Positions 1 to 64,000 of a stretch of DNA of 64,000 nucleotides are shown here, in pieces. Origin of the DNA: a bacterium CG_4_10_14_0_2_um_filter_33_32 (lineage in GTDB: Bacteria; Patescibacteriota; CPR2_A; CG2-30-33-46); the NCBI GenBank assembly GCA_002792735.1, contig PFOW01000055.1, positions 273 through 64,272 on the forward strand, in the 5' to 3' direction. Every line of letters starts with the position of its first letter. The stretch's first letter is position 1. The notes below the pieces were generated by a model. The model saw only the letters and a list, made by a program, of their open reading frames with translations. It had not been told where the DNA came from and made no database searches. Made by a program: the position numbers and the translations under genes.

Positions 1-951
1 AATATCCGTAACTTTTGTTGGTGCTTTTCCAGAAATCCAATTTATATTTTCTGCCAATAAAGATTTTCTATATAAATCTTTTTCTTTCCCTACAACCAAT
101 ATATTATCTTTCGAATTGATATCTATAACATACAATGGCTCTTTCGCCGCAATACCAATACCCTTTCTTTGACCTACCGTATAAAAAGCTATTCCATTAT
201 GCTGTCCTAAGATTTCGCCTTTAGCATTAATGATTTTTCCTGCTTTGAATTTTTCCGGTTCAACCTGGCTCTCTAAAAACTGACGATAATCACCGAAGGG
301 AACAAAACAAATTTCCTGGCTCTCCTTCCTATTATATGAAGGAAGATTACTTTCTTTAGCGATCCTTCTTACTTCTTCTTTTCTATAACCACCTATAGGA
401 AGTAAAAAATGCTTTAATACTTTCTGTATAGCTGTATATAAAAAGTAACTCTGATCTTTATTACTATCAGTACCTTTTAAAAGCCTAAACATTTTTTCTT
501 TTTTACCATTTATTAATCTTTCATAACTGTCCACTCTTGCATAATGACCAGTTGCAAAATAATCTGCTTCAAATATATCAATGGCTTTATGGAATAAAGC
601 ACTGAATTTTATTTTTTGCCCACATACAATACATGGATTAGGTGTTCTACCAGATAAATATTCATCTATAAAATAATCAACAATATTCTTTTTGAAAAAA
701 TCCCTTAAATCCAACACATGAAAAAGAATTTTTAGTTTATTAGCAGTTTCAAGAGCAACCTGCATTGCCTCTGCAGAACAACAAAGATTTTCAAAAGCGC
801 AAAAAGGTACATTCTTCGGCTGATCCGAAGACCAAAAGCGCATAAAAACACCGATAACATCATACCCTTGCTCTTTGAGTAAAAATGCGGCCACAGATGA
901 ATCAACTCCACCGCTCATAGCTACAACCACCTTTTGTCTTTTACTTTTCAT
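1..951 (-). CDS. mnmA: tRNA-specific 2-thiouridylase MnmA (N-terminal part; C-terminus runs off window start)
   Basis: Reverse-strand translation from the ATG at 951-949 gives MKSKRQKVVVAMSGGVDSSVAAFLLKEQGYDVIGVFMRFW. This carries the PP-loop SGGxDS motif typical of MnmA/TrmU. Confidence 0.85.
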   Translation of the reverse strand, partial: MKSKRQKVVVAMSGGVDSSVAAFLLKEQGYDVIGVFMRFWSSDQPKNVPFCAFENLCCSAEAMQVALETANKLKILFHVLDLRDFFKKNIVDYFIDEYLSGRTPNPCIVCGQKIKFSALFHKAIDIFEADYFATGHYARVDSYERLINGKKEKMFRLLKGTDSNKDQSYFLYTAIQKVLKHFLLPIGGYRKEEVRRIAKESNLPSYNRKESQEICFVPFGDYRQFLESQVEPEKFKAGKIINAKGEILGQHNGIAFYTVGQRKGIGIAAKEPLYVIDINSKDNILVVGKEKDLYRKSLLAENINWISGKAPTKVTDI

Positions 952-1924
952 ACCCAACCCATCTTTCCTTTGATTGCTTATTGTAAAAATCATCAGATGA
1001 TTTTTTATAGTTTGTTTCCAAGAAAGATAATCTTTTTAATTTTTTACCATCCAACACTAAAGGATCAACAATTCTAATTTTGCTTTTAACTAAATAACTA
1101 TTAGCAATTTCATTTCCTGAAACTATTAATTTTTCTCTTTTCATATTCTTTAACAATTTTAATTTCTTAAAAATATCTTTATTATTTGATTTTTTCAATT
1201 TTTCTAAAAATTTCTTTTCGTTCAAAAATAAATCTTCATGTTGAATAATCTTTTTTTCAAACGCTATCTTTATTACATCAACCATAATAAAATATAGTAA
1301 TTCCTCAAAAGGATTTGCCCAAAATAGCTCATTGATTTTCATATAATTATCAGCAAAAGACAGTGCAATCTTCCTATTTTTAAAAACAATATTTCTATTC
1401 AAAACTATTAAATTATTTAATAAATCTTTGGTATTAAAATTTTTTGCTAAATAAGGGTCTCTTAAAAAATAATCAATCCGATCTGCACATAAATCTGGTA
1501 ACGGCTTTTCCATGATAGGAAAATTGTTGTCATTAAGAACTTTTTTTAAATCTATATGATACTTTTTCAGTATTAGAGGAATATCTGATTTGTTAATTAA
1601 TTCTCTATGATACTTTTTATCATACTCGCTATTTTCCTCTGGAAACAAAAAATCAATTGCATGAGAAAAAACCGTATGTCCTACATCGTACAACAATCCT
1701 GCAACCTGTTCTTCTACAGAAACTGAAAAACGCTTAAGCAAAAGATAAACACCTACACTATGTTCAAATCTAGTAATAATTCTTTTTGTATAATACTTAT
1801 TATAAACACTTGGACCATGCTGGCTTATATTTTTTAATCTTTGAACTGGGTTAGAATTAATTATTTCGATAATAATAGGGTCTGAAATATTAACCTTCCC
1901 ATACACATAATCCCTATAAATCAT
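941..1924 (-). CDS. HD-domain metal-dependent phosphohydrolase
   Basis: 327-aa ORF with H...HD-like signature LLYDVGHTVFSHAIDF. It overlaps the mnmA start by 11 nt. Confidence 0.55.
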   Translation of the reverse strand: MIYRDYVYGKVNISDPIIIEIINSNPVQRLKNISQHGPSVYNKYYTKRIITRFEHSVGVYLLLKRFSVSVEEQVAGLLYDVGHTVFSHAIDFLFPEENSEYDKKYHRELINKSDIPLILKKYHIDLKKVLNDNNFPIMEKPLPDLCADRIDYFLRDPYLAKNFNTKDLLNNLIVLNRNIVFKNRKIALSFADNYMKINELFWANPFEELLYFIMVDVIKIAFEKKIIQHEDLFLNEKKFLEKLKKSNNKDIFKKLKLLKNMKREKLIVSGNEIANSYLVKSKIRIVDPLVLDGKKLKRLSFLETNYKKSSDDFYNKQSKERWVGYEK

Positions 1925-2570
1925 TATTGTTTACTCTTAGTTCTAATTCTTTATTAAGTACTTCCGAAATTAATATTGGATAATCTTTTGATTCATTCTC
2001 TTTAGTATAGCTTACAATTTTTGCCGATGCTTTATCTCTAATATTTATTAGCCAAGGATCATCAGCATTAATGATCACCAGACCATTTTTAGGTACCGCT
2101 TTAATTGCTTTTTCTATTTCTTTTGCTCTTATCTCTAGTTCATCGGACGATGCTTCGAAATCTAAACTTATATTCGTACAAATAAGGTATTTAGGTTGAA
2201 CAATAGTTAAAAGATAATCCATTTCACCCGGGAAAATTGCTCCCAGCTCCAAGATTAATATTTTAGGAAATTTTTTACTAAATAAAGCAATAGATATTCC
2301 TCTTGATAAGATTTTAAACCATGCCCAAAAGGAAGAATTGCCTGATGGTAGATATAGTACGGCAAGCGGAAGGCCAATTTCAGTATTATAACTTCTGGGA
2401 TTAGCTCGACAATCAAATTTTTTAGATAATTTTTCTTTGATTGCTTCCTTGGTTTCCGTTTTTCCTAAATTGCCAACTATACCAATAATCTGCGGCTTAT
2501 GTCTCCAGATGGTTATCCTTGTTAATATTCTTAGAATCCAAGTTACGATTTTCTTAAATACTTTTTTCAT
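1914..2570 (-). CDS. Mur ligase family protein (MurF-like N-terminal/middle region, short, lacks C-terminal domain)
   Basis: IIGIVGNLGKTETKEAI matches the Mur ligase P-loop (I-G-I-T-G-T-N-GKT-T). NTEIGLPLAVL and LVIINADDP resemble MurF blocks. The ORF ends at 218 aa with no C-terminal ligase domain in any frame. Confidence 0.4.
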   Translation of the reverse strand: MKKVFKKIVTWILRILTRITIWRHKPQIIGIVGNLGKTETKEAIKEKLSKKFDCRANPRSYNTEIGLPLAVLYLPSGNSSFWAWFKILSRGISIALFSKKFPKILILELGAIFPGEMDYLLTIVQPKYLICTNISLDFEASSDELEIRAKEIEKAIKAVPKNGLVIINADDPWLINIRDKASAKIVSYTKENESKDYPILISEVLNKELELRVNNNDL

Positions 2571-3723
2571 TGCTGCTCCTTAAAGTATTGTTCTATTCTA
2601 TCGAACGCCTCATTTATTTTTTCTTCAGTTACCCCAAAAGATATTCGTATATGATTTTCACCTATCGGACCAAAAGCGATTCCAGAAACTGTTGCTACCT
2701 TGGCTTTATACAACAAATCCAAAGCAATATCCCTTGAAGAACATTCCTTTAGGATTTTTGGAAAAACAAAATAAGCCGAATTTGGTCTTTTATATGAAAA
2801 ATAATTTGATAATTTATCAAGACGCCTTAAAATCAAGTCCCTTCTTTTTATAAATTCTCTTTTAAACCTCAAGACCTCTTCCTCTGCTAACTCAAAAGCA
2901 GCTATTGCAGCGTATTGAGAAACTACTGGAGCGCAAGTGACAATAGCATCATGAACTTTAATGATTTCGGCTATATTTTCTTTTGACGAATGAACAAACC
3001 CGATTCTCCAACCAGTCATAGCAAAAGCCTTAGAAAAACTAAAAATTCGAACAACCCTATCTTTAATCTCAGGATTCTGTGCTGGTGAATAATACTCTAT
3101 ATCTTCATATATAAAATCTTTATAAACTTCGTCGGTAATGATAAATAAATTAAACTCTTTAGCTAATTCTTCTAATTCTTGAACTTCTTGTTTGCTGTAA
3201 ATTGTGGATGTTGGATTGTTTGGATTACAAAAAAATATTGCTTTTGTTCTAGGAGTTATCTTTTCTTTAAAATAATTTGTATTTATACTCCAAGACTTTT
3301 CTTCATCCAAAGGAACAGATATTGGTATCCCTCCAGCAACTTTTATAGCCTCAGAATACGATACATAAGTTGGAGAAGGAATTAAAACTTCGTCATCTCT
3401 TTCTAATATAGTAAGGAGGGTGGCAGTTATTCCTTCGATAGCTCCAGCCGTTATAATTATTCAGTGCTAGGGCCATAAATCATATTATCTTTTTTAAGCT
3501 TCTCAGAGATTATCTCTCTAAGCTCTGGCAACCCCGGGCAAAGCGAGTATTTAGAAACAAGATTATTGTCTATAGCCCTCTTAGCAAAATTTTTGATCAC
3601 TTCCGGTGTTTCGAACGATGGTATGCCTTGAGCTAATGAAATAGCATTCGGCACTTTAGAAGCTAGGAGTTCTATTTCTTTGATAATTGATAGTCTGATG
3701 TTTTTTGTTTTACTAATATCCAT
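2567..3723 (-). pseudogene. class I/II (aspartate-family) aminotransferase interrupted by a single frameshift near 3450-3462
   Basis: N-terminal ORF 3457..3723 (…LCPGLPELREIISEKLKKDNMIYGPSTE*) and C-terminal ORF 2567..3310 (NPNNPTSTIY…FSFSKAFAMTGWRIGF…). A third-frame stretch ITAGAIEGITATLLTILERDDEVLIPSPTYVSYSEAIKVAGG is continuous with the C-terminal ORF. The N frame stops at TAA 3457-3459 and the C frame opens immediately after a TGA, i.e. a -1/+2 shift. Confidence 0.6.
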
Positions 3724-3780
3724 TAAGGATATTTTACTCTTTCTAACTGATTTTAAAAAGTGCCCGAAGGGCGCTCATCC

Positions 3781-4239
3781 CTACTCTCCCATTATCTGAA
3801 ATAAAACTTCTCTATTTCTTGGCTGATCGAGTTCTAAGAAAAATATTCTCTGCCATTGTCCCAAAACGATTTTTCCATTTTCAATAATTAAGGTAACCGA
3901 TGGATAACCGATAAACATATGCTGAATATGAGAGTGCCCATTCATACATTCTTCCGTATCCGGACTACAAACAAGATTTTCAGTCCTAATCTTTAAATCA
4001 TTATGTCTATAATAATCCTTGCTTGGTGCAAATTTTTCTACAAAATCCTCAAAGTCCTTAAAAAAACAAGATTCTTTCTCATTGATAGTCAAAGTAGCAG
4101 ATGTATGAAGAGAAAAAACAACTAGGACACCGTTTTGAATATTTCCTTCTTCCACAAAATTTTCCGCATCTGAAGTAATATCTTTTATATGAAGTTGTTT
4201 CTCGGTTTTAAATTTTAATCTCGTCGTTATAATTTTCAT
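3781..4239 (-). CDS. YjbQ/UPF0047 family protein (secondary thiamine-phosphate synthase-like)
   Basis: Contains VVFSLHTSATLTINE and IGYPSVTLIIENGKIVLGQWQRIFFLELDQPRNR, characteristic of YjbQ. Confidence 0.7.
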   Translation of the reverse strand: MKIITTRLKFKTEKQLHIKDITSDAENFVEEGNIQNGVLVVFSLHTSATLTINEKESCFFKDFEDFVEKFAPSKDYYRHNDLKIRTENLVCSPDTEECMNGHSHIQHMFIGYPSVTLIIENGKIVLGQWQRIFFLELDQPRNREVLFQIMGE

Positions 4240-4251
4240 TAGACCTCTTTT

Positions 4252-4917
4252 CTAATCATTTTTCAAAGCATAATTTTTAGTAATTGCTAGATACATTACC
4301 CTTACAAATTCAGACATAGTAATATTAACACTTTTTTTATTATCCCACCATTTATCACTATTCCAATTAGAATCAGAAGAAGAATGGTTAATAATGTTAT
4401 AATCTCTTCCCAAAATAAATGAAAAATTCATATAAGCTCTTTTTTGATGATAGGGCGAGGTAACAAGAATGATTTTTTTAAAATTGTTTTTTTCTAGAAT
4501 ATTTTTTGAGAATAATGCGTTTTCATAAGTAGATGTTGATTTCTCCTCAAGTAAAATATTATTTGAAGAAACTCCTTGTTTGATAGCATAATTTTTCATG
4601 CCCTTTGCGTTGGATACGGTTCCACTTTTTGCTGCTCCAGAAAAAAGTAAATAAGAAGCATAGCCTTGTTTAAACAACTTTACGCCTTCAGCAGTTCTCT
4701 CTATTGTTTCTCCTCCTGAAATTACAATTATTACATCAGATTTATCTAAATTATCCTGGGGCGATAAAAACTTTCCAAGGAAAGCCATTGTGAAAATTGC
4801 TAACATAAAAAAGACAAAGAAAAAAATAGCTGTTATGTAAAAAAGTCTTTTTTTAGTTTTTGCTTTCATTTCTATATTCAAATTAATCGGTAAAGTTCTG
4901 AGTAAACATTTTACCAT
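4252..4917 (-). CDS. DUF218 (YdcF/ElyC/SanA-like) membrane-anchored protein
   Basis: N-terminal TM helix followed by DVIIVISGGETIERTAEGVKLFKQGYASYLLFSG. Confidence 0.6.
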   Translation of the reverse strand: MVKCLLRTLPINLNIEMKAKTKKRLFYITAIFFFVFFMLAIFTMAFLGKFLSPQDNLDKSDVIIVISGGETIERTAEGVKLFKQGYASYLLFSGAAKSGTVSNAKGMKNYAIKQGVSSNNILLEEKSTSTYENALFSKNILEKNNFKKIILVTSPYHQKRAYMNFSFILGRDYNIINHSSSDSNWNSDKWWDNKKSVNITMSEFVRVMYLAITKNYALKND

Positions 4918-5839
4918 ATACTCCTCCGTCTAGCACCCCAATGCCGACTTTTCCAAACTCAGGATTTAATATGTTAGCTTTATGCCCTGGGCTATTCATC
5001 AATCCTTTATGCGCTATTTCTACGTTTGCAGCTAAAGCTAAATTTTCTCCTGCTATTATATATTTTATACCAACAGAAGATATTCTATCAAAAGGAGTTT
5101 TACCTTCTACATTATTATGGGCAAAATATCCCCTTGCAAACATATCCTTAGAATGTTCTCTTGCAACTTTCCTAAGTTGTTCATCCATAATTAATGGTTT
5201 AAAACCATGTCTTGCTCTTTCATTATTTACAAATTCCAACATTTGTTCCTCGCTTTGCGTGTCAATACTAACTTCATTTGTCTTAAATTTAAGATCAACT
5301 GATTCTTCGGTGTCCGGTTTTATAGTTAAAAGAGTAAATGTTTCGTTTATGGCACTACCTAACGATGGCTCTAATCTTCTCTCGACATCAGAAACAACAG
5401 CTACTAGTGGCTTACCTATGCTAGATTGAAAAATCTTTTCTTTGATATTACCTGAGGTGGGTAAAGCAATCAAAATTGTTAAAATCATAGCTATCCAGAA
5501 AATACCTTTTATCAAACCAGGAAAAATACCAAAATATTTATTAATATTAAATCTTTTAATTTTATCCGGCACTTTAAGATTAATCAAATATTCGAAAACG
5601 GAAAAAATTATCTTGAAAAGCATGAGCAATATCAAAAAAGACATTACTTTTAAAAGATTTGGCGGTAAAGAAATAATAGATTGCAACAATTGCGAAAATC
5701 TTGAATTTAGTAAAAAGGAAAATAATAAAGAAAAAGATAAGAAAAAAAACTCACTAAATATTTTTATAAATCCCCCAAAATATCCAAGTACTCCGAAAGC
5801 AATTAAAATTAATATTATAAAAATATCTATGTAATTCAT
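4883..5839 (-). CDS. CvpA-like membrane protein fused to a CAP/SCP (PR-1-like) extracellular domain
   Basis: N-terminus has several TM helices (MNYIDIFIILILIAFGVLGYFGG...). C-terminus has the CAP-domain signature HKGLMNSPGHKANILNPEFGKVGIGV. Confidence 0.55.
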   Translation of the reverse strand: MNYIDIFIILILIAFGVLGYFGGFIKIFSEFFFLSFSLLFSFLLNSRFSQLLQSIISLPPNLLKVMSFLILLMLFKIIFSVFEYLINLKVPDKIKRFNINKYFGIFPGLIKGIFWIAMILTILIALPTSGNIKEKIFQSSIGKPLVAVVSDVERRLEPSLGSAINETFTLLTIKPDTEESVDLKFKTNEVSIDTQSEEQMLEFVNNERARHGFKPLIMDEQLRKVAREHSKDMFARGYFAHNNVEGKTPFDRISSVGIKYIIAGENLALAANVEIAHKGLMNSPGHKANILNPEFGKVGIGVLDGGVYGKMFTQNFTD

Positions 5840-5840
5840 A

Positions 5841-8609
5841 TTAAGAAATATTTTCCCTTTTTAATTGTGGTATTATTTTTACACGGTTAGTAAAAAAATG
5901 TTTTATCTTAACAGATATTAAAGCCGCTAATCCAACAGATAGGGCAGAAATTATTTCTATAATGCCTAATGAACGAGTTTCTAAAAAGTTTTGGAAAAAA
6001 GGTATATATAAAAAAGAACTAAGCATCACCATTGAACAAAAACAAGCCCCTATTAAGTACCAATTAGTAAATAATGATTTTAATATTGATTGACGTCCAG
6101 AATGGGTATCAAATACATTAACTATCTGAGAAAATACCAAAGATGCATATGTTACACTCGTTGCTTTAAAATACAAAGATCCTGTCCAATCTTGTCCCCA
6201 AACCCAACCGTCTCTTAAAACAGTAATCGTAAAAGCTACGGCTGCACCAACGCCCATAACTATACCTATATAGAAAAAGCCAAGAATCATTTTTTTATTT
6301 AACAGCCTTTCTTTCTGATTTCTGGGAGGTCTATTCATAACATCTTCATCTTTCTGGTCAACGGCTAAGGCAAGAGAAGGTAAAACATCTGTGCCTAAAT
6401 CTACTGCTAATATTTGAATGGCCAAAATTGGCATAGGTACTCCTAGAATAATGCCAGCAACGACAGAAAAAAGCTCTCCAACATTAGAAGAAAAAATATA
6501 ATGAACAAATTTCTTTAAATTATCATAAACAATTCTTCCTTCCTCTACTGCCGCTACAATTGTTTTAAAATTATCATCCAATAGAATAACCTCAGAAGCT
6601 TCTTTTGACACATCGGTTCCCGCAATCCCCATAGCTACCCCGATATCCGCTTTTTTCAGTGCTGGAGCATCATTAACACCATCACCAGTAACGGCCACAA
6701 TTTGGCCTTGCTCCTGCAAAACATTAACTATTCTAATTTTTTGCTCAGGAGCTGTTCTAGCAAAAACTACGTCTTTACTTTTTAATATTGTAGATAGTTC
6801 TGTATCTTCCATTTTCAAAAGCTCAGTTCCAGAAATAACTGAGTAATTATCTTTTACAATACCCACCCTGCTAGCTACAGCGCTTGCCGTTAAACCATAA
6901 TCGCCGGTAATCATTATTACTTTTATTCCTGCCTTTTGAGCAATAGAGACTGCTTCAGCCACTCCTTCTTTTGGAGGATCAATCATAGCAATAAGACCTA
7001 AAAATGTAAGATTATTTTCTATGTTCGATTCACAAAGATTATTTCGATCATTAACTGATTTATATGCTATTGCTAAAACTCTTAATCCTTTCTTAGCATA
7101 TTCATCAACATGATCCATTATTTTACGCTTATATTCATCAATAGATTTTACTTCTTTTCCAATTTGTATAGAGGGGCAACAATCTAAAACTTCATTAGGC
7201 GCTCCCTTACAATAGGCGAACAATCCTTTTTTATTTTCGACAACTACTGTCATTATTTTTCTTTCTGAAGTAAAAGGTATTTCGAATATCTCTTTATTCT
7301 TTATCTCTAAGCCCTTTTTTGAAATACCTGCTTTCTCTGCTAAAACAATGATTGATCCTTCGGTAGGATCACCTAGTATTTTCCATTGTTCTTCTTTATC
7401 TAACGGTGGAATAAGTTTAGCGTTAGTACAAAGAATGCCAGCTTCCAATAATGTGATCAATGTTTCGGGTAGAATTCTAATTTTAGCTTCTCCCTCAATA
7501 AAATCGCCGACCGGCTCATAACCAATCCCCTTTATATGAAAATGTCTAAAGTCAGCTAGAACTTCTTTGACTGTCATTTCGTTCTTAGTTATTGTTCCGG
7601 TCTTATCAGAGCAAATTACAGTTGCAGATCCCAACGTCTCAACGGCGGATAATTTTTTTACAAGAGCTTTTCTTTTTGCCATTCTTTTTACAGCTAAGGC
7701 TAAAGCAACAGATACTGTTGCCGGCAATCCTTCTGGTACCATAGCAACTGCTAAACTTAAAGCAAACACCAAGCTAAATGAAAAAGATTTCTGAAGAAAA
7801 ATATTGATCAAGAAAATAATTATTCCAATAATAATCGTAATTCTCGCCACTTTTGTTGCTGATTTTGACAGTTCTTTTTGTAGAGGACTTTTTTCATCTT
7901 CAATCTGTTGCGTGACACAAGCAATCTTACCAAATTCAGTATTCATACCAGTGGCTATCACAATAGCTTTTGCGTTACCGCTTGCCACTGAAGTACCCGC
8001 AAAAACCATATTATCTATATCAGTAAGACCGACTTCTTTCTTAATAATTTGAGAAAACTTCTCTTGAGGGACTGATTCTCCTGTTAAAGTAAAGTCATTA
8101 GTATTTAGTTCATTTTCTTCAACAATACGAGCATCGGCCGGAATATCGTCTCCTTCATCCAAAATTAATACATCCCCTGGTATGATTTCACTGGCCAAAA
8201 CTTCGCTTTCCTTACCTTCCCTTAGAACAACTGCCTTTTTAGGAAGCACTTTTTGCAATGTCTCAATAATTTTCTCAGCTCGATACTCCTGGATAAAACC
8301 AATAGTTGAGTTAAGAAAAATAATACCTAAAATTACTAAGGCGTCACGAGGACCAGTATCTCCACCAAAAACAAAAGATACCAACGCAGCACCTAACAAT
8401 AGCATCGCAAAAATATCAAAAAAATAAGATAAGAACTTTATAATAACAGGCGCTTTTTTCTCTTTACTTATAGCATTCTCACCATATTTTTCCTGTCTTC
8501 TTTTTGCTTCGTTGCCGCCTAAACCGTAAGTGATAGATGTTCTAAGTTCATCTGCAATATCTTTTGCAGTTCTTTGATAATAGTGCATAATGTGAATATT
8601 ATTTAACAA
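5841..8609 (-). CDS. cation-transporting P-type ATPase (type II, Ca2+/Mg2+-like)
   Basis: 922 aa with ICSDKTGTITKNEMTV (DKTGT phosphorylation site), TGDGVNDAPALKKADIGVAMG and 8-10 TM helices. Confidence 0.9.
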   Translation of the reverse strand: MLNNIHIMHYYQRTAKDIADELRTSITYGLGGNEAKRRQEKYGENAISKEKKAPVIIKFLSYFFDIFAMLLLGAALVSFVFGGDTGPRDALVILGIIFLNSTIGFIQEYRAEKIIETLQKVLPKKAVVLREGKESEVLASEIIPGDVLILDEGDDIPADARIVEENELNTNDFTLTGESVPQEKFSQIIKKEVGLTDIDNMVFAGTSVASGNAKAIVIATGMNTEFGKIACVTQQIEDEKSPLQKELSKSATKVARITIIIGIIIFLINIFLQKSFSFSLVFALSLAVAMVPEGLPATVSVALALAVKRMAKRKALVKKLSAVETLGSATVICSDKTGTITKNEMTVKEVLADFRHFHIKGIGYEPVGDFIEGEAKIRILPETLITLLEAGILCTNAKLIPPLDKEEQWKILGDPTEGSIIVLAEKAGISKKGLEIKNKEIFEIPFTSERKIMTVVVENKKGLFAYCKGAPNEVLDCCPSIQIGKEVKSIDEYKRKIMDHVDEYAKKGLRVLAIAYKSVNDRNNLCESNIENNLTFLGLIAMIDPPKEGVAEAVSIAQKAGIKVIMITGDYGLTASAVASRVGIVKDNYSVISGTELLKMEDTELSTILKSKDVVFARTAPEQKIRIVNVLQEQGQIVAVTGDGVNDAPALKKADIGVAMGIAGTDVSKEASEVILLDDNFKTIVAAVEEGRIVYDNLKKFVHYIFSSNVGELFSVVAGIILGVPMPILAIQILAVDLGTDVLPSLALAVDQKDEDVMNRPPRNQKERLLNKKMILGFFYIGIVMGVGAAVAFTITVLRDGWVWGQDWTGSLYFKATSVTYASLVFSQIVNVFDTHSGRQSILKSLFTNWYLIGACFCSMVMLSSFLYIPFFQNFLETRSLGIIEIISALSVGLAALISVKIKHFFTNRVKIIPQLKRENIS

Positions 8610-8658
8610 ATATATTATACAGGAAATAAAGAACTAATCTAGAAATTTAGATACTTAA

Positions 8659-8979
8659 TTATTTATCTTTTTTGAAATAATAAGCAAAAATTGCGGCAAT
8701 AATAATACTAAATAGAGGTATGATCAAAACGGATATTGCTACTAATTTTGTATCATCAATAACTATAAATTTTGAGGAAAGGATAAGAATAATAGCAAAA
8801 AATAATAATATTCCGGCAACAATCCATCTAAATAAACTATCTGAAAAAATACTTCTAGTTAAATAACCCCAATTATACCTATTAGCTAAAAAATATAACA
8901 TCATTGCTGCAGAAATAACTAAAATAACCATAACTGCTATTAATATATTCAAATCGGTTTTACTTATTAAATTTATCAT
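8659..8979 (-). CDS. hypothetical small integral membrane protein
   Basis: 106-aa ORF with three hydrophobic helices and no recognisable motif. Confidence 0.35.
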   Translation of the reverse strand: MINLISKTDLNILIAVMVILVISAAMMLYFLANRYNWGYLTRSIFSDSLFRWIVAGILLFFAIILILSSKFIVIDDTKLVAISVLIIPLFSIIIAAIFAYYFKKDK

Positions 8980-8982
8980 TTC

Positions 8983-9378
8983 TTAATTTTTCTTATTTTT
9001 ATAATCATCTATTGCTTTTTTTAAAGCATCTGCGGATAAATTTGAGCAATGTTCTTTTACGGGCGGTAAACCACCGAGCTCTCCAGAAACATCTTTTCTT
9101 TCAATATTATAAGCTTCTTTTAAGCTTTTACCTTTCGCCATTTCAGTTATCATTGAGCTTGTAGCAATGGCGGCAGCACAGCCAAAAGTTTTAAATTTTA
9201 TATCCTCAATGTATTCGTCGCTGTCTCTTTCGCCTACCTTAATTGTAAGAAGCATGATGTCCCCACAAGTCGGATTGCCTACTCTTCCTAAGCCATCGGG
9301 ATTTTTAATTTCTCCGATGTTGCGAGGATTTTGGAAATGATCCATTACTTTTTCTGAATATGGTGAAAATTCTGACAT
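8983..9378 (-). CDS. iscU: Fe-S cluster assembly scaffold protein NifU/IscU
   Basis: Contains GNPTCGDIMLLTIKV and FKTFGCAAAIATSSMITEM, the three conserved Cys of U-type scaffolds. Confidence 0.85.
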   Translation of the reverse strand: MSEFSPYSEKVMDHFQNPRNIGEIKNPDGLGRVGNPTCGDIMLLTIKVGERDSDEYIEDIKFKTFGCAAAIATSSMITEMAKGKSLKEAYNIERKDVSGELGGLPPVKEHCSNLSADALKKAIDDYKNKKN

Positions 9379-9391
9379 ATAAACTCCTTTT

Positions 9392-10594
9392 TTAGTCGTT
9401 TTCTAAAACTCCTGAACTAATACCTCGAAGATCATCAATAATATCCGGCAAAATTTTAACAAAAGCATTAACATCATCTTCGGTAGTATACTGACCCATC
9501 GATATCCTTATAGAACTATGAGTCATTTCTGGCTTTAACCCAACAGCCGTTAATACATGAGAAGGTTGTAATGAACCTGAAGCGCAAGCGGATCCAGTAG
9601 AAACATAGAATCCTTTTGTATTAAGTTTTAGAAGCAATGATTCTCCCTCAACATTCTTAAAAACAAAACTGGCAATATGAGGAAGACGTTTTTCGTTATC
9701 TCCTGTTAATACCGAACCCGGGATATTCAAAACCTGCTCTATCAATTTGTCTCTAAGTAAACGCAATCTTTCAACTTCCTTAGTCTTCTTTCCAATAGCT
9801 AATTCTAAAGCCTTTGCCATGCCAACTATGTTTGCAACATTTTCAGTGCCGGCCCTTCTATGTTTTTCTTGCCCCCCGCCATTCTGCTGAGGTAAAAAAA
9901 TTGAACCTCTTTTTACATATAATACCCCAACACCTTTGGGAGCATAAAATTTATGTCCAGTAATACTTAAAAAATTAATGCCAAGTTTATCAACTCTGGA
10001 ATCTAAATACTGCACACCCTGAACCGCATCGGTATGGAAATAAACCGGGGGTAAATTTTTAGCTTCACGAATCTTGTTTATATCTTTTATTATATAAGCT
10101 ATCTCTTCAATCGGCTCTATTGTACCTATTTCATTATTTGCATACATGATTGATACCAAAACAGTAGAATCTTTTATAGATTTTTTCACATCCTCCGGAT
10201 CAATAATTCCTGCAGTAGAAACAGGCAATTCAGTCACATCAGCATTAAAATTATCTTTTAGATATTTAATTGTATCTAAAACTGAATGATGCTCTATAGG
10301 AGAAGTAATTATATGATTACCTTGATTTTTTAAATACCGTGAAAAATAAACGCCTTTAATCGCTAGATTGTTAGATTCGGTAGCACAGGAGGTAAAAATT
10401 ATTTCAGATGTATCTGAACCTAAGATATTAGCTATTTTCTCCCGTGCTCCCTCGATTGCTAACCGTGCTTCTTGCCCCTTGTTATAGATGCTTGAAGGAT
10501 TACCATATTTATCCCTAAGATATGGTTCCATTTCCTTAAAAACTTGGCTGTCTACCGGCGTTGTAGCCGCATAATCAAAATAGTATTCTTTCAT
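9392..10594 (-). CDS. iscS: cysteine desulfurase (NifS/IscS)
   Basis: 400 aa. SITGHKFYAPKGVGVLYV carries the PLP-lysine motif and the C-terminal region has SACASGS with the active-site Cys. Confidence 0.85.
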   Translation of the reverse strand: MKEYYFDYAATTPVDSQVFKEMEPYLRDKYGNPSSIYNKGQEARLAIEGAREKIANILGSDTSEIIFTSCATESNNLAIKGVYFSRYLKNQGNHIITSPIEHHSVLDTIKYLKDNFNADVTELPVSTAGIIDPEDVKKSIKDSTVLVSIMYANNEIGTIEPIEEIAYIIKDINKIREAKNLPPVYFHTDAVQGVQYLDSRVDKLGINFLSITGHKFYAPKGVGVLYVKRGSIFLPQQNGGGQEKHRRAGTENVANIVGMAKALELAIGKKTKEVERLRLLRDKLIEQVLNIPGSVLTGDNEKRLPHIASFVFKNVEGESLLLKLNTKGFYVSTGSACASGSLQPSHVLTAVGLKPEMTHSSIRISMGQYTTEDDVNAFVKILPDIIDDLRGISSGVLEND

Positions 10595-10596
10595 AT

Positions 10597-10646
10597 TTTA
10601 GATATCAGTTATCAGTAACTAATTATCAGTAAAGATAACGACTGAC
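10597..10646. promoter_or_regulatory. clustered dyad symmetries immediately upstream of the iscS start (candidate operator)
   Basis: AGTTA-tcag-TAACT (10607-10620) and TTATC-agtaaa-GATAA (10623-10638). The motif ATCAGT(A) recurs three times within 50 nt 5' of iscS. Confidence 0.3.
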
Positions 10647-10658
10647 AAAAATTATTAA

Positions 10659-11105
10659 TTACTGCCTTTCTTTTTGATTAATAAAATTATTGTTTTTTAT
10701 TTCCTGCAATTCTTTTTTTACTCCAGGGATTAAATCGTAATTATCTAATTCATCTAGTATTATCCAAGCGTAATCTGTAAAATCTTCCTTTTGAATATTC
10801 ACTTCTCCATCTTTTGCCTCACAAAGAAATCTGGGAATGACTACATGATAACCATCAGGTCTGGTAAACTCTGAATCGCCGATAAACTTAAAAATACCCG
10901 TTGTCTCTAAGTCGGTTTCTTCCTTGATTTCTCTTTCTAGTGTTTTCAAAATAGAACATCCTTTTTCAACTTTTCCACCCGGTACTGTCCACATACATGG
11001 TTGTGCTATCTCTTTTTCGCTTCTCTTTAATATCAAAAATTTGCCATCTTTTCTATATAAGAATCCAGTAACAGCCACGATGTGCAACTGATCATTACTT
11101 ACCAC
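10659..11105 (-). CDS. NUDIX hydrolase
   Basis: Nudix box GGKVEKGCSILKTLEREIKEETDL (GX5EX7REUXEEXGU). Confidence 0.8.
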   Translation of the reverse strand: MVSNDQLHIVAVTGFLYRKDGKFLILKRSEKEIAQPCMWTVPGGKVEKGCSILKTLEREIKEETDLETTGIFKFIGDSEFTRPDGYHVVIPRFLCEAKDGEVNIQKEDFTDYAWIILDELDNYDLIPGVKKELQEIKNNNFINQKERQ

Positions 11106-11322
11106 TTTTGCCTCTCTTGATAGTATTTAGACACGCCTTACATTCGTTGACAAATTCACTCTCAAGATTCTGTAATTTCTTGTAGCTTTCATAGGATGCT
11201 AGAACGCCAACCGGATCTGAATACCTAAGCAAAACATAGTTGCTTCCCTTACCAAGATCTTTTACTATCTTGGAAGTTTTATTTTGTAATTCGTTTATGT
11301 TTATAAATTTCTCTTTTGACAT
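11095..11322 (-). CDS. Phd/YefM-like antitoxin-fold small protein (orphan, no cognate toxin evident)
   Basis: 75 aa. …GSNYVLLRYSDPVGVLASYESYKKL resembles the YefM/Phd pattern (pVvItrrGkpvAVLvsyeeYe.L). It overlaps the Nudix gene start by 11 nt. Confidence 0.35.
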   Translation of the reverse strand: MSKEKFININELQNKTSKIVKDLGKGSNYVLLRYSDPVGVLASYESYKKLQNLESEFVNECKACLNTIKRGKSGK

Positions 11323-11388
11323 AATAAAAAAGTTACCTCAAATGTATGGTAACTTCTATCAATAGATTAGTCAATAAAAAATAATAAT

Positions 11389-12027
11389 TTATTTACTTAA
11401 ACGTAATCCATTGCTAGTATCTATATTATTAGCATTTTGGTATTTACTATTATTAGGATCCTCCGCGGATTGTACCGCAGGATCCGCTCCACCAGACCAA
11501 TTGTTTTGTTTTAAAATCTTGTTGCTCCAACGACTAAAATATTCACTATATTCAAGTGCATGCATACCCGAACTACTTATTCTTACTTTAACAAGTTGCG
11601 TAGAAGGATCATTGTAACCGCTACCATCAGTTTTTATAATACCATTACCGTTAGGCTGCTCTCTTTTAACATCATAAATAAGCAATTCTCTCGTAAGATT
11701 TGTATCGTTAAGATTAATTGCTTCTGAGCCGCTAGCTAAATTCCATTGGTTTGAAGAAATAACGATATGATACGGATTACTGTCACCTTTATTTTGAGTT
11801 CCAAGAGGGCGATAAATCATATTCCAATTACTAGCCACCATTGATCTTGTAGCTTCAAGCCCTTCCTTAGCAAGAGCAGATGCCTGGGTTTGAGCACCGC
11901 CCACTTTTGTTGATTGAAGCGATGCCATAATAAGCGAAGCTATGGTGATAGCAAAAATAGACGTAATAGATATTGCGATAAGAGCTTCTGCCAAAAGTGA
12001 GCCTTGAGCTTCTTTCAAATATTTCAT
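11389..12027 (-). CDS. type IV pilin-like protein (prepilin-type N-terminus)
   Basis: MKYLKEAQG|SLLAEALIAISITSIFAITIASLI has Gly at -1 and Glu at +5 followed by a hydrophobic helix. It lies in the pilBC locus. Confidence 0.55.
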   Translation of the reverse strand: MKYLKEAQGSLLAEALIAISITSIFAITIASLIMASLQSTKVGGAQTQASALAKEGLEATRSMVASNWNMIYRPLGTQNKGDSNPYHIVISSNQWNLASGSEAINLNDTNLTRELLIYDVKREQPNGNGIIKTDGSGYNDPSTQLVKVRISSSGMHALEYSEYFSRWSNKILKQNNWSGGADPAVQSAEDPNNSKYQNANNIDTSNGLRLSK

Positions 12028-12542
12028 TGCATAGCCTCTATTCTCCCTGATTTGGTAACAACTATTTTTACAAAACCGGTTTCCTGCTTTCTGGAAATCC
12101 TAAAAGCAATACTGTTAGCACCATCCTGACTTGCTGTTCCATAATTATCCGTTTCTCCAGTTATCTTATTGAAAATTATGAATGATCCTCCACCATTTAT
12201 TGAAAAGTTATCGAATTGTAAGCTAGGCGGTAAATTATAAGATTTTTTAGAAACTGAAGTTTCCCACGGGTCCTCAAAAATTGTAAAAGTATCATTGCCC
12301 TCAATTTTAATACCCCATTTTTTTCCTAATTTCTGACTAATTGAATTTTTCTGGACCTCACGCATAAATGAAATAACTATTTTAGAATTTTCACTTAGTT
12401 CATTACTCTTTTGAAAAGATACATAACCATTTATCATAATAACGGATAATATACCCATTACTGCAACAACTATCAAAACCTCAATCAGCGTGAACCCTGA
12501 TTTATTACCGTGAATATTACTAATTATTTCCTTTATAGACAT
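12024..12542 (-). CDS. type IV pilin / pseudopilin
   Basis: …NKSG|FTLIEVLIVVAVMGILSVI is a canonical class III signal peptide with the GFTLIE motif. Confidence 0.8.
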   Translation of the reverse strand: MSIKEIISNIHGNKSGFTLIEVLIVVAVMGILSVIMINGYVSFQKSNELSENSKIVISFMREVQKNSISQKLGKKWGIKIEGNDTFTIFEDPWETSVSKKSYNLPPSLQFDNFSINGGGSFIIFNKITGETDNYGTASQDGANSIAFRISRKQETGFVKIVVTKSGRIEAMQ

Positions 12543-12552
12543 AATAATAAAA

Positions 12553-13764
12553 CTAACTTACTTTTGATATAAGCTGATATATAGGAGTAATAATAGCGAG
12601 TGCGATACCTCCTATACCAACTCCCATAATAACCATCATTATAGGCTCAATAAGTGTTGTCAGCTCTTTTAGGGTATTATCAACTTCTTCTTCATAAAAA
12701 CCTGCCATTTCAGATAATAGTTCGCTTAAATTACCGGTTTTCTCTCCTACATTGATCATACCTATTACGATATTAGGAAAAAGATCATTCCTATTTTTAA
12801 GTACGCGAGAAAGTGATATACCTTTGCTCACATCACTTAGAGAATTAAGTAGAGATTTTTTATAAACACTATTTAAAGTATCCGCCGTAAGTTCTATGGC
12901 GTCCATTATAGGAATACCGGCTGACACTGTACTGCCCAAAGTCCTGGCAAATCTAGCTAATTGGACATCCTGCACTAATTTATTAACTTTTGGAATTTTT
13001 AAGGATACAGAAGCTATAAAATTACGAACACTTTCCTGGCGAAGTGCGACAATAAAAGCAAAGATAGAAAAAATTCCAAGCACTATAAAAAGAATTAAAT
13101 TCTTACTTATGATTAAGCTGACCGCAATTATAATTTTAGTAAAAAGCGGCAACTTAACGCCTGATTGCGTAAAAAGATTAACTAACCTGGGCAAAACAAA
13201 AACTACCATTAATGCTATTACTGCGAAAGTGGATATTAAAAGTACGGCCGGATAAGTTAGCGCCCCCTTCACTTTACTGACCAAACTATAGTCTCTTCTT
13301 AAAAAATCAGTGAGTTTTTTTAAAGATTCTCCTAATTCGCCGGTCTCCTCTCCAGATTTCACCATATTTATATAATACTGAGAGAAAATCATTCGGTATC
13401 TTTTTAATACGCTCGAAATAGATTGCCCATTTTCAAGCCCAGTTTTTAAATCAGCAACCACTTTCTTTAAAATCTTATTTTTTGTATCATCAGCCAAGAC
13501 ATCAAAAGCATCATTTAAAGAAATACCGGCTTTTATCATTGTAGCTAAGTGCTCAGTAAAAATTATCTTATCTATTATTGGAACCCTGCCCAATAATCCA
13601 GCAGTTAACCTTTTGAATTTAGAAGTAGGCTTAGGTTCATTTACAGAAACTACAAAAAAATTTTGCCTTTTAAGAAAGGAGACTACCTGATCTTTTCCAC
13701 TTGCTTCCATCTCCCCCTGAGCTAATTTACCGCGGCTATCGATGGCTTGCCACTTAAATAACAT
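12553..13764 (-). CDS. pilC: type IV pilus inner-membrane platform protein PilC (GspF family)
   Basis: 403 aa, two GspF-type repeats and three TM helices, directly downstream of pilB. Confidence 0.85.
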   Translation of the reverse strand: MLFKWQAIDSRGKLAQGEMEASGKDQVVSFLKRQNFFVVSVNEPKPTSKFKRLTAGLLGRVPIIDKIIFTEHLATMIKAGISLNDAFDVLADDTKNKILKKVVADLKTGLENGQSISSVLKRYRMIFSQYYINMVKSGEETGELGESLKKLTDFLRRDYSLVSKVKGALTYPAVLLISTFAVIALMVVFVLPRLVNLFTQSGVKLPLFTKIIIAVSLIISKNLILFIVLGIFSIFAFIVALRQESVRNFIASVSLKIPKVNKLVQDVQLARFARTLGSTVSAGIPIMDAIELTADTLNSVYKKSLLNSLSDVSKGISLSRVLKNRNDLFPNIVIGMINVGEKTGNLSELLSEMAGFYEEEVDNTLKELTTLIEPIMMVIMGVGIGGIALAIITPIYQLISKVS

Positions 13765-13765
13765 T

Positions 13766-15472
13766 TTAATCCCTTATAACTCTCATTATTTCTTCATATG
13801 TTGTTATTCCTGATTCTGCTTTCTCTAAGCCGTCTTCTAGCATTCTCCTCATACCATCTTTAATGGCCTGGGCTTCTATTCTAGACTCAGGAGCTTTTTG
13901 AAGTACCAGTTCTCTAATTTCATTATTGACTCTTAATATTTCAAAAATACCTACCATACCTCTGTAACCAGAATTATGACATTCCTTACAACCCTTGCCT
14001 GCAAAAACTGTTTTGGGCAATTTATATTTTTTTATATCCTTACCAGATATCCCTAATTGATAAAATATACGCGATGCTTCTTCCTTTGTAATAGGTTTTG
14101 GTGTAATACAACCTGGGCAAACTCTTCTTACAAGACGCTGAGCAATAATTAAATTAACAGTTGATGCCAAAAGGAAAGGCTGAACACCTATATCAACTAA
14201 CCTAGGAATAGCGCCGGCAGCATTATTTGTATGTAGAGTTGAAAGAACCAAATGACCAGTTAAAGCTGCATGCACAGCTAGTTCGGCAGTATCGCTATCT
14301 CTAATTTCACCTACCATAATTATATCTGGGTCTTGTCTTAGTAAGCTCCTTAATCCATCGGCAAACGTTAACCCGGTTTTAACGTTAACCTGAATTTGAT
14401 TAACTCTTCGGATGTCATATTCAACGGGATCTTCTATCGTAGATATATTAACTTCCGGTTTATTGATTAAATGAAGAATAGTATAAAGACTTGTTGTTTT
14501 ACCAGAACCGGTAGGTCCAGTTGAAAGAACCATGCCATGTGTTTTTTTTATCGCATCCCTTATTACTGCCATGTCTTGCTGTTCTAGGCCAAGGCTTTCT
14601 AAATTCATCGGCCTTGCAGATTCCATAAGAAGTCTTAAAACTATTTTCTCACCATATATGGTTGGTATAACCGAAACACGAATAGCCATTGATGTTTCAT
14701 CCAGTTTATATCTAAATCTTCCATCCTGCGGAAGCCTATGCTCATCTATTTTTAAATCCGAAATAAGCTTCACTCTTGCGGCTAAAGCAGAATGCACTAT
14801 ATATGGCAGATTAATAACATCCTGCAATATGCCATCAATTCTAAATCTAACCAGCACTTCATCGTCTAAAGGTTCTATGTGAATATCAGAAGATTCCTGA
14901 GCAGCTGCATATTCAATTAAGGTATCCAGTATTTTAGTAACAGGAATATCTTGGGCCATTTTTTCAGCATCATTGACTCCGGTTGACATTGCCTTATCAA
15001 CATTTTCATTAATTATCTTGTCAAACTCCTGCGTAATCGATTTTTTATAACCAGAGAGCGCTTCCTTAAGATTTTTATGAGTAACTAAAACAGGATTTAT
15101 CTTTTTACCAATTTTTCTTTCCATAAACTGAATTGTTTTTAAATCCCCGGGATCTTCCATTGCTAAAGTAATATCCTTTTTGCTTGCTCCTACCGCTATC
15201 ACTTTATGAGTCTTGGCTATATTCTCAGGAACTAAAGAAAGCAATTCTGGTGTCATTTCAAAGCCCGAAAAATCAAAGAAAGGAACTTTAAAATAATCAG
15301 CGAGTATTTTAGTAAAATATTCCTCAGAAATTAAACCCTGCTCAATTAAAAGAGACTCAATATCCTGCGCTGTTCTTTTTGCCTCTTCTATTACAGAATC
15401 GAATTCTTTTTCACTAATAAACCCTGAAGATACTAAGGTATCTTTAAGTTCTTTTTCTGGAATATGTAGCAT
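13766..15472 (-). CDS. pilB: type IV pilus assembly ATPase PilB (GspE family)
   Basis: Walker A LSTGPTGSGKTTSLY, the Asp box, a His box and tetra-Cys CPGC…CKEC, as in GspE/PilB. Confidence 0.9.
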   Translation of the reverse strand: MLHIPEKELKDTLVSSGFISEKEFDSVIEEAKRTAQDIESLLIEQGLISEEYFTKILADYFKVPFFDFSGFEMTPELLSLVPENIAKTHKVIAVGASKKDITLAMEDPGDLKTIQFMERKIGKKINPVLVTHKNLKEALSGYKKSITQEFDKIINENVDKAMSTGVNDAEKMAQDIPVTKILDTLIEYAAAQESSDIHIEPLDDEVLVRFRIDGILQDVINLPYIVHSALAARVKLISDLKIDEHRLPQDGRFRYKLDETSMAIRVSVIPTIYGEKIVLRLLMESARPMNLESLGLEQQDMAVIRDAIKKTHGMVLSTGPTGSGKTTSLYTILHLINKPEVNISTIEDPVEYDIRRVNQIQVNVKTGLTFADGLRSLLRQDPDIIMVGEIRDSDTAELAVHAALTGHLVLSTLHTNNAAGAIPRLVDIGVQPFLLASTVNLIIAQRLVRRVCPGCITPKPITKEEASRIFYQLGISGKDIKKYKLPKTVFAGKGCKECHNSGYRGMVGIFEILRVNNEIRELVLQKAPESRIEAQAIKDGMRRMLEDGLEKAESGITTYEEIMRVIRD

Positions 15473-15494
15473 TTATCCTCCTAAAAATTAGAAA

Positions 15495-16094
15495 TTATGC
15501 CGGAACCAAAAAATAAATATTGTATATAAAAATAGGTAATGAAGAAATCAAAAGATATGGATATACGGATAATCTTTCTATGGCTTTACCTTTAATTTTA
15601 TAAAATATATGTGTTATAACCATCATAAAAAGAGCTATCACTATCAATACTATACCTCTATCCCATCCCATCAAAAAAGCAAGTACGAAATAAAACCAAA
15701 TTTCATAAATAGAAATAATTTGTGAATTTCTTTTATAAAGTTTGTATAAAACTAAAGAAAAAACAGTTGCTGAAATAAATGACCAGATAAAATATTCTCC
15801 GAGGTTAAATAAAAAAAGTGATGCTGTGTACTTTGAATCTATAGCTTTAGCCATAAAACTACCAGGTAATTTATAAATCATGATTTGTAAAGTTGTCCAA
15901 TATATCACAAAGCAAAAAGATATAATTAACGAACCATAAGCTAATCGTCTAATCACCCGGGCATCAACAACTTCTCTTCTAAAGAAAAAATGATAACCTA
16001 ATGACAGAATAATAGATAACACCAGTACGGGTTTCCACCAAATAAAAACAGGTGATAAATAAGAAAGAATACCAACGATTTTTTCTAAACTCAT
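15495..16094 (-). CDS. polytopic membrane protein, possibly a short (TadV-like) A24 prepilin peptidase
   Basis: 199 aa with 5-6 TM helices. It sits between the major pilin gene and pilB, the classic pilD position. It has an Asp in the first cytoplasmic loop (EVVDARV) and a G-W-D-R-G segment that might correspond to the GGGD motif. This is weak. Confidence 0.3.
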   Translation of the reverse strand: MSLEKIVGILSYLSPVFIWWKPVLVLSIILSLGYHFFFRREVVDARVIRRLAYGSLIISFCFVIYWTTLQIMIYKLPGSFMAKAIDSKYTASLFLFNLGEYFIWSFISATVFSLVLYKLYKRNSQIISIYEIWFYFVLAFLMGWDRGIVLIVIALFMMVITHIFYKIKGKAIERLSVYPYLLISSLPIFIYNIYFLVPA

Positions 16095-16164
16095 ATTATA
16101 ATTTTAAGCCAAAAGTTTAATTTATTCAATCAGAAACAATAATTTTTATATAAATAATCAGCAT

Positions 16165-16192
16165 TATGAAAACCCCGATCAATATCGGGGTT
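16165..16192 (-). terminator. intrinsic terminator downstream of the major pilin gene
   Basis: 9-bp perfect stem AACCCCGAT/ATCGGGGTT with a 4-nt loop. On the minus sense it is followed by UUUUCAU. Confidence 0.55.
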
Positions 16193-16219
16193 TAAATTCA
16201 GTTTAAGCTATAATGTAGA

Positions 16220-16768
16220 TTAACCCGTGGCAACAGCTAAGTCATTACCTACTTCGTAACGATTTGCGTTATTACCGCCGTCTTTACCGTCTTTATCTTG
16301 AGTTGTTGTGTATTCGGTCGATTCAAAAGCACAGTCAATTTTGTAATGCCCGGCACCATCATGTATAAATCTGTAAAAGCTGGTGACGCTATTCTGTGGG
16401 TCTAATGGCAGGGCGGAAATAGGCGCGCCGGATGATACCGTTGAGAAATCTAACGGTACCCAACCGGTACCTGTATTACTCTGTACAGCCGTACCCGTAG
16501 TTGCCGGGGTAGCAGTTGTAGCATAAACAGTAGTTGTTGCCGCTGTAGCGTAAGTTTCATTCTCAGTAAATGCAGTAAAGGATTTCCCGTCGGTTAAGGC
16601 TAAATTTATGGCTGTTTGGATAGTGCCCATATCCGATATTCTTTGCGAATCACGGCTTTTTTTCATCATTTCAACAGGATTAATAACTAACACAATAACC
16701 GCGGCTAAAATACCGATGATTGCGATAACAACCAAAAGCTCAATTAATGTAAACCCTTTCTTTCCAAT
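16220..16768 (-). CDS. pilA: major type IV pilin (PilA-like); true start upstream of the first canonical start codon
   Basis: An in-frame stop TAA (16783-16781) is followed by ATA CAA AGA AAA ATT GGA AAG AAA GGG TTT ACA TTA ATT GAG, giving (M)QRKIGKKG|FTLIELLVVIAIIGILAAVIV. The first ATG/GTG/TTG (TTG at 16735) lies after the conserved GFTLIE. AGGAGG sits 4 nt before the ATA. The C-terminal half is Thr/Ala-rich. Confidence 0.8.
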   Translation of the reverse strand: MGKKGFTLIELLVVIAIIGILAAVIVLVINPVEMMKKSRDSQRISDMGTIQTAINLALTDGKSFTAFTENETYATAATTTVYATTATPATTGTAVQSNTGTGWVPLDFSTVSSGAPISALPLDPQNSVTSFYRFIHDGAGHYKIDCAFESTEYTTTQDKDGKDGGNNANRYEVGNDLAVATG

Positions 16769-16810
16769 TTTTCTTTGTATTTATCCTCCTAGAAAAATTT
16801 GTTATAAAAA

Positions 16811-17209
16811 TTATTTAGAATGCTCTTTTTTGCATTTTCGAACAGCCTCTACCACATCATTAGGCTGAAGCCGAGATTTAACCATAAATCCGACAGCTCC
16901 TAATTTATAGGCTTTCTGTTCATCATTACCATTACTCATACTAAGATTGGTAAGTAGCAACACAGGTATATTAGCAATATTCTTAATTTTACCACGAGCT
17001 TCTAAGAATTCAAAACCATTCATTTCAGGCATCATAATGTCCAATAAGATAACGTCAAATTTGTTATCTTTTTTTAATAAATCCAAAGCTTCTTTACCGT
17101 TATATTTTATAACAATATCAAGACCTTCGAATTTGAATTTTCGTTCGTACATTCTTGTCATTAATTGGTCGTCATCTACCAACAAAATGCGCACTCTTGC
17201 CTCAAACAT
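16811..17209 (-). CDS. stand-alone response-regulator receiver domain (CheY/PilH-like)
   Basis: 132 aa with ILLVDDDQLMTRMY, FDVILLDIMMPEMNGFEFL and KLGAVGFMVK. There is no output domain. Confidence 0.8.
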   Translation of the reverse strand: MFEARVRILLVDDDQLMTRMYERKFKFEGLDIVIKYNGKEALDLLKKDNKFDVILLDIMMPEMNGFEFLEARGKIKNIANIPVLLLTNLSMSNGNDEQKAYKLGAVGFMVKSRLQPNDVVEAVRKCKKEHSK

Positions 17210-17275
17210 TATACTTTTATTATATTTTACCAGAAATACGGTTCAATTGCAATCATTTATACGCTCCGCTATCAC

Positions 17276-19474
17276 CTAAATCATGATTTTTTTACGGGTC
17301 GATGAATCTTCTTGTTCTTTTGTTTTCTTTTTTGCGATTGGCAGAGAAAAAGCAAAAGTTGTTCCTTTGCCAAAAACAGATTTCTCTATCCAAATATCCC
17401 CACCCATGGCTTTCATATATTGTCTGCATATATATAATCCTAAACCTGTTCCGCCCTTTTGGTTAGTAAGAGTAAGATTAACCTGAAAAAATTTCTGGAA
17501 GAGTTTTGATCTGTCTTCTTTCTTTAAACCTGCTCCGGTGTCACTTATATAAGTAACCAGATATTTACCCTTAACTTTTTGGTTGATAGTAATCCCGCCT
17601 TTCTCTGTAAATTTCAATGAGTTTCCCATTAAATTAGTAAGGACTTCCGATACCTTCCCTTCATCGCCTAATAGGAGCATACTCTGCTTTTTGGGAGAAT
17701 ATTTGATATAAAGACCTTTTCCTTTGGCAATATTTTTTAAATACTCTATTACTCTATGAGCAGATTCGACAATATTGAAATTGGACATATGATATACCAT
17801 TCTACCCTGTTCAATCCTTGAGACATTAAGCATATCTTCTACTAAGATTAACAATCGCTGACTTCCTGAATAAGCATCCTCAAGAAACTCTCTTGTATAA
17901 TTATCTATTTTACCGGCCTCTCCATCTAAAACCATTCTTAAATTGCCGGAAATAGCTGTCATTGGAGTTCTAAGTTCATGAGAGGTTACCGATAAAAATA
18001 CATCCTTAGCTTTATTCATTGTGATTTCTTTTGTTATATCAGTTATTATTAATACTTGCCCTATTATAATTCCATTATCATTATCGTTATCCTTATCACT
18101 AATAATAGGAGAAATTATAGCCGAATAAGTAAGCCCGGTGGTCTTCTCGAAAGTTAAATTCATTACCTTTTGGATAGCTGTTCTTAATAATTTATCATTA
18201 GGAAATTTTATTTTTGCCTTACTATCTTTCATACATAAATATTTCCCATCCTTGAAAAGACAGCTTATCCTTTCTCCCTTGAGTATGAAATCTTTATGAT
18301 TTACTGGCGCTACAAAATTAGTAAGAGTTTTTTCTAGATTTTCAAAACCTAATATACCCTGAACACTTTTATGCAAAATATTTTCTCTTTTTACACCAAA
18401 ATTTTCTTCGGCAGTTTTATTCATTTCTAAAACGAAACCTTTATCATCAACCACTAAAAGACCGCTACCAATGCTTTTCAATATTGCCTGTTCTTCGTTC
18501 TCTTTAACCTGAATCTTATTAAGAAGAGTGGCATTACTTATTACAACACTTATAACCTTACAAAGCTTTTCATAAAAATTTATAGTTTTTTCATTATTGA
18601 TATCTTTCTTAGAATCTAAGCAGCAAACAGTACCCATGACATTCTTACCGTCAATAATAGGACTAATTATTACAGTATCTGCACTTAATACCGGAGTCCG
18701 ATAAATCCTCTGATCAGACTGTGCATGATCAGATATCATAATCTTTTTTTCTGAAAATGCTATGCCATTAAGTGATTTATTTATATCAATTTTCAGTGTA
18801 TCTGTTTGCTTATTATTTAAGCCAGAACTTCCATTCTGTGCTTCTAATCTATTCGTTTCTTTATTGTATATAAAAAGTATGACTCTTCTGGCCTCCATGC
18901 TTTGAACAACTATTCTTGTAACCACAGCTACCAACTTAGAAAATTCTTTTGCCCATACCACAGACTGAGAAACTTTTGTTAAAGATTCAGATTGAACAAG
19001 AGCAACTTCAAGTTCTTCCTCGGATATATTCATATCCTCAAGAATATTAAGCATAGCCTTTTTTGAATCAGTTAATTCTGCAATCATCTTCTCTAAATCT
19101 GTGTTTTTAAACTGTAAATCAACAGCTTTTTTCTGAAACATTTCTTCCAATTTTTCCGCATATTCCTGGGTAGTTCTTTGAAGTATTGCATCCTCTTCTA
19201 AGGTTTTGTAAATTAAATCAACCGTCATCAATACATAAATAGATCCGGCGGCAAAAATGATTATAGTAAGAAAATCAGTATTTACTTTTATTTCTTTAAA
19301 ATGGATGAATGTAAATGCAACATAGCCGAAGAAAAAAGCGATAATTAATACAAACATCAAGCGCCAAAGATTTTTATAACTGCTTAGTCTTACATATTTA
19401 AAAACCTTCAGACACCTAAGTGCCGAATAGATAATCATCAAAATTCCGAAAAATAAAAGAAAAAATCCTAACAT
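17276..19474 (-). CDS. membrane sensor histidine kinase (TM - coiled coil - GAF/PAS - HisKA - HATPase_c)
   Basis: H-box SHELRTPMTAISG, N-box LMGNSLKFT and G-boxes DTGAGL / GGTGLGLYICRQ. Three N-terminal TM helices. Confidence 0.85.
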   Translation of the reverse strand: MLGFFLLFFGILMIIYSALRCLKVFKYVRLSSYKNLWRLMFVLIIAFFFGYVAFTFIHFKEIKVNTDFLTIIIFAAGSIYVLMTVDLIYKTLEEDAILQRTTQEYAEKLEEMFQKKAVDLQFKNTDLEKMIAELTDSKKAMLNILEDMNISEEELEVALVQSESLTKVSQSVVWAKEFSKLVAVVTRIVVQSMEARRVILFIYNKETNRLEAQNGSSGLNNKQTDTLKIDINKSLNGIAFSEKKIMISDHAQSDQRIYRTPVLSADTVIISPIIDGKNVMGTVCCLDSKKDINNEKTINFYEKLCKVISVVISNATLLNKIQVKENEEQAILKSIGSGLLVVDDKGFVLEMNKTAEENFGVKRENILHKSVQGILGFENLEKTLTNFVAPVNHKDFILKGERISCLFKDGKYLCMKDSKAKIKFPNDKLLRTAIQKVMNLTFEKTTGLTYSAIISPIISDKDNDNDNGIIIGQVLIITDITKEITMNKAKDVFLSVTSHELRTPMTAISGNLRMVLDGEAGKIDNYTREFLEDAYSGSQRLLILVEDMLNVSRIEQGRMVYHMSNFNIVESAHRVIEYLKNIAKGKGLYIKYSPKKQSMLLLGDEGKVSEVLTNLMGNSLKFTEKGGITINQKVKGKYLVTYISDTGAGLKKEDRSKLFQKFFQVNLTLTNQKGGTGLGLYICRQYMKAMGGDIWIEKSVFGKGTTFAFSLPIAKKKTKEQEDSSTRKKIMI

Positions 19475-19494
19475 ACAATTTTAAAATAAAACTA

Positions 19495-21531
19495 TTATTT
19501 GCCTTGTTTAAATTTATTAATTTCTTTTTTTAGCTCAATCATTTTCAATTCCCTCGATACAACAATTTTCTCCAGAGTATTCAACTCTTTATTTTTTTGC
19601 TCCAATATCTCTAGATGCTCATTTAAGCTATGCTCCTGTTTTTTAATGTCAGAAATATCTCTAACAAATGTTGATACTGCTATAGGTTTATCGCTTGAAT
19701 CTTCAATCAAATATGCAAATACTGACACGGGTATTCTTTTTTTGTTTTTGGTTATTCGTTCGCTTTCAAATACATGAAATTCGTTAGCCATAATCTGATT
19801 AAAACAAGATTTAGTTTCTTCTACTCTGCTTTGGGGAATAATTGTAAATACAGATTTCCCTATCATCTCTTCTCTCTTATAACCAAGCAGCTCTTCTGCG
19901 CCATGATTCCACTCTAATATTTTCATATTAAAATCAATTACTATGATTGTCTCTAAGGAATCACGAATTATATTTGCCAAAAAGAGATTTTTCTCTTTAA
20001 ATAACTGCTCCTCGGTAACATCTCTGGAATATTCTATAATATTATCGATATTCCCTGCATTATCTAACACGGGGTATTGCCAAACATCAAAAATTCTTGC
20101 GCCATATTTCATAGAAAAATTTATAGGTTTTTTTGTCTTAATTAGCTCCTTTACCTGACATCCCGGGCAACGATCCGTAAGTTTTTGTGTTATCTCGAAA
20201 CACTTTTGAGTCTTTATACTGTTAAAATTTTTAATCTTCAAATCTTCCCTAGCTTTTTTGTTAGCATTAATAATATGAAGATCCTTATCTAATAAAATAA
20301 TATAATCAGACAAGGAATCAAAAATCAATTCCCATTCTTGCTTTGATTTTTCGTAATGATTTTTCTCTTTTATCAGCTGCACTTCTTTTTCTTTAAGATC
20401 GGATATATCCCTCATAAAAGAAGCGACTCCGCTTGGATTACCCTTATCATCCTCTAATACAAAAGAGCTACATAAAATAGGTATTAATGTTTTATCCTTT
20501 TTTAGTCTTACGCTTTCGTATACATGATTTTTATCTTTTAATATTTTTTCGAATATACGCTTTGTTTCAACGTGTTTATCTTCTGGAATAATCCTTATAA
20601 ATGATTCCCCTACAATCTCATTAACTTTGTAACCAAACACCTTTTCGGCACCCTTATTCCAATTTACTATAGAACCATTCAAGCTAACTATCAGAATGGG
20701 GTCTATGGCTTTGTCCATAGCATCTACTAAAACACTATTTTCTTTCTTTACTCTTTCTTCTAATGTAACATCTTTACCGTATTCAATCACCTGTTGTATT
20801 TTTCCGTCTTCATCAAGAATCGGATAAAACCATAAATGATATTTTCTGTTGCCAAAAATATCTATTAAAATATCACGAGGTTTTTTATCCCTTAAAACAT
20901 TGCGAACAACGCACCCTTCACAAATACCCTTATTGCCTTGAAAAAAATTAAAACATTTTATCGACTTATTAGGATCAAATTTTTTTCCTGAGAGCTCAGC
21001 TGCTTTCTTGTTCGCACGGATGACATTAAGATCTTTATCAAGTATAGCGACAAGATCATTTATAGAGTTGAATGTCTGCTCCCAATCATCTGTAGTTTTT
21101 TTAAATTTTTCTTCTTTTCTTTCTAGATCTTCCTTTGTCTTATTATCACTAGTTTTATCAACACCTATAGAAAGAATCAAATCAGCCCCAGCGGCCTTAA
21201 AATAAATATTTCTCCAAGAAACAAAAAGTCTTGATCCATTTTTCTTCAAGATATCGTTCTCGTAGATTTGAAAGGTTTTTTTCTTGGATATTAAACTACT
21301 AAAAATTATCTTTAACCTTTTTCTTATTTCTTTTCTGATAAATAAATCAAAGAAATTTTTCCCAATAACCTCTTCTTCCTTATAACCAAGTTTCTTCAGG
21401 GTTACTTTACTTAAGTAGACAATTTTCCCTTGAAAATCCAAAACAACAACTATATCCTGAAAATTTTCAAACAGTTCATGTATATACGAATCAATACTTA
21501 TTTTCTTTAAAGAAGAGGATTTTACAAACAT
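19495..21531 (-). CDS. cytoplasmic multi-PAS domain sensor protein lacking a kinase domain
   Basis: 678 aa with at least four PAS-like blocks and a C-terminal coiled coil. Two paralogous Cys clusters: KCFNFFQGNKGICEGCVV and KCFEITQKLTDRCPGCQV. It ends 20 nt before the HK gene. Confidence 0.7.
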   Translation of the reverse strand: MFVKSSSLKKISIDSYIHELFENFQDIVVVLDFQGKIVYLSKVTLKKLGYKEEEVIGKNFFDLFIRKEIRKRLKIIFSSLISKKKTFQIYENDILKKNGSRLFVSWRNIYFKAAGADLILSIGVDKTSDNKTKEDLERKEEKFKKTTDDWEQTFNSINDLVAILDKDLNVIRANKKAAELSGKKFDPNKSIKCFNFFQGNKGICEGCVVRNVLRDKKPRDILIDIFGNRKYHLWFYPILDEDGKIQQVIEYGKDVTLEERVKKENSVLVDAMDKAIDPILIVSLNGSIVNWNKGAEKVFGYKVNEIVGESFIRIIPEDKHVETKRIFEKILKDKNHVYESVRLKKDKTLIPILCSSFVLEDDKGNPSGVASFMRDISDLKEKEVQLIKEKNHYEKSKQEWELIFDSLSDYIILLDKDLHIINANKKAREDLKIKNFNSIKTQKCFEITQKLTDRCPGCQVKELIKTKKPINFSMKYGARIFDVWQYPVLDNAGNIDNIIEYSRDVTEEQLFKEKNLFLANIIRDSLETIIVIDFNMKILEWNHGAEELLGYKREEMIGKSVFTIIPQSRVEETKSCFNQIMANEFHVFESERITKNKKRIPVSVFAYLIEDSSDKPIAVSTFVRDISDIKKQEHSLNEHLEILEQKNKELNTLEKIVVSRELKMIELKKEINKFKQGK

Positions 21532-21595
21532 GTAACCGTCCTTTTTACTCCTTATATTATAAACAATATTTTAAGTATGACCAATGAGCTAAATC

Positions 21596-21790
21596 TTATT
21601 TCTTTTGCAAAGACTCATAACCTTCAATATCAAAGTGTGCCGGCTGAGATTGATAATCTGTTTTATTGCTAGTAATTAATCTTAATTCTTTAGCAACGAA
21701 AAATATCGAAAAAGAAACAAGACCTATCATAAAAAATATTGTTGTTGATAAAAATATAATTCTAAATTTTCGATTTCCTAAACGATTCAT
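21596..21790 (-). CDS. hypothetical small single-TM protein
   Basis: 64-aa ORF between the PilO-like gene and the PAS gene. One hydrophobic helix. It may be spurious. Confidence 0.25.
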   Translation of the reverse strand: MNRLGNRKFRIIFLSTTIFFMIGLVSFSIFFVAKELRLITSNKTDYQSQPAHFDIEGYESLQKK

Positions 21791-22335
21791 TAATCCCTCG
21801 TATAAACTCTAAACTTAATTATTGCAATAGCTGATAAATCTAATGACCCCTCCGAAGAAGCTGTAATATTTATTGATTCTATGGTTGTATAATATTTAAG
21901 ATTTTCTAAACCGGATAAATACTGATTTATAGCGTTAAGCTTTCCCTTTAAATTAACCTCTAACGCTACATTATTTGTGTCGCTTACTATTTTACTCTTA
22001 GAAGCTTCCTTACCTTCTGTAAAACTAATTGTCTGGGTATTATTGGTTTGGGAAGCTAAAGACTCTAAAGAATCCAAAAACGGACTAAGCTTATCTTTTA
22101 ATGGGAATATTTCGGAAAAAGATATCCAACCCGGTTCCAACTGCTTGTATTCTTTCTCTAAAGCACTTTGAGTTGTTGATTGATGATTTAATGCCTCTTT
22201 AAGCGCCTGTTTTTGTTTTATTTCATTTATATCTCTCTTTACAGCTGAATTAAAATAAAACACAACTAACAAAGAAACTGTTATTGCAAATATTATCTTG
22301 ATTAAAGCAAAATTTAAAGATTTATTTTTTCTCAT
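21790..22335 (-). CDS. PilO-like type IV pilus assembly protein
   Basis: 181 aa with an N-terminal TM helix, a coiled-coil segment and a periplasmic C-terminal domain. It overlaps the PilM/N gene end. The call rests on position and architecture. Confidence 0.4.
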   Translation of the reverse strand: MRKNKSLNFALIKIIFAITVSLLVVFYFNSAVKRDINEIKQKQALKEALNHQSTTQSALEKEYKQLEPGWISFSEIFPLKDKLSPFLDSLESLASQTNNTQTISFTEGKEASKSKIVSDTNNVALEVNLKGKLNAINQYLSGLENLKYYTTIESINITASSEGSLDLSAIAIIKFRVYTRD

Positions 22336-23755
22336 TTTTTCCTGTCTTCAAGGTAATCTTAAAAATTGTATTCTCTTTCTGTGAAATAGATGATAGAGGC
22401 AAATCAATCTCAGAAAAATAAGAAGCTTTTTCAAGATTATCCTTATATTCTAAAACACCCTCTCTTTTGGCTGATATTCCTTCAATAATCAGATTGCTTT
22501 TTGCTGCATCAAATGAAATCTTGGTTAGTCTAACACTGCCTGGTAAATTTCCTAAAGCCACTGAGAATTTTTTTTCAATCTCCTGCTTTGAAGATTCTAA
22601 TTCTTTCATTCTTTTTACTTGATTATTAAAATCCTTTGATTTTTCTTCTAGGCCCTTATAGGCAGGGTTTGTCTTTGTTGCGTTTATTGAAATTCTATTA
22701 TCTAAATCTGCCCTGAATTGATTGAGAAAAAATGCAAAACCTAAAAAAAGCAATAAAATAATAATTACTAAAACGCTAAAAATATTACCAATGGCGTTAT
22801 AAATAAGGAAGCTTTTTTCTTTCTCATACTCCTCTTTAACACCTAAGGGCAAAAGACTAATCTCCGTATCATCTTGCCTGGCCTTAATCCCCCTAAGAGA
22901 AGCTCCTGATAAGCTGAGATTATCAATATCCTTAAGTTCTGGTTTTCTTTCAACTATCTTGATCTTTGCAGACAACTTATTTTCTAATAAACTAATAATT
23001 TTTTTAGCTTCGGAACTACTATCAATATCAAAATGAAAAGAATCCAATATTAACCCCTTTTTATCGGATGTATAAAAATTTAATACTTTAATAATTTCCA
23101 AAACTATATCTTGCAAATAGTTATTAGATTTAATAATCTTACTGCTTTCTACAAATCTTAAGCCTTTCTTTTCATAAACATACAAAGCAAGCTCGCAGTC
23201 ACGGTATATCACTCCTACAAAAGTCTCCTGCTTATCAAGGGCTGTTCTTAAATGAGAAGAAGTGTAAGTCTCAAAAGCATAGGAAATGACTTTTGCTTTT
23301 GTAAATATCCCAACTAATTTGTTTATTAAAAATTTGGAAGAAGTGGATATTAAATATTCTTTTTTATTTCTTTCTCCTCTAACATTCGGTATCTCTTGCC
23401 AATGGATGAGGCTATCCGACTTATCAAAAGGAACATCTAACTCCACGTTTAATTCAATAGCTGATGAAAGTTCTTCCTGCGGAGTGTTTATAGGCACATA
23501 TTCACTGCTGATATAAGATAAATTATCAGGAAAAGTTACAATAATTTCTGATTTTTTAAAAAATGATCTATTTTTCTTATATATAATATTAAGGTTTTTC
23601 TCTAAATTGCTTATGTCTTCATCGTTATTAAAATCATTTATTTTGCATGGATATTTTAAAACATTAGAAAAAATAATAGATTTTTTTCTATTTTCTTTAA
23701 TATTTTGTACGTAAATATTTTCGCCGGTTATTTGTATACCAGTAGCGTACTTCAA
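22322..23755 (-). CDS. PilM-PilN fusion (actin-like PilM domain, TM helix, PilN-like C-terminus)
   Basis: 477 aa. The N-terminal ~320 aa resemble PilM/FtsA-like actin-fold proteins. A TM helix (FSVLVIIILLLFLGFAFFL) is followed by a coiled-coil and periplasmic tail, as in PilN. Confidence 0.55.
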   Translation of the reverse strand: MKYATGIQITGENIYVQNIKENRKKSIIFSNVLKYPCKINDFNNDEDISNLEKNLNIIYKKNRSFFKKSEIIVTFPDNLSYISSEYVPINTPQEELSSAIELNVELDVPFDKSDSLIHWQEIPNVRGERNKKEYLISTSSKFLINKLVGIFTKAKVISYAFETYTSSHLRTALDKQETFVGVIYRDCELALYVYEKKGLRFVESSKIIKSNNYLQDIVLEIIKVLNFYTSDKKGLILDSFHFDIDSSSEAKKIISLLENKLSAKIKIVERKPELKDIDNLSLSGASLRGIKARQDDTEISLLPLGVKEEYEKEKSFLIYNAIGNIFSVLVIIILLLFLGFAFFLNQFRADLDNRISINATKTNPAYKGLEEKSKDFNNQVKRMKELESSKQEIEKKFSVALGNLPGSVRLTKISFDAAKSNLIIEGISAKREGVLEYKDNLEKASYFSEIDLPLSSISQKENTIFKITLKTGKNEKK

Positions 23756-23756
23756 A

Positions 23757-24158
23757 TTATGGAACCTCCTCTTCTTGCCAACTGTCTTGAACTACCTTTC
23801 CATCATTATCAACTGAAACTATAACTTTTATTCTTTTTTTTACGTCATCAACTTGGCTTGAAGAAATTATGGTTGTTTTCCCTGATATTGGCTGATTGCG
23901 CTCAACTGTAATTGTAGCAGAACCTCCAGAAAGCTGCAAAACATAACCAGAGCTCTGAAAGTTCTTATTTCTGGTTACCATTACTAAACCATCTCTCGCC
24001 CCTGCTTCTGCCATAGAAAGAGCTTGTCTGGCCTTTCTATCATTATTGCTTATATTCAGCTCACCAAAAGAAACTGCACCCAAGGTTAAACCTATAACTA
24101 ATAATATACTAGTAACCACTATCGTTGTTATAAGCAATGCTGACCCTTTATTATCCAT
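23757..24158 (-). CDS. PilX-like minor pilin/pilus assembly protein
   Basis: N-terminus MDNKGSALLITTIVVTSILLVIGLTLGAVSFGE resembles PilX-type N-termini (GSALIvaLi.l.vLtllgvs). Confidence 0.35.
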   Translation of the reverse strand: MDNKGSALLITTIVVTSILLVIGLTLGAVSFGELNISNNDRKARQALSMAEAGARDGLVMVTRNKNFQSSGYVLQLSGGSATITVERNQPISGKTTIISSSQVDDVKKRIKVIVSVDNDGKVVQDSWQEEEVP

Positions 24159-24168
24159 AAATCTATTC

Positions 24169-24708
24169 CTATTTAAGAGAAACTGTTGTTTGGTAATCCT
24201 GAAAAAGAATAATTTCTGTTCCTTTTTTATACTCTATACGAAAATTGATTTGAACTGTGGGCTTTGAACCGGTATTTTTTACCAATCTAAAGTAAGGAAA
24301 ATCACTACCTGTGTTTCTTTTTTTAAAAGATACCGCTTTTGTTGTTAGCTCAGTAGTCTCTAATAAATTGGCGCCTTCATAAATCTTAATAGTGAGAACA
24401 CCCGAATTTATCTCATAAACAGTATCTTTGCCATCGCTCATATGAAGCGATAAAGAATCTGATGTAGGAGAACCTTCGGTGGGCTGATTAACGCTTTCTG
24501 CCTTACCTATGTCCTGATTTAATTTTTCCAGAATAAAACGGCCATTCTGCTGAATTTCAGTAGAAGCAGAGCTTCTATTAGATGCCTTTAGAACCGGATA
24601 AACCATACTCACAACAGCGATTGTAACAAAACCCAAAATAGCTACGTATATTACAAGCTCAATTAAAGTTACCCCTCGTTCCATTGTTTCATTGTTCCAT
24701 TGTTTCAT
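24169..24708 (-). CDS. type IV pseudopilin (PilV/PilW-like)
   Basis: …MERG|VTLIELVIYVAILGFVTIAVV is a canonical prepilin cleavage/methylation motif. Confidence 0.75.
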   Translation of the reverse strand: MKQWNNETMERGVTLIELVIYVAILGFVTIAVVSMVYPVLKASNRSSASTEIQQNGRFILEKLNQDIGKAESVNQPTEGSPTSDSLSLHMSDGKDTVYEINSGVLTIKIYEGANLLETTELTTKAVSFKKRNTGSDFPYFRLVKNTGSKPTVQINFRIEYKKGTEIILFQDYQTTVSLK

Positions 24709-24715
24709 TGTTCCC
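24678..24715. repeat. short tandem duplication (2 x 16 nt AACAATGAAACAATGG) covering the pseudopilin start/leader
   Basis: Plus strand CCATTGTTTCATTGTTCCATTGTTTCATTGTTCC. It encodes the leader MKQWNNETME and creates two in-frame ATGs. Confidence 0.5.
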
Positions 24716-24760
24716 TAACTCATTATTACATCATTATATTGTTAAATTGTTATCTCTACC

Positions 24761-24788
24761 CGTCATTCCCGCGCAAGCGGGAATCCAG
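24761..24788. repeat. left inverted repeat / hairpin flanking the GIY-YIG gene
   Basis: CGTCATTCCCGCGCAAGCGGGAATCCAG has an 8-bp stem ATTCCCGC/GCGGGAAT with a GCAA loop. Confidence 0.7.
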
Positions 24789-24791
24789 ATC

Positions 24792-25082
24792 TTACTTTGT
24801 TATTTCTTCGTATAAATCTTCCCAGGCTAGATTTTTCTTTTCAATAAGCCTTAACTTCCAATTCCTTCTCCACTTCTTAATTTGCTTTTCTCTTATAATA
24901 GCTTGTTCAATATTCCCATGTTCTTCAAAATAAACCAATATATGTGTTTGATACTTTTTGGAAAACCCTTCAACTAAATTATTTTTATGTTGATAAACTC
25001 TTCCTATTAAATCGGAAGTTACTCCGGTATATAAAGTCCCATTTCTTTTATTTGCCATTATATAAATGTAAGACTTTTTCAT
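24792..25082 (-). CDS. GIY-YIG nuclease superfamily small protein (YhbQ/UPF0213-like)
   Basis: 96 aa. SYIYIMANKRNGTLYTGVTSDLIGRVYQH carries the GIY…YIG motifs and a conserved Arg and Glu downstream. Confidence 0.75.
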   Translation of the reverse strand: MKKSYIYIMANKRNGTLYTGVTSDLIGRVYQHKNNLVEGFSKKYQTHILVYFEEHGNIEQAIIREKQIKKWRRNWKLRLIEKKNLAWEDLYEEITK

Positions 25083-25094
25083 AATGTTATTTTG

Positions 25095-25122
25095 CTGGAT
25101 TCCTGCCTTCGCAGGAATGACG
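25095..25122. repeat. right inverted repeat / hairpin flanking the GIY-YIG gene
   Basis: CTGGATTCCTGCCTTCGCAGGAATGACG is the reverse complement of the left repeat. The stem changes C·G to T·A compensatorily (ATTCCTGC/GCAGGAAT) and the loop is CTTC. GAATGAC-like direct repeats follow at 25111-25160. Confidence 0.7.
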
Positions 25123-25189
25123 AAAGTTCAGGAATGACAGAAGGAAGACAGAAATGACTATGGGGCACTGTATCAATCTAATAATTGAT

Positions 25190-26032
25190 TCATGGTGAAT
25201 AATTTATTATTACTTTTCCAACAACTGGAGTGCTGTTAGGGTCAGAAGTACTTAAAAGCACTTTATATTTTATATACCTTTCATTATTATGAGTAACGCT
25301 AATTGCTTCTCCTGGCACAGTATAATAGGTAGAAGCAGTTCCGTCTGAACCGACAAAATTCCATGGACCCGAAGAGTTATCAGAAGAAGCAAGCTGTAAT
25401 CTTATATTAGTATTTTCAGGTTTTGAAATAACTTCCCACCATATTGAATTATAAGCAACGCTTACCCCTGTATCATAAACAGAGGAGAAAATCTCTCCAT
25501 TTTCTGCATAATTACCGCTAGGTAATGAATATTTATAAGTTAATATGCATTTGGCGCCAATCAAAGAAACACTGGCTCCGTTGAGATTATAATCAAGCTT
25601 ATATCTATATTGACCGGGATTTGTAAGCATTGGTGGTGAAAATGCGGTTTTGGCATCATAAAGAATAGAAAAATGGGAAGAGTTAGAGTTGGTTTTAACA
25701 TTAAAACTTTTGACATAACTTGCAGAATTAGGATCAACAGTAGGATTGATTTGATAGGCGGTTAAAGTGATAGATAATTGATTTTCGTTTGTCTCCCTAC
25801 TAACACCCGAGAATTCAATAAAAGCACTTTTCATCTCCGGATCTCTTTCGGAAATAAAAACCTCAAATTCAAAAGAACCGCTATCCACTGAATTAGTAAC
25901 ATTTTCCCTCTGCCCAACAAAAAACTTGGTAGTTTTAAGAAGATTAACAGATGAAGCGTTAACCTGAAATGGGAAAAATGTAGTAACAATAAGCACTACA
26001 ATAATAAAATTATTAAATATTTTCTTAAACAA
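25190..26032 (-). CDS. secreted protein paralogous to the C-terminal domain of the adjacent giant protein
   Basis: Signal peptide MFKKIFNNFIIVVLIVTTFFPFQVNA. LKTTKFFVGQRE…EMKSAFIEFSGVS aligns with LKTVELFIGQDT…TIKSAFFEITGVS of the 2404-aa protein. Both end …YSP*. Confidence 0.7.
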   Translation of the reverse strand: MFKKIFNNFIIVVLIVTTFFPFQVNASSVNLLKTTKFFVGQRENVTNSVDSGSFEFEVFISERDPEMKSAFIEFSGVSRETNENQLSITLTAYQINPTVDPNSASYVKSFNVKTNSNSSHFSILYDAKTAFSPPMLTNPGQYRYKLDYNLNGASVSLIGAKCILTYKYSLPSGNYAENGEIFSSVYDTGVSVAYNSIWWEVISKPENTNIRLQLASSDNSSGPWNFVGSDGTASTYYTVPGEAISVTHNNERYIKYKVLLSTSDPNSTPVVGKVIINYSP

Positions 26033-26056
26033 TATATACCTTTTAATAACTAATCT

Positions 26057-29000
26057 TTATGGCGAATAAGTATATGTTAATGTAAGCTTTGCTCCCCAAA
26101 GAGATACATCACCACCATTTCCAACGATGTTAAGATGATAAGCATCTGTTGCCGGATATGTTCCACTATCATTTATAATCCCATAAAAATAAGAAGTAGC
26201 ATCATAATAAGTCTTAAGATAAGAATTGTTTCCAGTGCTTAGATTAAATACTTTTTGATTTGCACTATCTATATCAGTTGTTATTACTAAGGGGTTTGCA
26301 GTTCCTGAAACGCCAGTGATTTCGAAAAAGGCTGATTTAATGGTCGGGTTGCCTTCTGGTATATAGATATTAAATGCAAACCCGCCCGGTACGCCGTTCC
26401 CGCTTGTTCTAGTGTCTGTATCTTGTCCAATAAATAACTCTACTGTTTTTAACGGCCTAGTTGCCAAAGTTACAAAAGAACCATTTTCAGCACAATGTGT
26501 TGGACTATCAACGCTGTTACCACAAATTGCTTCATTTCCTGCCTTATCGATTGCTTTTACTCTGAAATAATATGTTGTTGAGGGTGACAAACCTGTTATA
26601 GTAACAGCTTGCGCCCCAACGCTATAACCACTAGTTGGGTTAGGCTGCAAGGTTCCAGGCCAACTACCTGTTGTATTGTATTCTACTTGTTTTGTAGCGT
26701 CTTCATTAACACTCCAATTAATAGTTGCGGAAACATCAGAAACACCGGATGTAGAAATACCGGTTATAGTAGGAGCTACTGTATCACAATAAAAGTCTTT
26801 GGAATTTACAGGATCACCGCCAAAATTAACCCATGCGCTATCGCCGTTTGCGTTTTTAACTCTAATCCGCCAATGATATTCATTACCATTGACTACCGTA
26901 GCCTGCACCCAGCCATCAACTGTAGTTTTTGGTGTAGGATAACTCACTGACGAACCTAGAATAAGACCATTACCATCAAAAGGAACTCCGTTAGGCTTAA
27001 GCTCAACTTCTGGCGTTAAATTTCCTGCTACCGCAGAATACATATCTGTGTGAAACCAAATATTGGTCTGGTTAATTCCAGATTCAGGTGATAAAGCTGC
27101 GCCACCTTGAGTTTTAGATTGAATAAGATCAGATGGATCAGCCGGAACATTGCTTAAAATAGTAAACCCATTTGATAAAGTACCAACACCCGCTTGGTTC
27201 TTAACATTTACACTATACTGACCTGTTGGCTTACCAGAAAGATTAACCACACATCTTATCTGTATTGCGCTATCCTCATATACTGTATCAGCATTGATCT
27301 GGGTGGGACCTGATAAATAACACTTTGGACTAGATAAATTTACAAAATTATCTCCTGTAATAGTTAGTTGCAAAGCTGTGTCATTTTGTGTTCCTTCTGC
27401 TGGATCTACTCCAGTTACGGTTGGGACAGATGCTGTTATAAAGAAACCAGATGTGCTACCGTCACCCCATTCTGCAACATAACCTTCTGGATTAGTAACA
27501 GTTAATTTCCAATAGCCTATTGTTTTATACACAATATTATAAGCAGCTGACATTGATGTTGCCGATGAAACAGTTATATCGCCATTTGCAGCTACAATAT
27601 CTGACTGACCGGTTTTCACTAACCTTGAATCTGTACTAGCTGTTTTTGGCTGGAAACCTTTACCTGTTATAGTCACCGTAACAGGATTGCTATTTTCAGC
27701 AGTATTAGGATTAATGCCTGTTATTTTTGGTTTAATATCAAAACGAGTATGTGACGCATCTAAGTTGCTTGTTTTACTGTTGGCTGTTACCTGAATTCTG
27801 GCAGCATAATTCACAGGACCACTAGAAGCACCGCTTGGTATATATACCCCTATCTGATTTTCTGCCCAACCATTAAAATCGCCATTTGGGGTTAATAATG
27901 GATTGCCATTAAAATCATTAAACTTAATATTATAAGAAGCAGACGATCTATTCCCAGCTCCTGGATCAGGCCTAAAATGATCACCATCAATAGCTACTAA
28001 GGTTCCGCCTCCAGCGAATCCGCCGGCAACCCCTGTTGTACATCCACTACCACTGCATGTAAATCCTGTTACTCTAGGTAAATAATCAAAAGAATAATTA
28101 TTACTGTTGACTGAATCACTATGCCTTCTTGCGATCAAAGAAACTGAATAACCTGGATCATTTGGCGCTGTTGTTTCAATGGTAGTTGTTAACCAACTTC
28201 CTATTGATGCAACAGTTGATCCAAACATAATTCTGCTGTTTGCTCCTTGTGTACCAAAATGATTACCGTTAATCCTTAAAGTATCCTCATATCTAGCGCC
28301 AGTTACTCCATTCTCAACAGTAATACCATAACCGGATGCTGTAACATCAACTGAAGTTATTTTAGGTAAACAAGTAAAAGACCAATTATTAGTATTTTTA
28401 TCTGGTGCAGGATTTGTTCTTGTAACAACAATGTTGCCAGCCTCATTACCGTCAGGTATAACAGGAACTGCAACGTTTGTAATTTGAGTTCCGCCGGATG
28501 CTCCATAAGATCCGTTTATAGTTGCCGATTCTCCATTTATTACTACACTTCCATTACTGCCAAAATGATCTCCTATTATAGTAATAATATCGCCTTGATA
28601 CGAAGAATTTTGAGTTACGGCATTATTCAAGCTTGTTATTCTTGGAAGTATTAATAGGGTTTTATCATTATTAGATGTTTTAGTATCATTCCTAGTCACA
28701 ACAATCGCGACTGTAATGCCTGAATCATTTGGTAAAGCAAATGATATTGAAGTGGCTCCCCATGTCAAACCGGCTGTAACATCAGTGGTGCCTACAGTAA
28801 CTTTTCCTCCACCTTGAACAGCGCCGAAATGATCACCGGAAATTGTTATAGAATCCCCTACACGTGCTTCTGAAGTTACGGATGTAACCTTAGGAAGAAT
28901 TATCAAAGTGTAATTATTATTACTTGTTTTTGCATCATCTCTAGTAACAACAACTGCCACAGTAATACCCGAATCATTAGGTAAATTTAAAGAAACAGAA

Positions 29001-32000
29001 GTAGTAGACCACGTTAGACCAGAGCTTACATCAGTTGTGCCTATTGTAACTTTACCTGCCCCCTGGGTGGCGCCAAAGTGATTTCCTGAAATTGTTATAG
29101 AATCTCCTACGCGCGCTTCTGAATTTACAGAAGTAATCTGTGGTAAAATCAAAATTGTTTTATCGGTATTTGATGTTTTAGTATCATCCCTGGTTACTTT
29201 AACAGCAACCGTATAACCTGCATCATTTTGGATTTTAACTTGGATAGAATTAGCTCCCCACGATACATAATCACCAGAAGGAACATCAGTTGTGCCAAAG
29301 GTAACTTTACCTGTACCACGAACGGCACCAAAGTGATTACCTGTTAATGTGATCGTATCACCTACCCTTCCTTCTGTTACACTTATACTGGAAAGTTGAG
29401 GAAGAATAAGTAACGTCACATCATTATTACTTGTTTTTAAATCACTATGTCTTGTTGCAACAACTGCTACAGTTGTTCCTGAATCATTGGGAACAGTGGC
29501 AGTAATAGAAGTTTCTGACCATGTACCAATAGTGCCGTCTGTAGAACCGAAAGTTATTTTACTACTAGCACCCTGATTGCCAAAATGATCTCCGGATACT
29601 GTTACAGAACCGCCTACACGAGATTCAGAAGTAACAGAAGTGACTCTTGGTAAAATTAACATTGTCTTATCATTATTAGAATCTTTTAAATCACTATGCC
29701 GTCTTGCAACAACAGCTACGGTATAACTAGGATCATTAGGAACAGTAGCAGTTATAGACCCTTCATTCCAAGTACCTATACCTGCAACAGTAGAGCCTAC
29801 CGTTACCTGGCTTGAAGCACCCTGAGTGCCAAAGTGGTCTCCGGTTAAAGTAATAGTACCTCCTACGCGAGCCTCAGCAGTAACACTGGCAATTCGAGGC
29901 AAAAGGAGAATACTCTTGTCAGTGTTGGATGATTTAGTATCATCTCTGGTTACTTTCACTGCTACCGTATAACCAGAGTCATTTTGAACTTTTACTTGTA
30001 TAGAAGAATCGCCCCAAGAAACATGATCTCCTGCAGGCGCATTAGTTGAACCAAAAGTTACATAACCTGCACCACGAACTGCGCCAAAATGATTTCCAGA
30101 AATAGTTATAGTATCACCAACTCTAGCTTCTGTTACGGATATGCCGGTAACTTGAGGCATAATACTTACGGTTTTATCATTATTAGAAGTTTTTAAGTCT
30201 CCATCTCTTGTTGTTACAACAGCTATTGTTCCGCCTGAATCATTGGGAACTTTTACCTGAAGAGAATTATCTCCCCAAGATACATAATCGCCTCCTGCAA
30301 CATCAGTTGTCCCCATAGTTACTTTTCCATTAGTTCCTTTAGCTGCGCCAAAGTGATTACCTGCAATAGTTACAGTATCACCAACTAGAACATCAGTTGG
30401 AACAATAGACGTTATCTGGGGAAGTATAAGTATCGTTTTATCTGTATTAGATATCTTTGTATCATCCCTGGTTACTTTAATAGCTAGATTGTAAGAAGAA
30501 TCATTTTGAATTTTAACTTGAATAGTTCCGGCATTCCAAGATACATAATCGCCGGATGGAGCAATTATAGAACCAAAAGTAACCGTACCTGCGCCCCGCA
30601 CTGCGCCAAAGTGATTTCCGTTAACTGTAATAGTATCACCCACCCTTCCTTCAGTCTGAGTAATAGAAGTGATTTGGGGCAAAATAGTAAATGTTATATT
30701 GTTATTTGAGGTATCACCACCATTTCTAGTTACTTGAACAGCAACTGTTGTAGCAGCATCATTCGGTACTGTAACTGTTATTGAAGTATCTCCCCATAAG
30801 GTTACTGGTGCTGAAGTTGAGCCGAGCATAACGCTTCCTGTTCCTTGGACTCCCCCAAAATGATCTCCCTGAATAGTAAGCAAATCACCCACCCTGCCTT
30901 CTGTAGGCGATAGTGAAGTGGTAACTCTTGGCAAAATCTTAAAAGCATAACTGTTTGAAGTTTTGGAATCAGAAGACCTTGTTACAACAAAATTTAAAGA
31001 CTGTCCAGAACTTATGGTAGCCGGAATAGTAAAGTTTGAGATCGAAGTATCAGCATAAGTAACCCCCGTAGATGAATTCTGTCCATCTAGTGTTATTGCC
31101 CCGGCAGGACCAAAGTGATCGCCGTTTATAACAACAACATCTCCAATTCTAGCACCTGTGCCTGTTACCGGATTAGTTGAAGTAATCCTTGGCAATATCT
31201 TAAACGTGATACCGTTTGATGTTTTAGTGCCATAAGTCGCATTAGTGGTTATAGTTACTGACCCATCTATTGTTCCAGTAAGAGGTATTGCAACTCCTGT
31301 TATTGAAGTATCGCCCCATGTTCCAGTGGCTGACGCGCCGTTTATGGAGATTGTTCCGGCAGATACACCTAAATGATTACCGTTAATTGTAATAGTATCA
31401 CCCACTCTTGCTTCTGTTACTGACAGAGAAGTGATCTGCGGCAAAACAGTAAAACCATAAACCGGCGAATTTTGAACTGCCCCAACCGTAATAGACATCC
31501 CGCCGGTATTTATAGTGGCATCAGAAGGAACCGATACTCCAGAGATTGAAGTGTTTGTCCAAGTAACACCAGGGGTAGATTCAGTAATTGCAGTTCCGTT
31601 ATTATTAATGTAAAGGGTTCCTGCTGTTCCAAAACCATATCCGGAAATTGTTATAGTTGCTCCCTGAAGAGCCTCTGTTGGTGTTGGCGCAATGATTTTA
31701 GGCCGCACAGTAAATGAACTTGCATAAGTAATTGCTGTTGCTCCAAATATAGCGTCTGTAATTGTTAAATTAACATTCCAGACTCCCCCGTAAGCAGCTG
31801 TTGGACCAGGCGTTGCATTATTTAAATTAAATGAACCGCCAGTAATGCTATTTTTATTAGATAAAGAAAAACTAGATCCCGTAACTGTTTGAGTGCCTAA
31901 AGTTAAGGTTACAGAAGAAACAGATTGGAAACCTGATCCGGTTAATGAAATACCTGAATATGTTGACCCTGAATCTCCGCTTGTAGTTGAAATTGCCGTA

Positions 32001-33271
32001 ACTTTTGGCAAAATTTGGAAGTTTTGGTTATTATTGGAAGTTTTGGTTATGGGAGCTGTTATTGAGACGATAACTGTTCCAGAAATTGTATCCGGCACTG
32101 TAAAGGTAACTGAAGTTTCAGTGCTGCCTCCTCCAATTGTTGCTGATACTCCATTAATTGTCATAGTCCTTGTTGTGCCTAAATGATCTCCTGTGATTGT
32201 GGCTGTAACATCCCCCACTGTTTTACCAGCACCAACCCCTGTTATATTTGGATAAACATAAAAAGTCAGAAGCGAGGTATCTGCTACACCTCCAGCCGTT
32301 ACTAAAAGACCATTATTAGTTACACCACCATAAGACATACAAGCAGCCGGTATAGTAAAAACAATTTGTGTATCACTCCAAGAACTTATATCTGCATCCG
32401 GTATTTGATACCCACCAGAACCTCCGATTTTTATATTATCAGTAACCGTTGATCGATTTCCTGCCCCAGGATCAGCACCAAAACCAGTTCCTGTAATTGT
32501 TATTTGCTGTAAGGAACGACCTCCGTCGGTTATTGTCCCATCAGTATTATTTGTAAAAGATGTTGCATCTGGATTAGCAACTGCCAAAGTATAATCAATA
32601 GCAAAAACAAGGGTATCCATTCTTACTTCGGTTGATGCAGAATTGTTATTCCCAGAATTAACATCAGAGCGCATCCTTATAGTTACGTTTATATTAGAAG
32701 CCTGATAAGCAGAACTTACTGTTTTTGCTCCATCAACATCTCTAGTAACCCAAGAACTTGAAGTCGGATCAAATTCTGTTTCTAAGTCAACTAAGCCATC
32801 AAACACACCTGTTGTATCGACACCATCATAAATTTTCAGGCCTACTGATTGAGTTGATGCATGTGTTTCTTGAAAAAGCTTAACATCAAAGCTTCCATTA
32901 ACATTATTTACAGTAGCACCTGCGGGTACTCCCATATCTTCCCATGTAAGAGTCTTTTTAAAATAACCTAAATTCTTTTTATTCCTAGCAGTAACTTTAG
33001 CAAAAAGAGAACCAGAAGGATTACCGTCTGTTCCTAAATAGCCTTGTGTACAAGTACCCGTACATGATTCATCAACATAAGTAAAACCTTCGATGCTAGT
33101 AGCAAAGTTAACCGTATAATTTTGAACTGCTGCACGAACAGGTGTTACTGATTGTCTAAACAAAAATGGTACAAAAAAAGAACCTAAAAATCCAAAAATA
33201 ATTAATAAAATCGATATTTTGGTAAAATATCTTAAAAAATGCTTTTTATTTTTCTTTATAAACAAAACCAT
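26057..33271 (-). CDS. giant (2404 aa) secreted/cell-surface protein with ~19 tandem IPT/TIG-like Ig-fold repeats, an FN3 domain and a distinct C-terminal domain
   Basis: N-terminal signal-anchor. The repeated ~85-aa unit is ILPQITSI…EGRVGDTITxNGNHFGAxRGxGxVTFG…VKVxNDxxxxVAVKVTRDDTKxSN. It has FN3-like INWSVNE…YYFRVKAIDKAGNE. It is a single uninterrupted ORF. Confidence 0.85.
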   Translation of the reverse strand: MVLFIKKNKKHFLRYFTKISILLIIFGFLGSFFVPFLFRQSVTPVRAAVQNYTVNFATSIEGFTYVDESCTGTCTQGYLGTDGNPSGSLFAKVTARNKKNLGYFKKTLTWEDMGVPAGATVNNVNGSFDVKLFQETHASTQSVGLKIYDGVDTTGVFDGLVDLETEFDPTSSSWVTRDVDGAKTVSSAYQASNINVTIRMRSDVNSGNNNSASTEVRMDTLVFAIDYTLAVANPDATSFTNNTDGTITDGGRSLQQITITGTGFGADPGAGNRSTVTDNIKIGGSGGYQIPDADISSWSDTQIVFTIPAACMSYGGVTNNGLLVTAGGVADTSLLTFYVYPNITGVGAGKTVGDVTATITGDHLGTTRTMTINGVSATIGGGSTETSVTFTVPDTISGTVIVSITAPITKTSNNNQNFQILPKVTAISTTSGDSGSTYSGISLTGSGFQSVSSVTLTLGTQTVTGSSFSLSNKNSITGGSFNLNNATPGPTAAYGGVWNVNLTITDAIFGATAITYASSFTVRPKIIAPTPTEALQGATITISGYGFGTAGTLYINNNGTAITESTPGVTWTNTSISGVSVPSDATINTGGMSITVGAVQNSPVYGFTVLPQITSLSVTEARVGDTITINGNHLGVSAGTISINGASATGTWGDTSITGVAIPLTGTIDGSVTITTNATYGTKTSNGITFKILPRITSTNPVTGTGARIGDVVVINGDHFGPAGAITLDGQNSSTGVTYADTSISNFTIPATISSGQSLNFVVTRSSDSKTSNSYAFKILPRVTTSLSPTEGRVGDLLTIQGDHFGGVQGTGSVMLGSTSAPVTLWGDTSITVTVPNDAATTVAVQVTRNGGDTSNNNITFTILPQITSITQTEGRVGDTITVNGNHFGAVRGAGTVTFGSIIAPSGDYVSWNAGTIQVKIQNDSSYNLAIKVTRDDTKISNTDKTILILPQITSIVPTDVLVGDTVTIAGNHFGAAKGTNGKVTMGTTDVAGGDYVSWGDNSLQVKVPNDSGGTIAVVTTRDGDLKTSNNDKTVSIMPQVTGISVTEARVGDTITISGNHFGAVRGAGYVTFGSTNAPAGDHVSWGDSSIQVKVQNDSGYTVAVKVTRDDTKSSNTDKSILLLPRIASVTAEARVGGTITLTGDHFGTQGASSQVTVGSTVAGIGTWNEGSITATVPNDPSYTVAVVARRHSDLKDSNNDKTMLILPRVTSVTSESRVGGSVTVSGDHFGNQGASSKITFGSTDGTIGTWSETSITATVPNDSGTTVAVVATRHSDLKTSNNDVTLLILPQLSSISVTEGRVGDTITLTGNHFGAVRGTGKVTFGTTDVPSGDYVSWGANSIQVKIQNDAGYTVAVKVTRDDTKTSNTDKTILILPQITSVNSEARVGDSITISGNHFGATQGAGKVTIGTTDVSSGLTWSTTSVSLNLPNDSGITVAVVVTRDDAKTSNNNYTLIILPKVTSVTSEARVGDSITISGDHFGAVQGGGKVTVGTTDVTAGLTWGATSISFALPNDSGITVAIVVTRNDTKTSNNDKTLLILPRITSLNNAVTQNSSYQGDIITIIGDHFGSNGSVVINGESATINGSYGASGGTQITNVAVPVIPDGNEAGNIVVTRTNPAPDKNTNNWSFTCLPKITSVDVTASGYGITVENGVTGARYEDTLRINGNHFGTQGANSRIMFGSTVASIGSWLTTTIETTAPNDPGYSVSLIARRHSDSVNSNNYSFDYLPRVTGFTCSGSGCTTGVAGGFAGGGTLVAIDGDHFRPDPGAGNRSSASYNIKFNDFNGNPLLTPNGDFNGWAENQIGVYIPSGASSGPVNYAARIQVTANSKTSNLDASHTRFDIKPKITGINPNTAENSNPVTVTITGKGFQPKTASTDSRLVKTGQSDIVAANGDITVSSATSMSAAYNIVYKTIGYWKLTVTNPEGYVAEWGDGSTSGFFITASVPTVTGVDPAEGTQNDTALQLTITGDNFVNLSSPKCYLSGPTQINADTVYEDSAIQIRCVVNLSGKPTGQYSVNVKNQAGVGTLSNGFTILSNVPADPSDLIQSKTQGGAALSPESGINQTNIWFHTDMYSAVAGNLTPEVELKPNGVPFDGNGLILGSSVSYPTPKTTVDGWVQATVVNGNEYHWRIRVKNANGDSAWVNFGGDPVNSKDFYCDTVAPTITGISTSGVSDVSATINWSVNEDATKQVEYNTTGSWPGTLQPNPTSGYSVGAQAVTITGLSPSTTYYFRVKAIDKAGNEAICGNSVDSPTHCAENGSFVTLATRPLKTVELFIGQDTDTRTSGNGVPGGFAFNIYIPEGNPTIKSAFFEITGVSGTANPLVITTDIDSANQKVFNLSTGNNSYLKTYYDATSYFYGIINDSGTYPATDAYHLNIVGNGGDVSLWGAKLTLTYTYSP

Positions 33272-33335
33272 AATTTAGTTACCAACTATTGATTATTGTC
33301 ATATTTTCGTTGAATAACTCGTGACTTGTTATTAA

Positions 33336-33968
33336 TCATTTTTCTGCATTGACGGTCATACCGCCTTTATTATAGGAAATTGTCCAGAGCCATTTTTTTG
33401 CGTTGGAATCAAAACTTAAATCCATTGATTCAATTTTAAAATCTTTTTTCTCGCCAACTACAGACTCCACGCTTTTGTATACTTCCGCACTGTTTTTCCA
33501 CTCACCTTTTAACATATCTTTTATTATTGGCTTATCTTCTTCAGCTGATCTTATTTCGCCGTCTTTTACATAAATTTCATATGATTTGTCTTTATTCTTA
33601 GAATAAAACGTTAAGCCCCAGCCGGTTGCTTTCCCTTCCTTATTCACTTCACTTACCTTAGATGTAATTCTTTGGAGTTCTGCATCGGCAGACCAGACAC
33701 GTGCCTTTGTAAAGGATAAATCATATGCTTCCTTGGCTGTTGAGTCTGGGGTTATTTTTGTGAGACGGTTTTCAACCGAGTTTTTCCCTGATCTAAAACC
33801 CGAATAAAAACCAATAGTACAAGAAATAATCAAAACAATAATTAATGCAAAAATTGAAAATATATTAAATTTTGAAGTAATAATCTGTATATAGTCCGTT
33901 TTTACCATACCAGAATCTTTTTGTACTAAGTCTATTTTTTTACTTCTTCTAATTTTAATATCTTCCAT
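33336..33968 (-). CDS. membrane-anchored hypothetical protein (tandem paralog A)
   Basis: 210 aa with an N-terminal TM helix and an extracytoplasmic domain: WGLTFYSKNKDKSYEIYVKDGEI…KKWLWTISYNKGGMTVNAEK. Confidence 0.55.
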   Translation of the reverse strand: MEDIKIRRSKKIDLVQKDSGMVKTDYIQIITSKFNIFSIFALIIVLIISCTIGFYSGFRSGKNSVENRLTKITPDSTAKEAYDLSFTKARVWSADAELQRITSKVSEVNKEGKATGWGLTFYSKNKDKSYEIYVKDGEIRSAEEDKPIIKDMLKGEWKNSAEVYKSVESVVGEKKDFKIESMDLSFDSNAKKWLWTISYNKGGMTVNAEK

Positions 33969-33969
33969 C

Positions 33970-34572
33970 TTATTTCTCCGCTATTACGGTTATATTTCCT
34001 TTTTTATAATTTACAGACCAAATCCATTTATGTTCGTTTTTGAAATAACTAAGATTCAGATCTTTTATATCAGGTGATTCATCCCCTGAAGAATTTAAAA
34101 CTCTTTCTAAAACTATGGGAGAATCTAGCCATGCTCCCTTTAAAGTGTCAGTAACCGCTAGAGCGATACCTTGCGAACTTGCAATATTGCCGTCTTTAAT
34201 CAAAACCTTATATCCGCTTTTTGATTTTACTGAATAAAAAGCCATTTCCCAGCTTGAGGATTTACCGTCATTATCAACACTTGGGGCAATAAGCCTAATT
34301 GAAGCTAAGCCGGCATCATCCTGCCAAGCCTTTGCCTTTACCATGGCTACTTTATAAGCTTCATTGGCCGTTAAAAGAGTATCCGAGATATCAAATATTT
34401 TTTTTACGTCACCTTGGCCTTTTTGCAAACCGAAACTATAACCGGCTAATAATCCGGAAGTAATGCCCAAGAAAACAATGGCAACCGTATAAATTATCAG
34501 CACTTTTTTGTTAATAGAAAAAGCCTTGTCTTGGTTATTTAAACCCTGATTTTGATTATTTTTAGTTACCAC
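33970..34572 (-). CDS. membrane-anchored hypothetical protein (tandem paralog B)
   Basis: 200 aa with the same architecture as 33336..33968: WEMAFYSVKSKSGYKVLIKDGNI…HKWIWSVNYKKGNITVIAEK. Confidence 0.55.
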   Translation of the reverse strand: MVTKNNQNQGLNNQDKAFSINKKVLIIYTVAIVFLGITSGLLAGYSFGLQKGQGDVKKIFDISDTLLTANEAYKVAMVKAKAWQDDAGLASIRLIAPSVDNDGKSSSWEMAFYSVKSKSGYKVLIKDGNIASSQGIALAVTDTLKGAWLDSPIVLERVLNSSGDESPDIKDLNLSYFKNEHKWIWSVNYKKGNITVIAEK

Positions 34573-34662
34573 CTGCCGCCCTATTTTATCTTTATTATTA
34601 TACCACGATTATTGCTTTACAAGCAATAATAATAATCCAATAAACCCACCCCCACTCAATCC

Positions 34663-34700
34663 CACCCCAGGGGTGGACACGTTTACCACCCCTGGGGTGG
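34663..34700. repeat. REP-like palindrome upstream of the Y1 transposase gene
   Basis: CCACCCCAGGGGTGG-acacgttta-CCACCCCTGGGGTGG, 15-nt inverted arms. Confidence 0.7.
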
Positions 34701-34737
34701 GATTGACGAAACACGCTACTTGCACTATTCTAAGAAT

Positions 34738-35406
34738 ATGCCGCGTAGAAAAACCATCTTTATAAATAACGGGATTTATCATGTTCTAAATAAAGGCGTA
34801 AATAGCGCACCTATATTTTTGAATAATAATGACCATCAAAGATTCTTAGATATAGTCAATCTATGTAGATATAATCCCCAAATAAAATTTTCACTATATA
34901 ATCGTCTACATAAACAAGAAAAAAACGAATTTTTGGATAATTTAAAAAAGAAACACGAACCTATTATAGATATTTTAGCTTTTAGCCTAATGCCTAATCA
35001 CTTTCATCTCTTATTAAAACAACTCCAAGACAAAGGTATACAGATTTTTTTAGGAAACCTTCAAAATAGCTATGCCAAGTATTTTAATATAAAAAATAAA
35101 AGAACAGGACCTCTTTTCCAATCTGCTTTTAAATCAATAGATATAGAAACAGACGAACAACTTATCCATGTCTCAAGATATATACACTTAAACCCTGTAT
35201 CCTCTTACATAATAGATATTGAAAACTTAGAAAATTACAAATGGTCTTCTTTCGGCAATTATTTAAATGATAAAAAATATGAGTTCGTAGCCTCTGCAAC
35301 AATTCTAGGATACTTCAAGACGCAGAGTAAATACAGAAAATTTGTCTTTGACCAAGCTGATTACCAAAGAGAACTAGAAGAAATAAAACACTTAGCAATA
35401 GAATAA
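34738..35406 (+). CDS. IS200/IS605-family Y1 (HuH) transposase, REP-associated (RAYT-like)
   Basis: MPRRKTIFINNGIYHVLNKGVN…, HuH motif MPNHFHLLL and catalytic-Tyr region SRYIHLNPV. The ORF track extends it to a TTG at 34720, but the ATG at 34738 is more likely. Confidence 0.7.
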   Translation: MPRRKTIFINNGIYHVLNKGVNSAPIFLNNNDHQRFLDIVNLCRYNPQIKFSLYNRLHKQEKNEFLDNLKKKHEPIIDILAFSLMPNHFHLLLKQLQDKGIQIFLGNLQNSYAKYFNIKNKRTGPLFQSAFKSIDIETDEQLIHVSRYIHLNPVSSYIIDIENLENYKWSSFGNYLNDKKYEFVASATILGYFKTQSKYRKFVFDQADYQRELEEIKHLAIE

Positions 35407-35421
35407 ACGTTATACCGTGTA

Positions 35422-35458
35422 CACCCCAGGGGTGAACACGTTCACCACCCCTGGGGTG
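35422..35458. repeat. REP-like palindrome downstream of the Y1 transposase gene
   Basis: CACCCCAGGGGTGAACacGTTCACCACCCCTGGGGTG is a near-perfect 37-nt hairpin in the same orientation as the left copy. Confidence 0.7.
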
Positions 35459-35461
35459 GAA

Positions 35462-36262
35462 TTATATATTGAAAAGTTTTTTAGCGTTTTTGGTGGTTAT
35501 GTTAGCTACTTCCTCAAAAGAAATATTTTTGATACTGGCTATTTCTTTTGCTATCTCTTTTACATAAATCGGCTCATTTCTTTGCCCCCGACATGCCTGA
35601 GGCGCTAAAAACGGTGCATCTGTTTCAATCAGAATTTTATCCAACGGAATTTTTTTTACTACTTTTTGTAGATCATCAGTTTTAGAATAAGTAATAATGC
35701 CTGTAAACCCTATATAAAATCCTAACTCAATTACTTTTTGGGCAAATTTTAAGCTTCCGGTAAAACAGTGAACTACCCCTTTTTTAGATAATTTTTTACT
35801 GTATTCCGTTAATATTGCAGCAGTCTCTTTGTCTGCTTCACGAGAATGAATTATTACAGGTAAATCAACGCTACAAGCAAAACTCAAAAATGACTTAAAA
35901 ATTTCTTGAGCCTTATTTCTGTTTTCTTTAGTATCAGGATTTATTCCGGTTCTAAAATAATAATTGTCCAAGCCTATTTCTCCAATAGCTGCTACCTTTG
36001 GATTATCGGCTAAGGTTTCAAATTTTTTGACTTCTTCTTGAATGTTTTCTATCTCAGTTAAATGATCCGGATGAAAACCAATTGCCGCATAAACCCCCTT
36101 AAATTTTTCTGCAATATTTAAAGCTTCTTTAGAATTATCAAATCTAGAACCAATATTAATTATTGCTTCGATCTCGTTTTGAAAGCTCTTTTCTATTACA
36201 TCCGAATAATCTTTCTTGAATGCCTCAAAATTAAGATGCGCATGTGTGTCGATAAATTTCAT
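35462..36262 (-). CDS. tatD: TatD family metal-dependent DNase/hydrolase
   Basis: MKFIDTHAHLNFEAF…, GEIGLD and the conserved His/Asp/Glu pattern of TatD. Confidence 0.85.
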   Translation of the reverse strand: MKFIDTHAHLNFEAFKKDYSDVIEKSFQNEIEAIINIGSRFDNSKEALNIAEKFKGVYAAIGFHPDHLTEIENIQEEVKKFETLADNPKVAAIGEIGLDNYYFRTGINPDTKENRNKAQEIFKSFLSFACSVDLPVIIHSREADKETAAILTEYSKKLSKKGVVHCFTGSLKFAQKVIELGFYIGFTGIITYSKTDDLQKVVKKIPLDKILIETDAPFLAPQACRGQRNEPIYVKEIAKEIASIKNISFEEVANITTKNAKKLFNI

Positions 36263-36264
36263 AT

Positions 36265-37059
36265 TTAATAACTATACTCGGATTGATTCCGTTTCTCTAG
36301 ATATTCGAATATTCTATATAAAATAGACAGCGACTTGTCTCTTATAAAGGCGAGAATTTCATTTTCATTAAAAGGAGTGTAGCCAAAGCGCATATCGCTT
36401 AATACAGGGCTTTCGTTTTTGTCATTACTTTGAAAAATAATTTCTACCATCATATATTTACTTTTTATTTTGGGAATCCCTGAATTATCTACCTGATCGC
36501 ATCTTATGGGATAATATTCAGACCAAGGTATTTCCTCCCATGATTTTGGATTATCATCATTAGAAACTTTAATTCTATATACAATCGATGCTCCCTTTGG
36601 AACTTTAGCCCGCCATTCAACATTTTTCCAGGATACCAAACCTCCTAAGAACGCCTTTTTACCAATCAATCCAATCGGCCTTTCTTTATCTTCTATTTCC
36701 AAACTACCTTTATTAGAAATTTTTATATTAGATATACTGTCTAGATTAGATTTTGTGTTACCTTCTACATCATTACCTATTATTGTTAATTCATTTTTTA
36801 GGATTCTATCAATATCTTTTGAAGCTTTGTAAATCAAAAATGAAGAATAGGATAGAAAAAACAATAAACCTATCAAAATTATCCAATGCATGATAGAAGC
36901 AACTGGCAACATATGCCAATAATAATACCATTTATATTTTTCTCGATATTTAAAGTGAAGGGGCTCTAATCTCTTTATTGATGTTTTAGTGCTTCTATGA
37001 ATATCTTCAGCTTGCCTATCCAGTTTTTTTCTATTTTTTTTTAGATCTTCATCGTTCAT
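36265..37059 (-). CDS. hypothetical membrane-anchored protein
   Basis: 264 aa with one TM helix (MLPVASIMHWIILIGLLFFLSYSSFLIY) and an extracytoplasmic domain of unknown function. Confidence 0.45.
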   Translation of the reverse strand: MNDEDLKKNRKKLDRQAEDIHRSTKTSIKRLEPLHFKYREKYKWYYYWHMLPVASIMHWIILIGLLFFLSYSSFLIYKASKDIDRILKNELTIIGNDVEGNTKSNLDSISNIKISNKGSLEIEDKERPIGLIGKKAFLGGLVSWKNVEWRAKVPKGASIVYRIKVSNDDNPKSWEEIPWSEYYPIRCDQVDNSGIPKIKSKYMMVEIIFQSNDKNESPVLSDMRFGYTPFNENEILAFIRDKSLSILYRIFEYLEKRNQSEYSY

Positions 37060-37142
37060 ATTCTTAATATAAATTATTTAGTAAAAAAAGACAGATTTTT
37101 GTTATCCACTTTATCCACAGTAATTTTCATTTTCTACTGCTG

Positions 37143-38342
37143 TCAAGCACTTTTGCTTTTACCGATAATTTCTATCGACGCAGGAGGCATTAAGGCAATA
37201 AAAAATATAGACAAACCGCAAATAACCAACCCAACTGCTAACAATTGTTTAAGCTCTAAAAAGAAACTTAAGAAATATAAAATAGCAAAAAATAAAACTC
37301 GAGCTATATCAGTGCTTAGTTCCATAATAAAAATGTACTCGGTCAGGCCATCCTCGTCGGCATGCAGATAATATTCAGCAATCCAGGTCGATACAAACAT
37401 AGAATGAGCAACACTTGTAATAATATTCAAAAACACTATGTGAAAACCGGAACTTGCTAAAGCTTTTGCTGTGTGAGTAATTCCAGCCATTATACTACCG
37501 CTTTTTATGTATCTTATTTTTTCCTCATGATCCGCTTTTTTACCAACATAATATAAGGCAACTACTGCGACAATTAAAGAAAGAGAAGTTACAAACCCAA
37601 CATTTTTATAACTTTCTAAAATAAGAAAGATAAAAAAAGGCCATATAACAATACTTGCTACATTTTCTACACCATAACCTCCGTAAGAAATCAATTGCCT
37701 TGTAAGTTTTTTAAAATTAATACGGCTAAAATCGATGTTGCCTCTTACGTAAGGCTCACCTGTTTCAAAAAGCGGCATAGCGGATACTATAAGTCCCATC
37801 ACGGTTATAATATATAAGATATTCATACCTAAATATGAAGCTACTAAACCACCGATAAACGGCGCTGCCGCTCCAAGTAAAGAAGCAAAAATGTATAACT
37901 TGCTAATTTCCTCAGCAACCTCGTGGGAGTGCTTTGCTTTAGAAAAATCAAAGTGGTAGCCTTGCCAAAATAATGACATTGAAGAAGCCCCAACGACCGC
38001 AATAATCCATAACGACCATTGATATAATGGTAGTGATAGAAGCAATATAAAATATAAAACCAAGACTGGCAAACTGAAAAGTATATTATGTTTGGGACCA
38101 AACTTAACTAACAGATTAAGCGCGATATATTCAAATAAAGACTCAGAAATATAAAGAATGAGGTAAAAAAACATTATATTATTAGCTGAGTAGCCTAGCT
38201 TGTAAAGATATATCGGTATAAAAATGACTGTTAGAGAAAGAAAAAAAGACCTAAGACACATTGACCAAAATATTTCATTAAGCTCAGTGTGCTTCATTCT
38301 AAAAAATTGATGCTTGTGCAAAAAGTCTAAACTAACTTTCAT
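37143..38342 (-). CDS. polytopic membrane transporter (MFS-like)
   Basis: 399 aa with about 12 predicted TM helices in a 6+6 arrangement and a central loop. Confidence 0.45.
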   Translation of the reverse strand: MKVSLDFLHKHQFFRMKHTELNEIFWSMCLRSFFLSLTVIFIPIYLYKLGYSANNIMFFYLILYISESLFEYIALNLLVKFGPKHNILFSLPVLVLYFILLLSLPLYQWSLWIIAVVGASSMSLFWQGYHFDFSKAKHSHEVAEEISKLYIFASLLGAAAPFIGGLVASYLGMNILYIITVMGLIVSAMPLFETGEPYVRGNIDFSRINFKKLTRQLISYGGYGVENVASIVIWPFFIFLILESYKNVGFVTSLSLIVAVVALYYVGKKADHEEKIRYIKSGSIMAGITHTAKALASSGFHIVFLNIITSVAHSMFVSTWIAEYYLHADEDGLTEYIFIMELSTDIARVLFFAILYFLSFFLELKQLLAVGLVICGLSIFFIALMPPASIEIIGKSKSA

Positions 38343-38352
38343 ATACTATCTC

Positions 38353-39921
38353 TTATTTTTCTTCAATTCTTGGGAAAAGCGATTCCTTGTTTTTAATTTT
38401 ATTACCATATTTAATATTAGTAAAAGAATCTTTGTCTAAAGGATGACTTTTTAACAACCTCTCAATACTTAAAGCTTTAGCAATCTTTAAAGAAGTTTCT
38501 GGCATAAACGGATAAATCTGCCAAGCTAATTGGTGGATACTATCAAGCAAGCCATACAATATCCATGCTAATTCTTCAGTCTTCCCTTCCTTAGCAACAA
38601 CCCATGGCTTGGTATCGTCTATATATTTATCTGCTGTCTTTACAAATTTATTAACAGCCAGCAAAGCTTCGTTTAATTTAAATTTTTTGAAGGAGCTATT
38701 TATATCTTGATAAGCATCTTTCCATGTATATATATTTTTATCTATTCTTAAAGGATGGGTTTCCGGATCTTTTTTCAGCTCCGGTATAATTCCATCAAAA
38801 TATTTTTCTACCATTGCTAAAACTCGTGAGACCAAATTACCTAATCCGCCAGCTAGATCTGCATTGTATACTTCTTTAAAATGTTCGAAAGTAAAATCGC
38901 CGTCCCCCGTAGAAGGTATTTCTTTTAAAAGATAGTAACGAGTTGCATCTTGACCATATCTTTTAATAATCTCAAAAGGATCAATAACATTGCCTAAAGA
39001 TTTGGAAATTTTCTGGCCGGCAACAGTGACATAACCGTGAACAAAAATTTGTTTTGGAAGAGGTAGTTTTGCAGATAAAAGCATGGCTGGCCAATAAACC
39101 GCATGGAATTTAAGAATGCCTTTACCAATAACATGCAGAATATTTTTATTATCTAGCCAATATTTTTTAAAGAGTTCTCCGTTCTCTCCATAACCTAAGG
39201 CTGTTATGTAATTAGCTAAAGCATCAAACCAAACATACATAACCTGGCTTGAATCTCCTGGAACTGGCACGCCCCATCCTTTTGCTCTTTCTTTAGTTCT
39301 TGAAATGCTAAAATCCTGCAATCCGGATTTTATAAAACTTAAAGCTTCGTTCTTTCGTGATTTTGGAATTATTTCTATGACATCGTTTGCAACCATTTCT
39401 TCTAACTGTTTCTGGTGATTTGATAGTTTGAAAAAATAATTTTCTTCTTCAATAGTTTCAAGTTTAGAATTAGAATGCTCTGAACAACAACCATCCACCA
39501 AATCACTTTCTTTTTTAAATTCTTCGCACCCTACACAATAAAGACCTTTATATGATTTCTTGTAGATATCCTTTTCGCAAGCTTTCCATAATTTTTCTGC
39601 TCCTTTAAAATGTTCGGGGCTTGAAGTTTTTATAAAATCATCATTTGATATATTCAAATCTTTATTTAAATCAATAAAAGCATCGGTATTGAAAGCGACG
39701 AAATCCTGAATATCCATGCCTGCTTTCTTAGCACCTAAAACATTTTTTAAACTATTCTCATCAGCACCCATTAAAAAATAAGTATCATCACCACTAAGAC
39801 GATGATATCTTGCAATAGCGTCACTTTGGCAAATTTCTAACGCAAAACCAATATGCGGTCTGGCATTAACATAAGGAATAGCATTCGTAATATAAAACCT
39901 TTTCATAGAATTATTATACAT
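38353..39921 (-). CDS. metG: methionine--tRNA ligase
   Basis: FYITNAIPYVNARPHIGF (HIGH), zinc-knuckle CxxC…C, and KISKSLGN (KMSKS). Confidence 0.9.
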   Translation of the reverse strand: MYNNSMKRFYITNAIPYVNARPHIGFALEICQSDAIARYHRLSGDDTYFLMGADENSLKNVLGAKKAGMDIQDFVAFNTDAFIDLNKDLNISNDDFIKTSSPEHFKGAEKLWKACEKDIYKKSYKGLYCVGCEEFKKESDLVDGCCSEHSNSKLETIEEENYFFKLSNHQKQLEEMVANDVIEIIPKSRKNEALSFIKSGLQDFSISRTKERAKGWGVPVPGDSSQVMYVWFDALANYITALGYGENGELFKKYWLDNKNILHVIGKGILKFHAVYWPAMLLSAKLPLPKQIFVHGYVTVAGQKISKSLGNVIDPFEIIKRYGQDATRYYLLKEIPSTGDGDFTFEHFKEVYNADLAGGLGNLVSRVLAMVEKYFDGIIPELKKDPETHPLRIDKNIYTWKDAYQDINSSFKKFKLNEALLAVNKFVKTADKYIDDTKPWVVAKEGKTEELAWILYGLLDSIHQLAWQIYPFMPETSLKIAKALSIERLLKSHPLDKDSFTNIKYGNKIKNKESLFPRIEEK

Positions 39922-39927
39922 GAAAAT

Positions 39928-40587
39928 CTAATAATTACTCTTGATGATAACCGTAAATTCGCCCTTTTCTTTAATTGCATCTATTATCTCTGATACCTTG
40001 CCTCTATATATGTCTTCAAATTTCTTAGTTAATTCTCGAGTCACTACAACTTCTCTATCCCCTAAAAATTCTAATATTTCTCTAAGGAGCTTTTTAATTC
40101 GAAAAGGGGATTCAAATAAAATAATAGCTCTATTTTCTTGACTCATTTGCTTAAGCTTTGTTTGTCTGCCCTTCTTGGTTGGTAAAAATCCGTAAAAGGC
40201 AGATTCATCCGTTTTAAAGCCTGATATAGATATCGCAGCAGTTAAAGAAGACGGTCCAGGAATAGGTATTATATTTATATTATTTTTTACTGCTTCTTCA
40301 ATAAACACCCCGCCGGGATCTGCAACTCCTGGGGTGCCTGCATCAGTTACAATAGCTACATTCTTGCCGTTCTCAATTTCTCTAATTAACGCTTCAATCT
40401 TTTCTCTTTTTGTATGCTGATGGTAAGAGGTTAAGGGTGTTTTAATCTTATAATAATCAGTTAATATTCTAGTCTTCCTAGTATCTTCACAAGCAATTAA
40501 ATCAACTTCCTTAAGAATTCTGATTGCTCTTAAGGTTATATCTTCCAAATTGCCAATTGGCGTTGCAACTATGTATACATTACCCAT
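39928..40587 (-). CDS. rsmI: 16S rRNA (cytidine1402-2'-O)-methyltransferase RsmI
   Basis: MGNVYIVATPIGNLEDITLRAIRILKEVDLIACEDTR, tetrapyrrole-methylase fold. Confidence 0.85.
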   Translation of the reverse strand: MGNVYIVATPIGNLEDITLRAIRILKEVDLIACEDTRKTRILTDYYKIKTPLTSYHQHTKREKIEALIREIENGKNVAIVTDAGTPGVADPGGVFIEEAVKNNINIIPIPGPSSLTAAISISGFKTDESAFYGFLPTKKGRQTKLKQMSQENRAIILFESPFRIKKLLREILEFLGDREVVVTRELTKKFEDIYRGKVSEIIDAIKEKGEFTVIIKSNY

Positions 40588-40612
40588 AATATAAAACTTA
40601 TTTATTACTTAA

Positions 40613-40861
40613 TTATTTTCTCTTTTCAACAACTATCTTACATTTCGTAAGCAAGGCTGTTGCTGCGCCAATAGCTGCTAACGGCGGAGCTAAAACCGCT
40701 CCCACTGCAGCCCACGTTAAAGGAACTTCCATTAATGTTTGATCCTTTTCATTCTTTATAATTATTCTTCTGACATTTCCTTCTTTAACAAGCTGCTTAA
40801 CTTTCTTTAATACCTCGGAACCATCTAGTATAAATTCTTCTTTTTTATTTTTGCTAACCAT
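40613..40861 (-). CDS. DUF4342 domain protein
   Basis: 82 aa ending …TWAAVGAVLAPPLAAIGAATALLTKCKIVVEKR, the typical DUF4342 tail. Confidence 0.55.
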   Translation of the reverse strand: MVSKNKKEEFILDGSEVLKKVKQLVKEGNVRRIIIKNEKDQTLMEVPLTWAAVGAVLAPPLAAIGAATALLTKCKIVVEKRK

Positions 40862-40870
40862 AATTTTCTC

Positions 40871-41803
40871 CTATTTTAATAATTTATTATCCCTAAAAAC
40901 ATTATACATTCTTTTCCAATCTTCTAAGAAGAGATCCTGTGGTCTTTTATTCGAATCAACCCCTGATTTAATGATTAATTTTGCTGTTTCTTCTTTATTC
41001 AGCAAAAAGCCAGCAGCTAAGTTATTAACCAATTTTTTTCTCGGGCTGGAAAATCCTATTTTTATAAGTCTGAAAAATAATTTTTCAGCTATTCTTTTTT
41101 CTGGGGTCTGTTTACTGCCTACCCTAAGTAAAGTCGAAGGGTTTACTGTTATCTTGATAATGGCTGAATCTACTTTTGGTTTTGGCCAAAATGAATCTTT
41201 TGGCACAAAAGATATAATTTCTGGTTTTGCAAAAAATTGAACAGAAACAGCTAAAATGTTCATATTCGGGGGTTTGGCAATAATTCTTTCTGCCACTTCC
41301 TTTTGCACCATTATAATTAAGCTAGAAGGACGGTTCTTGACTTCTAAGAATTTTCTAATTACAGGGGAAGTAATATAGTAAGGAATATTAGAAACAACTT
41401 GATAATGACCCTGTATCTCTTTGTCTATATCAAAACTTAGAATATCTTTATTTTGGATAATCAGATTATCAAAATCCTTTGTTGTCTTTTTAAGAATGTT
41501 TAATAGAGCAGCATCTTTTTCAACAGCAATAACCTTATCGGCTTTCTTCAAAAGCTCTATAGTCAAAATGCCTATACCAGACCCGATTTCTAAAACCTTA
41601 TCGTCCTTACTTATATTTGAAGCATTGATGATTTCATTAAGTACATGCCTTGATACTAAAAAATGCTGACCAAGCTTCTTGCTTAACCAAAGCTTATTAT
41701 TCGAAAGCAGATTTTTTATTGTTGGAATATTAGTAAGATCCACAACTCCATAGTAAACAGTTAGCAGTAAGCAGTAAACAGGAAAACTAGAAAGAGCTGT
41801 CAT
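40871..41803 (-). CDS. rsmA: 16S rRNA (adenine1518/1519-N6)-dimethyltransferase RsmA/KsgA
   Basis: LGQHFLVSRHVLNEIINASN…VLEIGSGIGILTIELL and NIPYYITSPVI. The N-terminal extension suggests the true start may be internal. Confidence 0.85.
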   Translation of the reverse strand: MTALSSFPVYCLLLTVYYGVVDLTNIPTIKNLLSNNKLWLSKKLGQHFLVSRHVLNEIINASNISKDDKVLEIGSGIGILTIELLKKADKVIAVEKDAALLNILKKTTKDFDNLIIQNKDILSFDIDKEIQGHYQVVSNIPYYITSPVIRKFLEVKNRPSSLIIMVQKEVAERIIAKPPNMNILAVSVQFFAKPEIISFVPKDSFWPKPKVDSAIIKITVNPSTLLRVGSKQTPEKRIAEKLFFRLIKIGFSSPRKKLVNNLAAGFLLNKEETAKLIIKSGVDSNKRPQDLFLEDWKRMYNVFRDNKLLK

Positions 41804-41826
41804 GTTTTGTTAACTGTTACCTGCTT

Positions 41827-42954
41827 CTATTTTCTACCGCAAACCGGCCAAGCGCCATATCCTTGTATAGAAATTTTCCAAGCTGTTGTATAAATCTGAG
41901 CTTTTGCATCATAAATACTTGCACCGGCATAACCTGCGCCGGCAGATGCGCCTGCCCAAGTAGAGGGAAGGTATTGAAATAAACCATAGAATCTTCCACC
42001 GCCTCCAACAGAATTTGGATTGCCTCCACTTTCACAAGTCATCATTCTTTGCATTTTACCCGCATCAACTCCGTATTTTAATGCGGCATCATTTATCCAT
42101 TCACCAAATGCGCCATCGGCATAAGTGAATTTCGGTTTTCTGCCCTTAATGACAATTTGTGATACAGGTTCCTTTATAATTTCTGTTGAAAGTATTTCTT
42201 TGCTTTTTTCAGTTCCGTTTTCAATTACTTTCTTAAAAGTGATTTTCTTTTTACCAACCTCGCCTCTTCTCTCTATCTTTGATTCGCCCTCTAAAAAATT
42301 AGCGTCATCTTTATACTGTATAGCAAAAGGAATTTCGTAAGTTTCCGAAGATTCATCTTTTGAAATTCTTATAATATTTATCTCTAAACCTTCTGTAAGC
42401 GGCGTATTAAGAGCCGGCTCAACTCTATCAAACTCTCCTAAGGCAATATTTTCCGAATAAATTAAATCCGAAACTTTTTTAAGTCTTGTATGAATCTCTC
42501 TTAATTTACCGTCTACTTGAATATTTATCGTATTAGCTCTATTTATATATATTTTTAACCCAGGCACAACATCATCCAAAGGATCAGCGATTGAAACCTC
42601 ATCATTAGCGTATAAATTAATAGATAGATCTTTTAAAATTTCAAAAACCGATAAGTAAGCACTTCTGCCAATTATTATTTTATCGCCATCAATAATAGTC
42701 ACTGGTCTTGCTTTATAGATAAAAACCTCGGTTGTACCTTCATTAAGATTAGTATCTAGGCCAGGATCTACTAAATCATTCTTTTCAAAAGAAATACCCT
42801 GAGATTCCAATGCCTCTTTTAAAGTATTTTTGGTGGTAGTAAATTTGGCTTGATCGTTTTCTGTAGTTAAACTTATGACTTTGACTGGCTCTAAAGAACC
42901 AGATGCAAATGCAGTAATATTCGGTAGAATATATGCATTTGATGCAAAAGACAA
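41827..42954 (-). CDS. RpfB-like secreted protein: DUF348 - G5 - resuscitation-promoting-factor (lysozyme-like transglycosylase) domain; N-terminus probably extends upstream to a non-canonical start (to ~43065)
   Basis: C-terminal MTCESGGNPNSVGGGGRFYGLFQYLPSTWAG…AWPVCGRK (Rpf domain) with DUF348/G5-like middle. From the TTG start the protein lacks a signal peptide. The in-frame upstream sequence encodes …KKVRNLKNRISSKIKAVILVFSILSFASNA, an open frame back to ATA 43065-43063 preceded by GGAGG + 5 nt. Confidence 0.75.
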   Translation of the reverse strand: MSFASNAYILPNITAFASGSLEPVKVISLTTENDQAKFTTTKNTLKEALESQGISFEKNDLVDPGLDTNLNEGTTEVFIYKARPVTIIDGDKIIIGRSAYLSVFEILKDLSINLYANDEVSIADPLDDVVPGLKIYINRANTINIQVDGKLREIHTRLKKVSDLIYSENIALGEFDRVEPALNTPLTEGLEINIIRISKDESSETYEIPFAIQYKDDANFLEGESKIERRGEVGKKKITFKKVIENGTEKSKEILSTEIIKEPVSQIVIKGRKPKFTYADGAFGEWINDAALKYGVDAGKMQRMMTCESGGNPNSVGGGGRFYGLFQYLPSTWAGASAGAGYAGASIYDAKAQIYTTAWKISIQGYGAWPVCGRK

Positions 42955-43187
42955 AATGCTAAAAACTAATATAACTGCCTTTATTTTTGAAGATATTCTG
43001 TTTTTTAAATTTCTTACTTTTTTGCCAAAAGAATTAACTTTTGGCCCTAACTGGTGCGTTTCTATAAAAACCTCCGGGTTAAATCGATGTAGAATTTTTG
43101 ATTATCAAGACTTTTGTTTTCGCCCTTTGGTTTTGTTTTTGTTTTTAAAATTTATGTTTTTTGTTTTATTTGAAATTATAGAAAAGC

Positions 43188-43215
43188 ATTATACAGACCT
43201 CCAAAACGTTGTCAA
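43188..43215 (-). promoter_or_regulatory. near-consensus sigma70-type promoter upstream of the Rpf-like gene
   Basis: Minus sense TTGACA-acgttttggaggtctg-TATAAT with a 16-nt spacer. It is followed by a >110-nt A/CA-rich leader. Confidence 0.5.
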
Positions 43216-43271
43216 GTATTCTTAAGATTAGCTCTATAGAGTAAATATTATCTACTTGATGATTTACAAAT

Positions 43272-43305
43272 AAAAAACCGAGCTGAAATTAAAAATCGCC
43301 GGGAT
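43272..43305 (-). terminator. intrinsic terminator downstream of the CBS-domain gene
   Basis: Minus-sense RNA UCGCUGG-auaauc-CCGGCGA forms a 7-bp stem with one G·U, followed by UUUUUAAUUU. Confidence 0.5.
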
Positions 43306-43358
43306 TATCCAGCGACATCGATTTATAAGACTTAATTTTTTCTTTTTGAATATTTATC

Positions 43359-43841
43359 TTAAGTATTATTAGGTATTTTTAATTTCATTTTGAGATATTC
43401 ATCAATATCATTAATACTTATTGTTCCCATAAATCTCCGTTCTTTTAATACTGGCAACTTTGACAGGCTATTTTCATTCATGATATCAAATACTTTAGTC
43501 ATCGAGTCTTGCGGATCTACTGAGGATTTTATAAGATCTATCTTGGTCATAACATCTTTCACTTCTAAATCCTTAATGCGCTCCTCATTTATTCCGCTTA
43601 GCTGATTTGAGTTTATACTGCCTATAATATTATTACCGTTATCAATAACCAAGAAATTACTTTTGTGATGCTGCAAAAACCTTAAAAACAAATCAGATAT
43701 CTTTAAATGCAAAGGTATAAAATCTTCTTCATGATTCATTAAGTCCCTTACTTTTATTTTTGAAAGCAACTCTCTAAAAATCATTTGCCTATAGCTTATG
43801 CCGGCAGCCTGATAGAAAAAAATCCAACTAACACAAGCCAA
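43359..43841 (-). CDS. CBS-domain pair protein (probably the C-terminal half of the upstream M50 protease gene)
   Basis: Two CBS motifs (VRDLMNHEEDFIPL…, VKDVMTKIDLI…). It overlaps the M50 ORF by 46 nt in another frame. Confidence 0.6.
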   Translation of the reverse strand: MACVSWIFFYQAAGISYRQMIFRELLSKIKVRDLMNHEEDFIPLHLKISDLFLRFLQHHKSNFLVIDNGNNIIGSINSNQLSGINEERIKDLEVKDVMTKIDLIKSSVDPQDSMTKVFDIMNENSLSKLPVLKERRFMGTISINDIDEYLKMKLKIPNNT

Positions 43842-44494
43842 ATACCACCGAGGCTACGGATTATAAACGTTTCCAATATTCCGCCCACAATAAGTAAAGA
43901 AGCTATAAATTTACCTCCGATAGAAGCATAATAAGTTGCCTTTTTCAATGAATGATTAATAGCCCAAATAACGGATCTTAAAACTCTTCCTCCGTCTAAA
44001 GGAAAGCCAGGCAATAGATTAAAAATTGCTAAAGTAAAATTCAGAAAAGCCAATGTTTGAAATATAGGCATAAGTTCTAGAATAGCAGTATATGTTATAA
44101 AAAAATAATAAAGCAAATAGAATGTAACTGCTAAAATTAGACTAGAGAGGGGACCAGCGATAGCCATCTTAAACTCAATACCTGCTGTCTTTGGTTCTTC
44201 GGAAATATGTGCGACACCTCCAAAAATAAAAAAAGAAATTTTCTTAACATCTAAACCGTTTCTTTTTGCAATAACGGAATGGCTTAATTCATGGATTAAT
44301 GCGGAGGCAAAAAATAAAACAGATGTAAAAATACCTAGAATAATATTTGTATTATTGCTAAATTCACTGTACACAGACGGAAAATAGCCAAAAGACAAAG
44401 ACCATGTAACGATAAAAAAGATTATAAACCAAGAATAATCAACCGTAATCTCAATACCTAAAATCTTACCTAAAGTAAAACCTCCACGTGACAT
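43796..44494 (-). CDS. site-2 protease family (M50) zinc metalloprotease
   Basis: HExxH as ALIHELSHSVIAKRNG, multiple TM helices and the LDGG motif (GFPLDGGRVL). Confidence 0.75.
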   Translation of the reverse strand: MSRGGFTLGKILGIEITVDYSWFIIFFIVTWSLSFGYFPSVYSEFSNNTNIILGIFTSVLFFASALIHELSHSVIAKRNGLDVKKISFFIFGGVAHISEEPKTAGIEFKMAIAGPLSSLILAVTFYLLYYFFITYTAILELMPIFQTLAFLNFTLAIFNLLPGFPLDGGRVLRSVIWAINHSLKKATYYASIGGKFIASLLIVGGILETFIIRSLGGIWLVLVGFFSIRLPA

Positions 44495-44561
44495 AAATTC
44501 CCCCTTAAATAAATATTAAATTAAAAAATTTTGTAAGTCTTTGTAGTTTATTTAAAAAATA

Positions 44562-46661
44562 TTATGTATTTTCTAAAACTTTCACCTTATAACCGCTAGT
44601 ATTTTTATTAACTTTAAAATCATAACCCTCTCCGACTCTTAAAAGAGTAAAATTCAAAATGCCATTACCAATGTGCAGATTTTCAATTTCTAAATTATTA
44701 ATCCACGTTGGTAGCCTCTTGAATAAATATACTTTCTTTTCTATGGCATTTACTTCAAGGTCTATCAGGCTCTGAATAATTAAAAATAGGGCGCCAGACG
44801 ACCAAGCTTGAGGAGTATTGCTAACAGGATATTCAATCGGGAAAGGGTAATCTTTTTTACTTAAACCAACAAATAGTTCAGGCAAGCGGTTCAAAAGAAA
44901 ATATTTTGATGCCTCTATTAAGTCCTCGGAGACTTTCATAGCTTCATTGTAAAATCCGTATTTTACAAAACCATTTATAATTAAAGAGTTATCAAATGGC
45001 CAAATACTGCCATTGTGATAACTTATGGGATTATAAAGACTAGAATCACTTGAAAGAGTTCTAATGCCCCAACCGCTATACATGGAATTATCCATAAGTT
45101 TTTTTACTATGATGTCCGCATAATTATCGTAGGCTATACCAGACCAAAGAGTATGACCAACATTAGAAGTTAAAGAATCAACAAGATTTTTATCTTTATC
45201 TAAAGCCATTGCATAATATTGAAGATTTTTGAGCCAAAATACTTCATTAAATTTAATTTTTAGATCCTGAGCCTTTTTTTCTAATTCTAAACTTAATTTC
45301 AAATCCTTATATATTTCTTTTACTATTGGCGCAATCTCCTTTAATGCCCTATATAAATAACCCTGTACTTCAACTAAAGCAACAGGTGCTTTTGCCAATT
45401 TACCATTTTTAAAATTAATTGCATTATAGGAATCTTTCCATCCCTTATTTCGCAAACCATGCTGGTTGCTTTTGTACTCAATAAACGTATCGCTATCAAT
45501 ATCCCCGTACTCATACAACCAAGCGATGACTTTATAAATATTTTCTTTAATTTCCAATAAAAAGTTGCGGTCGTTAGTGAAATGGAAATATTGAGAGGCT
45601 AATATTAAATAAAGAAGCGTTGCATCAATAGTTCCGTAATAACTGGCAAATGGCTCTTTTAAAAAAGCGGCTGTTTCTTCTGATCTAACCTCATGGATTA
45701 TTTTACCAGGCTCTTCGTCCTTTATTTCTTCAACCTCCCTTCCTTGAAACAAGGATAAGTATTTTAAAACCGATTTAGCATATAAAGGACTTAATATCAA
45801 GGTTTGCAAAGAAGCTATGATACTATCTCTTCCGAATATTGCCAAGTACCAAGGGATTCCAGCGCCTGGAATAATACCATCCCATACATCAAGATGGAGA
45901 GCTGAAAGATCACTTATTGATTGATTTATTAACTTATTGATAAACCCATTATCAGTCTTTATTTCAGCGAGACTTTGGTGCCATTCCTTAAAAGCTTTTG
46001 ATGATTTCTCTGTTCTTAGACCAAAAGAGCCGCAATCATACTTAAGAGCCAGCTCATGATTGTTATGAACAAGCCTGCAAGTAAGGCAGGCAGACCATTC
46101 TTCGTGAGGCTTAAGATTAACCCTGAAAGTAAATTTATCTTTATCTAAAATCTCAGGTTTCTTATTAGTACTTATTTTAATACCTGTTCTGTTTTCTAAG
46201 TAAGAATAGTCATAGAGGATGAAGTTATTTTTTTTATCTACAGCACAAACTGTTTTCCCTCTTTTTTTAGGATCCATACTTCTTACGGAAAAAATATCGG
46301 CAAAATCAGTCTCAAACTTAATTGTAACTGGAAATGATACATCTTGATTTGTAAAATTAGTTATCTTTATATCTTCATGAAAACCATTACCAACGAATCT
46401 GGCACGATATATACCAAGAGATGCTTCCTTTATATTATTAATAGATGAGTTAGTAAGAAAATGAATGGCTGAATAATTATCAATTTGTTTTGAAGTTAAT
46501 GCAATTATCTTTTTACCGCCGACTCTAAGCTGAAGGCTGCTAATAAAGCGCGTATCAAAATCATAATAACCTTGATGAGTACCGGCGCTGATATTGCCCC
46601 CATAAGAAGAAATTAAGAATGATCTTCCGTCACTTATTGTAATATCCTGCTGAGATCGCAT
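44562..46661 (-). CDS. amylo-alpha-1,6-glucosidase / glycogen-debranching-enzyme-like six-hairpin glycosidase
   Basis: 699 aa with GIPWYLAIFGRDSIIAS and a C-terminal (alpha/alpha)6-like region. The call is by motif resemblance only. Confidence 0.45.
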   Translation of the reverse strand: MRSQQDITISDGRSFLISSYGGNISAGTHQGYYDFDTRFISSLQLRVGGKKIIALTSKQIDNYSAIHFLTNSSINNIKEASLGIYRARFVGNGFHEDIKITNFTNQDVSFPVTIKFETDFADIFSVRSMDPKKRGKTVCAVDKKNNFILYDYSYLENRTGIKISTNKKPEILDKDKFTFRVNLKPHEEWSACLTCRLVHNNHELALKYDCGSFGLRTEKSSKAFKEWHQSLAEIKTDNGFINKLINQSISDLSALHLDVWDGIIPGAGIPWYLAIFGRDSIIASLQTLILSPLYAKSVLKYLSLFQGREVEEIKDEEPGKIIHEVRSEETAAFLKEPFASYYGTIDATLLYLILASQYFHFTNDRNFLLEIKENIYKVIAWLYEYGDIDSDTFIEYKSNQHGLRNKGWKDSYNAINFKNGKLAKAPVALVEVQGYLYRALKEIAPIVKEIYKDLKLSLELEKKAQDLKIKFNEVFWLKNLQYYAMALDKDKNLVDSLTSNVGHTLWSGIAYDNYADIIVKKLMDNSMYSGWGIRTLSSDSSLYNPISYHNGSIWPFDNSLIINGFVKYGFYNEAMKVSEDLIEASKYFLLNRLPELFVGLSKKDYPFPIEYPVSNTPQAWSSGALFLIIQSLIDLEVNAIEKKVYLFKRLPTWINNLEIENLHIGNGILNFTLLRVGEGYDFKVNKNTSGYKVKVLENT

Positions 46662-46817
46662 TTTAACCTTTTTAAAATGTATAAATAATTATAAACTAGT
46701 AACGCTTTTATGTAATTAGCAGTAAGTATCAAAGTATCAATTATTTTACAGAAAAATTGATGCTAACTATAAAAAAGATCCATAAAAGAACCTAAAATAA
46801 AAAATGAGTACTTAAAA

Positions 46818-47492
46818 TTAAAAATATAATAACAGCATGATTGTACCTAGGCTAATCATTAAACCTGCAAGGATAAGATGCATTTTTCTACCCTGTCTTT
46901 CCTGCCAATTAATCATTTTTTCAGTTACAACTCGATTTGTTGCAAACACAAAGATTAGAACCAAAGGCAGTACAAACATAATATTATATAAAAGAAGATA
47001 TAATGCCCCTGTAAGATAAGTAACTTTTGAGGCAAGAAGACTAACTATTGCAAAATACACAGACCCCGAACACGGGAATTCAAATATACCAACCAGAATA
47101 CCCATCACAACCGTTGCTGGAATAGATGCTTTATACGCCCATTCAGATATTTTAAACCTGGCATCATGAGTCATTCTAAGTTTTATGGGAGCATGGGGAA
47201 AATAATATTCTTTAATATTCAATAATCCGAAAATAATTGTAACTATAGCGGCAATTTTGGTTATAAAATGTGTGGCGCCAAAAAGGCTAAATGCCTTAAG
47301 TAACCCCAATCCAATAAGATAGTAGATGAGATAAACAGAAATAATATAAAAAAAACCAATTTTTAATATAAAGGGGCGGTCTTTTTTAAGAATAAATAAT
47401 AAAGCAATAAATAATAATGCGACTGAAATAGCACATGGATTAAGACTATCAAACAGTCCAGCGGTTATTACTGTCGGTAAAATTACATTCAT
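46818..47492 (-). CDS. polytopic membrane protein (DsbD/CcdA-like thiol-disulfide transporter fold?)
   Basis: 224 aa with about 6 TM helices and Cys in the first and fourth helices (LNPCAISVALL, FEFPCSGSVYF). Confidence 0.3.
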   Translation of the reverse strand: MNVILPTVITAGLFDSLNPCAISVALLFIALLFILKKDRPFILKIGFFYIISVYLIYYLIGLGLLKAFSLFGATHFITKIAAIVTIIFGLLNIKEYYFPHAPIKLRMTHDARFKISEWAYKASIPATVVMGILVGIFEFPCSGSVYFAIVSLLASKVTYLTGALYLLLYNIMFVLPLVLIFVFATNRVVTEKMINWQERQGRKMHLILAGLMISLGTIMLLLYF

Positions 47493-47614
47493 ATTTTTTA
47501 CAATAAATATAAATTTATTGTATAGGTTATTAATACCTTAAACAATGTCTTAATTAGAAAATAAAACAAATAAAGGCTCCTTAAGGAGCCTTTATTTGTT
47601 AATCTTATAATTGA

Positions 47615-48668
47615 CTAATTCGGAATATAATATCCACCTGCCCAACTCTCGTTTCCTGCCGTAATAAGAGTATTATAGTAATAATTATTTGCCCAGCCCT
47701 CAGTTACAGCCTTACTCCAGAATCTGTCTGTGTAAAAATTATCGGCAACACCTAATGGAATCATATAAGTCCAAAACGTCCATTTATATAAGTATGAATT
47801 ACCTATAGGAGGACCAGCTTCTCCAGACCAGTCTTCAGGCACTGCCTTATTCCACAAATAATACTCGTAATGATTTGCCCAAGTATATTGTTTGTTCACC
47901 TTGTCTTTGCTTTCAGTAAATATATCTTTAGGAGAAGCTGACTGCGGCCCAAATCCGGCCGGTACCATAGTTTCCCAAAAAACAGTCCTATAAGGATTCG
48001 ATGAATTAGCCATCCAGTTCTCCTGAATTGCCTTATCCCAAAGTTTTTTATAATAAAAACTATTAGCTGTAAATTCTGGGACTAAGTTATTCCAAAACTT
48101 ATTATAATAATAACTTTGAGCCGTCTGCTCAGGAACAGCTGTATTGAAAAAATATTGATAATAATGCTGATTTGCCCATAATTCCGGGATAGCTTTATTC
48201 CATAAATAATTTTTATAATGTTGCGTCCAATCGGGTAACTGAGCTGTACTTATATCTGTAAAAATTTTTACGTTTTTATCTGAAGCTGCTGCTGGCACTA
48301 AAGGAAAAAGAATAACTGATTGCCATCCCTGTTGGTACTGCCGTTGTAAAGAAATAATTATAATAGTACTGATTTGACCATAATTCCGGTACTGCCTTAT
48401 CCCAAAGCATTGAATAAACAGCATTATCGCTGGTAACAATATTTTCCCAGAACCAGGCTTGATAAGTTGGATTATTAGGCACTTCTTGATCCCACCAATA
48501 ATTCCAGCCTGTTGCGCCATATGGATTTGTTGCCGGATTAAGTTTAGCTTTTAATTCATTAGCGCTTTGAGGTGCCTGATTATTAACCTCCTTCGCGTAC
48601 ACTGGTTATATTTGAAGGAAAAAGAACACAAAAAAAAACACTAATAGCAAAAAATAGTGTTTTTCTCA
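47615..48668 (-). pseudogene. secreted Trp/Tyr-rich repeat protein disrupted by two +1 frameshifts
   Basis: Signal-peptide ORF MRKTLFFAISVFFCVLFPSNIT… (from ATG 48668) runs into a stop. The body continues in ORF 48276..48602 and then ORF 47615..48520 (from about residue 80). The ~20-aa repeats run W-N/D-K-A-V/I-P-E-x-W-A/S-N-Q-x-Y-Y-x-x-F. Shifts lie near 48595 and 48300-48320 (a T5 run). Confidence 0.55.
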
Positions 48669-48952
48669 TTTCGCCTCATTAATTACTTAGTTATTAAATT
48701 ATAGCATAAAATAAAAATCAGCAATAATGAAAAAATTCTTTATAGATTTCTTTTAAAATAATTTCTGGTAGCCACAATGCGCCACTCTTTAAACAATGTC
48801 GTCAAAATGCTTGAGCAGTTAAAAAATAATAAGCAAATAATGAAGGACTGAAATTCAGGATTTATTCGAAACCTGGAAAAATTAACACTTAATACTTAAA
48901 TATTTGTAAGTATTGAACTTATCTTTGTAAATGAATCCCCTATAATAAGAAT

Positions 48953-49207
48953 ATGTGCCCTTTTTGTCCTCACAATTTTGGTTTTGGATTTGGTTCAACA
49001 ACCTTCTGGATTGGAACTATCCTTAGTATTCTTTTTTGGATTGCCCTCATTTATTTTGTTTACTGGTTAATAAGACGCGCTGGTTGGCTTCAACGGCCAG
49101 AAGAAAAAAGCAAGGATAGAGCAATACAAATTCTTAATGAAAGATTTGCAAAAGGCGAAATTGATCGAAAAGAATATGAGGAACGCAAAAAAGAGCTTTT
49201 AAAATAA
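48953..49207 (+). CDS. SHOCT-domain small membrane protein
   Basis: N-terminal TM helix and C-terminal ILNERFAKGEIDRKEYEERKKELLK (SHOCT motif). Confidence 0.6.
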   Translation: MCPFCPHNFGFGFGSTTFWIGTILSILFWIALIYFVYWLIRRAGWLQRPEEKSKDRAIQILNERFAKGEIDRKEYEERKKELLK

Positions 49208-49270
49208 CCCTAGGGAATAAAACAAGTCTATATTTTATTTGTCTTTAACTTTTTTAGGCCTGTTTTATAA

Positions 49271-51496
49271 TTGAATTATAAAATGGAAAGCGAAATGAAT
49301 CACAAAGAACATGGTAAAAACCATAACCACTCGCAAAAGTCTAACCAGCACATGATGCCAAATGGAAAAATGATGGATAATAATAAAATGTCAGAAGAAG
49401 AACATCAACATCATCAAACACATGAAACAACAGCCCAGCAAGAACATAAACTCGACCATAAATCTAAAACAGCAGAAGAAGCAAACTCCCATGCACACTT
49501 AAACCATGGTCAACACATTAACAACTCTTCTGCTCCTTCGCACGGTAGACATACCGGACATACCGTAGAAGCTTTCAAAAAACGCTTTGTGATTTCGTTA
49601 ATTATCACTTTACCTGTTCTTATCTTAACGCCAGAAATTCAGAATTTTTTAGGCGTTAAAGATTTTATTATTTTCCCGAGTCAAAATCTTATAGCTTTTG
49701 TTTTTTCATCGATCATCTACTTTTACGGCGGTTATCCATTCCTCCATGGTCTTTATCGAGAACTAAAAGAAAAACTTCCTGGAATGATGACCCTTATTGG
49801 TGTAGCCATTACCACCGCCTATATTTATAGCACTGCTACCGTTTTTGGCCTTTCAGGCATGCCTTTCTTTTAGGAACTGGCTACCTTAATTGATATTATG
49901 CTACTTGGCCATTGGCTAGAAATGAAATCCATTCTTGGTGCCTCGAAAGCTTTAGAAGAATTAGCAAGGCTTATGCCTTCCGAAGCTCATAGAATCCAAC
50001 CTAACGGAAATATTACAGATATCCCTTTAGACCAATTAATTGTCGGAAATATGGTTTTGATCAAACCAGGAGAAAAGATCCCGACTGACGGCATTATCAT
50101 TGAAGGTAAGTCTTCAATAAACGAAGCCATGCTTACAGGAGAGTCAAAACCAGTCTTTAAAATTTCAGGAAACAAAGTTATTGGCGGTTCCATTAACAAC
50201 GAAGGCTCTTTAAAGGTTGAGGTCAAAAAAATGGGCAAAGACTCATTTTTATCCCAAGTAATAAATTTAGTACGTCAAGCTCAAGAAAGTAAATCCAAAA
50301 CCCAAGATATTTCTAATAAAGTGGCTTTTTGGCTAACAATCATTGCTCTTTCAGTTGGTGCTTTAACTTTCATAATTTGGAGTTTAATTTTAGGACAAAA
50401 TATTGCCTTTTCCTTAGAGAGAGCTGTTACTGTCATGGTTATCGCCTGCCCTCATGCTTTGGGCTTAGCTGTACCTTTAGTAGTAGCTATTTCAACTACT
50501 ATTGCGGCAAGAAACGGACTTTTAATCAGAGATAGAGTGGCTTTTGAGAATGCCCGCAATATCAACGCGATTATTTTTGACAAAACAGGTACGCTTACTC
50601 AAGGTAAGTTTGGCATTACCGATATTTTGGCCTTTAATGAAAACTTTAGTAAAGATGAGATATTAAAATATGCTGCCTCAGTTGAAACCCATTCTGAACA
50701 TCCAATCGCTAAAGGAATAACATTATCCGCAAAAGAAGTTTGGAAAGTAAAAAACTTTAAAAACATCCCGGGTGAAGGTGCCGAGAGTGTAGTGGAAAAC
50801 AAAGAAGTTAAAATTGTAAGCCCGGCTTATGCCAAAAAACAAAATTTTTCTTTTTCAGCTGATGAAATTGAAGAACTTGCTAGCCAAGGAAAAACTGTGG
50901 TTGCTTTAATAATCGAAAATAAAGTAGTTGGCGCTATTGCTCTGGCTGATATTGTAAGGCCTGAATCTAAAAAAGCCATCAAAGAACTAAAAAGCATGGG
51001 CATTAAAAGCATTATGCTAACTGGTGACAACAAACAAGTTGCTGAGTGGGTTTCCAAAGAATTGGGGTTAGATGATTATTTCGCGGAAGTTTTACCCGGG
51101 GAAAAAGCAGACAAGGTAAAAGAAGTCCAATCACGCGATATAACCGTTGCCATGACCGGCGATGGTGTAAATGATGCTCCGGCTCTAGCCCAAGCTGATG
51201 TTGGCATAGCTATTGGCTCAGGCACGGATGTGGCTGTTGAAACAGCCGATATTATTTTGGTCAGAAGTAATCCTCAAGATGTGGTGAATATCATTAAGCT
51301 TGCAAGGTCTACTTATTCTAAGATGGTTCAAAACCTAATTTGGGCTACCGGCTACAATACTTTTGCAATTCCCTTAGCTGCCGGTGTTTTATATGGTTAT
51401 GGAATTCTCTTAAGCCCGGCTTTAGGCGCGGTTTTTATGTCAGCAAGTACTATTATTGTGGCCATTAATGCCCGATTCCTTAGGCTTGGAAAATAA
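49271..51496 (+). pseudogene. copB: CopB-like heavy-metal (Cu) P1B-type ATPase with His-rich N-terminus, interrupted by an in-frame TAG at 49871-49873
   Basis: The two ORFs are in the same frame, separated only by TAG: …GMPFF*ELATLIDIMLLGHWLEMKS. The downstream part has CPH (CPHALGLAVP), DKTGTLT and GDGVNDAPAL. The N-terminus is His-rich (HKEHGKNHNHSQ…HQHHQTHE). Confidence 0.65.
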
Positions 51497-51593
51497 TCAG
51501 ATATAACCAATATTTATAATTCGACTCCTACTAGCAGTTCTTGTTCAAAATATAAAAAATGCCTTTGTACAGACATTTCACAATCTCACAAAT

Positions 51594-51668
51594 TGGTAGG
51601 GCTACGGGGAGTCGAACCCCGGTTGCCAGGATGAAAACCTGGTGTCCTAACCACTAGACGATAGCCCC
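51594..51668 (-). tRNA. tRNA-Glu (anticodon UUC), CCA encoded
   Basis: Minus strand GGGGCTATCGTCTAGTGGTTAGGACACCAGGTTTTCATCCTGGCAACCGGGGTTCGACTCCCCGTAGCCCTACCA. 7-bp acceptor stem (one G·U), anticodon loop TTTTCAT, TψC arm GGTTCGACTCC. Confidence 0.9.
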
Positions 51669-51707
51669 AAAATATACCTATTTATTTTAGCAGAATAAAA
51701 TTAATTT

Positions 51708-53525
51708 TCAAGACTTAAAGAAAACATCATAATAATCAAAGACAATTCTTCTCGCAGCTTCTGCTGACCAAAGCTGAATTTTATTCATATGTCCCTCAAC
51801 AACAAATCGTCTCTCACTATATAAAACAGGAGATTCTTTATAATCCACAAAAAGTTCAGGGAAAAGATTCAAATACCCAAATGAATACACTAAACTATCA
51901 AAAAGATATTTAATAGTCTTTTTGATTAATTCATTTGTTTCTTCTGAAAAGCCTTCTTTTCTATATTGATTTTTAAACCCCATACTGCATAAACCCATTT
52001 GCTTTAACCATATTACCTCTCCATGATACTGATTATGATTGTATCCCTCATTTTTACCGACGATTAAAGGCCCGATTTTGGTATAAAAATAATCATTGCT
52101 TAATATTCTTTCTGCTAAACTTTTAATATCCTCCTCATTAGAATTGTTGAAAATTAAATCATATGCTTCATCAGTGTGATTAATCTCCAGTTTTTTATAA
52201 TTATTTTTATTTTTAAAATCATAGATAGCTAAGGCATAAGCCGGCTTTCCGTCTTTATTTTTAAACTTGAATAATTCTTTTTTATTTTGCCAATCAGAAA
52301 CAATCTTTTTCAAATCTTTATCTTTGATATGCAAATTGTCAGCAAATTGCTCAATAATACGCAAAGCAGCCGGATAAAAAACAGCATTAGTGTCATAAGG
52401 AATAATATGGCTAGAAACCCCTAGATAAGCAGCTGATGAATCTCGCCAATTGCCTGCTTTAAAATTTCTAAAATGAGGGTTTTCTTCAAATTGTATTAAA
52501 TAATTTTCTCTGGCTTGGGTAATTATAAAAGAAGCTACTCTCTTTATTTTCTTAAACAAGGTTTCATTATTCAAAAAAATATCCGGATTTTGTCCAAAGA
52601 GAAGCATATACCGAGGTTCAATATCTACCATATCTCTATCGATATTAGGCACGTGACTTAAATTACATTTATAAGCAAACTCACCAACGCATCTTTCATG
52701 CCAACCTTCCCCTTCAACAGAAACATATTTTAATGATTGTTTAGCAATATAAAATAGCGCTTCTTTGCTAAAATCATTTAATCCTAAGAAAGCAGCCTCA
52801 GTCCAATCCCTTGGAAAAACCGTACCATAATCATAGCCGGAAGTTTTTTTATATTTTAATAAATGATCAACTTCTGCTTCTGCTCTATGCAAAATTGTTC
52901 TTGCTATGTCTCCCTCTATTCCAAATTTTTCAAAAAATATTTGCTTCCTTAAAAACGGATCAGCGAAAAATTCCTGTTTAAAAAATCTGCTGTCATAAAC
53001 TTTTATTTCAAAAGGTATCACAGGTTCGCTGCTAGATAGTATGAAATAATTATCTTTTCTTTCTACTTTTACTGTTGCACTTAAACGAAGCTCGCTTCCA
53101 TAAAACTCTTTTCCGAAATGTCTTTCAAAGTTTAAACGTTTTGTACCATCAATAACACTTTCATGAAATTTATTTGGAATAAGAACATCGGGAAATGCTT
53201 CTCTAATCTCAAAAAAGGTCTTGGCTTTTTCATCTTTTTTATAAACATATGTTCTTAAAGTCCTTATATCTCCCATAACAGGATAAAAAAACTGAACCTT
53301 AGAATCATAAAAATAGCCTTTGATAAAAAGTTCATTATTTCTGTAATAAACTTTTGTTATTTCATAATCACGGCTTTCCCCATTGATCATCCCAAAATAT
53401 AAATGATCACCGGGGCCAACCACTCTAATTTGACCCATGTGATCTACATCTATATAAAACTCTTTTTCTAGCCAAAGATTAGACGATAGTCTCATAAGGT
53501 TTATGAATAACCAAATTGGCTGCAC
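51708..53525 (-). CDS. hypothetical protein, possibly a six-hairpin glycoside hydrolase (GH15/GDE-like)
   Basis: 605 aa. YDYGTVFPRDWTEAAFLGL resembles the x-W-x-RD block of glucoamylase/GDE catalytic domains. It is next to a ROK glucokinase. Confidence 0.3.
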   Translation of the reverse strand: MQPIWLFINLMRLSSNLWLEKEFYIDVDHMGQIRVVGPGDHLYFGMINGESRDYEITKVYYRNNELFIKGYFYDSKVQFFYPVMGDIRTLRTYVYKKDEKAKTFFEIREAFPDVLIPNKFHESVIDGTKRLNFERHFGKEFYGSELRLSATVKVERKDNYFILSSSEPVIPFEIKVYDSRFFKQEFFADPFLRKQIFFEKFGIEGDIARTILHRAEAEVDHLLKYKKTSGYDYGTVFPRDWTEAAFLGLNDFSKEALFYIAKQSLKYVSVEGEGWHERCVGEFAYKCNLSHVPNIDRDMVDIEPRYMLLFGQNPDIFLNNETLFKKIKRVASFIITQARENYLIQFEENPHFRNFKAGNWRDSSAAYLGVSSHIIPYDTNAVFYPAALRIIEQFADNLHIKDKDLKKIVSDWQNKKELFKFKNKDGKPAYALAIYDFKNKNNYKKLEINHTDEAYDLIFNNSNEEDIKSLAERILSNDYFYTKIGPLIVGKNEGYNHNQYHGEVIWLKQMGLCSMGFKNQYRKEGFSEETNELIKKTIKYLFDSLVYSFGYLNLFPELFVDYKESPVLYSERRFVVEGHMNKIQLWSAEAARRIVFDYYDVFFKS

Positions 53526-54411
53526 CTATTAAACTTCCGTTATCGCCAAATTTGGTCCTTTTAAATTTTATACTAGGATTAAATGATCTTTTTTGAATTA
53601 TTTTAAGTACATCTTTTTTAAATAAAGGCCAGCTATTTAGAAAAAAGTTGCCATACATTACTATAACTTCTGGATCTAAAATATTTATAATATTAGATAA
53701 ACCTAAACCAAACCAAAATGATATATCTTTTAAAACAGATAGAGCTTTTTTATTGCCTTTTTGGGCTAATTTAATAATTTCTTTAGCACTAATCTGTTTT
53801 TTATATTTTTTGTAATATCTTTGTTCGGTCGATTTTGCAGAAGCAAAAGCCTCCCAACACCCAAAGTCACCCCTATTGCAAACCAACTCTTTATCATTGT
53901 CATTGATAAACATATGACCGATTTCTCCTGCTGTATAATTACTACCCCTCAATAAAAAGCCGTTTGATATAATACCGGCGCCTATACCGGTACTAACTGT
54001 TATAACAAGTCCATTTTTCTTTCCTTGCAAATTACCTACGTAAAGCTCGGCTAGAGCAGCGGAATTCAAATCATTCTCGATAAATACAGGCTTTTTAAAT
54101 TCTTTTCTAAATTCATTCAAAATATTGAAGTTTTTTGGAAAAGTAAAAGTTAACTTATTCCAGTTAACTTTACCCGTAGCTGGATTTACGCCTGGAGATG
54201 CAATAGCTATACCGATACCATCAACATCTCTATTTATATCAATAGCTAGATTGTTTGATTGAGCTCTAATACTATCTTTTATCTTTTTTATATCGACAAT
54301 ACTATGGGAATTATGAAAACTCTCCAAAGATAATATCCTGCTATCTTTATCAAAAATCGCAGTTCTTATATGTGTGCCGCCCATATCGATTGCAATGATA
54401 TATTTTTTCAT
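53479..54411 (-). CDS. ROK family sugar kinase (glucokinase-like)
   Basis: IIAIDMGGTHIRTAIF (N-terminal ATP-binding), GIGAGIISNG, and the ROK Cys/His motif (CNRGDFGCWE). Confidence 0.75.
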   Translation of the reverse strand: MKKYIIAIDMGGTHIRTAIFDKDSRILSLESFHNSHSIVDIKKIKDSIRAQSNNLAIDINRDVDGIGIAIASPGVNPATGKVNWNKLTFTFPKNFNILNEFRKEFKKPVFIENDLNSAALAELYVGNLQGKKNGLVITVSTGIGAGIISNGFLLRGSNYTAGEIGHMFINDNDKELVCNRGDFGCWEAFASAKSTEQRYYKKYKKQISAKEIIKLAQKGNKKALSVLKDISFWFGLGLSNIINILDPEVIVMYGNFFLNSWPLFKKDVLKIIQKRSFNPSIKFKRTKFGDNGSLIGAANLVIHKPYETIV

Positions 54412-54430
54412 TTTTTACTTCTTTGTCTTA

Positions 54431-54709
54431 TTACTTTTTTGATATATTATTATTTTCTTTCAATAAATTATTTTTCCTTCTCATTCTAATAAAATAGATA
54501 ATAAAACCAAACATAGCAACACTTCCAAATCCAACCAAATAATACATCACAAATATTCCATACTCAAAAACTTTACCATAAAAATTCATATTACTACCTA
54601 GTAATATAGCAAAAAAACTAATAGCTATAATGCCAAAAATAAAAAAACCGATACTCATTATAATCAGCAATTTTTTAAATAATTCTTGAAATTTTTGCTT
54701 AGGATCCAT
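54431..54709 (-). CDS. hypothetical small membrane protein
   Basis: 92 aa with two TM helices. Confidence 0.3.
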   Translation of the reverse strand: MDPKQKFQELFKKLLIIMSIGFFIFGIIAISFFAILLGSNMNFYGKVFEYGIFVMYYLVGFGSVAMFGFIIYFIRMRRKNNLLKENNNISKK

Positions 54710-54720
54710 AGTTAGCTAGA

Positions 54721-55680
54721 TTATTTTTTACCTTTATTGAGAAGATTTTTCCATCTTATATCTATATCCTTCTGAATATTATCTATAGTGCTTTGAGCAT
54801 CTTTATTTGAAAGATGGGAAAACCTTTTTTGAAGTTTAAGCCAATCGCTTATTGGTTTTCTATTTTGCGGTTTATAATTTACTTTATATTTACCGTTCTC
54901 AACTTCGTATAAAGGCCAAAAATTTGTCTCTACTGCTAACCTACCCATTTCTGGTGCTAAATCCGCAGGAAAACCCCAACCAAGTTGGCATGGCATTAAA
55001 ACATTCAAAAATTTCGGACCGGAAATCTCTGAAGCTTTTTCAACTTTAGAGATTAAATCCTCCGGAAATCCAACAGATGATTGAGCAACATATGGTATGT
55101 TATGCGCTACCATTATCTCAGTCAAATCTTTTGGAAATTGCTTCTTGCCTAATATTTTTTTACCGGCCGGACTAGTTGTAGTAGCACCGCCATAAGGTGT
55201 GGCGCTGGATCTTTGAATGCCGGTATTCATATAAGCTTCATTATTATAACAAACATATAGAAAGTCATGTCCTCGTTCTGCTGCACCGGAAAGAGACTGA
55301 AGACCGATATCATAAGTCCCGCCATCTCCTGCAAATACAATAAATTTTATTTTATCTTTTTTGCTGATCTTCCCATTTTTAAGCATTGTCTTATAAGCTG
55401 CTTCAACGCCGGAAATCGTAGCTGCTGCATTTTCAAAGGCATTATGAATCCATGGAGTCTTCCAAGAAGAATAAGGAAATATAGAAGTAGCAACTTCTAA
55501 ACATCCCGTAGCGTTAGCAATTATTACCTTATATTTTGAAGCAGCCATCATGACTTGCCGTGCAACAATAGCTGCCCCGCATCCAGCACAAAGCCTATGT
55601 CCACCTATAAATAACGAATCTCTTTTTGCGTATTCTTTAAAACTGAATTTTTTTAGTTTTTTCTTTTCAATTGTTTTCAT
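54721..55680 (-). CDS. porB: pyruvate:ferredoxin (2-oxoacid) oxidoreductase beta subunit
   Basis: TPP-binding GHRLCAGCGAAIVARQ and GDGGTYDIGLQSLSGA. Confidence 0.9.
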   Translation of the reverse strand: MKTIEKKKLKKFSFKEYAKRDSLFIGGHRLCAGCGAAIVARQVMMAASKYKVIIANATGCLEVATSIFPYSSWKTPWIHNAFENAAATISGVEAAYKTMLKNGKISKKDKIKFIVFAGDGGTYDIGLQSLSGAAERGHDFLYVCYNNEAYMNTGIQRSSATPYGGATTTSPAGKKILGKKQFPKDLTEIMVAHNIPYVAQSSVGFPEDLISKVEKASEISGPKFLNVLMPCQLGWGFPADLAPEMGRLAVETNFWPLYEVENGKYKVNYKPQNRKPISDWLKLQKRFSHLSNKDAQSTIDNIQKDIDIRWKNLLNKGKK

Positions 55681-55692
55681 TATAAATAATAT

Positions 55693-56862
55693 TTATTCCC
55701 TAACTCCTAAATAATTTATTTCATTTTCATTATTTTTTAATTGACTGAACGCTTGCTCTAATTGTTCAATTCTTGTATCCCTGCCACCCAATCCGTAAAT
55801 ATAATTTAAAACCTTTCCTCGACAATTTCCGTATAATGCGGCCTTAACTTCAGAATACACTGGTCCGCCTATGCCGGAAACCGCATCAGCTTTATCAAAA
55901 ACAGCGACGACTTTAAGATGCTTTATGGCATTCATTATTTCTTTGTCTGGAAATGGTCTAAAAAGCCTAATTCTTAAAAGACCAATTTTATAGCCTTTTT
56001 TTCTTAAGTTATCTATGGCTGTTTTAGCAGTTTCTGCTGTGGAGCCTAAAACTACAATTCCATAATCTGCATCTTTTAATTTATATTCCTCAACAAGATC
56101 ATATTTCCTACCGGATAAATTAAAAAATTCCTTTTGAACTTTTTTAAGCTCAAAATTAGCTTCTCTCATAGCCTCTATTTGCTGTCTTTTATGCTCATAA
56201 AAGAAATCTGGCAAATCAAGAGAGCCAATAGTTTTAGGATTTTCAAAATCGAAAAGAGAATATTCCGGTTTGCGCTGGCCAATAAATTTTTTTATTCTAT
56301 CATCTGAAATAGAATAAAATGCCTCCATACAGTGACTTAGAATAAAACCATCCGTAGTTACCATTGCAGGTAAGTTTACTTTTTCTGCTAGCTTAAGGGC
56401 TATAAACATAGAATCATAAGCTTCCTGAACAGTTGATGTAAAAATTTGAATCCAGCCTGTGTCTCTTGCGCCCATTGTATCTGACTGGTCGCCATGTATA
56501 TTTAACGGAGCAGATAAAGCACGATTTACTTCTGCCATCACAATGGGGAATCTTAACCCCGAAGCAATATTCAAAATCTCTTGCATCAAAACTAAACCTT
56601 GTGAAGATGTTGCAGTCATAACCCTAGCACCTGCTGCCGATGCGCCAATGCAGGCACTCATTGCTGAATGCTCACTCTCTACTGGAATAAATTCTGTTTT
56701 AACCTCTCCGTCTGCAACATATTGAGAAAAAATCTCAACAACTTGGGTTGCCGGAGTAATAGGATAGGCCGCAACAACATCAGGCTCGATTTGTTTCATT
56801 GCTAAAGCCTGAGCTTCATTGGCTGTTAATGCTTTTAAATTTTTATCTTTTATAATACTCAT
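55693..56862 (-). CDS. porA: pyruvate:ferredoxin oxidoreductase alpha subunit
   Basis: 389 aa matching the PorA N-terminal pyrimidine-binding region, upstream of porB. Confidence 0.85.
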   Translation of the reverse strand: MSIIKDKNLKALTANEAQALAMKQIEPDVVAAYPITPATQVVEIFSQYVADGEVKTEFIPVESEHSAMSACIGASAAGARVMTATSSQGLVLMQEILNIASGLRFPIVMAEVNRALSAPLNIHGDQSDTMGARDTGWIQIFTSTVQEAYDSMFIALKLAEKVNLPAMVTTDGFILSHCMEAFYSISDDRIKKFIGQRKPEYSLFDFENPKTIGSLDLPDFFYEHKRQQIEAMREANFELKKVQKEFFNLSGRKYDLVEEYKLKDADYGIVVLGSTAETAKTAIDNLRKKGYKIGLLRIRLFRPFPDKEIMNAIKHLKVVAVFDKADAVSGIGGPVYSEVKAALYGNCRGKVLNYIYGLGGRDTRIEQLEQAFSQLKNNENEINYLGVRE

Positions 56863-57161
56863 TATTTTATTTCTTTAACCATATCAATGGCTTTATTGGG
56901 ACATTCTTTAGCACAAATGCCACAGCCTTTGCAATGCAGATAATTAATCCCGATGATTTTGTTATTTTTTGTGATAAAGGCCGCTTCCGGACAATAGCCC
57001 CAACAAGTAAAACACTGTTTACATTTTTTAGAATTAATTACTGGCCTTTCTTGTCTCCAGTCGCCGGTTAAAAAATCTTTTGCAGAACCGCCTTCTGAAA
57101 CCCCGCCTATTTTTAATTCTTTCCAGCCTGGAATATTATTTTTTTGTTTTTTGATTGTCAT
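56862..57161 (-). CDS. porD: pyruvate:ferredoxin oxidoreductase delta subunit (2x[4Fe-4S] ferredoxin)
   Basis: CKQCFTCWGYCPE and CKGCGICAKECP cluster motifs. Confidence 0.85.
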   Translation of the reverse strand: MTIKKQKNNIPGWKELKIGGVSEGGSAKDFLTGDWRQERPVINSKKCKQCFTCWGYCPEAAFITKNNKIIGINYLHCKGCGICAKECPNKAIDMVKEIK

Positions 57162-57165
57162 ATTT

Positions 57166-57729
57166 TTAACTTAATTTATATGCTTGCTCAATTGCTTTTA
57201 AATTTTTTTTAATATATTCGGACTTTTTTCTAAATTTTATCAAAAGCCTTGTCTTTAATCCTTTTTGAAGTTCTTTAAATTCTAAATCTAAAGCTTTAAC
57301 AAGCGCTCCGAGCATTACAGTGTTTGGAATATTTTTGCCTAATATATCTAATGAAATCTTAGAGGCCGGAACAGTTATTATCTTATTGTTAACCCCTAAA
57401 TTACTTTTAATTTCCTGTACTTTTTTTTCGGTATTAATAATAATAACTCCATCTTCCTTTATACCAACAATTGTATTTGGATTTTTTAATAAAGTGGGAT
57501 CTAAAACAATAACCATATCAGGGCTTGTAACCGCAGAATAATTTCTTATGGGTTTATTTGAAATACGATTATAAGCTCTTATTGGCGCGCCTGTTCTTTC
57601 CGGACCATAATCAGGAAAGGCTTGTATATATTTTCCCAACTCAAGCATTGCTTCTGCAAAAAGAAGAGAAGCAGTCTTTGCTCCTTGTCCACCTCTTGCA
57701 TGCCATCTGATTTCAATTGTATTTTTCAT
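57166..57729 (-). CDS. porG: pyruvate:ferredoxin oxidoreductase gamma subunit
   Basis: 187 aa. IEIRWHARGGQGAKTASLLFAEA is the typical PorG N-terminus. Confidence 0.85.
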   Translation of the reverse strand: MKNTIEIRWHARGGQGAKTASLLFAEAMLELGKYIQAFPDYGPERTGAPIRAYNRISNKPIRNYSAVTSPDMVIVLDPTLLKNPNTIVGIKEDGVIIINTEKKVQEIKSNLGVNNKIITVPASKISLDILGKNIPNTVMLGALVKALDLEFKELQKGLKTRLLIKFRKKSEYIKKNLKAIEQAYKLS

Positions 57730-57734
57730 TAAAT

Positions 57735-59822
57735 TTATTTTAACACAATTTTAGTATCTAATGTAATAAGATTTTTTGACTCGGCTTTTAAAGGATTGAT
57801 GTCTAGTTCTTGTATTTCCGGAAAGGCCAGCATTAGATCAGATATCTTTATTATTATATTTTTTAATCCTTTGATATCTATGGGCTTTTGACCTCTAAAT
57901 CCGGTCAATAAATCATATCCTTTAATTTTGAAAATCATTTCTCCTGCTTCATTTTTAGAAATAGGAGCAACACAAAAAGAAGTGTCTTTCAAAATTTGAA
58001 CATAAATCCCGCCTAACCCAAACATTATAACCGGTCCAAATAACGAATCTCTTTTTGCACCTATAATAAGCTCTGTACCGCTCTTTACAGTTTGATAAAC
58101 CATCAACCCGCTAAATTTGATTTTTAATTTTTTGGCATTTTTGATTATTTGTTCAAATGATTTTTTAACTTCATCACCGTTAACTAAATTAGTTTTAACT
58201 AATCCATATTCCGTCTTATGAAGAACATCAGAAGAAACTATTTTTAAAACAACAGGGAAACCAATTTTAGAAGCGGTTTTAATCGCCTCTTTCGAAGTCT
58301 TAACAAAGCTAGATTCAGCAGTTTTAATCTTTAAATTATTAAAAATAATTTTTGATTCTAAATCGTTTAGATTTTTTCTATTTTCTAGCCCTGCTTTTTC
58401 AAGAATTTTTTCTATATTTTTATTCCGCTGTAAATTAACATGATTCTTTTTTTGGCTAATTAATTTTCTAGAATTTTTATATTTAATAAGCTCCGAGAGA
58501 ACTCTTACCGCTCTTTCGGGAAATTCAAAATTAGGAATACCGCCTTTTTCCAATATTTGTACTCCTTTTTCAATAGCTTTACCTCCTATAAAAGAAGCTA
58601 CAATCGACTTATTGAATTTTTTCTTTAGTCTAACAATAGACTTGGCAGTTTTTTCAACCTCAGTGGATGTTTGGGGTGTTAAAATAACAATTAGATTAGA
58701 TAGATTTTTATCTTTAAGTATTATGTCAGCTGCTATCTTGAATCTTTTTGCATCGGCATCGCCTACTATATCAACTGGATTTGAAATAGACGCAGAGGAT
58801 GGCATCTTGGATTTTAAATTTTTAATTGTATTTTGTGTAAATTTCGCTAAAGTTAAATTTGACTGCGAAATTGCATCAGCTGCTATAACAGATGGACCTC
58901 CGGCATTAGCTAATACGGCAACTTTATTATCCTTAGGCATAGGTAAAACAGAAAAAGCTTCAGAAAAATCAAAAAGCTCCTCTATATCAGAAACCTGAAT
59001 TATTCCAGATTTATTAAAAACTGCTTTAATAACTTCGGCGTTAGAAGCTAAGGCTCCTGTATGAGAAGAAGCCGCCTTAGCTCCTTCTTTAGATAAACCG
59101 GCTTTTATAACAATAATTGGTTTTTTAAAAGATAGTCTAGATGCTGCATCAATAAATTCTGTGCCTCTTTTAATACTTTCGAAATATCCAAGAATAACTT
59201 TAGAGTTTTTATCTTTTTCTAAAGCACGGAATAAATCTACTTCATCAATATCTATTTTATTACCCAAGCTAATAAATTTAGAAAAACCAATATTATTTTT
59301 AGAGGCCCAGTCCAATATAGCTGAACACATAGCGCCTGATTGACTAATAACAGCTAAATTTTTTTTAATCGGCACACCTGCGGCGAATGAAGCATTCAGG
59401 GGTAGAAATGTATCAATAACTCCTAGACAATTCGGACCGATTATTCGAATCTTGTTTTTTCTAGCAATCTCCAAAATATTATCTTCAATTGATTTGCCTT
59501 CCTCGCCTGTTTCCCCAAAGCCGGCACTGATAATAATTACTGCTTTAACTCCCTTTTTACCAAGATCTTCCATAATCGATGGAATAATAATATTAGGCAC
59601 AATAATAACTGCAAGATCAATCTTGCTAGGAATTTTTAAAACAGATTCATAAGAATCTTTACCAAGTATTATACTAGCTTTTGGGTTTACCGGAAAAATC
59701 CTGCCTTTAAAACCTGAGTAAATAATATTCTTTAGTATTTGGTAACCAAGCTTATTTCTATCCCGAGAAGCTCCAATGATAGCAATTGATTTTGGATTGA
59801 AAAAATTATCTAGCTTTAACAT
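57735..59822 (-). CDS. acetate--CoA ligase (ADP-forming), fused alpha/beta subunits
   Basis: N-terminal CoA-binding (IAIIGASRDRNKLG), succinyl-CoA-synthetase-like ligase domain and C-terminal ATP-grasp. It sits immediately downstream of porGDAB. Confidence 0.8.
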   Translation of the reverse strand: MLKLDNFFNPKSIAIIGASRDRNKLGYQILKNIIYSGFKGRIFPVNPKASIILGKDSYESVLKIPSKIDLAVIIVPNIIIPSIMEDLGKKGVKAVIIISAGFGETGEEGKSIEDNILEIARKNKIRIIGPNCLGVIDTFLPLNASFAAGVPIKKNLAVISQSGAMCSAILDWASKNNIGFSKFISLGNKIDIDEVDLFRALEKDKNSKVILGYFESIKRGTEFIDAASRLSFKKPIIVIKAGLSKEGAKAASSHTGALASNAEVIKAVFNKSGIIQVSDIEELFDFSEAFSVLPMPKDNKVAVLANAGGPSVIAADAISQSNLTLAKFTQNTIKNLKSKMPSSASISNPVDIVGDADAKRFKIAADIILKDKNLSNLIVILTPQTSTEVEKTAKSIVRLKKKFNKSIVASFIGGKAIEKGVQILEKGGIPNFEFPERAVRVLSELIKYKNSRKLISQKKNHVNLQRNKNIEKILEKAGLENRKNLNDLESKIIFNNLKIKTAESSFVKTSKEAIKTASKIGFPVVLKIVSSDVLHKTEYGLVKTNLVNGDEVKKSFEQIIKNAKKLKIKFSGLMVYQTVKSGTELIIGAKRDSLFGPVIMFGLGGIYVQILKDTSFCVAPISKNEAGEMIFKIKGYDLLTGFRGQKPIDIKGLKNIIIKISDLMLAFPEIQELDINPLKAESKNLITLDTKIVLK

Positions 59823-60837
59823 ATTTTACTTTTTTATTTAGGTTAATTTTTAAAACTTTAATTTTATTTTGCAAAAATTTTAATCTCTTAATTTTAAGTA
59901 AGCCATTTTGAGAACCATAATGAGAAACTACTGATGCAGAATTTACTGATGCCATCTTAAGTGCTTTTCTTATATCGTTATGCAGAATCATGCCAGCTAA
60001 AAAAGATGAACCAAATGCATCCCCGGCACCGGTAGTATCAACGGGTCGAGCCGGTAAAATCGAGGAATGATACATTTCTTTCCCATCAAACGCAAATGAA
60101 CCATTGGCAGCATCGGTAACGATTGCAATTTTAGGACCCATTTTTTTAAGCCTTACTGCGATTTCCTTAGAATCATTTAATATAAATTTTTTATCTTTAG
60201 AAATAATTAATTCTTTTGCTTCATCTTTATTGAGAATAAGGATATTTGTTTTTTTAATAATTTCTTTAAGTTTTTCATATCCTTTTTTTAATTGTTCGGA
60301 ACCTGGATTCCATGCTAATTTTATTTTATTCTTCGTTAACTCATTTTTTAGTCGATTCAAAATCAATCCCGACTTACCTGTTAATGAAGTCAAATAAATC
60401 CATTTGGTATCTTTAACCCAATTCCAATTTTTAATTTTAAGCAGATTATTTGTACCCCTATAAAGAATCGCGGTATGTTCGCTGCTCTCGTCAACTATAA
60501 TCAAAGAAATTCCTGTTTTTGAAACACCAGGGTGACGGATAAGTAAACTATTATCTATACCTTCGGTTTTTAAGTAGCCAGAAATGGCATCAGCTATTTC
60601 GTCATTACCTATACTGGCGATAGTAGATATGCTTAAACCTAATCTTTTTAGGCTTACGGCACTATTTAACGCTCCTCCACCAAAAGAAAAAAAGGCAATT
60701 TTGGGAATAACTTTAGCCGCATACTCAAAACACATTAATTGTTGCCTAATGGGATCACAATTTTTTACAATCCAATCTTTATCAGTTTTAAAAAATATAT
60801 CTCTCGTAGCCCCGCCAATTGTAATTACATCATACAT
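59806..60837 (-). CDS. PfkB-family carbohydrate kinase (ribokinase-like)
   Basis: DVITIGGATRDIFF and DTTGAGDAFGSSFLAGM (PfkB signature 2). Confidence 0.7.
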   Translation of the reverse strand: MYDVITIGGATRDIFFKTDKDWIVKNCDPIRQQLMCFEYAAKVIPKIAFFSFGGGALNSAVSLKRLGLSISTIASIGNDEIADAISGYLKTEGIDNSLLIRHPGVSKTGISLIIVDESSEHTAILYRGTNNLLKIKNWNWVKDTKWIYLTSLTGKSGLILNRLKNELTKNKIKLAWNPGSEQLKKGYEKLKEIIKKTNILILNKDEAKELIISKDKKFILNDSKEIAVRLKKMGPKIAIVTDAANGSFAFDGKEMYHSSILPARPVDTTGAGDAFGSSFLAGMILHNDIRKALKMASVNSASVVSHYGSQNGLLKIKRLKFLQNKIKVLKINLNKKVKYVKAR

Positions 60838-60845
60838 AGAATCTC

Positions 60846-61679
60846 CTATTGAAGTACTTTAAATTTAATGGTCCAAACTAAAATATCAAATACATCTCCA
60901 AAATCTTCTCCATCGGCCGGACCTTCAATTCTTATAAGCTTTCCGTCTCTTTCTAAAAGTAGAACATCTGTGGTGTAGACAATTTTGGAATCTTTAGTTT
61001 TTTGCAGAACAATTCGTTCCCCTTTTGCTCCGTCTACAAATATGGCAGATTTGGCAGCAATTGTATGGTTAGCGTCAACAAGAGTTTCCTTCTCTTTCCC
61101 AAGTGTCTGTTCTTTAAATGCAATCGAAATCTCAACTCCTCCAACATCCTTTGGAATTATTTCAAAATCATAACCGTCACTAGCTAAAGTTTTTTTTCGC
61201 CAATCTGAAGGAAATTTTAACGAGTAACCAGAATTTGGGCTTTCAAATCCTTGCCAATCTGCAGTTGGATCTTCTATTTCTTCTTTTTGGGCATAATCAA
61301 TACTAAACCAACCGGTCGCATCCTCAAAAGTGCCTTTGTACCATTTATTGTCTGCTGACTTTTTAGCTAATTTAACTTTTGCCCTATAAGGAAGAGTGTA
61401 AATAATATCCGAGACCGTAGTAGCATCTTCTCTTAAATTGAGACCAGATTTTGAAGTTATATAAACAAATTCATCGCTTTTATTACTTGTGGAAACATCT
61501 TTGCTTGTTAAATTAGAATTATTTTTTGGGCTAGACTCTGCTGATTGAAATCTTTCTTTTGTTAAAAAATAAGTAACCGTTACCGCAATCAAAACTATAA
61601 GTAAAACAGCTAAAATTATTAAAATTATTTTTAACGATTTTTTTGCTGGTTTTTTTTGTGGAGGTATAATATCTTGCAT
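60846..61679 (-). CDS. membrane-anchored protein with bacterial SH3-like domain
   Basis: N-terminal TM helix. YTLPYRAKVKLAKKSADNKWYKGTFEDATGWFSIDY resembles SH3b. Confidence 0.4.
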   Translation of the reverse strand: MQDIIPPQKKPAKKSLKIILIILAVLLIVLIAVTVTYFLTKERFQSAESSPKNNSNLTSKDVSTSNKSDEFVYITSKSGLNLREDATTVSDIIYTLPYRAKVKLAKKSADNKWYKGTFEDATGWFSIDYAQKEEIEDPTADWQGFESPNSGYSLKFPSDWRKKTLASDGYDFEIIPKDVGGVEISIAFKEQTLGKEKETLVDANHTIAAKSAIFVDGAKGERIVLQKTKDSKIVYTTDVLLLERDGKLIRIEGPADGEDFGDVFDILVWTIKFKVLQ

Positions 61680-61684
61680 AATAT

Positions 61685-62311
61685 TTAAGCAGCTAATAAT
61701 CTTTGGCTGTTAACTTCTTTTATTATACATTCAATTTTGTACTCTACATAATTTATACAATTGTTTTCTTGTTCCATCATTTCTTTAACTGTTAATTTTT
61801 CAAAATAACGCCTTAGAGCTCTCATTGAATTATTGCCACAAACAATTGCAACATTTATTCCTTCTTTTTTTATGAATTTTTCTAAATCACGGCAAAAAGA
61901 AAAAACTCTTTTTTCTACCATCTTTATACTCTCTCCTCCGGGAGGCGAGGTACTATATGAGCGGTGATAAATTTGATATTTTTTTGAATCTGTTGCTTCT
62001 AGCTTAGATTTGCTTGTGCCCTGTAAGTCTCCATAACATCTTTCAATTATCCGATCATCAATAATTGTAAGTACTTTTTTGTGATACTTTAACGCCTCGG
62101 CCAAAGTACGTTTCATTCTAAATAAATGGGAGGTGAATCCAATGTCAATTTTTTTATCTTTTAACTTCTTCGCCAATATCTTAGCATCAGACACGCCCTT
62201 CTTAGTTAATTTTGAATTTCTAAATCCGGAAAATATTTTTCTATAATTATCGTAAGATTGACCATGTCTAAAAACATAAACTCTTCCCATAATTTTATTT
62301 GCACTTTTCAA
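61685..62311 (-). CDS. histidine phosphatase family protein (phosphoglycerate-mutase-like)
   Basis: RVYVFRHGQSYDN (RHG motif). It is adjacent to enolase. Confidence 0.7.
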   Translation of the reverse strand: MKSANKIMGRVYVFRHGQSYDNYRKIFSGFRNSKLTKKGVSDAKILAKKLKDKKIDIGFTSHLFRMKRTLAEALKYHKKVLTIIDDRIIERCYGDLQGTSKSKLEATDSKKYQIYHRSYSTSPPGGESIKMVEKRVFSFCRDLEKFIKKEGINVAIVCGNNSMRALRRYFEKLTVKEMMEQENNCINYVEYKIECIIKEVNSQRLLAA

Positions 62312-63549
62312 TTCTGGATTTCCTTTTCAATTTCTAGCAATCTATTGTACTTTTCAACCCGTTCCCCGCGAGAAGGAGCACCTGTTTTAATAAAAGAAGC
62401 ACCTGAAGATACGGCTAAATCAGAAATAAAAGTGTCGCAAGTTTCACCCGATCTATGAGATATAATATAAGTCCAATCAGCTTTCCGAGCTAATTTTATA
62501 GCCGCAATAGTTTCTGACAAAGTACCTATTTGATTAAGCTTTATAATTAATCCGGTAGCTGCTTTTTGCCTAATACCTTTTTTTATTCTTTCAGGATTTG
62601 TAACAAACAAATCGTCACCAATTATTTTTACATCTTTTGAAAATCTTTCTGTAAGTTCAATCCAGCCATCCCAATCTTCCTGCTCTAAACCATCTTCCAT
62701 TGATATAATTGGATAATTAGAAATCCAATCACTATACAACCCCAAAAGCTGCTGCTTTTTAAGAGTGATCTCTTCAGATTTAAGATAATAATTACCATCA
62801 TTGTCTGGTTGATATAACTCGGAAGCAGCAATATCTAATGCCAAATTTACCTTTCCTGAGTAACCGGCTTTTTCTATGGCTTCAACTATTAAGCTCATAG
62901 CTTCTGTATTAGATTTAAGGCTAGGACCAAAGGCACCTTCCAAACCTACATTTACCTCCTTTAGAATACTACCTAGACTATAATAAATTTCCGATATAGC
63001 TCTTATTTTATCCGGAAAATTATTAATTCCATTTGGAACTATAATAAATTCCTGAATATCCAGATTGCCGGAAGAATGCTTTCCGCCTTCTATAACAACC
63101 GAAAATGGAGTTGGCATACTAATATTGATATTGGATAAAAATGCATTGTTTAAATACTTATAAAGAGGCAATTTATTTAATTTTGATGCTAATCTGGCAA
63201 CAGCTAAGGAAACAGAAAGAATAGCATTAGCACCAATTTTCTTTTTCTGGGCAGTACCATCTAATTTAATCATCTTCTCATCAATTTCTTTTTGGTACTC
63301 CGGGTTTAACCCCTTCAAGGCTGGAGCTATGATTTTATTTACATTAGAAACCGCTTGTAATACGCCTTTGCCAAAATATCTTTCATCATTGTCTCTTAAT
63401 TCAAAAGCTTCAAATTTTCCAGTTGAGGATCCTGAAGGAACAGATGCATCAGCAATAATACCACTATCACTTTTTACAATCGTTCTTATGGTGGGTATAC
63501 CGCGTGAATCTAATATCTCTAATGATTCTATTTTTTTTATCTTTGTCAT
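62308..63549 (-). CDS. eno: enolase (phosphopyruvate hydratase)
   Basis: KIESLEILDSRGIPTIRTIV N-terminus, plus SHRSGETCDTFISDLAV and IKTGAPSRGERVEKYNRLLEIE. Confidence 0.95.
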   Translation of the reverse strand: MTKIKKIESLEILDSRGIPTIRTIVKSDSGIIADASVPSGSSTGKFEAFELRDNDERYFGKGVLQAVSNVNKIIAPALKGLNPEYQKEIDEKMIKLDGTAQKKKIGANAILSVSLAVARLASKLNKLPLYKYLNNAFLSNINISMPTPFSVVIEGGKHSSGNLDIQEFIIVPNGINNFPDKIRAISEIYYSLGSILKEVNVGLEGAFGPSLKSNTEAMSLIVEAIEKAGYSGKVNLALDIAASELYQPDNDGNYYLKSEEITLKKQQLLGLYSDWISNYPIISMEDGLEQEDWDGWIELTERFSKDVKIIGDDLFVTNPERIKKGIRQKAATGLIIKLNQIGTLSETIAAIKLARKADWTYIISHRSGETCDTFISDLAVSSGASFIKTGAPSRGERVEKYNRLLEIEKEIQN

Positions 63550-64000
63550 TATCTAATAAATAAAAAGTACGTTATTTCTAATATTATTAGTACGTTTAGA
63601 ATAATAATTACTGTTAAAAGTATTTTAAATTGATAAGATTTTTTCACACCATGCAATTGTTGGTCTATTTTTTCTACTGATTTTGGTAAAGCACGATTTA
63701 CAGCAGCTTGGCCAGAAACACTTGGTCCTTCTGAAGAGATACTATTTAAGTGCTGTATTGAAATAGGCGCTTGGTGTTCAATTGGTTTTGGTGAAACTCT
63801 TGTTGCTGATTGATCTACTGGTATCTGAACAGAAGATGGTTTCTTTTCTTCTTGTTGAGTTTGTTTATCTTCTCCCTGATATACAACTCCACTTTTTGCC
63901 TTTTCGACTACCATTTTTTGTTCAAGATGTTGTTTTAATTCTTCTAAGCTAATCTTTTCACCACATTGGGAACAGTAGTAACCGTCCTTTATAGAAATTA
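63549..64000 (-). CDS. hypothetical protein (5' end beyond window)
   Basis: The ORF continues to the window edge (…IKDGYYCSQCGEKISLEELKQHLEQKMVVEKAKSG…). It has a Cys-x2-Cys element, a low-complexity middle and a C-terminal TM helix. Confidence 0.4.
   Translation of the reverse strand, partial: ISIKDGYYCSQCGEKISLEELKQHLEQKMVVEKAKSGVVYQGEDKQTQQEEKKPSSVQIPVDQSATRVSPKPIEHQAPISIQHLNSISSEGPSVSGQAAVNRALPKSVEKIDQQLHGVKKSYQFKILLTVIIILNVLIILEITYFLFIR

Follow-up and report, generated by a model that had tools for sequence, protein, structure and literature searches.

A type IV pilus (T4P) gene cluster of an ultra-small groundwater bacterium, a CPR2-like member of the Patescibacteria, was characterized within a window of 64 kb, i.e., the whole stretch of DNA analyzed. 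The gene order proposed in a first-pass annotation, from a pseudopilin gene to the last two pilin genes, is real: all twelve genes reported there lie on the minus strand at the coordinates given, and a conserved 64-aa single-transmembrane (TM) gene had been left out (Table 1). Domain and profile searches confirmed PilB, PilC, five pilin-like genes, a PilX-like gene, a PilM-PilN fusion, and PilO. They also confirmed a protein with five PAS domains, a kinase with a TM-GAF-PAS-HisKA-HATPase architecture, and a receiver-only regulator. All genes of the cluster share one strand and are separated by short gaps. The conserved block continues upstream as far as 26032 at the least, and probably as far as 33271.

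Table 1. Features of the T4P locus in the order of transcription (positions are those of the window)
Feature	Coordinates	Strand	Characteristics
Surface protein, 2404 aa	26057..33271	-	Pfam TIG/IPT repeats (12) and fn3 domain
Secreted protein, 280 aa	25190..26032	-	No Pfam match
Minor pilin (pseudopilin), 179 aa	24169..24708	-	N_methyl 21.0 bits (marginal); G↓VTLIE motif
PilX-like minor pilin, 133 aa	23757..24158	-	PilX_N 27.2 bits (above the 25.5 cutoff)
PilM-PilN fusion, 477 aa	22322..23755	-	PilM_2 (aa 6-158) and PilN (aa 404-468), both under the Pfam cutoff
PilO, 181 aa	21790..22335	-	N-terminal TM helix; Pfam PilO 20.7 bits (under the cutoff)
Single-TM protein, 64 aa	21596..21790	-	Between PilO and PAS genes; TM helix aa 8-39
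PAS-only protein, 678 aa	19495..21531	-	Cytoplasmic; five PAS stretches, layout A-B-C-B'-C'; no output domain (Pfam)
Membrane sensor histidine kinase, 732 aa	17276..19474	-	Three TM helices, coiled coil, GAF, PAS, HisKA (His499), HATPase_c
Stand-alone receiver, 132 aa	16811..17209	-	Response_reg only, 71.9 bits; D12, D13, D57, T87, K111
Major pilin (pilA)	16220..16780	-	Prepilin leader, then G↓FTLIELLVVIAIIGILAA
Hairpin, 10 bp, GC-rich	16170..16193	-	After the pilin gene; fold -20 kcal/mol, z = -4.06
Polytopic membrane protein, 199 aa	15495..16094	-	Predicted fold A24 (FlaK)-like; catalytic Asp pair absent
PilB extension ATPase, 568 aa	13766..15472	-	MshEN N-domain 52.6 bits and T2SSE 431.7 bits (Pfam)
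PilC platform protein, 403 aa	12553..13764	-	Two T2SSF domains, 197 bits (Pfam)
Minor pilin, 172 aa	12024..12542	-	N_methyl 30.9 bits
Pilin-like protein, 212 aa	11389..12027	-	G↓SLLAE; E5 motif read directly from the sequence; no Pfam match

Pilus assembly proteins and pilins

The locus has components of a type IVa-like system, namely, T2SSE and T2SSF proteins, pilins with class III signal peptides, and a PilM/PilN/PilO subcomplex. The cluster encodes a monoderm-type T4P machine that lacks a secretin and comprises PilB, PilC, PilM-PilN, PilO, the small TM protein, one major pilin, and several minor pilins. The first-pass description of the locus as "complete" is unproven, as neither the retraction ATPase PilT nor a canonical PilD was found among the Pfam-scanned ORFs of the window, which include a single T2SSE gene. 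A canonical PilD could be encoded elsewhere in the genome. PilB was 66% identical to the CPR2 PilB; among the matches listed in a genome scan, which did not contain the closest (CPR2) relatives, the best identity was 49%.

In the PilM-PilN fusion, a cytoplasmic actin-like PilM domain precedes an ISLLP motif similar to the INLLP with which PilN begins, a single TM helix (aa ~314 to 349), and a PilN ectodomain. The weak Pfam matches behind this assignment were firmed up by a 50-member alignment of the family (PilM_2 matched in 49 members and PilN in 32) and by matches of the family profile to structures (2e-36 for PilM and 0.009 for PilN). A word-indexed homologue search yielded 3 matches only, so that an exhaustive representative search was needed; it returned 1281 representatives, the best 150 of which were mostly 460 to 520 aa long and aligned over query residues ~50 to 470. 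A metagenome scan with the PilMN alignment found 5 loci only. The fusion is a large family with a GspL-like architecture, in which PilM, the TM helix, and PilN are kept in one reading frame across homologues, and it is the usual form in this group of Patescibacteria. In GspL of type II secretion, too, a single chain contains a cytoplasmic actin-like domain, a PilN-like ectodomain, and one TM helix, but the fusion described here is PilM plus PilN by sequence and retains the PilN-like ISLLP motif. The PilM-PilN complex is considered a GspL orthologue (PMC4471445), and engineered PilM-PilN chimeras (PDB 5EOU) have the same single-polypeptide architecture as this natural fusion. In the saccharibacterium TM7x, pilM, pilN, and pilO are separate genes (PMC12206443). 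A literature search for a natural PilM-PilN ("pilMN") fusion gave nothing relevant in the library covered. Clostridioides difficile may carry a fused pilMN.

The PilO assignment was also borne out: a profile of the orthologues matched Myxococcus xanthus PilO (3jc8_O) at 1.7e-4, and 4/7 orthologues matched Pfam PilO (best, 3.2e-8). The small single-TM gene always follows PilO, and its orthologues encode 63 to 70 aa (L082, L084, L092, L093, and L094). The PilX-like minor pilin was 67% and 34% identical to its L082 and L084 counterparts, respectively; orthologues of the 179-aa minor pilin occupy the same slot ahead of PilX in L011, L014, L015, L026, L092, L094, and L095, and those of the 172-aa minor pilin come after PilC in many Patescibacteria loci. 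The major pilin (68% and 50% identical to those of L082 and L084), with the cleavage context KKG↓FTLIELLVVIAIIGILAA, has an ORF that starts at 16780 with an ATA codon aligned with the ATG of its orthologues. The hairpin downstream of the pilin gene is probably an intrinsic terminator or attenuator; it was not listed by a simple terminator scan, and none of 200 shuffled sequences folded as well. At the upstream end of the block, the C-terminal region of the 2404-aa surface protein was 59% and 48% identical to same-position neighbors in L082 and L084; this protein is probably pilus associated, and we infer its membership in the locus.

The 199-aa membrane protein had been put forward as a putative A24 peptidase, which held at the level of the fold but not for the catalytic residues. 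Its predicted fold is the six-TM A24/FlaK fold, and the two Asp residues of that class are missing: no Asp is invariant across the 4- and 7-sequence alignments. No Pfam match was obtained even at E of ≤10, searches with a PDB sequence profile, the canonical A24 HMM, and Foldseek against the PDB all gave nothing, and hhalign against six genuine A24 peptidases returned a probability of 3%. A single-sequence AF2 model was too poor for use (pLDDT, 59.5). In hhalign, E131 pairs with the GxGD Asp, and the first catalytic Asp has no counterpart; all four sequences of one alignment (A5) share this Glu, as do six of the six full-length rows of another (A6). The protein thus differs from the A24/GxGD intramembrane proteases (e.g., PilD and FlaK) in having no sequence-level match to them and a Glu at their GxGD Asp position. 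To our knowledge, all known GxGD proteases have Asp at that position. It is rather improbable that this FlaK-like neighbor of pilA is a working prepilin peptidase using the Glu; if true, it would represent a new catalytic variant of the GxGD protease class.

A sensor kinase and a stand-alone receiver upstream of pilA

The classical signatures of a two-component system are present in the locus. The boxes of the kinase are intact (H-box SHELRTP, N-box at 614, G1 motif DTGAGL at 645, F-box at 659, and G2 motif GGTGLGL at 674), and its three N-terminal TM helices are joined by short loops. The receiver has the acidic pocket, the phosphoacceptor Asp, and the conserved Thr and Lys; in six lineages it keeps these residues and is a protein of 121 to 132 aa with no output domain, i.e., neither a sigma-54 AAA+ domain nor an HTH DNA-binding domain. 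Its earlier label, "PilG/PilH-like," fits the architecture but not a specific similarity: its nearest relatives of solved structure are generic receivers (AdeR, CpxR, CheY, and RR468), and no CheA-type kinase (ChpA), MCP (PilJ), or CheW (PilI) was detected among the Pfam-scanned ORFs of the window. Within CPR2, DHp helix 1 and receiver helix 1 show almost no variation in their surfaces, and in L092 and L095 both surfaces differ; this pattern, drawn from six lineages only, agrees with cognate pairing but carries no statistical weight.

The PAS-only protein lacks TM helices and contains an internal duplication (39% identical); its orthologues are 308 to 432 aa long. The B domains carry a C-x11-C-x2-C motif, and the coiled-coil tail, VVSRELKMIELKKEI, is conserved. 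On inspection, part of this tail (VSRELKMIELK) looks like a degenerate H-box (cf. SHELRTP), an observation from which we make no claim. Two ideas about cofactors were set aside. The last PAS weakly matches the N-terminal part of the heme PAS of DosP (3e-4), but the heme-ligating His is not conserved, as judged by eye only; an NreB-like Fe-S cluster in the Cys-bearing PAS domains is speculation, with three Cys only and the domain absent from L084 and L089.

Conservation and permutation of the operon

The same gene order was found in three further lineages, i.e., L082, a group of candidate division CPR2 loci (L083 to L086, L088, and L091), and L089/L090. Neither of the two findings that the first-pass annotation named as refuting it was made: domain and profile searches supported PilM/PilN/PilO, and PAS, kinase, and receiver genes occupy the same place in these three lineages, in which PilMN is only 33 to 47% identical. 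The kinase (59, 51, and 47% identical to those of L082, L084, and L089) and the receiver (72 and 66% for L082 and L084) are among the best-conserved proteins of the locus, like PilB and above PilMN (47 and 34%) or PilO (46 and 25%).

The Berkelbacteria-type relatives have the order HK/RR-pilA-(membrane protein)-pilB-pilC-minor pilins-pilMN-pilO-small TM gene. The kinase and receiver genes head the operon in the unpermuted L092 and L095, whose kinases are 26% identical to this one over nearly the full length, and HK, RR, pilA, and pilB are contiguous in both arrangements. Proteins at the two ends of the block described here matched different parts of one large minor pilin gene (640 to 665 aa) of L092, L094, and L095 in phmmer searches: the 212-aa pilin-like protein aligned with residues ~12 to 200 (1e-24 to 3e-35), and the 280-aa secreted protein, which is 59% and 41% identical to the same-position proteins of L082 and L084, aligned with residues ~530 to 670. 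On this sequence evidence, the two are homologous to the N-terminal module and the C-terminal domain, respectively, of the large minor pilin of unpermuted relatives, and the CPR2 order is a circular permutation with its breakpoint inside that gene. The ancestral order would be of the Berkelbacteria type, and the permutation would have left the sensor module in the middle of the operon, with the PAS-only gene exactly at the junction. The reported position of the module, "exactly between" the assembly genes and pilA, is secondary and stems from the permutation, and the conserved unit is HK/RR-pilA-pilB. Elsewhere in the Patescibacteria, a single-domain receiver gene abuts pilB in 7/32 other pilB loci; in 3 of these, pilB and pilT flank the receiver gene and there is no kinase in the vicinity. 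Many pilus loci of the phylum have no linked two-component genes.

Possible output of the two-component module

We know of no report on the control of pili in these reduced organisms. Type IV pili are the main known means by which Patescibacteria locate host cells, attach to them, and compete for them (PMC12206443, PMC9894109). The conservation of a sensor kinase and an output-less receiver in the relatives suggests that a signal acts as a direct switch on the pilus motor. The two-component system would be dedicated to the pilus and inherited together with pilA-pilB. Because the three TM helices of the kinase have almost no external loops, sensing would occur through its cytoplasmic GAF and PAS domains, and the PAS-only protein, which is variable in length, probably feeds into the kinase by direct contact. 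We infer that the kinase phosphorylates Asp57 of the receiver. Given intact receiver residues without an output domain and intact kinase boxes, it is reasonable to suppose that the output is a protein-protein contact; direct action on a cytoplasmic part of the pilus, i.e., PilB, the N-domain of PilC, or the PilM domain, is likeliest, and the receiver would gate pilus extension rather than transcription. Although we favor this account somewhat as the best explanation of the locus as a whole, its central element, a vertically inherited PAS/GAF kinase and bare receiver that act as a phospho-switch directly on the extension motor in CPR2 and Berkelbacteria-type bacteria, is a tentative proposal. 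The signal might be host contact or redox state.

The most substantial alternative, in our view unlikely, is that the module controls transcription, mainly of pilA, in the manner of PilS-PilR, with the receiver serving as an intermediate or partner of an unlinked factor that binds DNA or RNA polymerase. In Pseudomonas, Myxococcus, and Geobacter, PilS-PilR likewise consists of a membrane HisKA kinase and a regulator inside the pilus cluster, by pilA, pilB, and pilC, and pairs of a kinase and an NtrC-type regulator adjoin pilC/pilA in deltaproteobacterial loci (L032, L035, L037, L050, and others). In the present locus, pilA is directly downstream of the receiver gene, as it is of PilS-PilR in other bacteria, beginning 30 nt past it and followed by the strong hairpin, and this adjacency is kept in L092 and L095. 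However, PilR belongs to the NtrC-type sigma-54 activators and contains AAA+ and HTH domains, and in none of the six lineages does the receiver carry an AAA+ or a DNA-binding domain; the kinase also differs from PilS in its three TM helices, GAF and PAS domains, and additional PAS-only partner. Moreover, the window contains no Hpt protein, sigma-54 activator, or second regulator, and the receivers located between pilB and pilT in other Patescibacteria are not next to a pilin gene.

It is very unlikely that the receiver serves as a phosphate sink or modulator, in the manner of PilH or a CheY sink, and that the kinase has its real output elsewhere in the genome. Single-domain receivers are frequently sinks and can also be relay intermediates; PilH has been proposed as a sink (PMC11656802), and a second kinase is encoded ~10 kb upstream in L089. 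However, only one receiver is linked to the kinase, and that receiver is the most conserved protein of the locus (66 to 72%), which is more in keeping with a surface for a specific partner than with a passive sink. Reduced genomes, moreover, have few spare regulators. Least likely of all is that the two-component genes became neighbors of the pilus genes by an accident of rearrangement and regulate something unrelated to pili. The location of the PAS-only gene at the permutation junction and the absence of a linked kinase from most Patescibacteria pilus loci would agree with such an accident, but the contiguity of HK, RR, pilA, and pilB in both arrangements, across kinases just 26% identical, argues against it, as do the short gaps and the single coding strand.

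A direct switch on the motor has precedents among output-less or CheY-like receivers that bind PilB, PilC, or PilT, i.e., PixG (PMC11181946), DrdR (PMC13507683), and PilG/PilH (PMC11656802). PixG/PixH of Synechocystis, DrdR of Xanthomonas, and PilG/PilH of Pseudomonas are regulators without DNA-binding domains that contact PilB/PilC/PilT or polarity factors, but no specific sequence relationship to the receiver described here was seen. PixG has a PATAN output domain, DrdR is an orphan with two REC domains, and the PixG/PixH and PilG/PilH systems use CheA-type kinases with MCP and CheW instead of a linked classical HisKA kinase. The locus is not a new kind of system. Pilus clusters with embedded two-component genes are well known, and so are pilus motor regulators of the CheY-like type. 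The second T4P locus of TM7x (thin pilus, host binding) encodes pilB, pilC, and pilM/N/O with no retraction ATPase (PMC12206443), as in the locus described here, but has a different gene order and a different set of pilins. That paper reports no two-component genes, and its text contains none of the terms "response regulator," "two-component," and "histidine kinase."

A sensor kinase and an output-less receiver that accompany pilA-pilB in CPR2 and Berkelbacteria-type bacteria represent a concrete, testable candidate for pilus control, and the bare receiver genes abutting pilB in about a fifth of the other sampled Patescibacteria pilus loci represent further candidates. If true, the phospho-switch would be the first dedicated signal-to-pilus pathway in ultra-small episymbiotic bacteria. 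Its components are small and soluble or single pass, and are suited to heterologous biochemistry. Parts of the locus are lost in automated annotation, which truncates the pilin because of its ATA start, gives the receiver the wrong label "DNA-binding," and lists the FlaK-like protein as "hypothetical."

Gene content and assembly proteins of the pilus locus

The window has a low GC content (about 33%), carries nearly all of its genes on the minus strand, and is identical to the JGI metagenome contig Ga0100397_1000145. The order of type IV pilus genes proposed in the first-pass annotation was borne out by ORF positions and domain matches on the minus strand, and the locus is real, conserved, and correctly read. 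Its genes overlap or are separated by short gaps, except for 125 nt 3' of the major pilin gene, which hold a 10-bp GC-rich hairpin (-20 kcal/mol; z = -4.06). That the locus is complete was not established, because PilT and canonical PilD were absent from the Pfam-scanned ORFs across the 64 kb window; a secretin is likewise missing, in keeping with this cell type. The locus resembles "locus two" of TM7x, which lacks a retraction ATPase and whose product is a thin host-binding pilus (PMC12206443).

Features of the pilus locus and its surroundings, in transcription order for the locus genes; identities to the window proteins are given for L082 and L084, two contig loci of relatives
Order	Feature	Position	Strand	Domain matches or content	L082 (%)	L084 (%)
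	Pilus locus	11389-24708	minus
1	Pilin-like protein, 179 aa		minus	N_methyl, marginal
2	PilX_N protein, 133 aa		minus	PilX_N (Pfam)
3	PilM-PilN fusion, 477 aa		minus	PilM_2 (N-terminal, weak), PilN (C-terminal, weak)	47	34
4	PilO, 181 aa		minus	PilO, weak	46	25
5	Single-TM protein, 64 aa	21596-21790	minus
6	PAS-only protein, 678 aa	19495-21531	minus	Five PAS stretches, no output domain	45	38
7	Kinase, 732 aa		minus	GAF, PAS, HisKA, HATPase_c	59	51
8	Receiver, 132 aa		minus	Receiver domain only	72	66
9	Major pilin	16220-16780	minus		68	50
	Hairpin	16170-16193
10	Membrane protein, 199 aa		minus	No Pfam match	not on contig	37
11	PilB		minus	MshEN, T2SSE	not on contig	66
12	PilC		minus	T2SSF (two)
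13	Pilin, 172 aa		minus	N_methyl
14	Pilin-like protein, 212 aa	11389-12027	minus
	Phd/YefM antitoxin-like	11095-11322	minus
	NUDIX hydrolase	10659-11105	minus
	GIY-YIG nuclease, 96 aa	24792-25082	minus	Stand-alone
	Secreted protein, 280 aa	25190-26032	minus
	Surface protein, 2404 aa	26057-33271	minus	12 TIG/IPT repeats, fn3
	IS200-like Y1 transposase	34720-35406	plus

The PilM-PilN fusion (PilMN) proved to be real, as supported by the family alignment and by profile matches to both partners. An exhaustive HMMER search with the 477-aa query returned 1281 cluster representatives (E<=1e-3), of which the best 150 are mostly 460 to 520 aa long and align across both halves. Within a 50-member alignment, PilM_2 was matched in 49 members and PilN in 32, and the profile matched solved PilM (2e-36, 3jc8; 7e-29, 2ych; 5e-25, 5eou) and M. 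xanthus PilN (0.009). The junction reads ISLLP, like the INLLP-type N terminus of PilN, and is followed by one TM helix (aa 314 to 349). The fusion is, however, the usual form within a large family. In architecture it matches GspL, the protein to which the PilM-PilN complex is considered orthologous (PMC4471445). The PilO assignment is also supported: M. xanthus PilO was the best solved match of the orthologue profile (1.7e-4), and four of seven orthologues matched Pfam PilO (best, 3.2e-8).

The 199-aa membrane protein had been named a putative A24 peptidase (the family of PilD and FlaK, with a catalytic Asp in its GxGD motif). Three orthologues had no match in Pfam (E<=10), nor did the protein match a PDB sequence profile or a canonical A24 HMM, although the same HMM finds PilD in L049, L055, and L079, other Patescibacteria loci. 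An hhalign comparison of the 199-aa family with A24 was nonsignificant (3% probability); in this nonsignificant alignment, E131 is placed opposite the GxGD Asp, G143-W144 opposite the A24 "GW," and P179 opposite "PFGPF." E131 is conserved in the family, no position carries an invariant Asp, and no counterpart of the first catalytic A24 Asp was found in the family alignments. We conclude that the protein has an A24-like predicted fold but fails the defining catalytic test, the catalytic Asp pair not being conserved. It is a pseudo-peptidase or an accessory protein, canonical PilD then being encoded at another site in the genome, or else an enzyme of an unusual kind.

Conservation and permutation of the operon

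Among the fetched contigs encoding PilMN relatives, the exact gene order of the window recurs in three further lineages: L082 (PilMN, 47% identity), the loci L083-L086, L088, and L091 ("candidate division CPR2 bacterium" in NCBI/UniRef; 34%), and L089/L090 (33%). The common order is small TM gene, PAS-only gene, kinase, receiver, pilin, membrane protein, PilB, PilC, and two pilins, with a 263- to 280-aa secreted protein and a larger surface protein encoded upstream. The position of the sensor module is thus kept in all of these relatives, and the identities (table) rank the kinase and receiver with the most strongly constrained proteins of the locus.

More distant PilMN relatives have a different, collinear order. 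In the Candidatus Berkelbacteria contig L095 (PilMN, 27% identity), it is kinase (GAF, GAF, PAS, HisKA), receiver (129 aa), pilin, 191-aa membrane protein, PilB, PilC, pilin, 665-aa protein, two small pilins, and PilMN; in L092 (28%), it is receiver, kinase, pilin, PilB, PilC, pilin, 662-aa protein, two pilins, PilMN, PilO, and a 66-aa gene. The kinases of both are 26% identical to the window kinase over nearly the whole length of the latter. The series PilB-PilC-pilin172-pilin212-pilin179-PilX is common to many other Patescibacteria loci among the matches listed. A 640- to 665-aa gene of the unpermuted relatives (L092:6882-8870, L094:4333-6255, and L095:6984-8981) matches the window 212-aa pilin-like protein in its N-terminal ~200 residues and the 280-aa upstream protein in its C-terminal ~110 to 140 residues. 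The simplest reading of these alignments is that an ancestral operon was cut inside the large minor-pilin gene, after which the C-terminal fragment, two minor pilins, PilMN, PilO, and the small TM gene would have moved upstream of the sensor genes. The 212-aa and 280-aa proteins would then be the two surviving halves of one gene, whose product is possibly a tip adhesin.

The PAS-only gene is confined to the permuted clade and lies at the permutation junction, and kinase/receiver-pilA-(membrane protein)-pilB-pilC is contiguous in both arrangements. Placement of the module exactly between the assembly genes and pilA, as first described, therefore holds in the permuted clade, but this embedding is secondary, the order in L092 and L095 being different. 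The 64-aa single-TM protein, which the first-pass annotation had missed, is encoded 3' of PilO in all lineages that were examined, both permuted and unpermuted (L082, L084, L092, L093, and L094); its C terminus has the conserved motif F-[DN]-x-x-x-[YF]-x-x-x-K, and it is probably an unrecognized part of the alignment subcomplex.

The sensor module and its candidate targets

The kinase has three TM helices (residues 1-25, 35-60, and 64-89) with very short loops and hence no real extracellular domain; a coiled coil, GAF, and PAS come next. It carries an H-box (SHELRTP; His499) as well as N, G1, F, and G2 boxes, and appears capable of catalysis and of sensing the cytoplasm or the membrane. The receiver (D12, D13, D57, T87, and K111) likewise looks competent and has no output domain. 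Its description as PilG/PilH-like stands only for the stand-alone receiver domain: its closest matches of known structure are generic receiver domains (AdeR, CpxR, RR468, and CheY), and there is no specific tie to PilG/PilH. The 121-aa CPR2 orthologue (L084:15277-15642) is named "DNA-binding response regulator" and "OmpR family" in public records; these names are annotation errors, since the DNA-binding domain is absent, and they hide its stand-alone nature.

The PAS-only protein varies in length among lineages (308, 432, and 678 aa). In the window it is laid out as A-B-C-B'-C', with a duplicated B-C unit (39% identity). The B domains carry C-x11-C-x2-C (residues ~190-215 and ~450-475), present in L082 and absent from L084/L089, which may be a metal or redox site. 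A DosP match is weak and limited to the N-terminal part of one PAS domain. All versions share a coiled-coil tail, LE.KN..L..LE+.VVSRELKM(I/L)ELK, in which VSRELKMIELK has the look of a kinase H-box (SHELRTP) in degenerate form.

The kinase and its output-less receiver are co-inherited with pilA-pilB, and a function of these two-component genes unrelated to pili is very improbable. We infer transfer of phosphate from the kinase to the receiver, which would act through contact with PilB, PilC-N, or the PilM domain; the PAS-only protein would modulate the kinase. Such an output has precedents in PilG/PilH (PMC11656802), in phosphorylated PixG, which binds PilB1 and PilC (PMC11181946), and in DrdR, which lacks an output domain, binds PilB and PilT, and raises the ATPase activity of both (PMC13507683). 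A route from the receiver to pilA transcription through a relay or partner is unlikely, and a receiver serving as a phosphate sink is less likely still. No CheA, MCP, CheW, Hpt, sigma-54 activator, GGDEF/EAL, or PilZ was found among the Pfam-scanned window ORFs.

Bare receivers abutting pilB are recurrent in the phylum. Among 32 listed Patescibacteria-type pilB loci from a genome scan, four (L003, L010, L014, and L021) have a kinase and/or single-domain receiver directly upstream of pilB, and three PilB-PilT-PilC-pilin-PilD type loci, which also encode canonical PilD, have pilB and pilT separated by a 121- to 132-aa receiver that has no kinase in its neighborhood (L049:11718-12080, L055:11715-12095, and L079:11643-12038). 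These receivers go unmentioned in two Saccharibacteria pilus papers; the text of PMC12206443 lacks "response regulator," "two-component," and "histidine kinase," and that of PMC9894109 lacks "response regulator." Two-component genes in pilus clusters, CheY-like control of pilus motors, and GspL-like fusions each have known counterparts. The novelty lies in the combination, in Patescibacteria, of a PAS-only protein, a GAF/PAS HisKA kinase, and a bare receiver co-inherited with pilA-pilB, together with the operon permutation splitting a large pilin gene and a FlaK-like protein without catalytic aspartates.

Pilin start codon and flanking genes

The major pilin gene has ATA (16778-16780, minus strand) where its L082 and L084 orthologues have ATG; the preceding AGGAGG-ATAA spacer is identical in all three. 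The first canonical start, an internal TTG at 16735 used by the JGI gene call (171 aa), drops the prepilin leader and G|FTLIE motif. The ATA could reflect weak noncanonical initiation, recent mutation of the start codon, or a variant that arose in sequencing or assembly.

Directly 3' of the last pilin gene, a Phd/YefM antitoxin-like gene overlaps a NUDIX hydrolase gene; no toxin partner was recognized. The GIY-YIG nuclease gene separates the gene for the 280-aa secreted protein from that for the first minor pilin; the corresponding junction in L082, L084, and L089 lacks it, so it looks like a lineage-specific insertion into the operon. Just upstream of the pilus genes is the gene for the 2404-aa protein, a possible pilus-associated adhesin. 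About 140 aa at its C terminus are conserved in a much shorter 449-aa CPR2 protein at the same position and are similar to part of the 280-aa protein. On the opposite strand, upstream of the locus, is an IS200-like Y1 transposase gene.

Follow-up and report, generated by a model that had tools for sequence, protein, structure and literature searches.

The gene for the major type IV pilin in a 64,000-nucleotide stretch of DNA from an uncultured patescibacterium of groundwater (the window, to which all positions refer) has ATA at the codon where its relatives start translation with ATG. Comparison with conspecific and more distant loci identifies this ATA as a real allele, the commonest one in the natural population, which is derived from an ancestral ATG. 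We consider it probable that the allele is a translational knock-down of the major pilin, which would yield the same protein at a lower rate. The first-pass annotation of the window had claimed that the gene must initiate at a non-canonical codon, either ATA or ATT. This holds insofar as the ATA allele offers no canonical option, but "must" is too strong a word for a segregating ATG>ATA mutation that might also be a null allele.

Start region of the pilin gene

On the minus strand, read 5' to 3', the Shine–Dalgarno (SD) sequence AGGAGG (16790–16785) is followed by A, by an in-frame TAA (16783–16781) that closes the frame directly upstream, and by ATA (16780–16778), the inferred start codon. 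The next codons are CAA AGA AAA, ATT (16768–16766) and GGA AAG AAA GGG, the last of which encodes Gly-1 (16756–16754). Past the cleavage site, TTT (Phe+1, 16753–16751), ACA TTA ATT and GAG (Glu+5, 16741–16739) encode the mature N-terminus FTLIE (16753–16739, within the Pfam N_methyl match), and CTT then precedes TTG (16735–16733), the first canonical start. Between the in-frame TAA and this TTG, the pilin frame contains no ATG, GTG or TTG. Counted from ATA, the coding sequence comprises 186 codons plus stop (16780–16220, minus strand; assigned by homologs and Pfam) and begins with the nine-residue prepilin leader (M)QRKIGKKG (16780–16754). Re-reading the sequence confirmed the reported positions of the SD, the TAA, the ATA and the prepilin signature (KKG followed by FTLIELL), as well as the location of TTG past the cleavage site.

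The encoded N-terminus, (I/M)QRKIGKKG followed by FTLIELLVVIAIIGILAAV, presents a prepilin leader, cleavage site and Glu+5 in textbook form. With Met in first position, it has the features of a class III signal peptide: a basic leader, Gly-1, Phe+1, Glu+5 and a hydrophobic helix of about 20 residues. The leader-containing protein matches Pfam N_methyl (PF07963) at residues 7–29 with 33.9 bits (cut-off 21.2), whereas a Pfam search with the 171-residue protein started at TTG gives no match. Homologs of the pilin number 1878, and PF07963 is present in 119 of the best 120.

Most gene callers nevertheless choose TTG, and OIP22211.1 as well as the calls from JGI, Logan and ENA give the 171-residue product. 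The 186-residue product from ATA is annotated in at least one NCBI record of a sister genome (PFLT01000043.1, locus L009). Apart from being the first canonical start and the one called by most pipelines, TTG has little to recommend it: it has no SD, its product lacks the leader, the cleavage site, Gly-1, Phe+1 and Glu+5 and thus the motif of nearly all of the best homologs, and ATG alleles of the same gene begin 15 codons upstream. We regard a true start at this codon as very improbable. The ATT at 16768–16766, the second candidate of the first-pass annotation, is near-cognate, in frame and upstream of the cleavage site, and it would give the short leader MGKKG. However, its distance from the SD is 16 nt, a separate SD for this codon is absent, a 67%-identical ortholog (L008) has TTA instead, and the ATG alleles all place the start at 16780. 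Initiation at ATT is thus unsupported and improbable, if less so than at TTG.

The position of ATA is borne out by relatives. Sister strains (L007 and L010–L018) and two outgroup species (L008 and L200) have ATG at exactly this codon, and the GATAA spacer of the window's pilin is the same in all of them. In L008, the initiation region reads AGGAGGATAA-ATG and the leader, MKKQLQKKG, is also nine residues long; in L200, whose pilin is 54% identical, it reads GGAGGTGGATAA-ATG. A member of the pilin's protein cluster (P0001; 186 aa, MQRKIGKKG...) is encoded on its sister contig by DNA that reads AGGAGGATAA-ATG. The same AGGAGGATAA+ATG opens pilB, 1.3 kb downstream, where the 13-mer AGGAGGATAAATG (15482–15470, minus strand) is identical to the ancestral pilin initiation region and has the 4-nt spacing in working use. 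Together, the ATG of the relatives and the 13-mer shared with pilB establish that ATA stands where translation ancestrally started, at a distance from the SD that the locus uses elsewhere. Since sister strains and both outgroups have ATG at this codon, ATA is, on this comparison, the derived state, produced by a G>A transition at 16778.

Conservation of the pilin ATA across species is absent among the orthologs compared; ATA occurs in a single species, in which it is polymorphic. The first-pass annotation had proposed to look among orthologs for a conserved ATA or ATT or its replacement by ATG, and had named a canonical start with the same leader as a refutation. A canonical ATG with the same leader is what we found, and a conserved ATA has to be given up, but the ATA of the window's allele is not removed by this result; rather, its meaning shifts to that of a polymorphism.

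The gene belongs to a type IV pilus locus. Directly downstream on the minus strand are genes for a PilB-type assembly ATPase (15472–13766; Pfam T2SSE and MshEN), a PilC-type platform protein (13764–12553; Pfam T2SSF) and N_methyl minor pilins, among them one with a normal ATG start (12542–12024). A hairpin, CCCCGAT-ATTG-ATCGGGG followed by TTTT (16190–16173, minus strand), is the likely pilin terminator as judged from sequence and folding; it was not listed by a consensus scan. Between pilin and pilB lies a gene for a conserved 199-residue multi-pass membrane protein (16094–15495, minus strand), which has no Pfam match and might be a divergent pilus component. L200 has a 204-residue gene in its place. 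A receiver-domain response regulator (17209–16811, minus strand) is situated just upstream of the pilin, with its stop 30 nt from the pilin start, and PAS and histidine-kinase genes follow beyond it. PilM/N/O-like and PilX_N genes occupy 21790–24708, and a 2404-residue open reading frame (33271–26057, minus strand) adjoins a second pilus gene cluster. A search of the pilin neighbourhood for a prepilin peptidase (PilD) gave no peptidase A24 match.

Three haplotypes in a natural population

For comparison with the window, we took 38 conspecific loci from metagenome-assembled genomes (MAGs) in NCBI, metagenomes in JGI, and the assemblies of ENA and, for many runs, of Logan. Over the stretch that each locus covers (up to 10 kb), its identity to the window is no less than 99.8%. 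They stem from "bacterium CG2_30_33_46" and its sister MAGs at Crystal Geyser, the relatives of which carry the label Patescibacteria or Candidatus Saccharibacteria. The truncated pilin product has an exact match in 81 blocks of a public collection. Allele counts are based on exact-protein look-ups, as exact-pattern scans for the initiation region gave no match in collections of metagenome and genome contigs that evidently do not include these loci. Many of the 38 contigs are re-assemblies of overlapping samples, and the loci were fetched by distinct pilin protein, so that pilin-linked variation is over-sampled.

AGGAGG with ATA is found in identical form in 28 of the 38 loci, across differing samples and pipelines, and the remaining 10 have G at 16778 and hence ATG. 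When all variant sites are tabulated, a second polymorphism appears 8 nt away, inside the SD, where the G of the window at 16786 is replaced by A to give AGGAAG. The two sites define three haplotypes: H1 (AGGAGG + ATA, 28 loci), H2 (AGGAAG + ATG, five loci) and H3 (AGGAGG + ATG, three loci), the last of which agrees with the outgroup at both sites. Two Logan contigs (L014 and L015) have ATG and do not cover the SD. Both start at 16785, one base past the polymorphic SD position, as fits branching of the assembly graph at that point; in those samples, the two SD alleles may occur side by side and so break the graph. Across the 14 samples of the JGI series Ga0100388-401, the consensus haplotype is H1 in 12, while H2 and H3 account for one sample each.

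A sequencing or assembly error with G as the true base had been named at the outset as a possible refutation. Nothing speaks for it except the rarity of ATA starts; against it, the same ATA recurs in all 28 loci from independent samples, runs and assemblers, and the same pipelines resolve ATG alleles in other samples. We regard an error as ruled out for practical purposes. By these counts, ATA is an established allele and the commonest in the natural population.

With H3 as the ancestor, the haplotypes form the network H1–H3–H2, which points to two independent changes, each of which would weaken initiation. Both changes together (AGGAAG + ATA) are found in none of the loci examined; as the sites are so close, this may be plain linkage. 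V115L (position 16438, codon 115 of the pilin on the minus strand) occurs on all three haplotypes, but we rejected a case for recombination or recurrent mutation built on it, since metagenome consensus contigs may be strain chimeras. The density of variable sites in the 13-nt initiation region (2 of about 27, raw Poisson about 0.001) is likewise untrustworthy as a test because pilin-linked variation is over-sampled. Comparison of cluster sizes between neighbouring genes is imperfect, too: the response-regulator cluster has a single member although an A4T allele exists. As for repeat-mediated phase variation, the region contains no homopolymer, short repeat or invertible element, and the alleles differ by two single substitutions in non-repetitive sequence.

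With a generic anti-SD, AGGAGG is predicted to form a duplex of −10.2 kcal/mol and AGGAAG one of −4.2 kcal/mol. In the window, where a 4-nt spacer separates the SD from the start codon, the SD is predicted to be unpaired with a probability of 0.82 and the start codon with one of 0.88; both elements are mostly unpaired in all haplotypes (0.73–0.88), and predicted folding reveals no difference of note in mRNA structure between the three. Since the predicted structure is the same, the effects of the two changes should be direct, via the SD duplex in H2 and via codon–anticodon pairing in H1.

The same folding bears on the idea that AUA is turned back into AUG in the transcript, A-to-I editing being one way, in which case the edited base would be read as G. 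The target of TadA is UACG, and the local context U-A-C provides three of these four bases; the fourth is A, not G, and predicted folding places the codon in A-rich, unpaired sequence instead of an anticodon-like hairpin loop. We know of no precedent for start-codon editing and, given the wrong context and the position outside a loop, rejected it as highly unlikely.

All 28 ATA loci have a perfect SD and an intact open reading frame, in which the only changes are the missense substitutions E73K, E75K, T97A and V115L. Pseudogene lesions (frameshift, nonsense or SD loss) are absent from these 28 loci, a weak test because divergence at the locus is at most 0.2%, so that missing secondary disabling mutations say little. 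Polymorphism across the locus looks nearly neutral (about 23 nonsynonymous versus 9 synonymous sites). In the neighbouring sensor genes (21531–17276, minus strand), loss-of-function alleles segregate: those of the PAS protein are K144* and the loss of 1 nt at codon 328, and those of the histidine kinase are R540* and C-terminal indels (L001, L007, L023, L030 and L035). Purifying selection has therefore yet to clean up the population, and against such a background the intact reading frame of the ATA alleles is weak evidence for function.

These observations leave room for the main rival of the knock-down reading, namely that ATG>ATA effectively abolishes the pilin, that most cells of the population are devoid of this type of pilus, and that the loss is favoured (e.g., as an escape from phage that depend on the pilus) or has spread by drift or hitch-hiking, with the reading frame yet to decay. 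Divergence in the population is too low to reveal decay, the nonsense and frameshift changes that segregate in the PAS and histidine-kinase genes next to the pilin are in keeping with it, and the second allele, AGGAAG, also weakens initiation, which fits pressure against the pilus. On the other hand, ATA is the consensus in most samples, and every one of the ATA loci has kept its SD. We consider such a null allele possible, although we rank it below a knock-down; further evidence on both sides comes from start-codon usage, as described below.

A conserved AT(A/T) start in an rpf-like gene

We scanned the window, which holds about 56 genes, for near-cognate codons behind a strong SD and upstream of the first canonical start. 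A strong SD with ATA in this arrangement occurs four times, and two of the matches are spurious, one (ATA at 3322) because it falls within an aminotransferase gene with a frameshift, the other (ATA at 55692) because a normal ATG follows four codons on. The aminotransferase (class I/II; 3774–2567, minus strand) is split into two frames, 3457–3774 and 2567–3460, a frameshift that reflects either a pseudogene or a sequence error. Besides the pilin, one gene has a convincing ATA start, an rpf-like gene at 43065–41827 on the minus strand. By itself, the motif GGAGG-N4-6-ATA is unenriched, with 8 occurrences in the window versus 4.9 ± 2.2 expected, so its counts are no proof and the signal rests on context, i.e., the frame, the upstream stop and the conserved N-terminus. 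A scan for further SD+ATA genes had been suggested by the first-pass annotation.

The rpf-like gene encodes a secreted muralytic protein with DUF348, G5 and transglycosylase domains (Pfam). Its initiation region (43075–43063, minus strand) consists of GGAGG (43075–43071), TTTTT and ATA (43065–43063), and the frame opens past an in-frame TGA TAA (43107–43102). A basic n-region and a hydrophobic anchor (KKVRNLKNRISSKIKAVILVFSILSFASNAYIL) precede the first canonical start, TTG at 42954, which lies inside the anchor. We read this region in 16 orthologs (L038–L040, L042, L048–L054, L058, L063, L066, L075 and L129), and AT(A/T) is kept in all 16, down to about 30% identity, with in-frame stops upstream. 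The region reads GGAGG-T6-ATA in L038 (56% identity; in-frame stop seven codons upstream), GGAGG-T5-ATT in L040 (60%; seven codons) and in L039 (50%; four codons), and GGAGG-TGTTT-ATT in L042 (37%), where the stop four codons upstream is a TAG overlapping the SD. In 11 Saccharimonadia orthologs, an invariant ATT follows a conserved GAGAGAC-N2-4, and the next codon is TTA, TTG or CTG.

Because AT(A/T) is kept across these orthologs, initiation at AUA or AUU appears to work in this lineage. On this comparative evidence, the rpf-like gene shows that AUH starts are functional and maintained, in the manner of infC and pcnB; it is not proof for the ATA of the pilin. Annotation has missed the start: in the species' own cluster of 30 members, 15 of the 15 listed are called at 375 residues from the internal TTG, including four named by NCBI, and many orthologs elsewhere are truncated likewise.

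Several further observations concern this gene. Upstream of it (about 43358–43066, minus strand, and the upstream regions of L048–L129) we found a conserved TTGACA...TATAAT promoter and an A-rich leader, the end of which is nearly invariant in Saccharimonadia (GTCyCTT...TTAACG.GAGAGAC-N2-4-ATT). A c-di-AMP (ydaO) or other riboswitch was rejected, as neither the window nor 10 ortholog loci gave an Rfam match at gathering or permissive thresholds. A hairpin between GTCyCTT and GAGAGAC beside the ATT of the Saccharimonadia leaders was rejected as well; its arms are nearly invariant, and covariation support is absent. The protein itself (42954–41827, minus strand) is much more variable than its neighbours, with 30 distinct variants in its 90% cluster compared with 1–13 for the adjacent pilus genes.

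Pilin output and comparison with known systems

In the knock-down reading, the intact, unpaired AGGAGG 4 nt upstream would still position the 30S subunit on the ATA allele. The initiator tRNA most likely pairs with AUA via two of three bases, with a mismatch at the third position. The product would be a normal prepilin, fMet-QRKIGKKG followed by FTLIELL, made at a reduced rate, and prepilin peptidase would then trim the leader after Gly-1. H2 may represent a second, independent down-allele with a milder effect, coexisting with the ancestral AGGAGG + ATG.

How far the rate would fall can be gauged from other bacteria. In E. coli, AUA, AUU, AUC and CUG starts reach 1–2% of AUG, and 0.02–3% in other constructs (10.1101/063800). 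In S. aureus, AUA starts at infC, ccpN and citZ have been mapped by ribosome profiling, all behind strong or extended SDs, and AUA reporters give about 10% of the AUG level, with a maximum of 30% (PMC13009471). By analogy, the pilin AUA might work at about 10–30% of AUG, as behind the strong SDs of S. aureus, or at 0.02–3%, as in E. coli. The E. coli range favours a null allele, as does the dispensability of one of the two pilus types of TM7x (PMC11623550). The S. aureus range, from another low-GC bacterium, and the persistence of AUH starts under selection in the lineage argue against it.

We infer that AUA is used in the pilin with reduced efficiency, and that the population tolerates a lowered pilin output or is favoured by it. 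As the major pilin is usually made in very large amounts, function might be lost with a 3- to 100-fold drop. Dominance of the weak allele might reflect savings in cost, evasion of enemies that depend on the pilus, a second pilus system that makes this one redundant, or drift.

A wider reading, which we put forward only as a speculation, is that a Saccharimonadia-related branch of the Patescibacteria routinely uses AUA and AUU behind a strong SD as a low-gear tier of translation, with gene callers systematically clipping N-termini. The pilin initiation region would then be under selection in the wild, with two alleles dialling down pili, perhaps under phage or host pressure. In the window, two of about 56 genes are affected in this way, as are 15 of the 15 listed rpf-like entries.

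Type IV pili are central to host-cell attachment and to the life of ultrasmall episymbionts (PMC9894109, PMC11623550), and the weak-start, weak-SD and ancestral strong alleles form a natural series for asking how much pilin such cells need. Most pipelines mis-call both genes, the pilin as a leaderless protein of 171 residues and the rpf-like protein without its signal anchor, so that export signals will be lost from annotation wherever ATA or ATT starts occur. With its start conserved across Saccharimonadia-like lineages, the rpf-like gene offers a new case in which weak-start regulation can be tested. Near-cognate starts (infC, pcnB and the S. aureus set), co-variation of start codon and SD among close relatives, and at least one record annotating the pilin ATA are already known. 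What is new is the class of gene, a major pilin, together with the series of three alleles in the wild and the AT(A/T) start of the rpf-like gene, which is deeply conserved and has escaped annotation.

The closest parallel is provided by the AUA starts of S. aureus infC, ccpN and citZ, which also combine low GC, a strong SD close by and an AUA that lowers output; the citZ AUA is limited to one strain lineage and thus is also an ATG/ATA polymorphism within a species (PMC13009471). The S. aureus sites have been profiled and measured with reporters, whereas the pilin ATA is known from its sequence. The S. aureus genes encode regulators and enzymes and have strong or extended SDs, whereas the gene described here encodes a major structural pilin and has an SD with a 6-nt core, at which a second, SD-weakening allele also segregates.

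The AUU starts of E. coli infC and pcnB, which are cited in 10.1101/063800, are a further parallel, in which a near-cognate AUH start limits translation, as it probably does here; the weak start of the rpf-like gene resembles them in being conserved across species. The pilin ATA differs from them in being a recent, derived and unconserved allele, and feedback by IF3 is not implied.

Belinky et al. (PMC5622118) described start-codon switches with compensatory SD changes in prokaryotes, and as in our population, start codon and SD co-vary within closely related genomes. Their switches are among AUG, GUG and UUG, with compensation towards stronger SDs. In the pilin, the combinations are ATA with a strong SD, ATG with a strong SD and ATG with a weak SD, which look like two separate down-mutations of an ancestor strong in both elements and do not look like compensation.

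Finally, pilE and pilC of Neisseria are subject to phase or antigenic variation, and the heterogeneous expression of type IV pilins that results within one population has a possible counterpart here. In place of the repeat tracts, inversions or silent cassettes of such systems, the pilin alleles described here differ by two plain point substitutions.

Follow-up and report, generated by a model that had tools for sequence, protein, structure and literature searches.

The NTS repeat and the gene of the Ssn nuclease were described as a repeat-gene pair in 2025 (Chenal et al., Nat Commun 16:2388; PMC11893778). The Ssn family (cd10448) comprises single-strand DNA nucleases, which bind the NTS hairpin exclusively in ssDNA and cleave a short distance upstream, and SsnA shows no RNA binding (PMC11893778). 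The NTS-ssn-NTS layout was also published there, with SRM repeats found on both sides of the gene for 42% of the homologs (Chenal et al., 2025).

Here, we describe positions 24761-25122 of a 64-kb window, which is the whole stretch of DNA analyzed (64,000 nucleotides). This 362-bp segment consists of one gene and two inverted 28-nt hairpin repeats in the order NTS-ssn-NTS, and judging from its sequence it is very probably a cassette, in which the gene of an Ssn-family nuclease lies between two inverted copies of the hairpin that the enzyme recognizes. Since the enzyme family and the layout have already been published (PMC11893778), the cassette represents a further example, in an uncultured groundwater bacterium. 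It shares with the SsnA/NTS system of Neisseria the 28-nt hairpin, a single-domain GIY-YIG protein of about 95 aa with the catalytic Tyr/Tyr/Glu, and the NTS-gene-NTS layout. However, a Neisseria genome contains hundreds of NTS, whereas only two flanking copies are present in 64 kb here, and consequently a genome-wide role of NTS, such as the modulation of transformation, is not evident. In addition, the host is a CPR/Patescibacteria-type MAG, a group not mentioned in PMC11893778, where RefSeq representative genomes were surveyed. The Neisseria system comes with measured activity and a transformation phenotype, whereas the Ssn of the window is known from its sequence.

Some other systems resemble the cassette in part. 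In RAYT/REP (REPIN) systems, a single-copy nuclease gene is likewise accompanied by inverted short hairpin repeats, which are recognized as ssDNA and can proliferate. However, RAYTs belong to the HUH Y1 enzymes, which pass through a covalent 5'-phosphotyrosine intermediate and are able to rejoin DNA, whereas Ssn is a hydrolytic GIY-YIG enzyme of an unrelated fold. In Azospirillum, ssn is flanked by REPIN-like NTS doublets. IS200/IS605 elements are also small, with subterminal hairpins recognized in ssDNA and without target-site duplications. Their TnpA Y1 transposase cuts both ends on the same strand, whereas the inverted hairpins of the ssn cassette would place the cleavable sites on opposite strands, for an enzyme of another class; moreover, IS200/IS605 elements are insertion sequences, whereas the ssn cassette is a candidate for mobility. 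The core of the window hairpins, ATTCC(C/T)-N8-(G/A)GGAAT, is identical or nearly identical to the neisserial dRS3 motif ATTCCCN8GGGAAT (dRS3/NIME). The 20-bp palindrome alone defines dRS3, which is a phage integration target in Neisseria, whereas the window copies have additional oriented flanks, CGTC...CCAG, that define NTS.

Layout of the Cassette and its Hairpins

An earlier note on this DNA had described a 96-aa GIY-YIG ORF between two inverted 28-nt hairpin repeats, and all of these elements are indeed present (Table 1). The ORF is the sole one in the cassette, which contains no HUH/Y1 transposase. The ATG of ssn follows the upstream NTS after 12 nt, and the downstream NTS follows the stop codon after 3 nt. 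Both spacers are typical, since among 91 cassettes the distance is usually 4-14 nt from NTS to the start codon and 0-10 nt from the stop codon to NTS.

Table 1. Features of the NTS-ssn-NTS cassette and its border, in window coordinates
Feature	Position	Strand	Description
NTS hairpin 5' of ssn	25095..25122	-	CGTCATTCCTGCGAAGGCAGGAATCCAG; forward on the gene strand; T·A stem variant
ssn gene	24792..25082	-	96-aa single-domain GIY-YIG nuclease, Ssn family
NTS hairpin 3' of ssn	24761..24788	+	CGTCATTCCCGCGCAAGCGGGAATCCAG; forward on the + strand, inverted relative to the gene
Two degenerate NTS 5' half-arm copies	25129..25158	-	Outside the cassette

The pattern CGTCATTCCYGCNNNNGCRGGAATCCAG has two exact matches in the 64-kb window, which are the two hairpins of Table 1, and zero matches in 100 shuffles with up to 3 mismatches allowed. 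No third NTS copy was found within the 64 kb even at 7 mismatches, so that NTS is not a dispersed, multi-copy repeat in the window. The search for further copies that the earlier note had proposed thus yielded only these two here, together with NTS and ssn in other genomes, as shown below.

In PMC11893778, an NTS has no more than one mismatch to the Neisseria consensus CGTCATTCCCGCGMAVGCGGGAATCYRG or matches the SRM pattern. The downstream copy has 0 mismatches to the consensus and also fits the SRM pattern. The upstream copy has 2 mismatches, which constitute one compensated base pair, does not match the SRM regular expression, and therefore lies outside those search patterns. The change is compensatory as previously noted, with C to T on the 5' arm paired with G to A on the 3' arm (CGTCATTCCCGCGCAAGCGGGAATCCAG versus CGTCATTCCTGCGAAGGCAGGAATCCAG), and the loops read GCAA and CTTC on the + strand, again as previously given. 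Each copy folds into an 8-bp stem with a 4-nt loop, and the ssDNA free energies are -9.0 kcal/mol for the downstream and -7.7 kcal/mol for the upstream copy (z = -3.7 and -3.5, respectively). Both copies have the form CGTC-ATTCC...GGAAT-CCAG and keep the GTC before the palindrome, which is critical for cutting, as well as the C after it, which is critical for binding (PMC11893778). The T·A copy may nevertheless be a poorer substrate, since a change of the stem sequence can abolish activity even if the structure is kept (PMC11893778).

The Ssn Protein

The 96-aa protein matches the Pfam profile GIY-YIG (PF01541) with an E-value of 4.8e-15, and residues 3-76 cover 76 of the 78 profile positions. 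The N. gonorrhoeae SsnA ortholog (94 aa), whose source chromosome is mislabelled as a plasmid, was taken as the reference, with the residues Y6, Y17, and E64 as in PMC11893778. BLASTP against this ortholog gave 53% identity and 78% similarity in a gapless alignment of 92 aa (E = 3e-40), and tblastn gave an E-value of 5e-29 (7.3-Gb database). The protein is therefore an Ssn homolog by the relaxed criterion of PMC11893778 (E < 1e-10 over >75% of the length). The strict criterion is at least 60% identity to N. meningitidis SsnA, and the 53% to the gonococcal ortholog lies below this value, which is a search stringency and no family boundary. The predicted catalytic residues are Y7, Y18, and E65, plus R28, and in the gapless alignment the first three correspond to Y6, Y17, and E64 of the Neisseria SsnA. 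Across 39 homologs, the catalytic Tyr/Tyr/Glu, R28, H32, and the C-terminal W71, R73, W75, and W87 are invariant, and the window protein carries all of the 24 invariant family positions. The AF2 model (pLDDT 89.6) predicts one compact domain, and an additional DNA-binding domain is absent. The solved folds closest to it are those of GIY-YIG domains, namely the UPF0213 protein BH0048 (1ZG2), Slx1, and the N-terminal domain of UvrC, while a sequence search of the solved structures gave nothing relevant.

Could ssn then be a housekeeping gene for a DNA-damage nuclease of the YhbQ/UPF0213 type, placed between two repeats by chance? A YhbQ-like gene was among the readings offered in the earlier note, both proteins are stand-alone GIY-YIG proteins of about 100 aa, and the nearest solved fold is that of a UPF0213 protein. 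However, E. coli YhbQ and the window protein are 26% identical (pairwise E = 2e-6), compared with 53% for the gonococcal SsnA, which is itself also remote from YhbQ, and the match to YhbQ lacks the conserved C-terminal block KKW-R-WK-LIE-N-W-DL. Moreover, YhbQ is not associated with NTS repeats, whereas ssn is tightly coupled to NTS copies and is not syntenic in related CPR genomes. We therefore give this reading almost no credence.

Homing endonucleases of the I-TevI type have the GIY-YIG catalytic fold as well. They differ from Ssn in a separate DNA-binding domain and in cutting intron-less or empty dsDNA alleles. This candidate was rejected, because the window protein is a single 96-aa domain and has no match among the phage records searched. 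NCBIfam contains no Ssn-specific model, and the single weak match there, to the group I intron endonuclease model TIGR01453, reaches 18 bits, below its cut-off of 56. In viral contigs, a profile scan found only 4 loci.

Cassettes in Other Genomes and Covariation of the Stem

The compact NTS-ssn-NTS architecture is conserved across more than 12 phyla. In species-representative genomes, the pattern fwdNTS-N(290-320)-revNTS has at least 122 matches, and among the 122 matches listed, 94 encode an Ssn homolog, which is of full length in 88. The close homologs in CPR genomes (about 80% identity) also have NTS, in unrelated gene contexts, and ssn is not syntenic across these related genomes. A Howlettbacteria homolog has two inverted flanking NTS copies, and a CPR2 homolog has three copies on the same strand. 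The NTS copies closest to the gonococcal ssnA face the other way compared with those of the window, and the outward-facing layout is thus common but not universal. The hairpins are nearly identical base for base between Neisseria and CPR, which argues for a horizontal spread of the gene and its sites together.

The earlier note had suggested that the base pairing is under selection, and this was borne out by the covariation of the stem position across the family. Among 384 NTS copies of other genomes, the pair is C..G in 322 and T..A in 57, while the unpaired combinations amount to 5 (C..A 2, T..G 1, and other 2). The T·A variant of the upstream window copy is therefore shared with 57 of the 384 copies elsewhere.

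Such selection might also act on RNA, with the hairpins serving as terminators, insulators, or stabilizers that delimit the ssn transcript, and the compensatory change reflecting selection on RNA structure. The hairpins are located inside a transcribed operon and close to the coding region of ssn (12 nt upstream of its start codon and 3 nt downstream of its stop codon), and their stems are stable. However, a terminator scan found nothing at either hairpin, there is no T-run (the gene-strand sequence after the hairpin is GGGTAGAGATAAC), and no Rfam family was matched at E <= 1 in 24000-26000. Beyond the structure, the sequence itself is near-identical from Neisseria to CPR, with the unpaired flanks included, and intermediates of the G·U type, which RNA tolerates, are nearly absent (T..G 1 and C..A 2 versus T..A 57). 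The hairpin is recognized as ssDNA and SsnA does not bind RNA (PMC11893778). Consequently, an RNA-level role is highly improbable, and the structured RNA or hairpin-delimited regulatory cassette considered in the earlier note is not supported.

The Pilus Locus of the Host

The host is a CPR MAG from Crystal Geyser, in which the cassette lies within a type IV pilus cluster. The upstream gene (280 aa) is paralogous to the C-terminal part of a giant protein of 2404 aa (38% identity, E = 2e-17). Downstream are a pseudopilin, whose N_methyl motif is weak, and then PilX_N, and further along PilN- and PilO-like genes, PilB (T2SSE), and PilC (T2SSF). The cassette is single-copy and invariant in position across 18 assemblies, and the neighborhood is the same in all 33 contigs examined for extra copies of the exact protein (23 for P0002 and 10 for P0001). 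No empty site was found in the population of this organism across the 18 assemblies. The database relatives of the neighboring 477-aa protein come only from the same population, apart from one variant (90%) on a contig of 2.3 kb, and a metagenome scan for the empty allele with the pseudopilin returned only distant proteins (31-59%). A promoter scan found none, with both promoter and terminator scans at the hairpins at chance level. Since only 12 nt lie between NTS and ATG and no promoter was found, we infer that ssn is expressed by read-through from the pilus operon.

Is the Cassette Mobile?

The idea of a mobile element has been raised in PMC11893778 itself. The cassette would be, or recently have been, an autonomous, IS-like element, with the NTS hairpins as its ends and the GIY-YIG nuclease as its "transposase." Such an element would have been inserted into the pilus operon, a reading that extends the main explanation and does not exclude it. 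Several comparisons are in line with it. The similarity between cassettes in unrelated contexts stops 0-2 nt from the outer ends of the NTS, for example between the window and the Howlettbacteria cassette (78.6% over 365 nt), between a Paceibacterota and a Saccharibacteria cassette (82.3%), and between two cassettes in one Thermodesulfobacteriota genome (82.6%). Such cassette-limited similarity was found in 9 of the 26 pairs at >=75% identity. In Azospirillum lipoferum 4B, the cassette is located between sufB and sufC, where four aligned relatives with flanks 90-97% identical have a spacer of 55-129 nt with neither ssn nor NTS; seven more Azospirillum records match only as two flank pieces spanning about 915 nt. 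In two CPR genomes, the GC content of the ssn coding sequence is 10-12% below that of the host locus. The inverted repeat stops at NTS, 0-2 nt beyond GTCATT, and outside NTS no insertion target is conserved apart from T/C at position -1. Target-site duplications are absent, as 3 direct repeats were observed in 87 cassettes against a shuffled mean of 2.5, and this absence is a trait of single-strand "peel-and-paste" elements.

However, the same boundaries would be expected if the gene and its binding sites are under purifying selection within diverged intergenic DNA, and in many lineages the cassette is inherited syntenically. In this organism it has one copy at the same position in all 18 assemblies, with no empty allele found. 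In addition, GIY-YIG enzymes have no covalent DNA intermediate, so that the strand rejoining of HUH transposases is impossible for them, and the cleavable sites are on opposite strands, unlike those of IS200/IS605. The best high-identity pair (L193/L215, 96%) was downgraded as clean evidence of transfer, because it is syntenic on one side, where the left neighboring gene matches at 88%. Therefore, a cassette that is or recently was an autonomous element is possible but on balance doubtful. Among the three readings of the earlier note, the compact mobile or selfish element is the best supported, indirectly and by other genomes, whereas here the cassette is single-copy and fixed in the 18 assemblies. 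Similarly, the empty-site comparison suggested there succeeded with the filled and empty sufB/sufC sites of Azospirillum, and found none among the relatives of this organism.

New here are the occurrence of the cassette in more than 12 phyla, the family-wide covariation, the boundaries at the outer ends of NTS, and the filled and empty Azospirillum site. Together with the absent target-site duplication, these sequence patterns would support movement of the cassette as a unit. Most likely, the cassette was acquired horizontally and has become resident, with a nuclease that acts on ssDNA containing NTS. It is unlikely, in our estimation, that the cassette is self-mobilizing and forms a mechanistically new class, in which a GIY-YIG single-strand nuclease liberates the ends, and not a DDE, HUH, serine, or tyrosine recombinase. 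If so, the CPR copy would be the minimal autonomous form, with two ends, one gene, and no dispersed repeats. In a weaker variant, the placement in a pilus (DNA-uptake) operon may couple the expression of Ssn to incoming ssDNA, in an organism that would depend on scavenged DNA.

Proposed Action and Implications

By homology to the characterized enzymes of Neisseria and Wolbachia, the resident Ssn is expected to be active in this organism and would bind the NTS hairpin only in ssDNA, which may arise during replication, repair, or DNA uptake. The cut, which would involve Y7, Y18, E65, and Mg2+, is predicted in the NTS strand, a few nucleotides on the 5' side of the CGTC end. Since the CGTC ends of the two inverted NTS copies point outward, each strand would offer one cleavable site immediately beyond the cassette border, with predicted cut zones at about 24752-24760 (+ strand) and 25123-25131 (- strand, likewise approximate).

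With this cassette, the recently described Ssn/NTS system is extended to bacteria of the candidate phyla radiation. The window cassette represents its barest state, with two flanking hairpins only in 64 kb, and could help to distinguish the unit that is ancestral or mobile from the genome-wide expansions of the repeat that came later in pathogens and symbionts. The sharp boundaries, the lack of target duplication, and the Azospirillum site provide the first concrete, although indirect, support for the published IS-like speculation. Natural hairpin variants, such as the one with the compensated T·A pair, are also ready test substrates for engineering the specificity of Ssn.

The GAATGAC-like direct repeats pointed out in the earlier note are real, and are located at 25129-25138 and 25149-25158. 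Their reverse complements, GTCATTCCTG and GTCATTTCTG, respectively, are the half-arm copies of Table 1, which precede the forward NTS by 17 and 37 nt and lie around the predicted cutting zone of Ssn. A similar half-arm "stutter" also recurs next to NTS copies in Neisseria and in other phyla.

Identification of the cassette

The cassette within the type IV pilus cluster of the window consists of a gene, ssn, and two inverted copies of a 28-nt repeat (see the table). The earlier note had described a 96-aa GIY-YIG reading frame between inverted hairpins with a compensatory stem change, and both observations are confirmed: both repeats were matched, Pfam assigns the ORF to GIY-YIG (PF01541, E 4.8e-15), and the copies differ by C to T in one arm and G to A in the other, with pairing preserved. 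Each copy folds into a hairpin with 8 bp of stem and a loop of 4 nt, with free energies, for single-stranded DNA, of -9.0 and -7.7 kcal/mol (z about -3.6). A degenerate repeat pattern has exactly two matches in 64 kb and 0 in 100 shuffles. Neither a third repeat copy, with up to 7 mismatches, nor a second homolog of the ORF was found in the 64-kb window.

Features of the cassette and its surroundings in the window
Feature	Position	Strand	Description
Cassette, 362 bp	24761-25122	- (gene)	Hairpin, spacer, ORF, spacer, inverted hairpin
Upstream 28-nt hairpin repeat (copy 2)	25122->25095	-	CGTCATTCCTGCGAAGGCAGGAATCCAG
Spacer, upstream hairpin to ORF			12 nt
ssn	25082->24792	-	ORF of 96 codons
Spacer, ORF to downstream hairpin			3 nt
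Downstream inverted repeat copy (copy 1)	24761-24788	reads on +	CGTCATTCCCGCGCAAGCGGGAATCCAG
Predicted cut zone	about 24752-24760	+	Just outside cassette
Predicted cut zone	about 25123-25131	-	Just outside cassette
Half-arm copies	25129-25158	-	Degenerate, tandem
Paralog of C-terminus of TIG-repeat protein	25190-26032		280 aa; upstream of cassette
TIG/fn3-repeat protein	26057-33271		2404 aa; upstream of cassette
Tandem repeat, 16 nt	24678-24714		GTTCCATTGTTTCATT x2.3; overlaps pseudopilin gene start
Downstream of cassette, first			Pseudopilin, PilX_N protein
Downstream, next			Weak PilN-like and PilO-like proteins, two PAS/histidine-kinase genes
Downstream, last			PilB (T2SSE), PilC (T2SSF)

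In the literature, the palindrome and GIY-YIG led to a single publication (Chenal et al., 2025; PMC11893778). It describes the 28-nt "Neisseria transformation sequence" (NTS), CGTCATTCCCGCGMAVGCGGGAATCYRG, which includes the older dRS3 palindrome, and SsnA, a 94-aa GIY-YIG protein that binds the NTS hairpin solely in single-stranded DNA, its cut falling a few nucleotides upstream; dsDNA, RNA and the reverse strand are not acted on. Cutting depends most on the GTC before the palindrome and binding most on the C after it, and cd10448 homologs across bacteria are flanked by such repeats, on both sides in 42% (PMC11893778). In the window, copy 1 matches exactly both the NTS consensus and SRM, the paper's broader repeat pattern, while copy 2 is an NTS with one compensated base pair (2 mismatches, SRM pattern unmatched). 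The GTC and the C are retained in both.

The SsnA reference used here is the gonococcal ortholog from a PLSDB chromosome (tblastn match, E 5e-29), whose 94-aa ORF has Y6, Y17 and E64 as in PMC11893778 and 16 NTS copies within 1.6 kb. It should be noted that NZ_CP119140.1 and NZ_CP119142.1, labelled plasmids in PLSDB, are actually 2.17-Mb Neisseria gonorrhoeae chromosomes, and that a second compensated stem variant, CCCACG...GTGGG, occurs around ssnA in both. The window protein, that is, the ssn product, shares 53% identity and 78% similarity with the gonococcal ortholog in a gap-free alignment of 92 residues (E 3e-40); this identity is below the strict 60% threshold of PMC11893778, which does not contradict Ssn membership. 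Its Y7, Y18 and E65 align to the SsnA catalytic residues, and all 24 residues that never vary in an alignment of 39 members are conserved in it, the C-terminal KKW-R-WK-LIE-N-W-DL block among them. The AlphaFold model is a single GIY-YIG domain (pLDDT 89.6), and the nearest solved structures are UPF0213 protein BH0048 (1ZG2), Slx1 and the UvrC N-terminal domain, with no Ssn structure among the PDB entries searched. A housekeeping YhbQ-like gene, as the earlier note alternatively proposed, is removed from consideration, because identity to E. coli YhbQ is only 26%, versus 53% to gonococcal SsnA.

The system is already published, and the window cassette is another Ssn/NTS case. Taking identity and predicted biochemistry together, we consider it highly probable that the window gene encodes an Ssn single-strand nuclease flanked by its own recognition hairpins. 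Whenever one of the two strands is exposed as single-stranded DNA, its forward NTS would fold and be bound by Ssn, and the bound strand would then be cut a few nucleotides 5' of CGTC, in the predicted zones. The gene is probably expressed by transcription reading through from the pilus operon; the hairpin ends only 12 nt before the start codon, and no outstanding promoter was found.

The GAATGAC-like repeats that had been noticed after the cassette are present. They repeat the NTS 5' half-arm (GTCATTCCYG) in tandem and in degenerate form, ~17-20 nt apart, directly upstream of the forward NTS, and occupy the zone of expected Ssn cutting. The same "stutter" was observed at ~2880-2935 of locus L282, at four other fetched loci (L172, L182, L191 and L203) and beside gonococcal ssnA; it occurs at 13/376 NTS copies from unrelated phyla, sometimes as 2-3 tandem units. 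In an alternative fold, the upstream half-arm is able to pair with the NTS 3' arm.

Covariation of the stem

At the variable stem positions of 384 NTS copies from fetched genome loci, C..G occurs 322 times and T..A 57 times, versus C..A twice and T..G once. Because the retrieval pattern admitted all four combinations, the scarcity of unpaired and wobble combinations reflects real, family-wide covariation, in keeping with the selection on pairing that had been suggested. The T·A variant of the window is a recurrent family allele, and one Saccharibacteria cassette has T·A at both ends.

The earlier note had also read the hairpins as limits of a regulatory cassette or as structured RNA insulating a housekeeping gene. 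T..G is tolerable in an RNA helix, and its near absence fits RNA structure less well than it fits base-specific recognition or a hairpin of DNA. Since a T-run is absent after both window hairpins, scans for promoters and terminators do not exceed chance and Rfam gives no match for the cassette region, the RNA-insulator reading is weak.

Distribution of the architecture

The pattern forwardNTS-N(290-320)-reverseNTS was scanned in one genome per species, and at least 120 rows matched. Among the matches listed are Alpha-, Beta-, Gamma- and Zetaproteobacteria, Rickettsia, Desulfobacterota, Planctomycetota, Nitrospirota, Chloroflexota, Bacteroidota, Acidobacteriota, Spirochaetota, Zixibacteria, Ignavibacteria, a cyanobacterium, and the Patescibacteria groups Paceibacterota and Saccharibacteria. 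An Ssn homolog is encoded in 94/122 of the matches listed (full length in 88/94), with 43-71% identity to the window protein. The cassettes listed are uniformly compact, with mostly 4-14 nt from NTS to start and mostly 0-10 nt from stop to NTS, and the spacers of the window are typical among them.

In a second sample of ten plasmid or chromid homologs, chosen by protein and independent of the repeat, the forward-gene-reverse layout was found in three (Aeromonas, Shinella and Azospirillum) and NTS was not detectable at five, in line with the figures of PMC11893778. The layout is common, not universal, because the NTS copies nearest gonococcal ssnA are oppositely oriented. The window offers a modest extension, namely Ssn/NTS in hosts of the candidate phyla radiation (CPR) and a minimal two-hairpin state.

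Mobility of the cassette

The resemblance of NTS-ssnA-NTS to an insertion sequence is raised in PMC11893778 only as speculation. Comparative evidence comes from CPR homologs with ~80% identity, whose gene settings are unrelated. The Howlettbacteria homolog, the closest of the CPR ones (Crystal Geyser; region L139 3335-5324), is flanked by two inverted NTS; a diversity-generating retroelement (bAvd with a reverse transcriptase) immediately precedes it, and a protein of >700 aa is encoded after it. The CPR2 homolog, with three same-strand NTS, lies between large surface proteins. The window and Howlettbacteria cassettes share 78.6% nucleotide similarity over 365 nt, ending 0-2 nt from the NTS outer ends. 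Likewise bounded by NTS ends are the similarities between Paceibacterota and Saccharibacteria cassettes (82.3%) and between two cassettes in one Thermodesulfobacteriota genome (82.6%), and the rest of the 8-kb loci is unalike in these last two pairs. Among cassette pairs with at least 75% identity, 9/26 are cassette-limited and the remainder syntenic.

In addition, on plasmid AZO_p3 of Azospirillum lipoferum 4B (L295 1385-1893), the cassette is inserted between sufB and sufC, with an NTS doublet (forward, ~28 nt, reverse) on each side resembling REPINs. In A. ramasamyi, A. oryzae, strain B510 and A. thermophilum (L298-L301), the flanking genes are 90-97% identical to the 4B locus, and ssn and NTS are absent from the 55-129-nt sufB-sufC spacer. 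Seven more Azospirillum records gave flank matches only, in two pieces spanning ~915 nt. This is a genuine filled/empty site, with the exact junction blurred by the variable spacer. No target-site duplication was found, the inverted repeat stopping at the NTS, and no conserved target sequence was found beside the cassettes. The GC content of the ssn coding sequence is 10-12 percentage points below that of the host locus in the two other CPR genomes, Howlettbacteria and CPR2 (L139 and L147; 33 vs 43% and 30 vs 42%), and close to the host in the window (28 vs 33%); a donor as AT-rich as the window's host could have passed the gene on.

From these comparisons we conclude that the cassette, with the NTS as its ends, apparently travels as one unit from locus to locus and from genome to genome, which is new comparative support for mobility of NTS-ssn-NTS cassettes. 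The mobile element of the earlier note stands to this extent. However, active mobility in this organism is argued against, since the cassette is fixed and single-copy in the host population and no empty allele of the window locus was found. Inheritance is also syntenic in several genera, and the highest-identity cassette pair is syntenic on one side. To our knowledge, a GIY-YIG hydrolase alone cannot rejoin DNA, which counts further against active mobility. That a single-strand nuclease of GIY-YIG type drives a mobile element, which would make it a mechanistically new class, is considered rather unlikely.

Host and genomic context

The host is a CPR-type MAG from Crystal Geyser groundwater; NCBI lists the identical protein under bacterium CG_4_10_14_0_2_um_filter_33_32, and the nearest relatives of the window protein are in CPR2 and Howlettbacteria. 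The window genes are nearly all on the minus strand. The gene neighbours are identical in 33 contigs read, and the cassette is essentially invariant across 18 loci compared by sequence. In Neisseria, SsnA affects transforming DNA, which the location in a DNA-uptake-type pilus cluster recalls; this placement is treated for now as coincidence, because other CPR copies have no pilus linkage.

We also found several minor features. The 280-aa ORF shares 38% identity (E 2e-17) with the last ~130 residues of the 2404-aa protein, and both are immediately upstream of the pilus genes. Population variants L006 and L015 have one 16-nt unit fewer at the pseudopilin start, giving a precursor of 171 aa versus 179 aa with a shorter leader peptide and a mature pilin predicted unchanged. 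In L016 (GCA_002784665.1, PFLT01000053.1), from the same organism, the contig breaks off 3 nt past the stop codon of ssn, right at the NTS; another occurrence of the repeat in the genome, or interference of the hairpin with assembly, may be the cause. On Planktothrix agardhii plasmid p1 (L289 1501-1785), an Ssn homolog with no NTS or SRM detectable nearby has a restriction-modification gene of MmeI type on one side and DISARM drmA on the other; this setting in a defence island may be worth attention.
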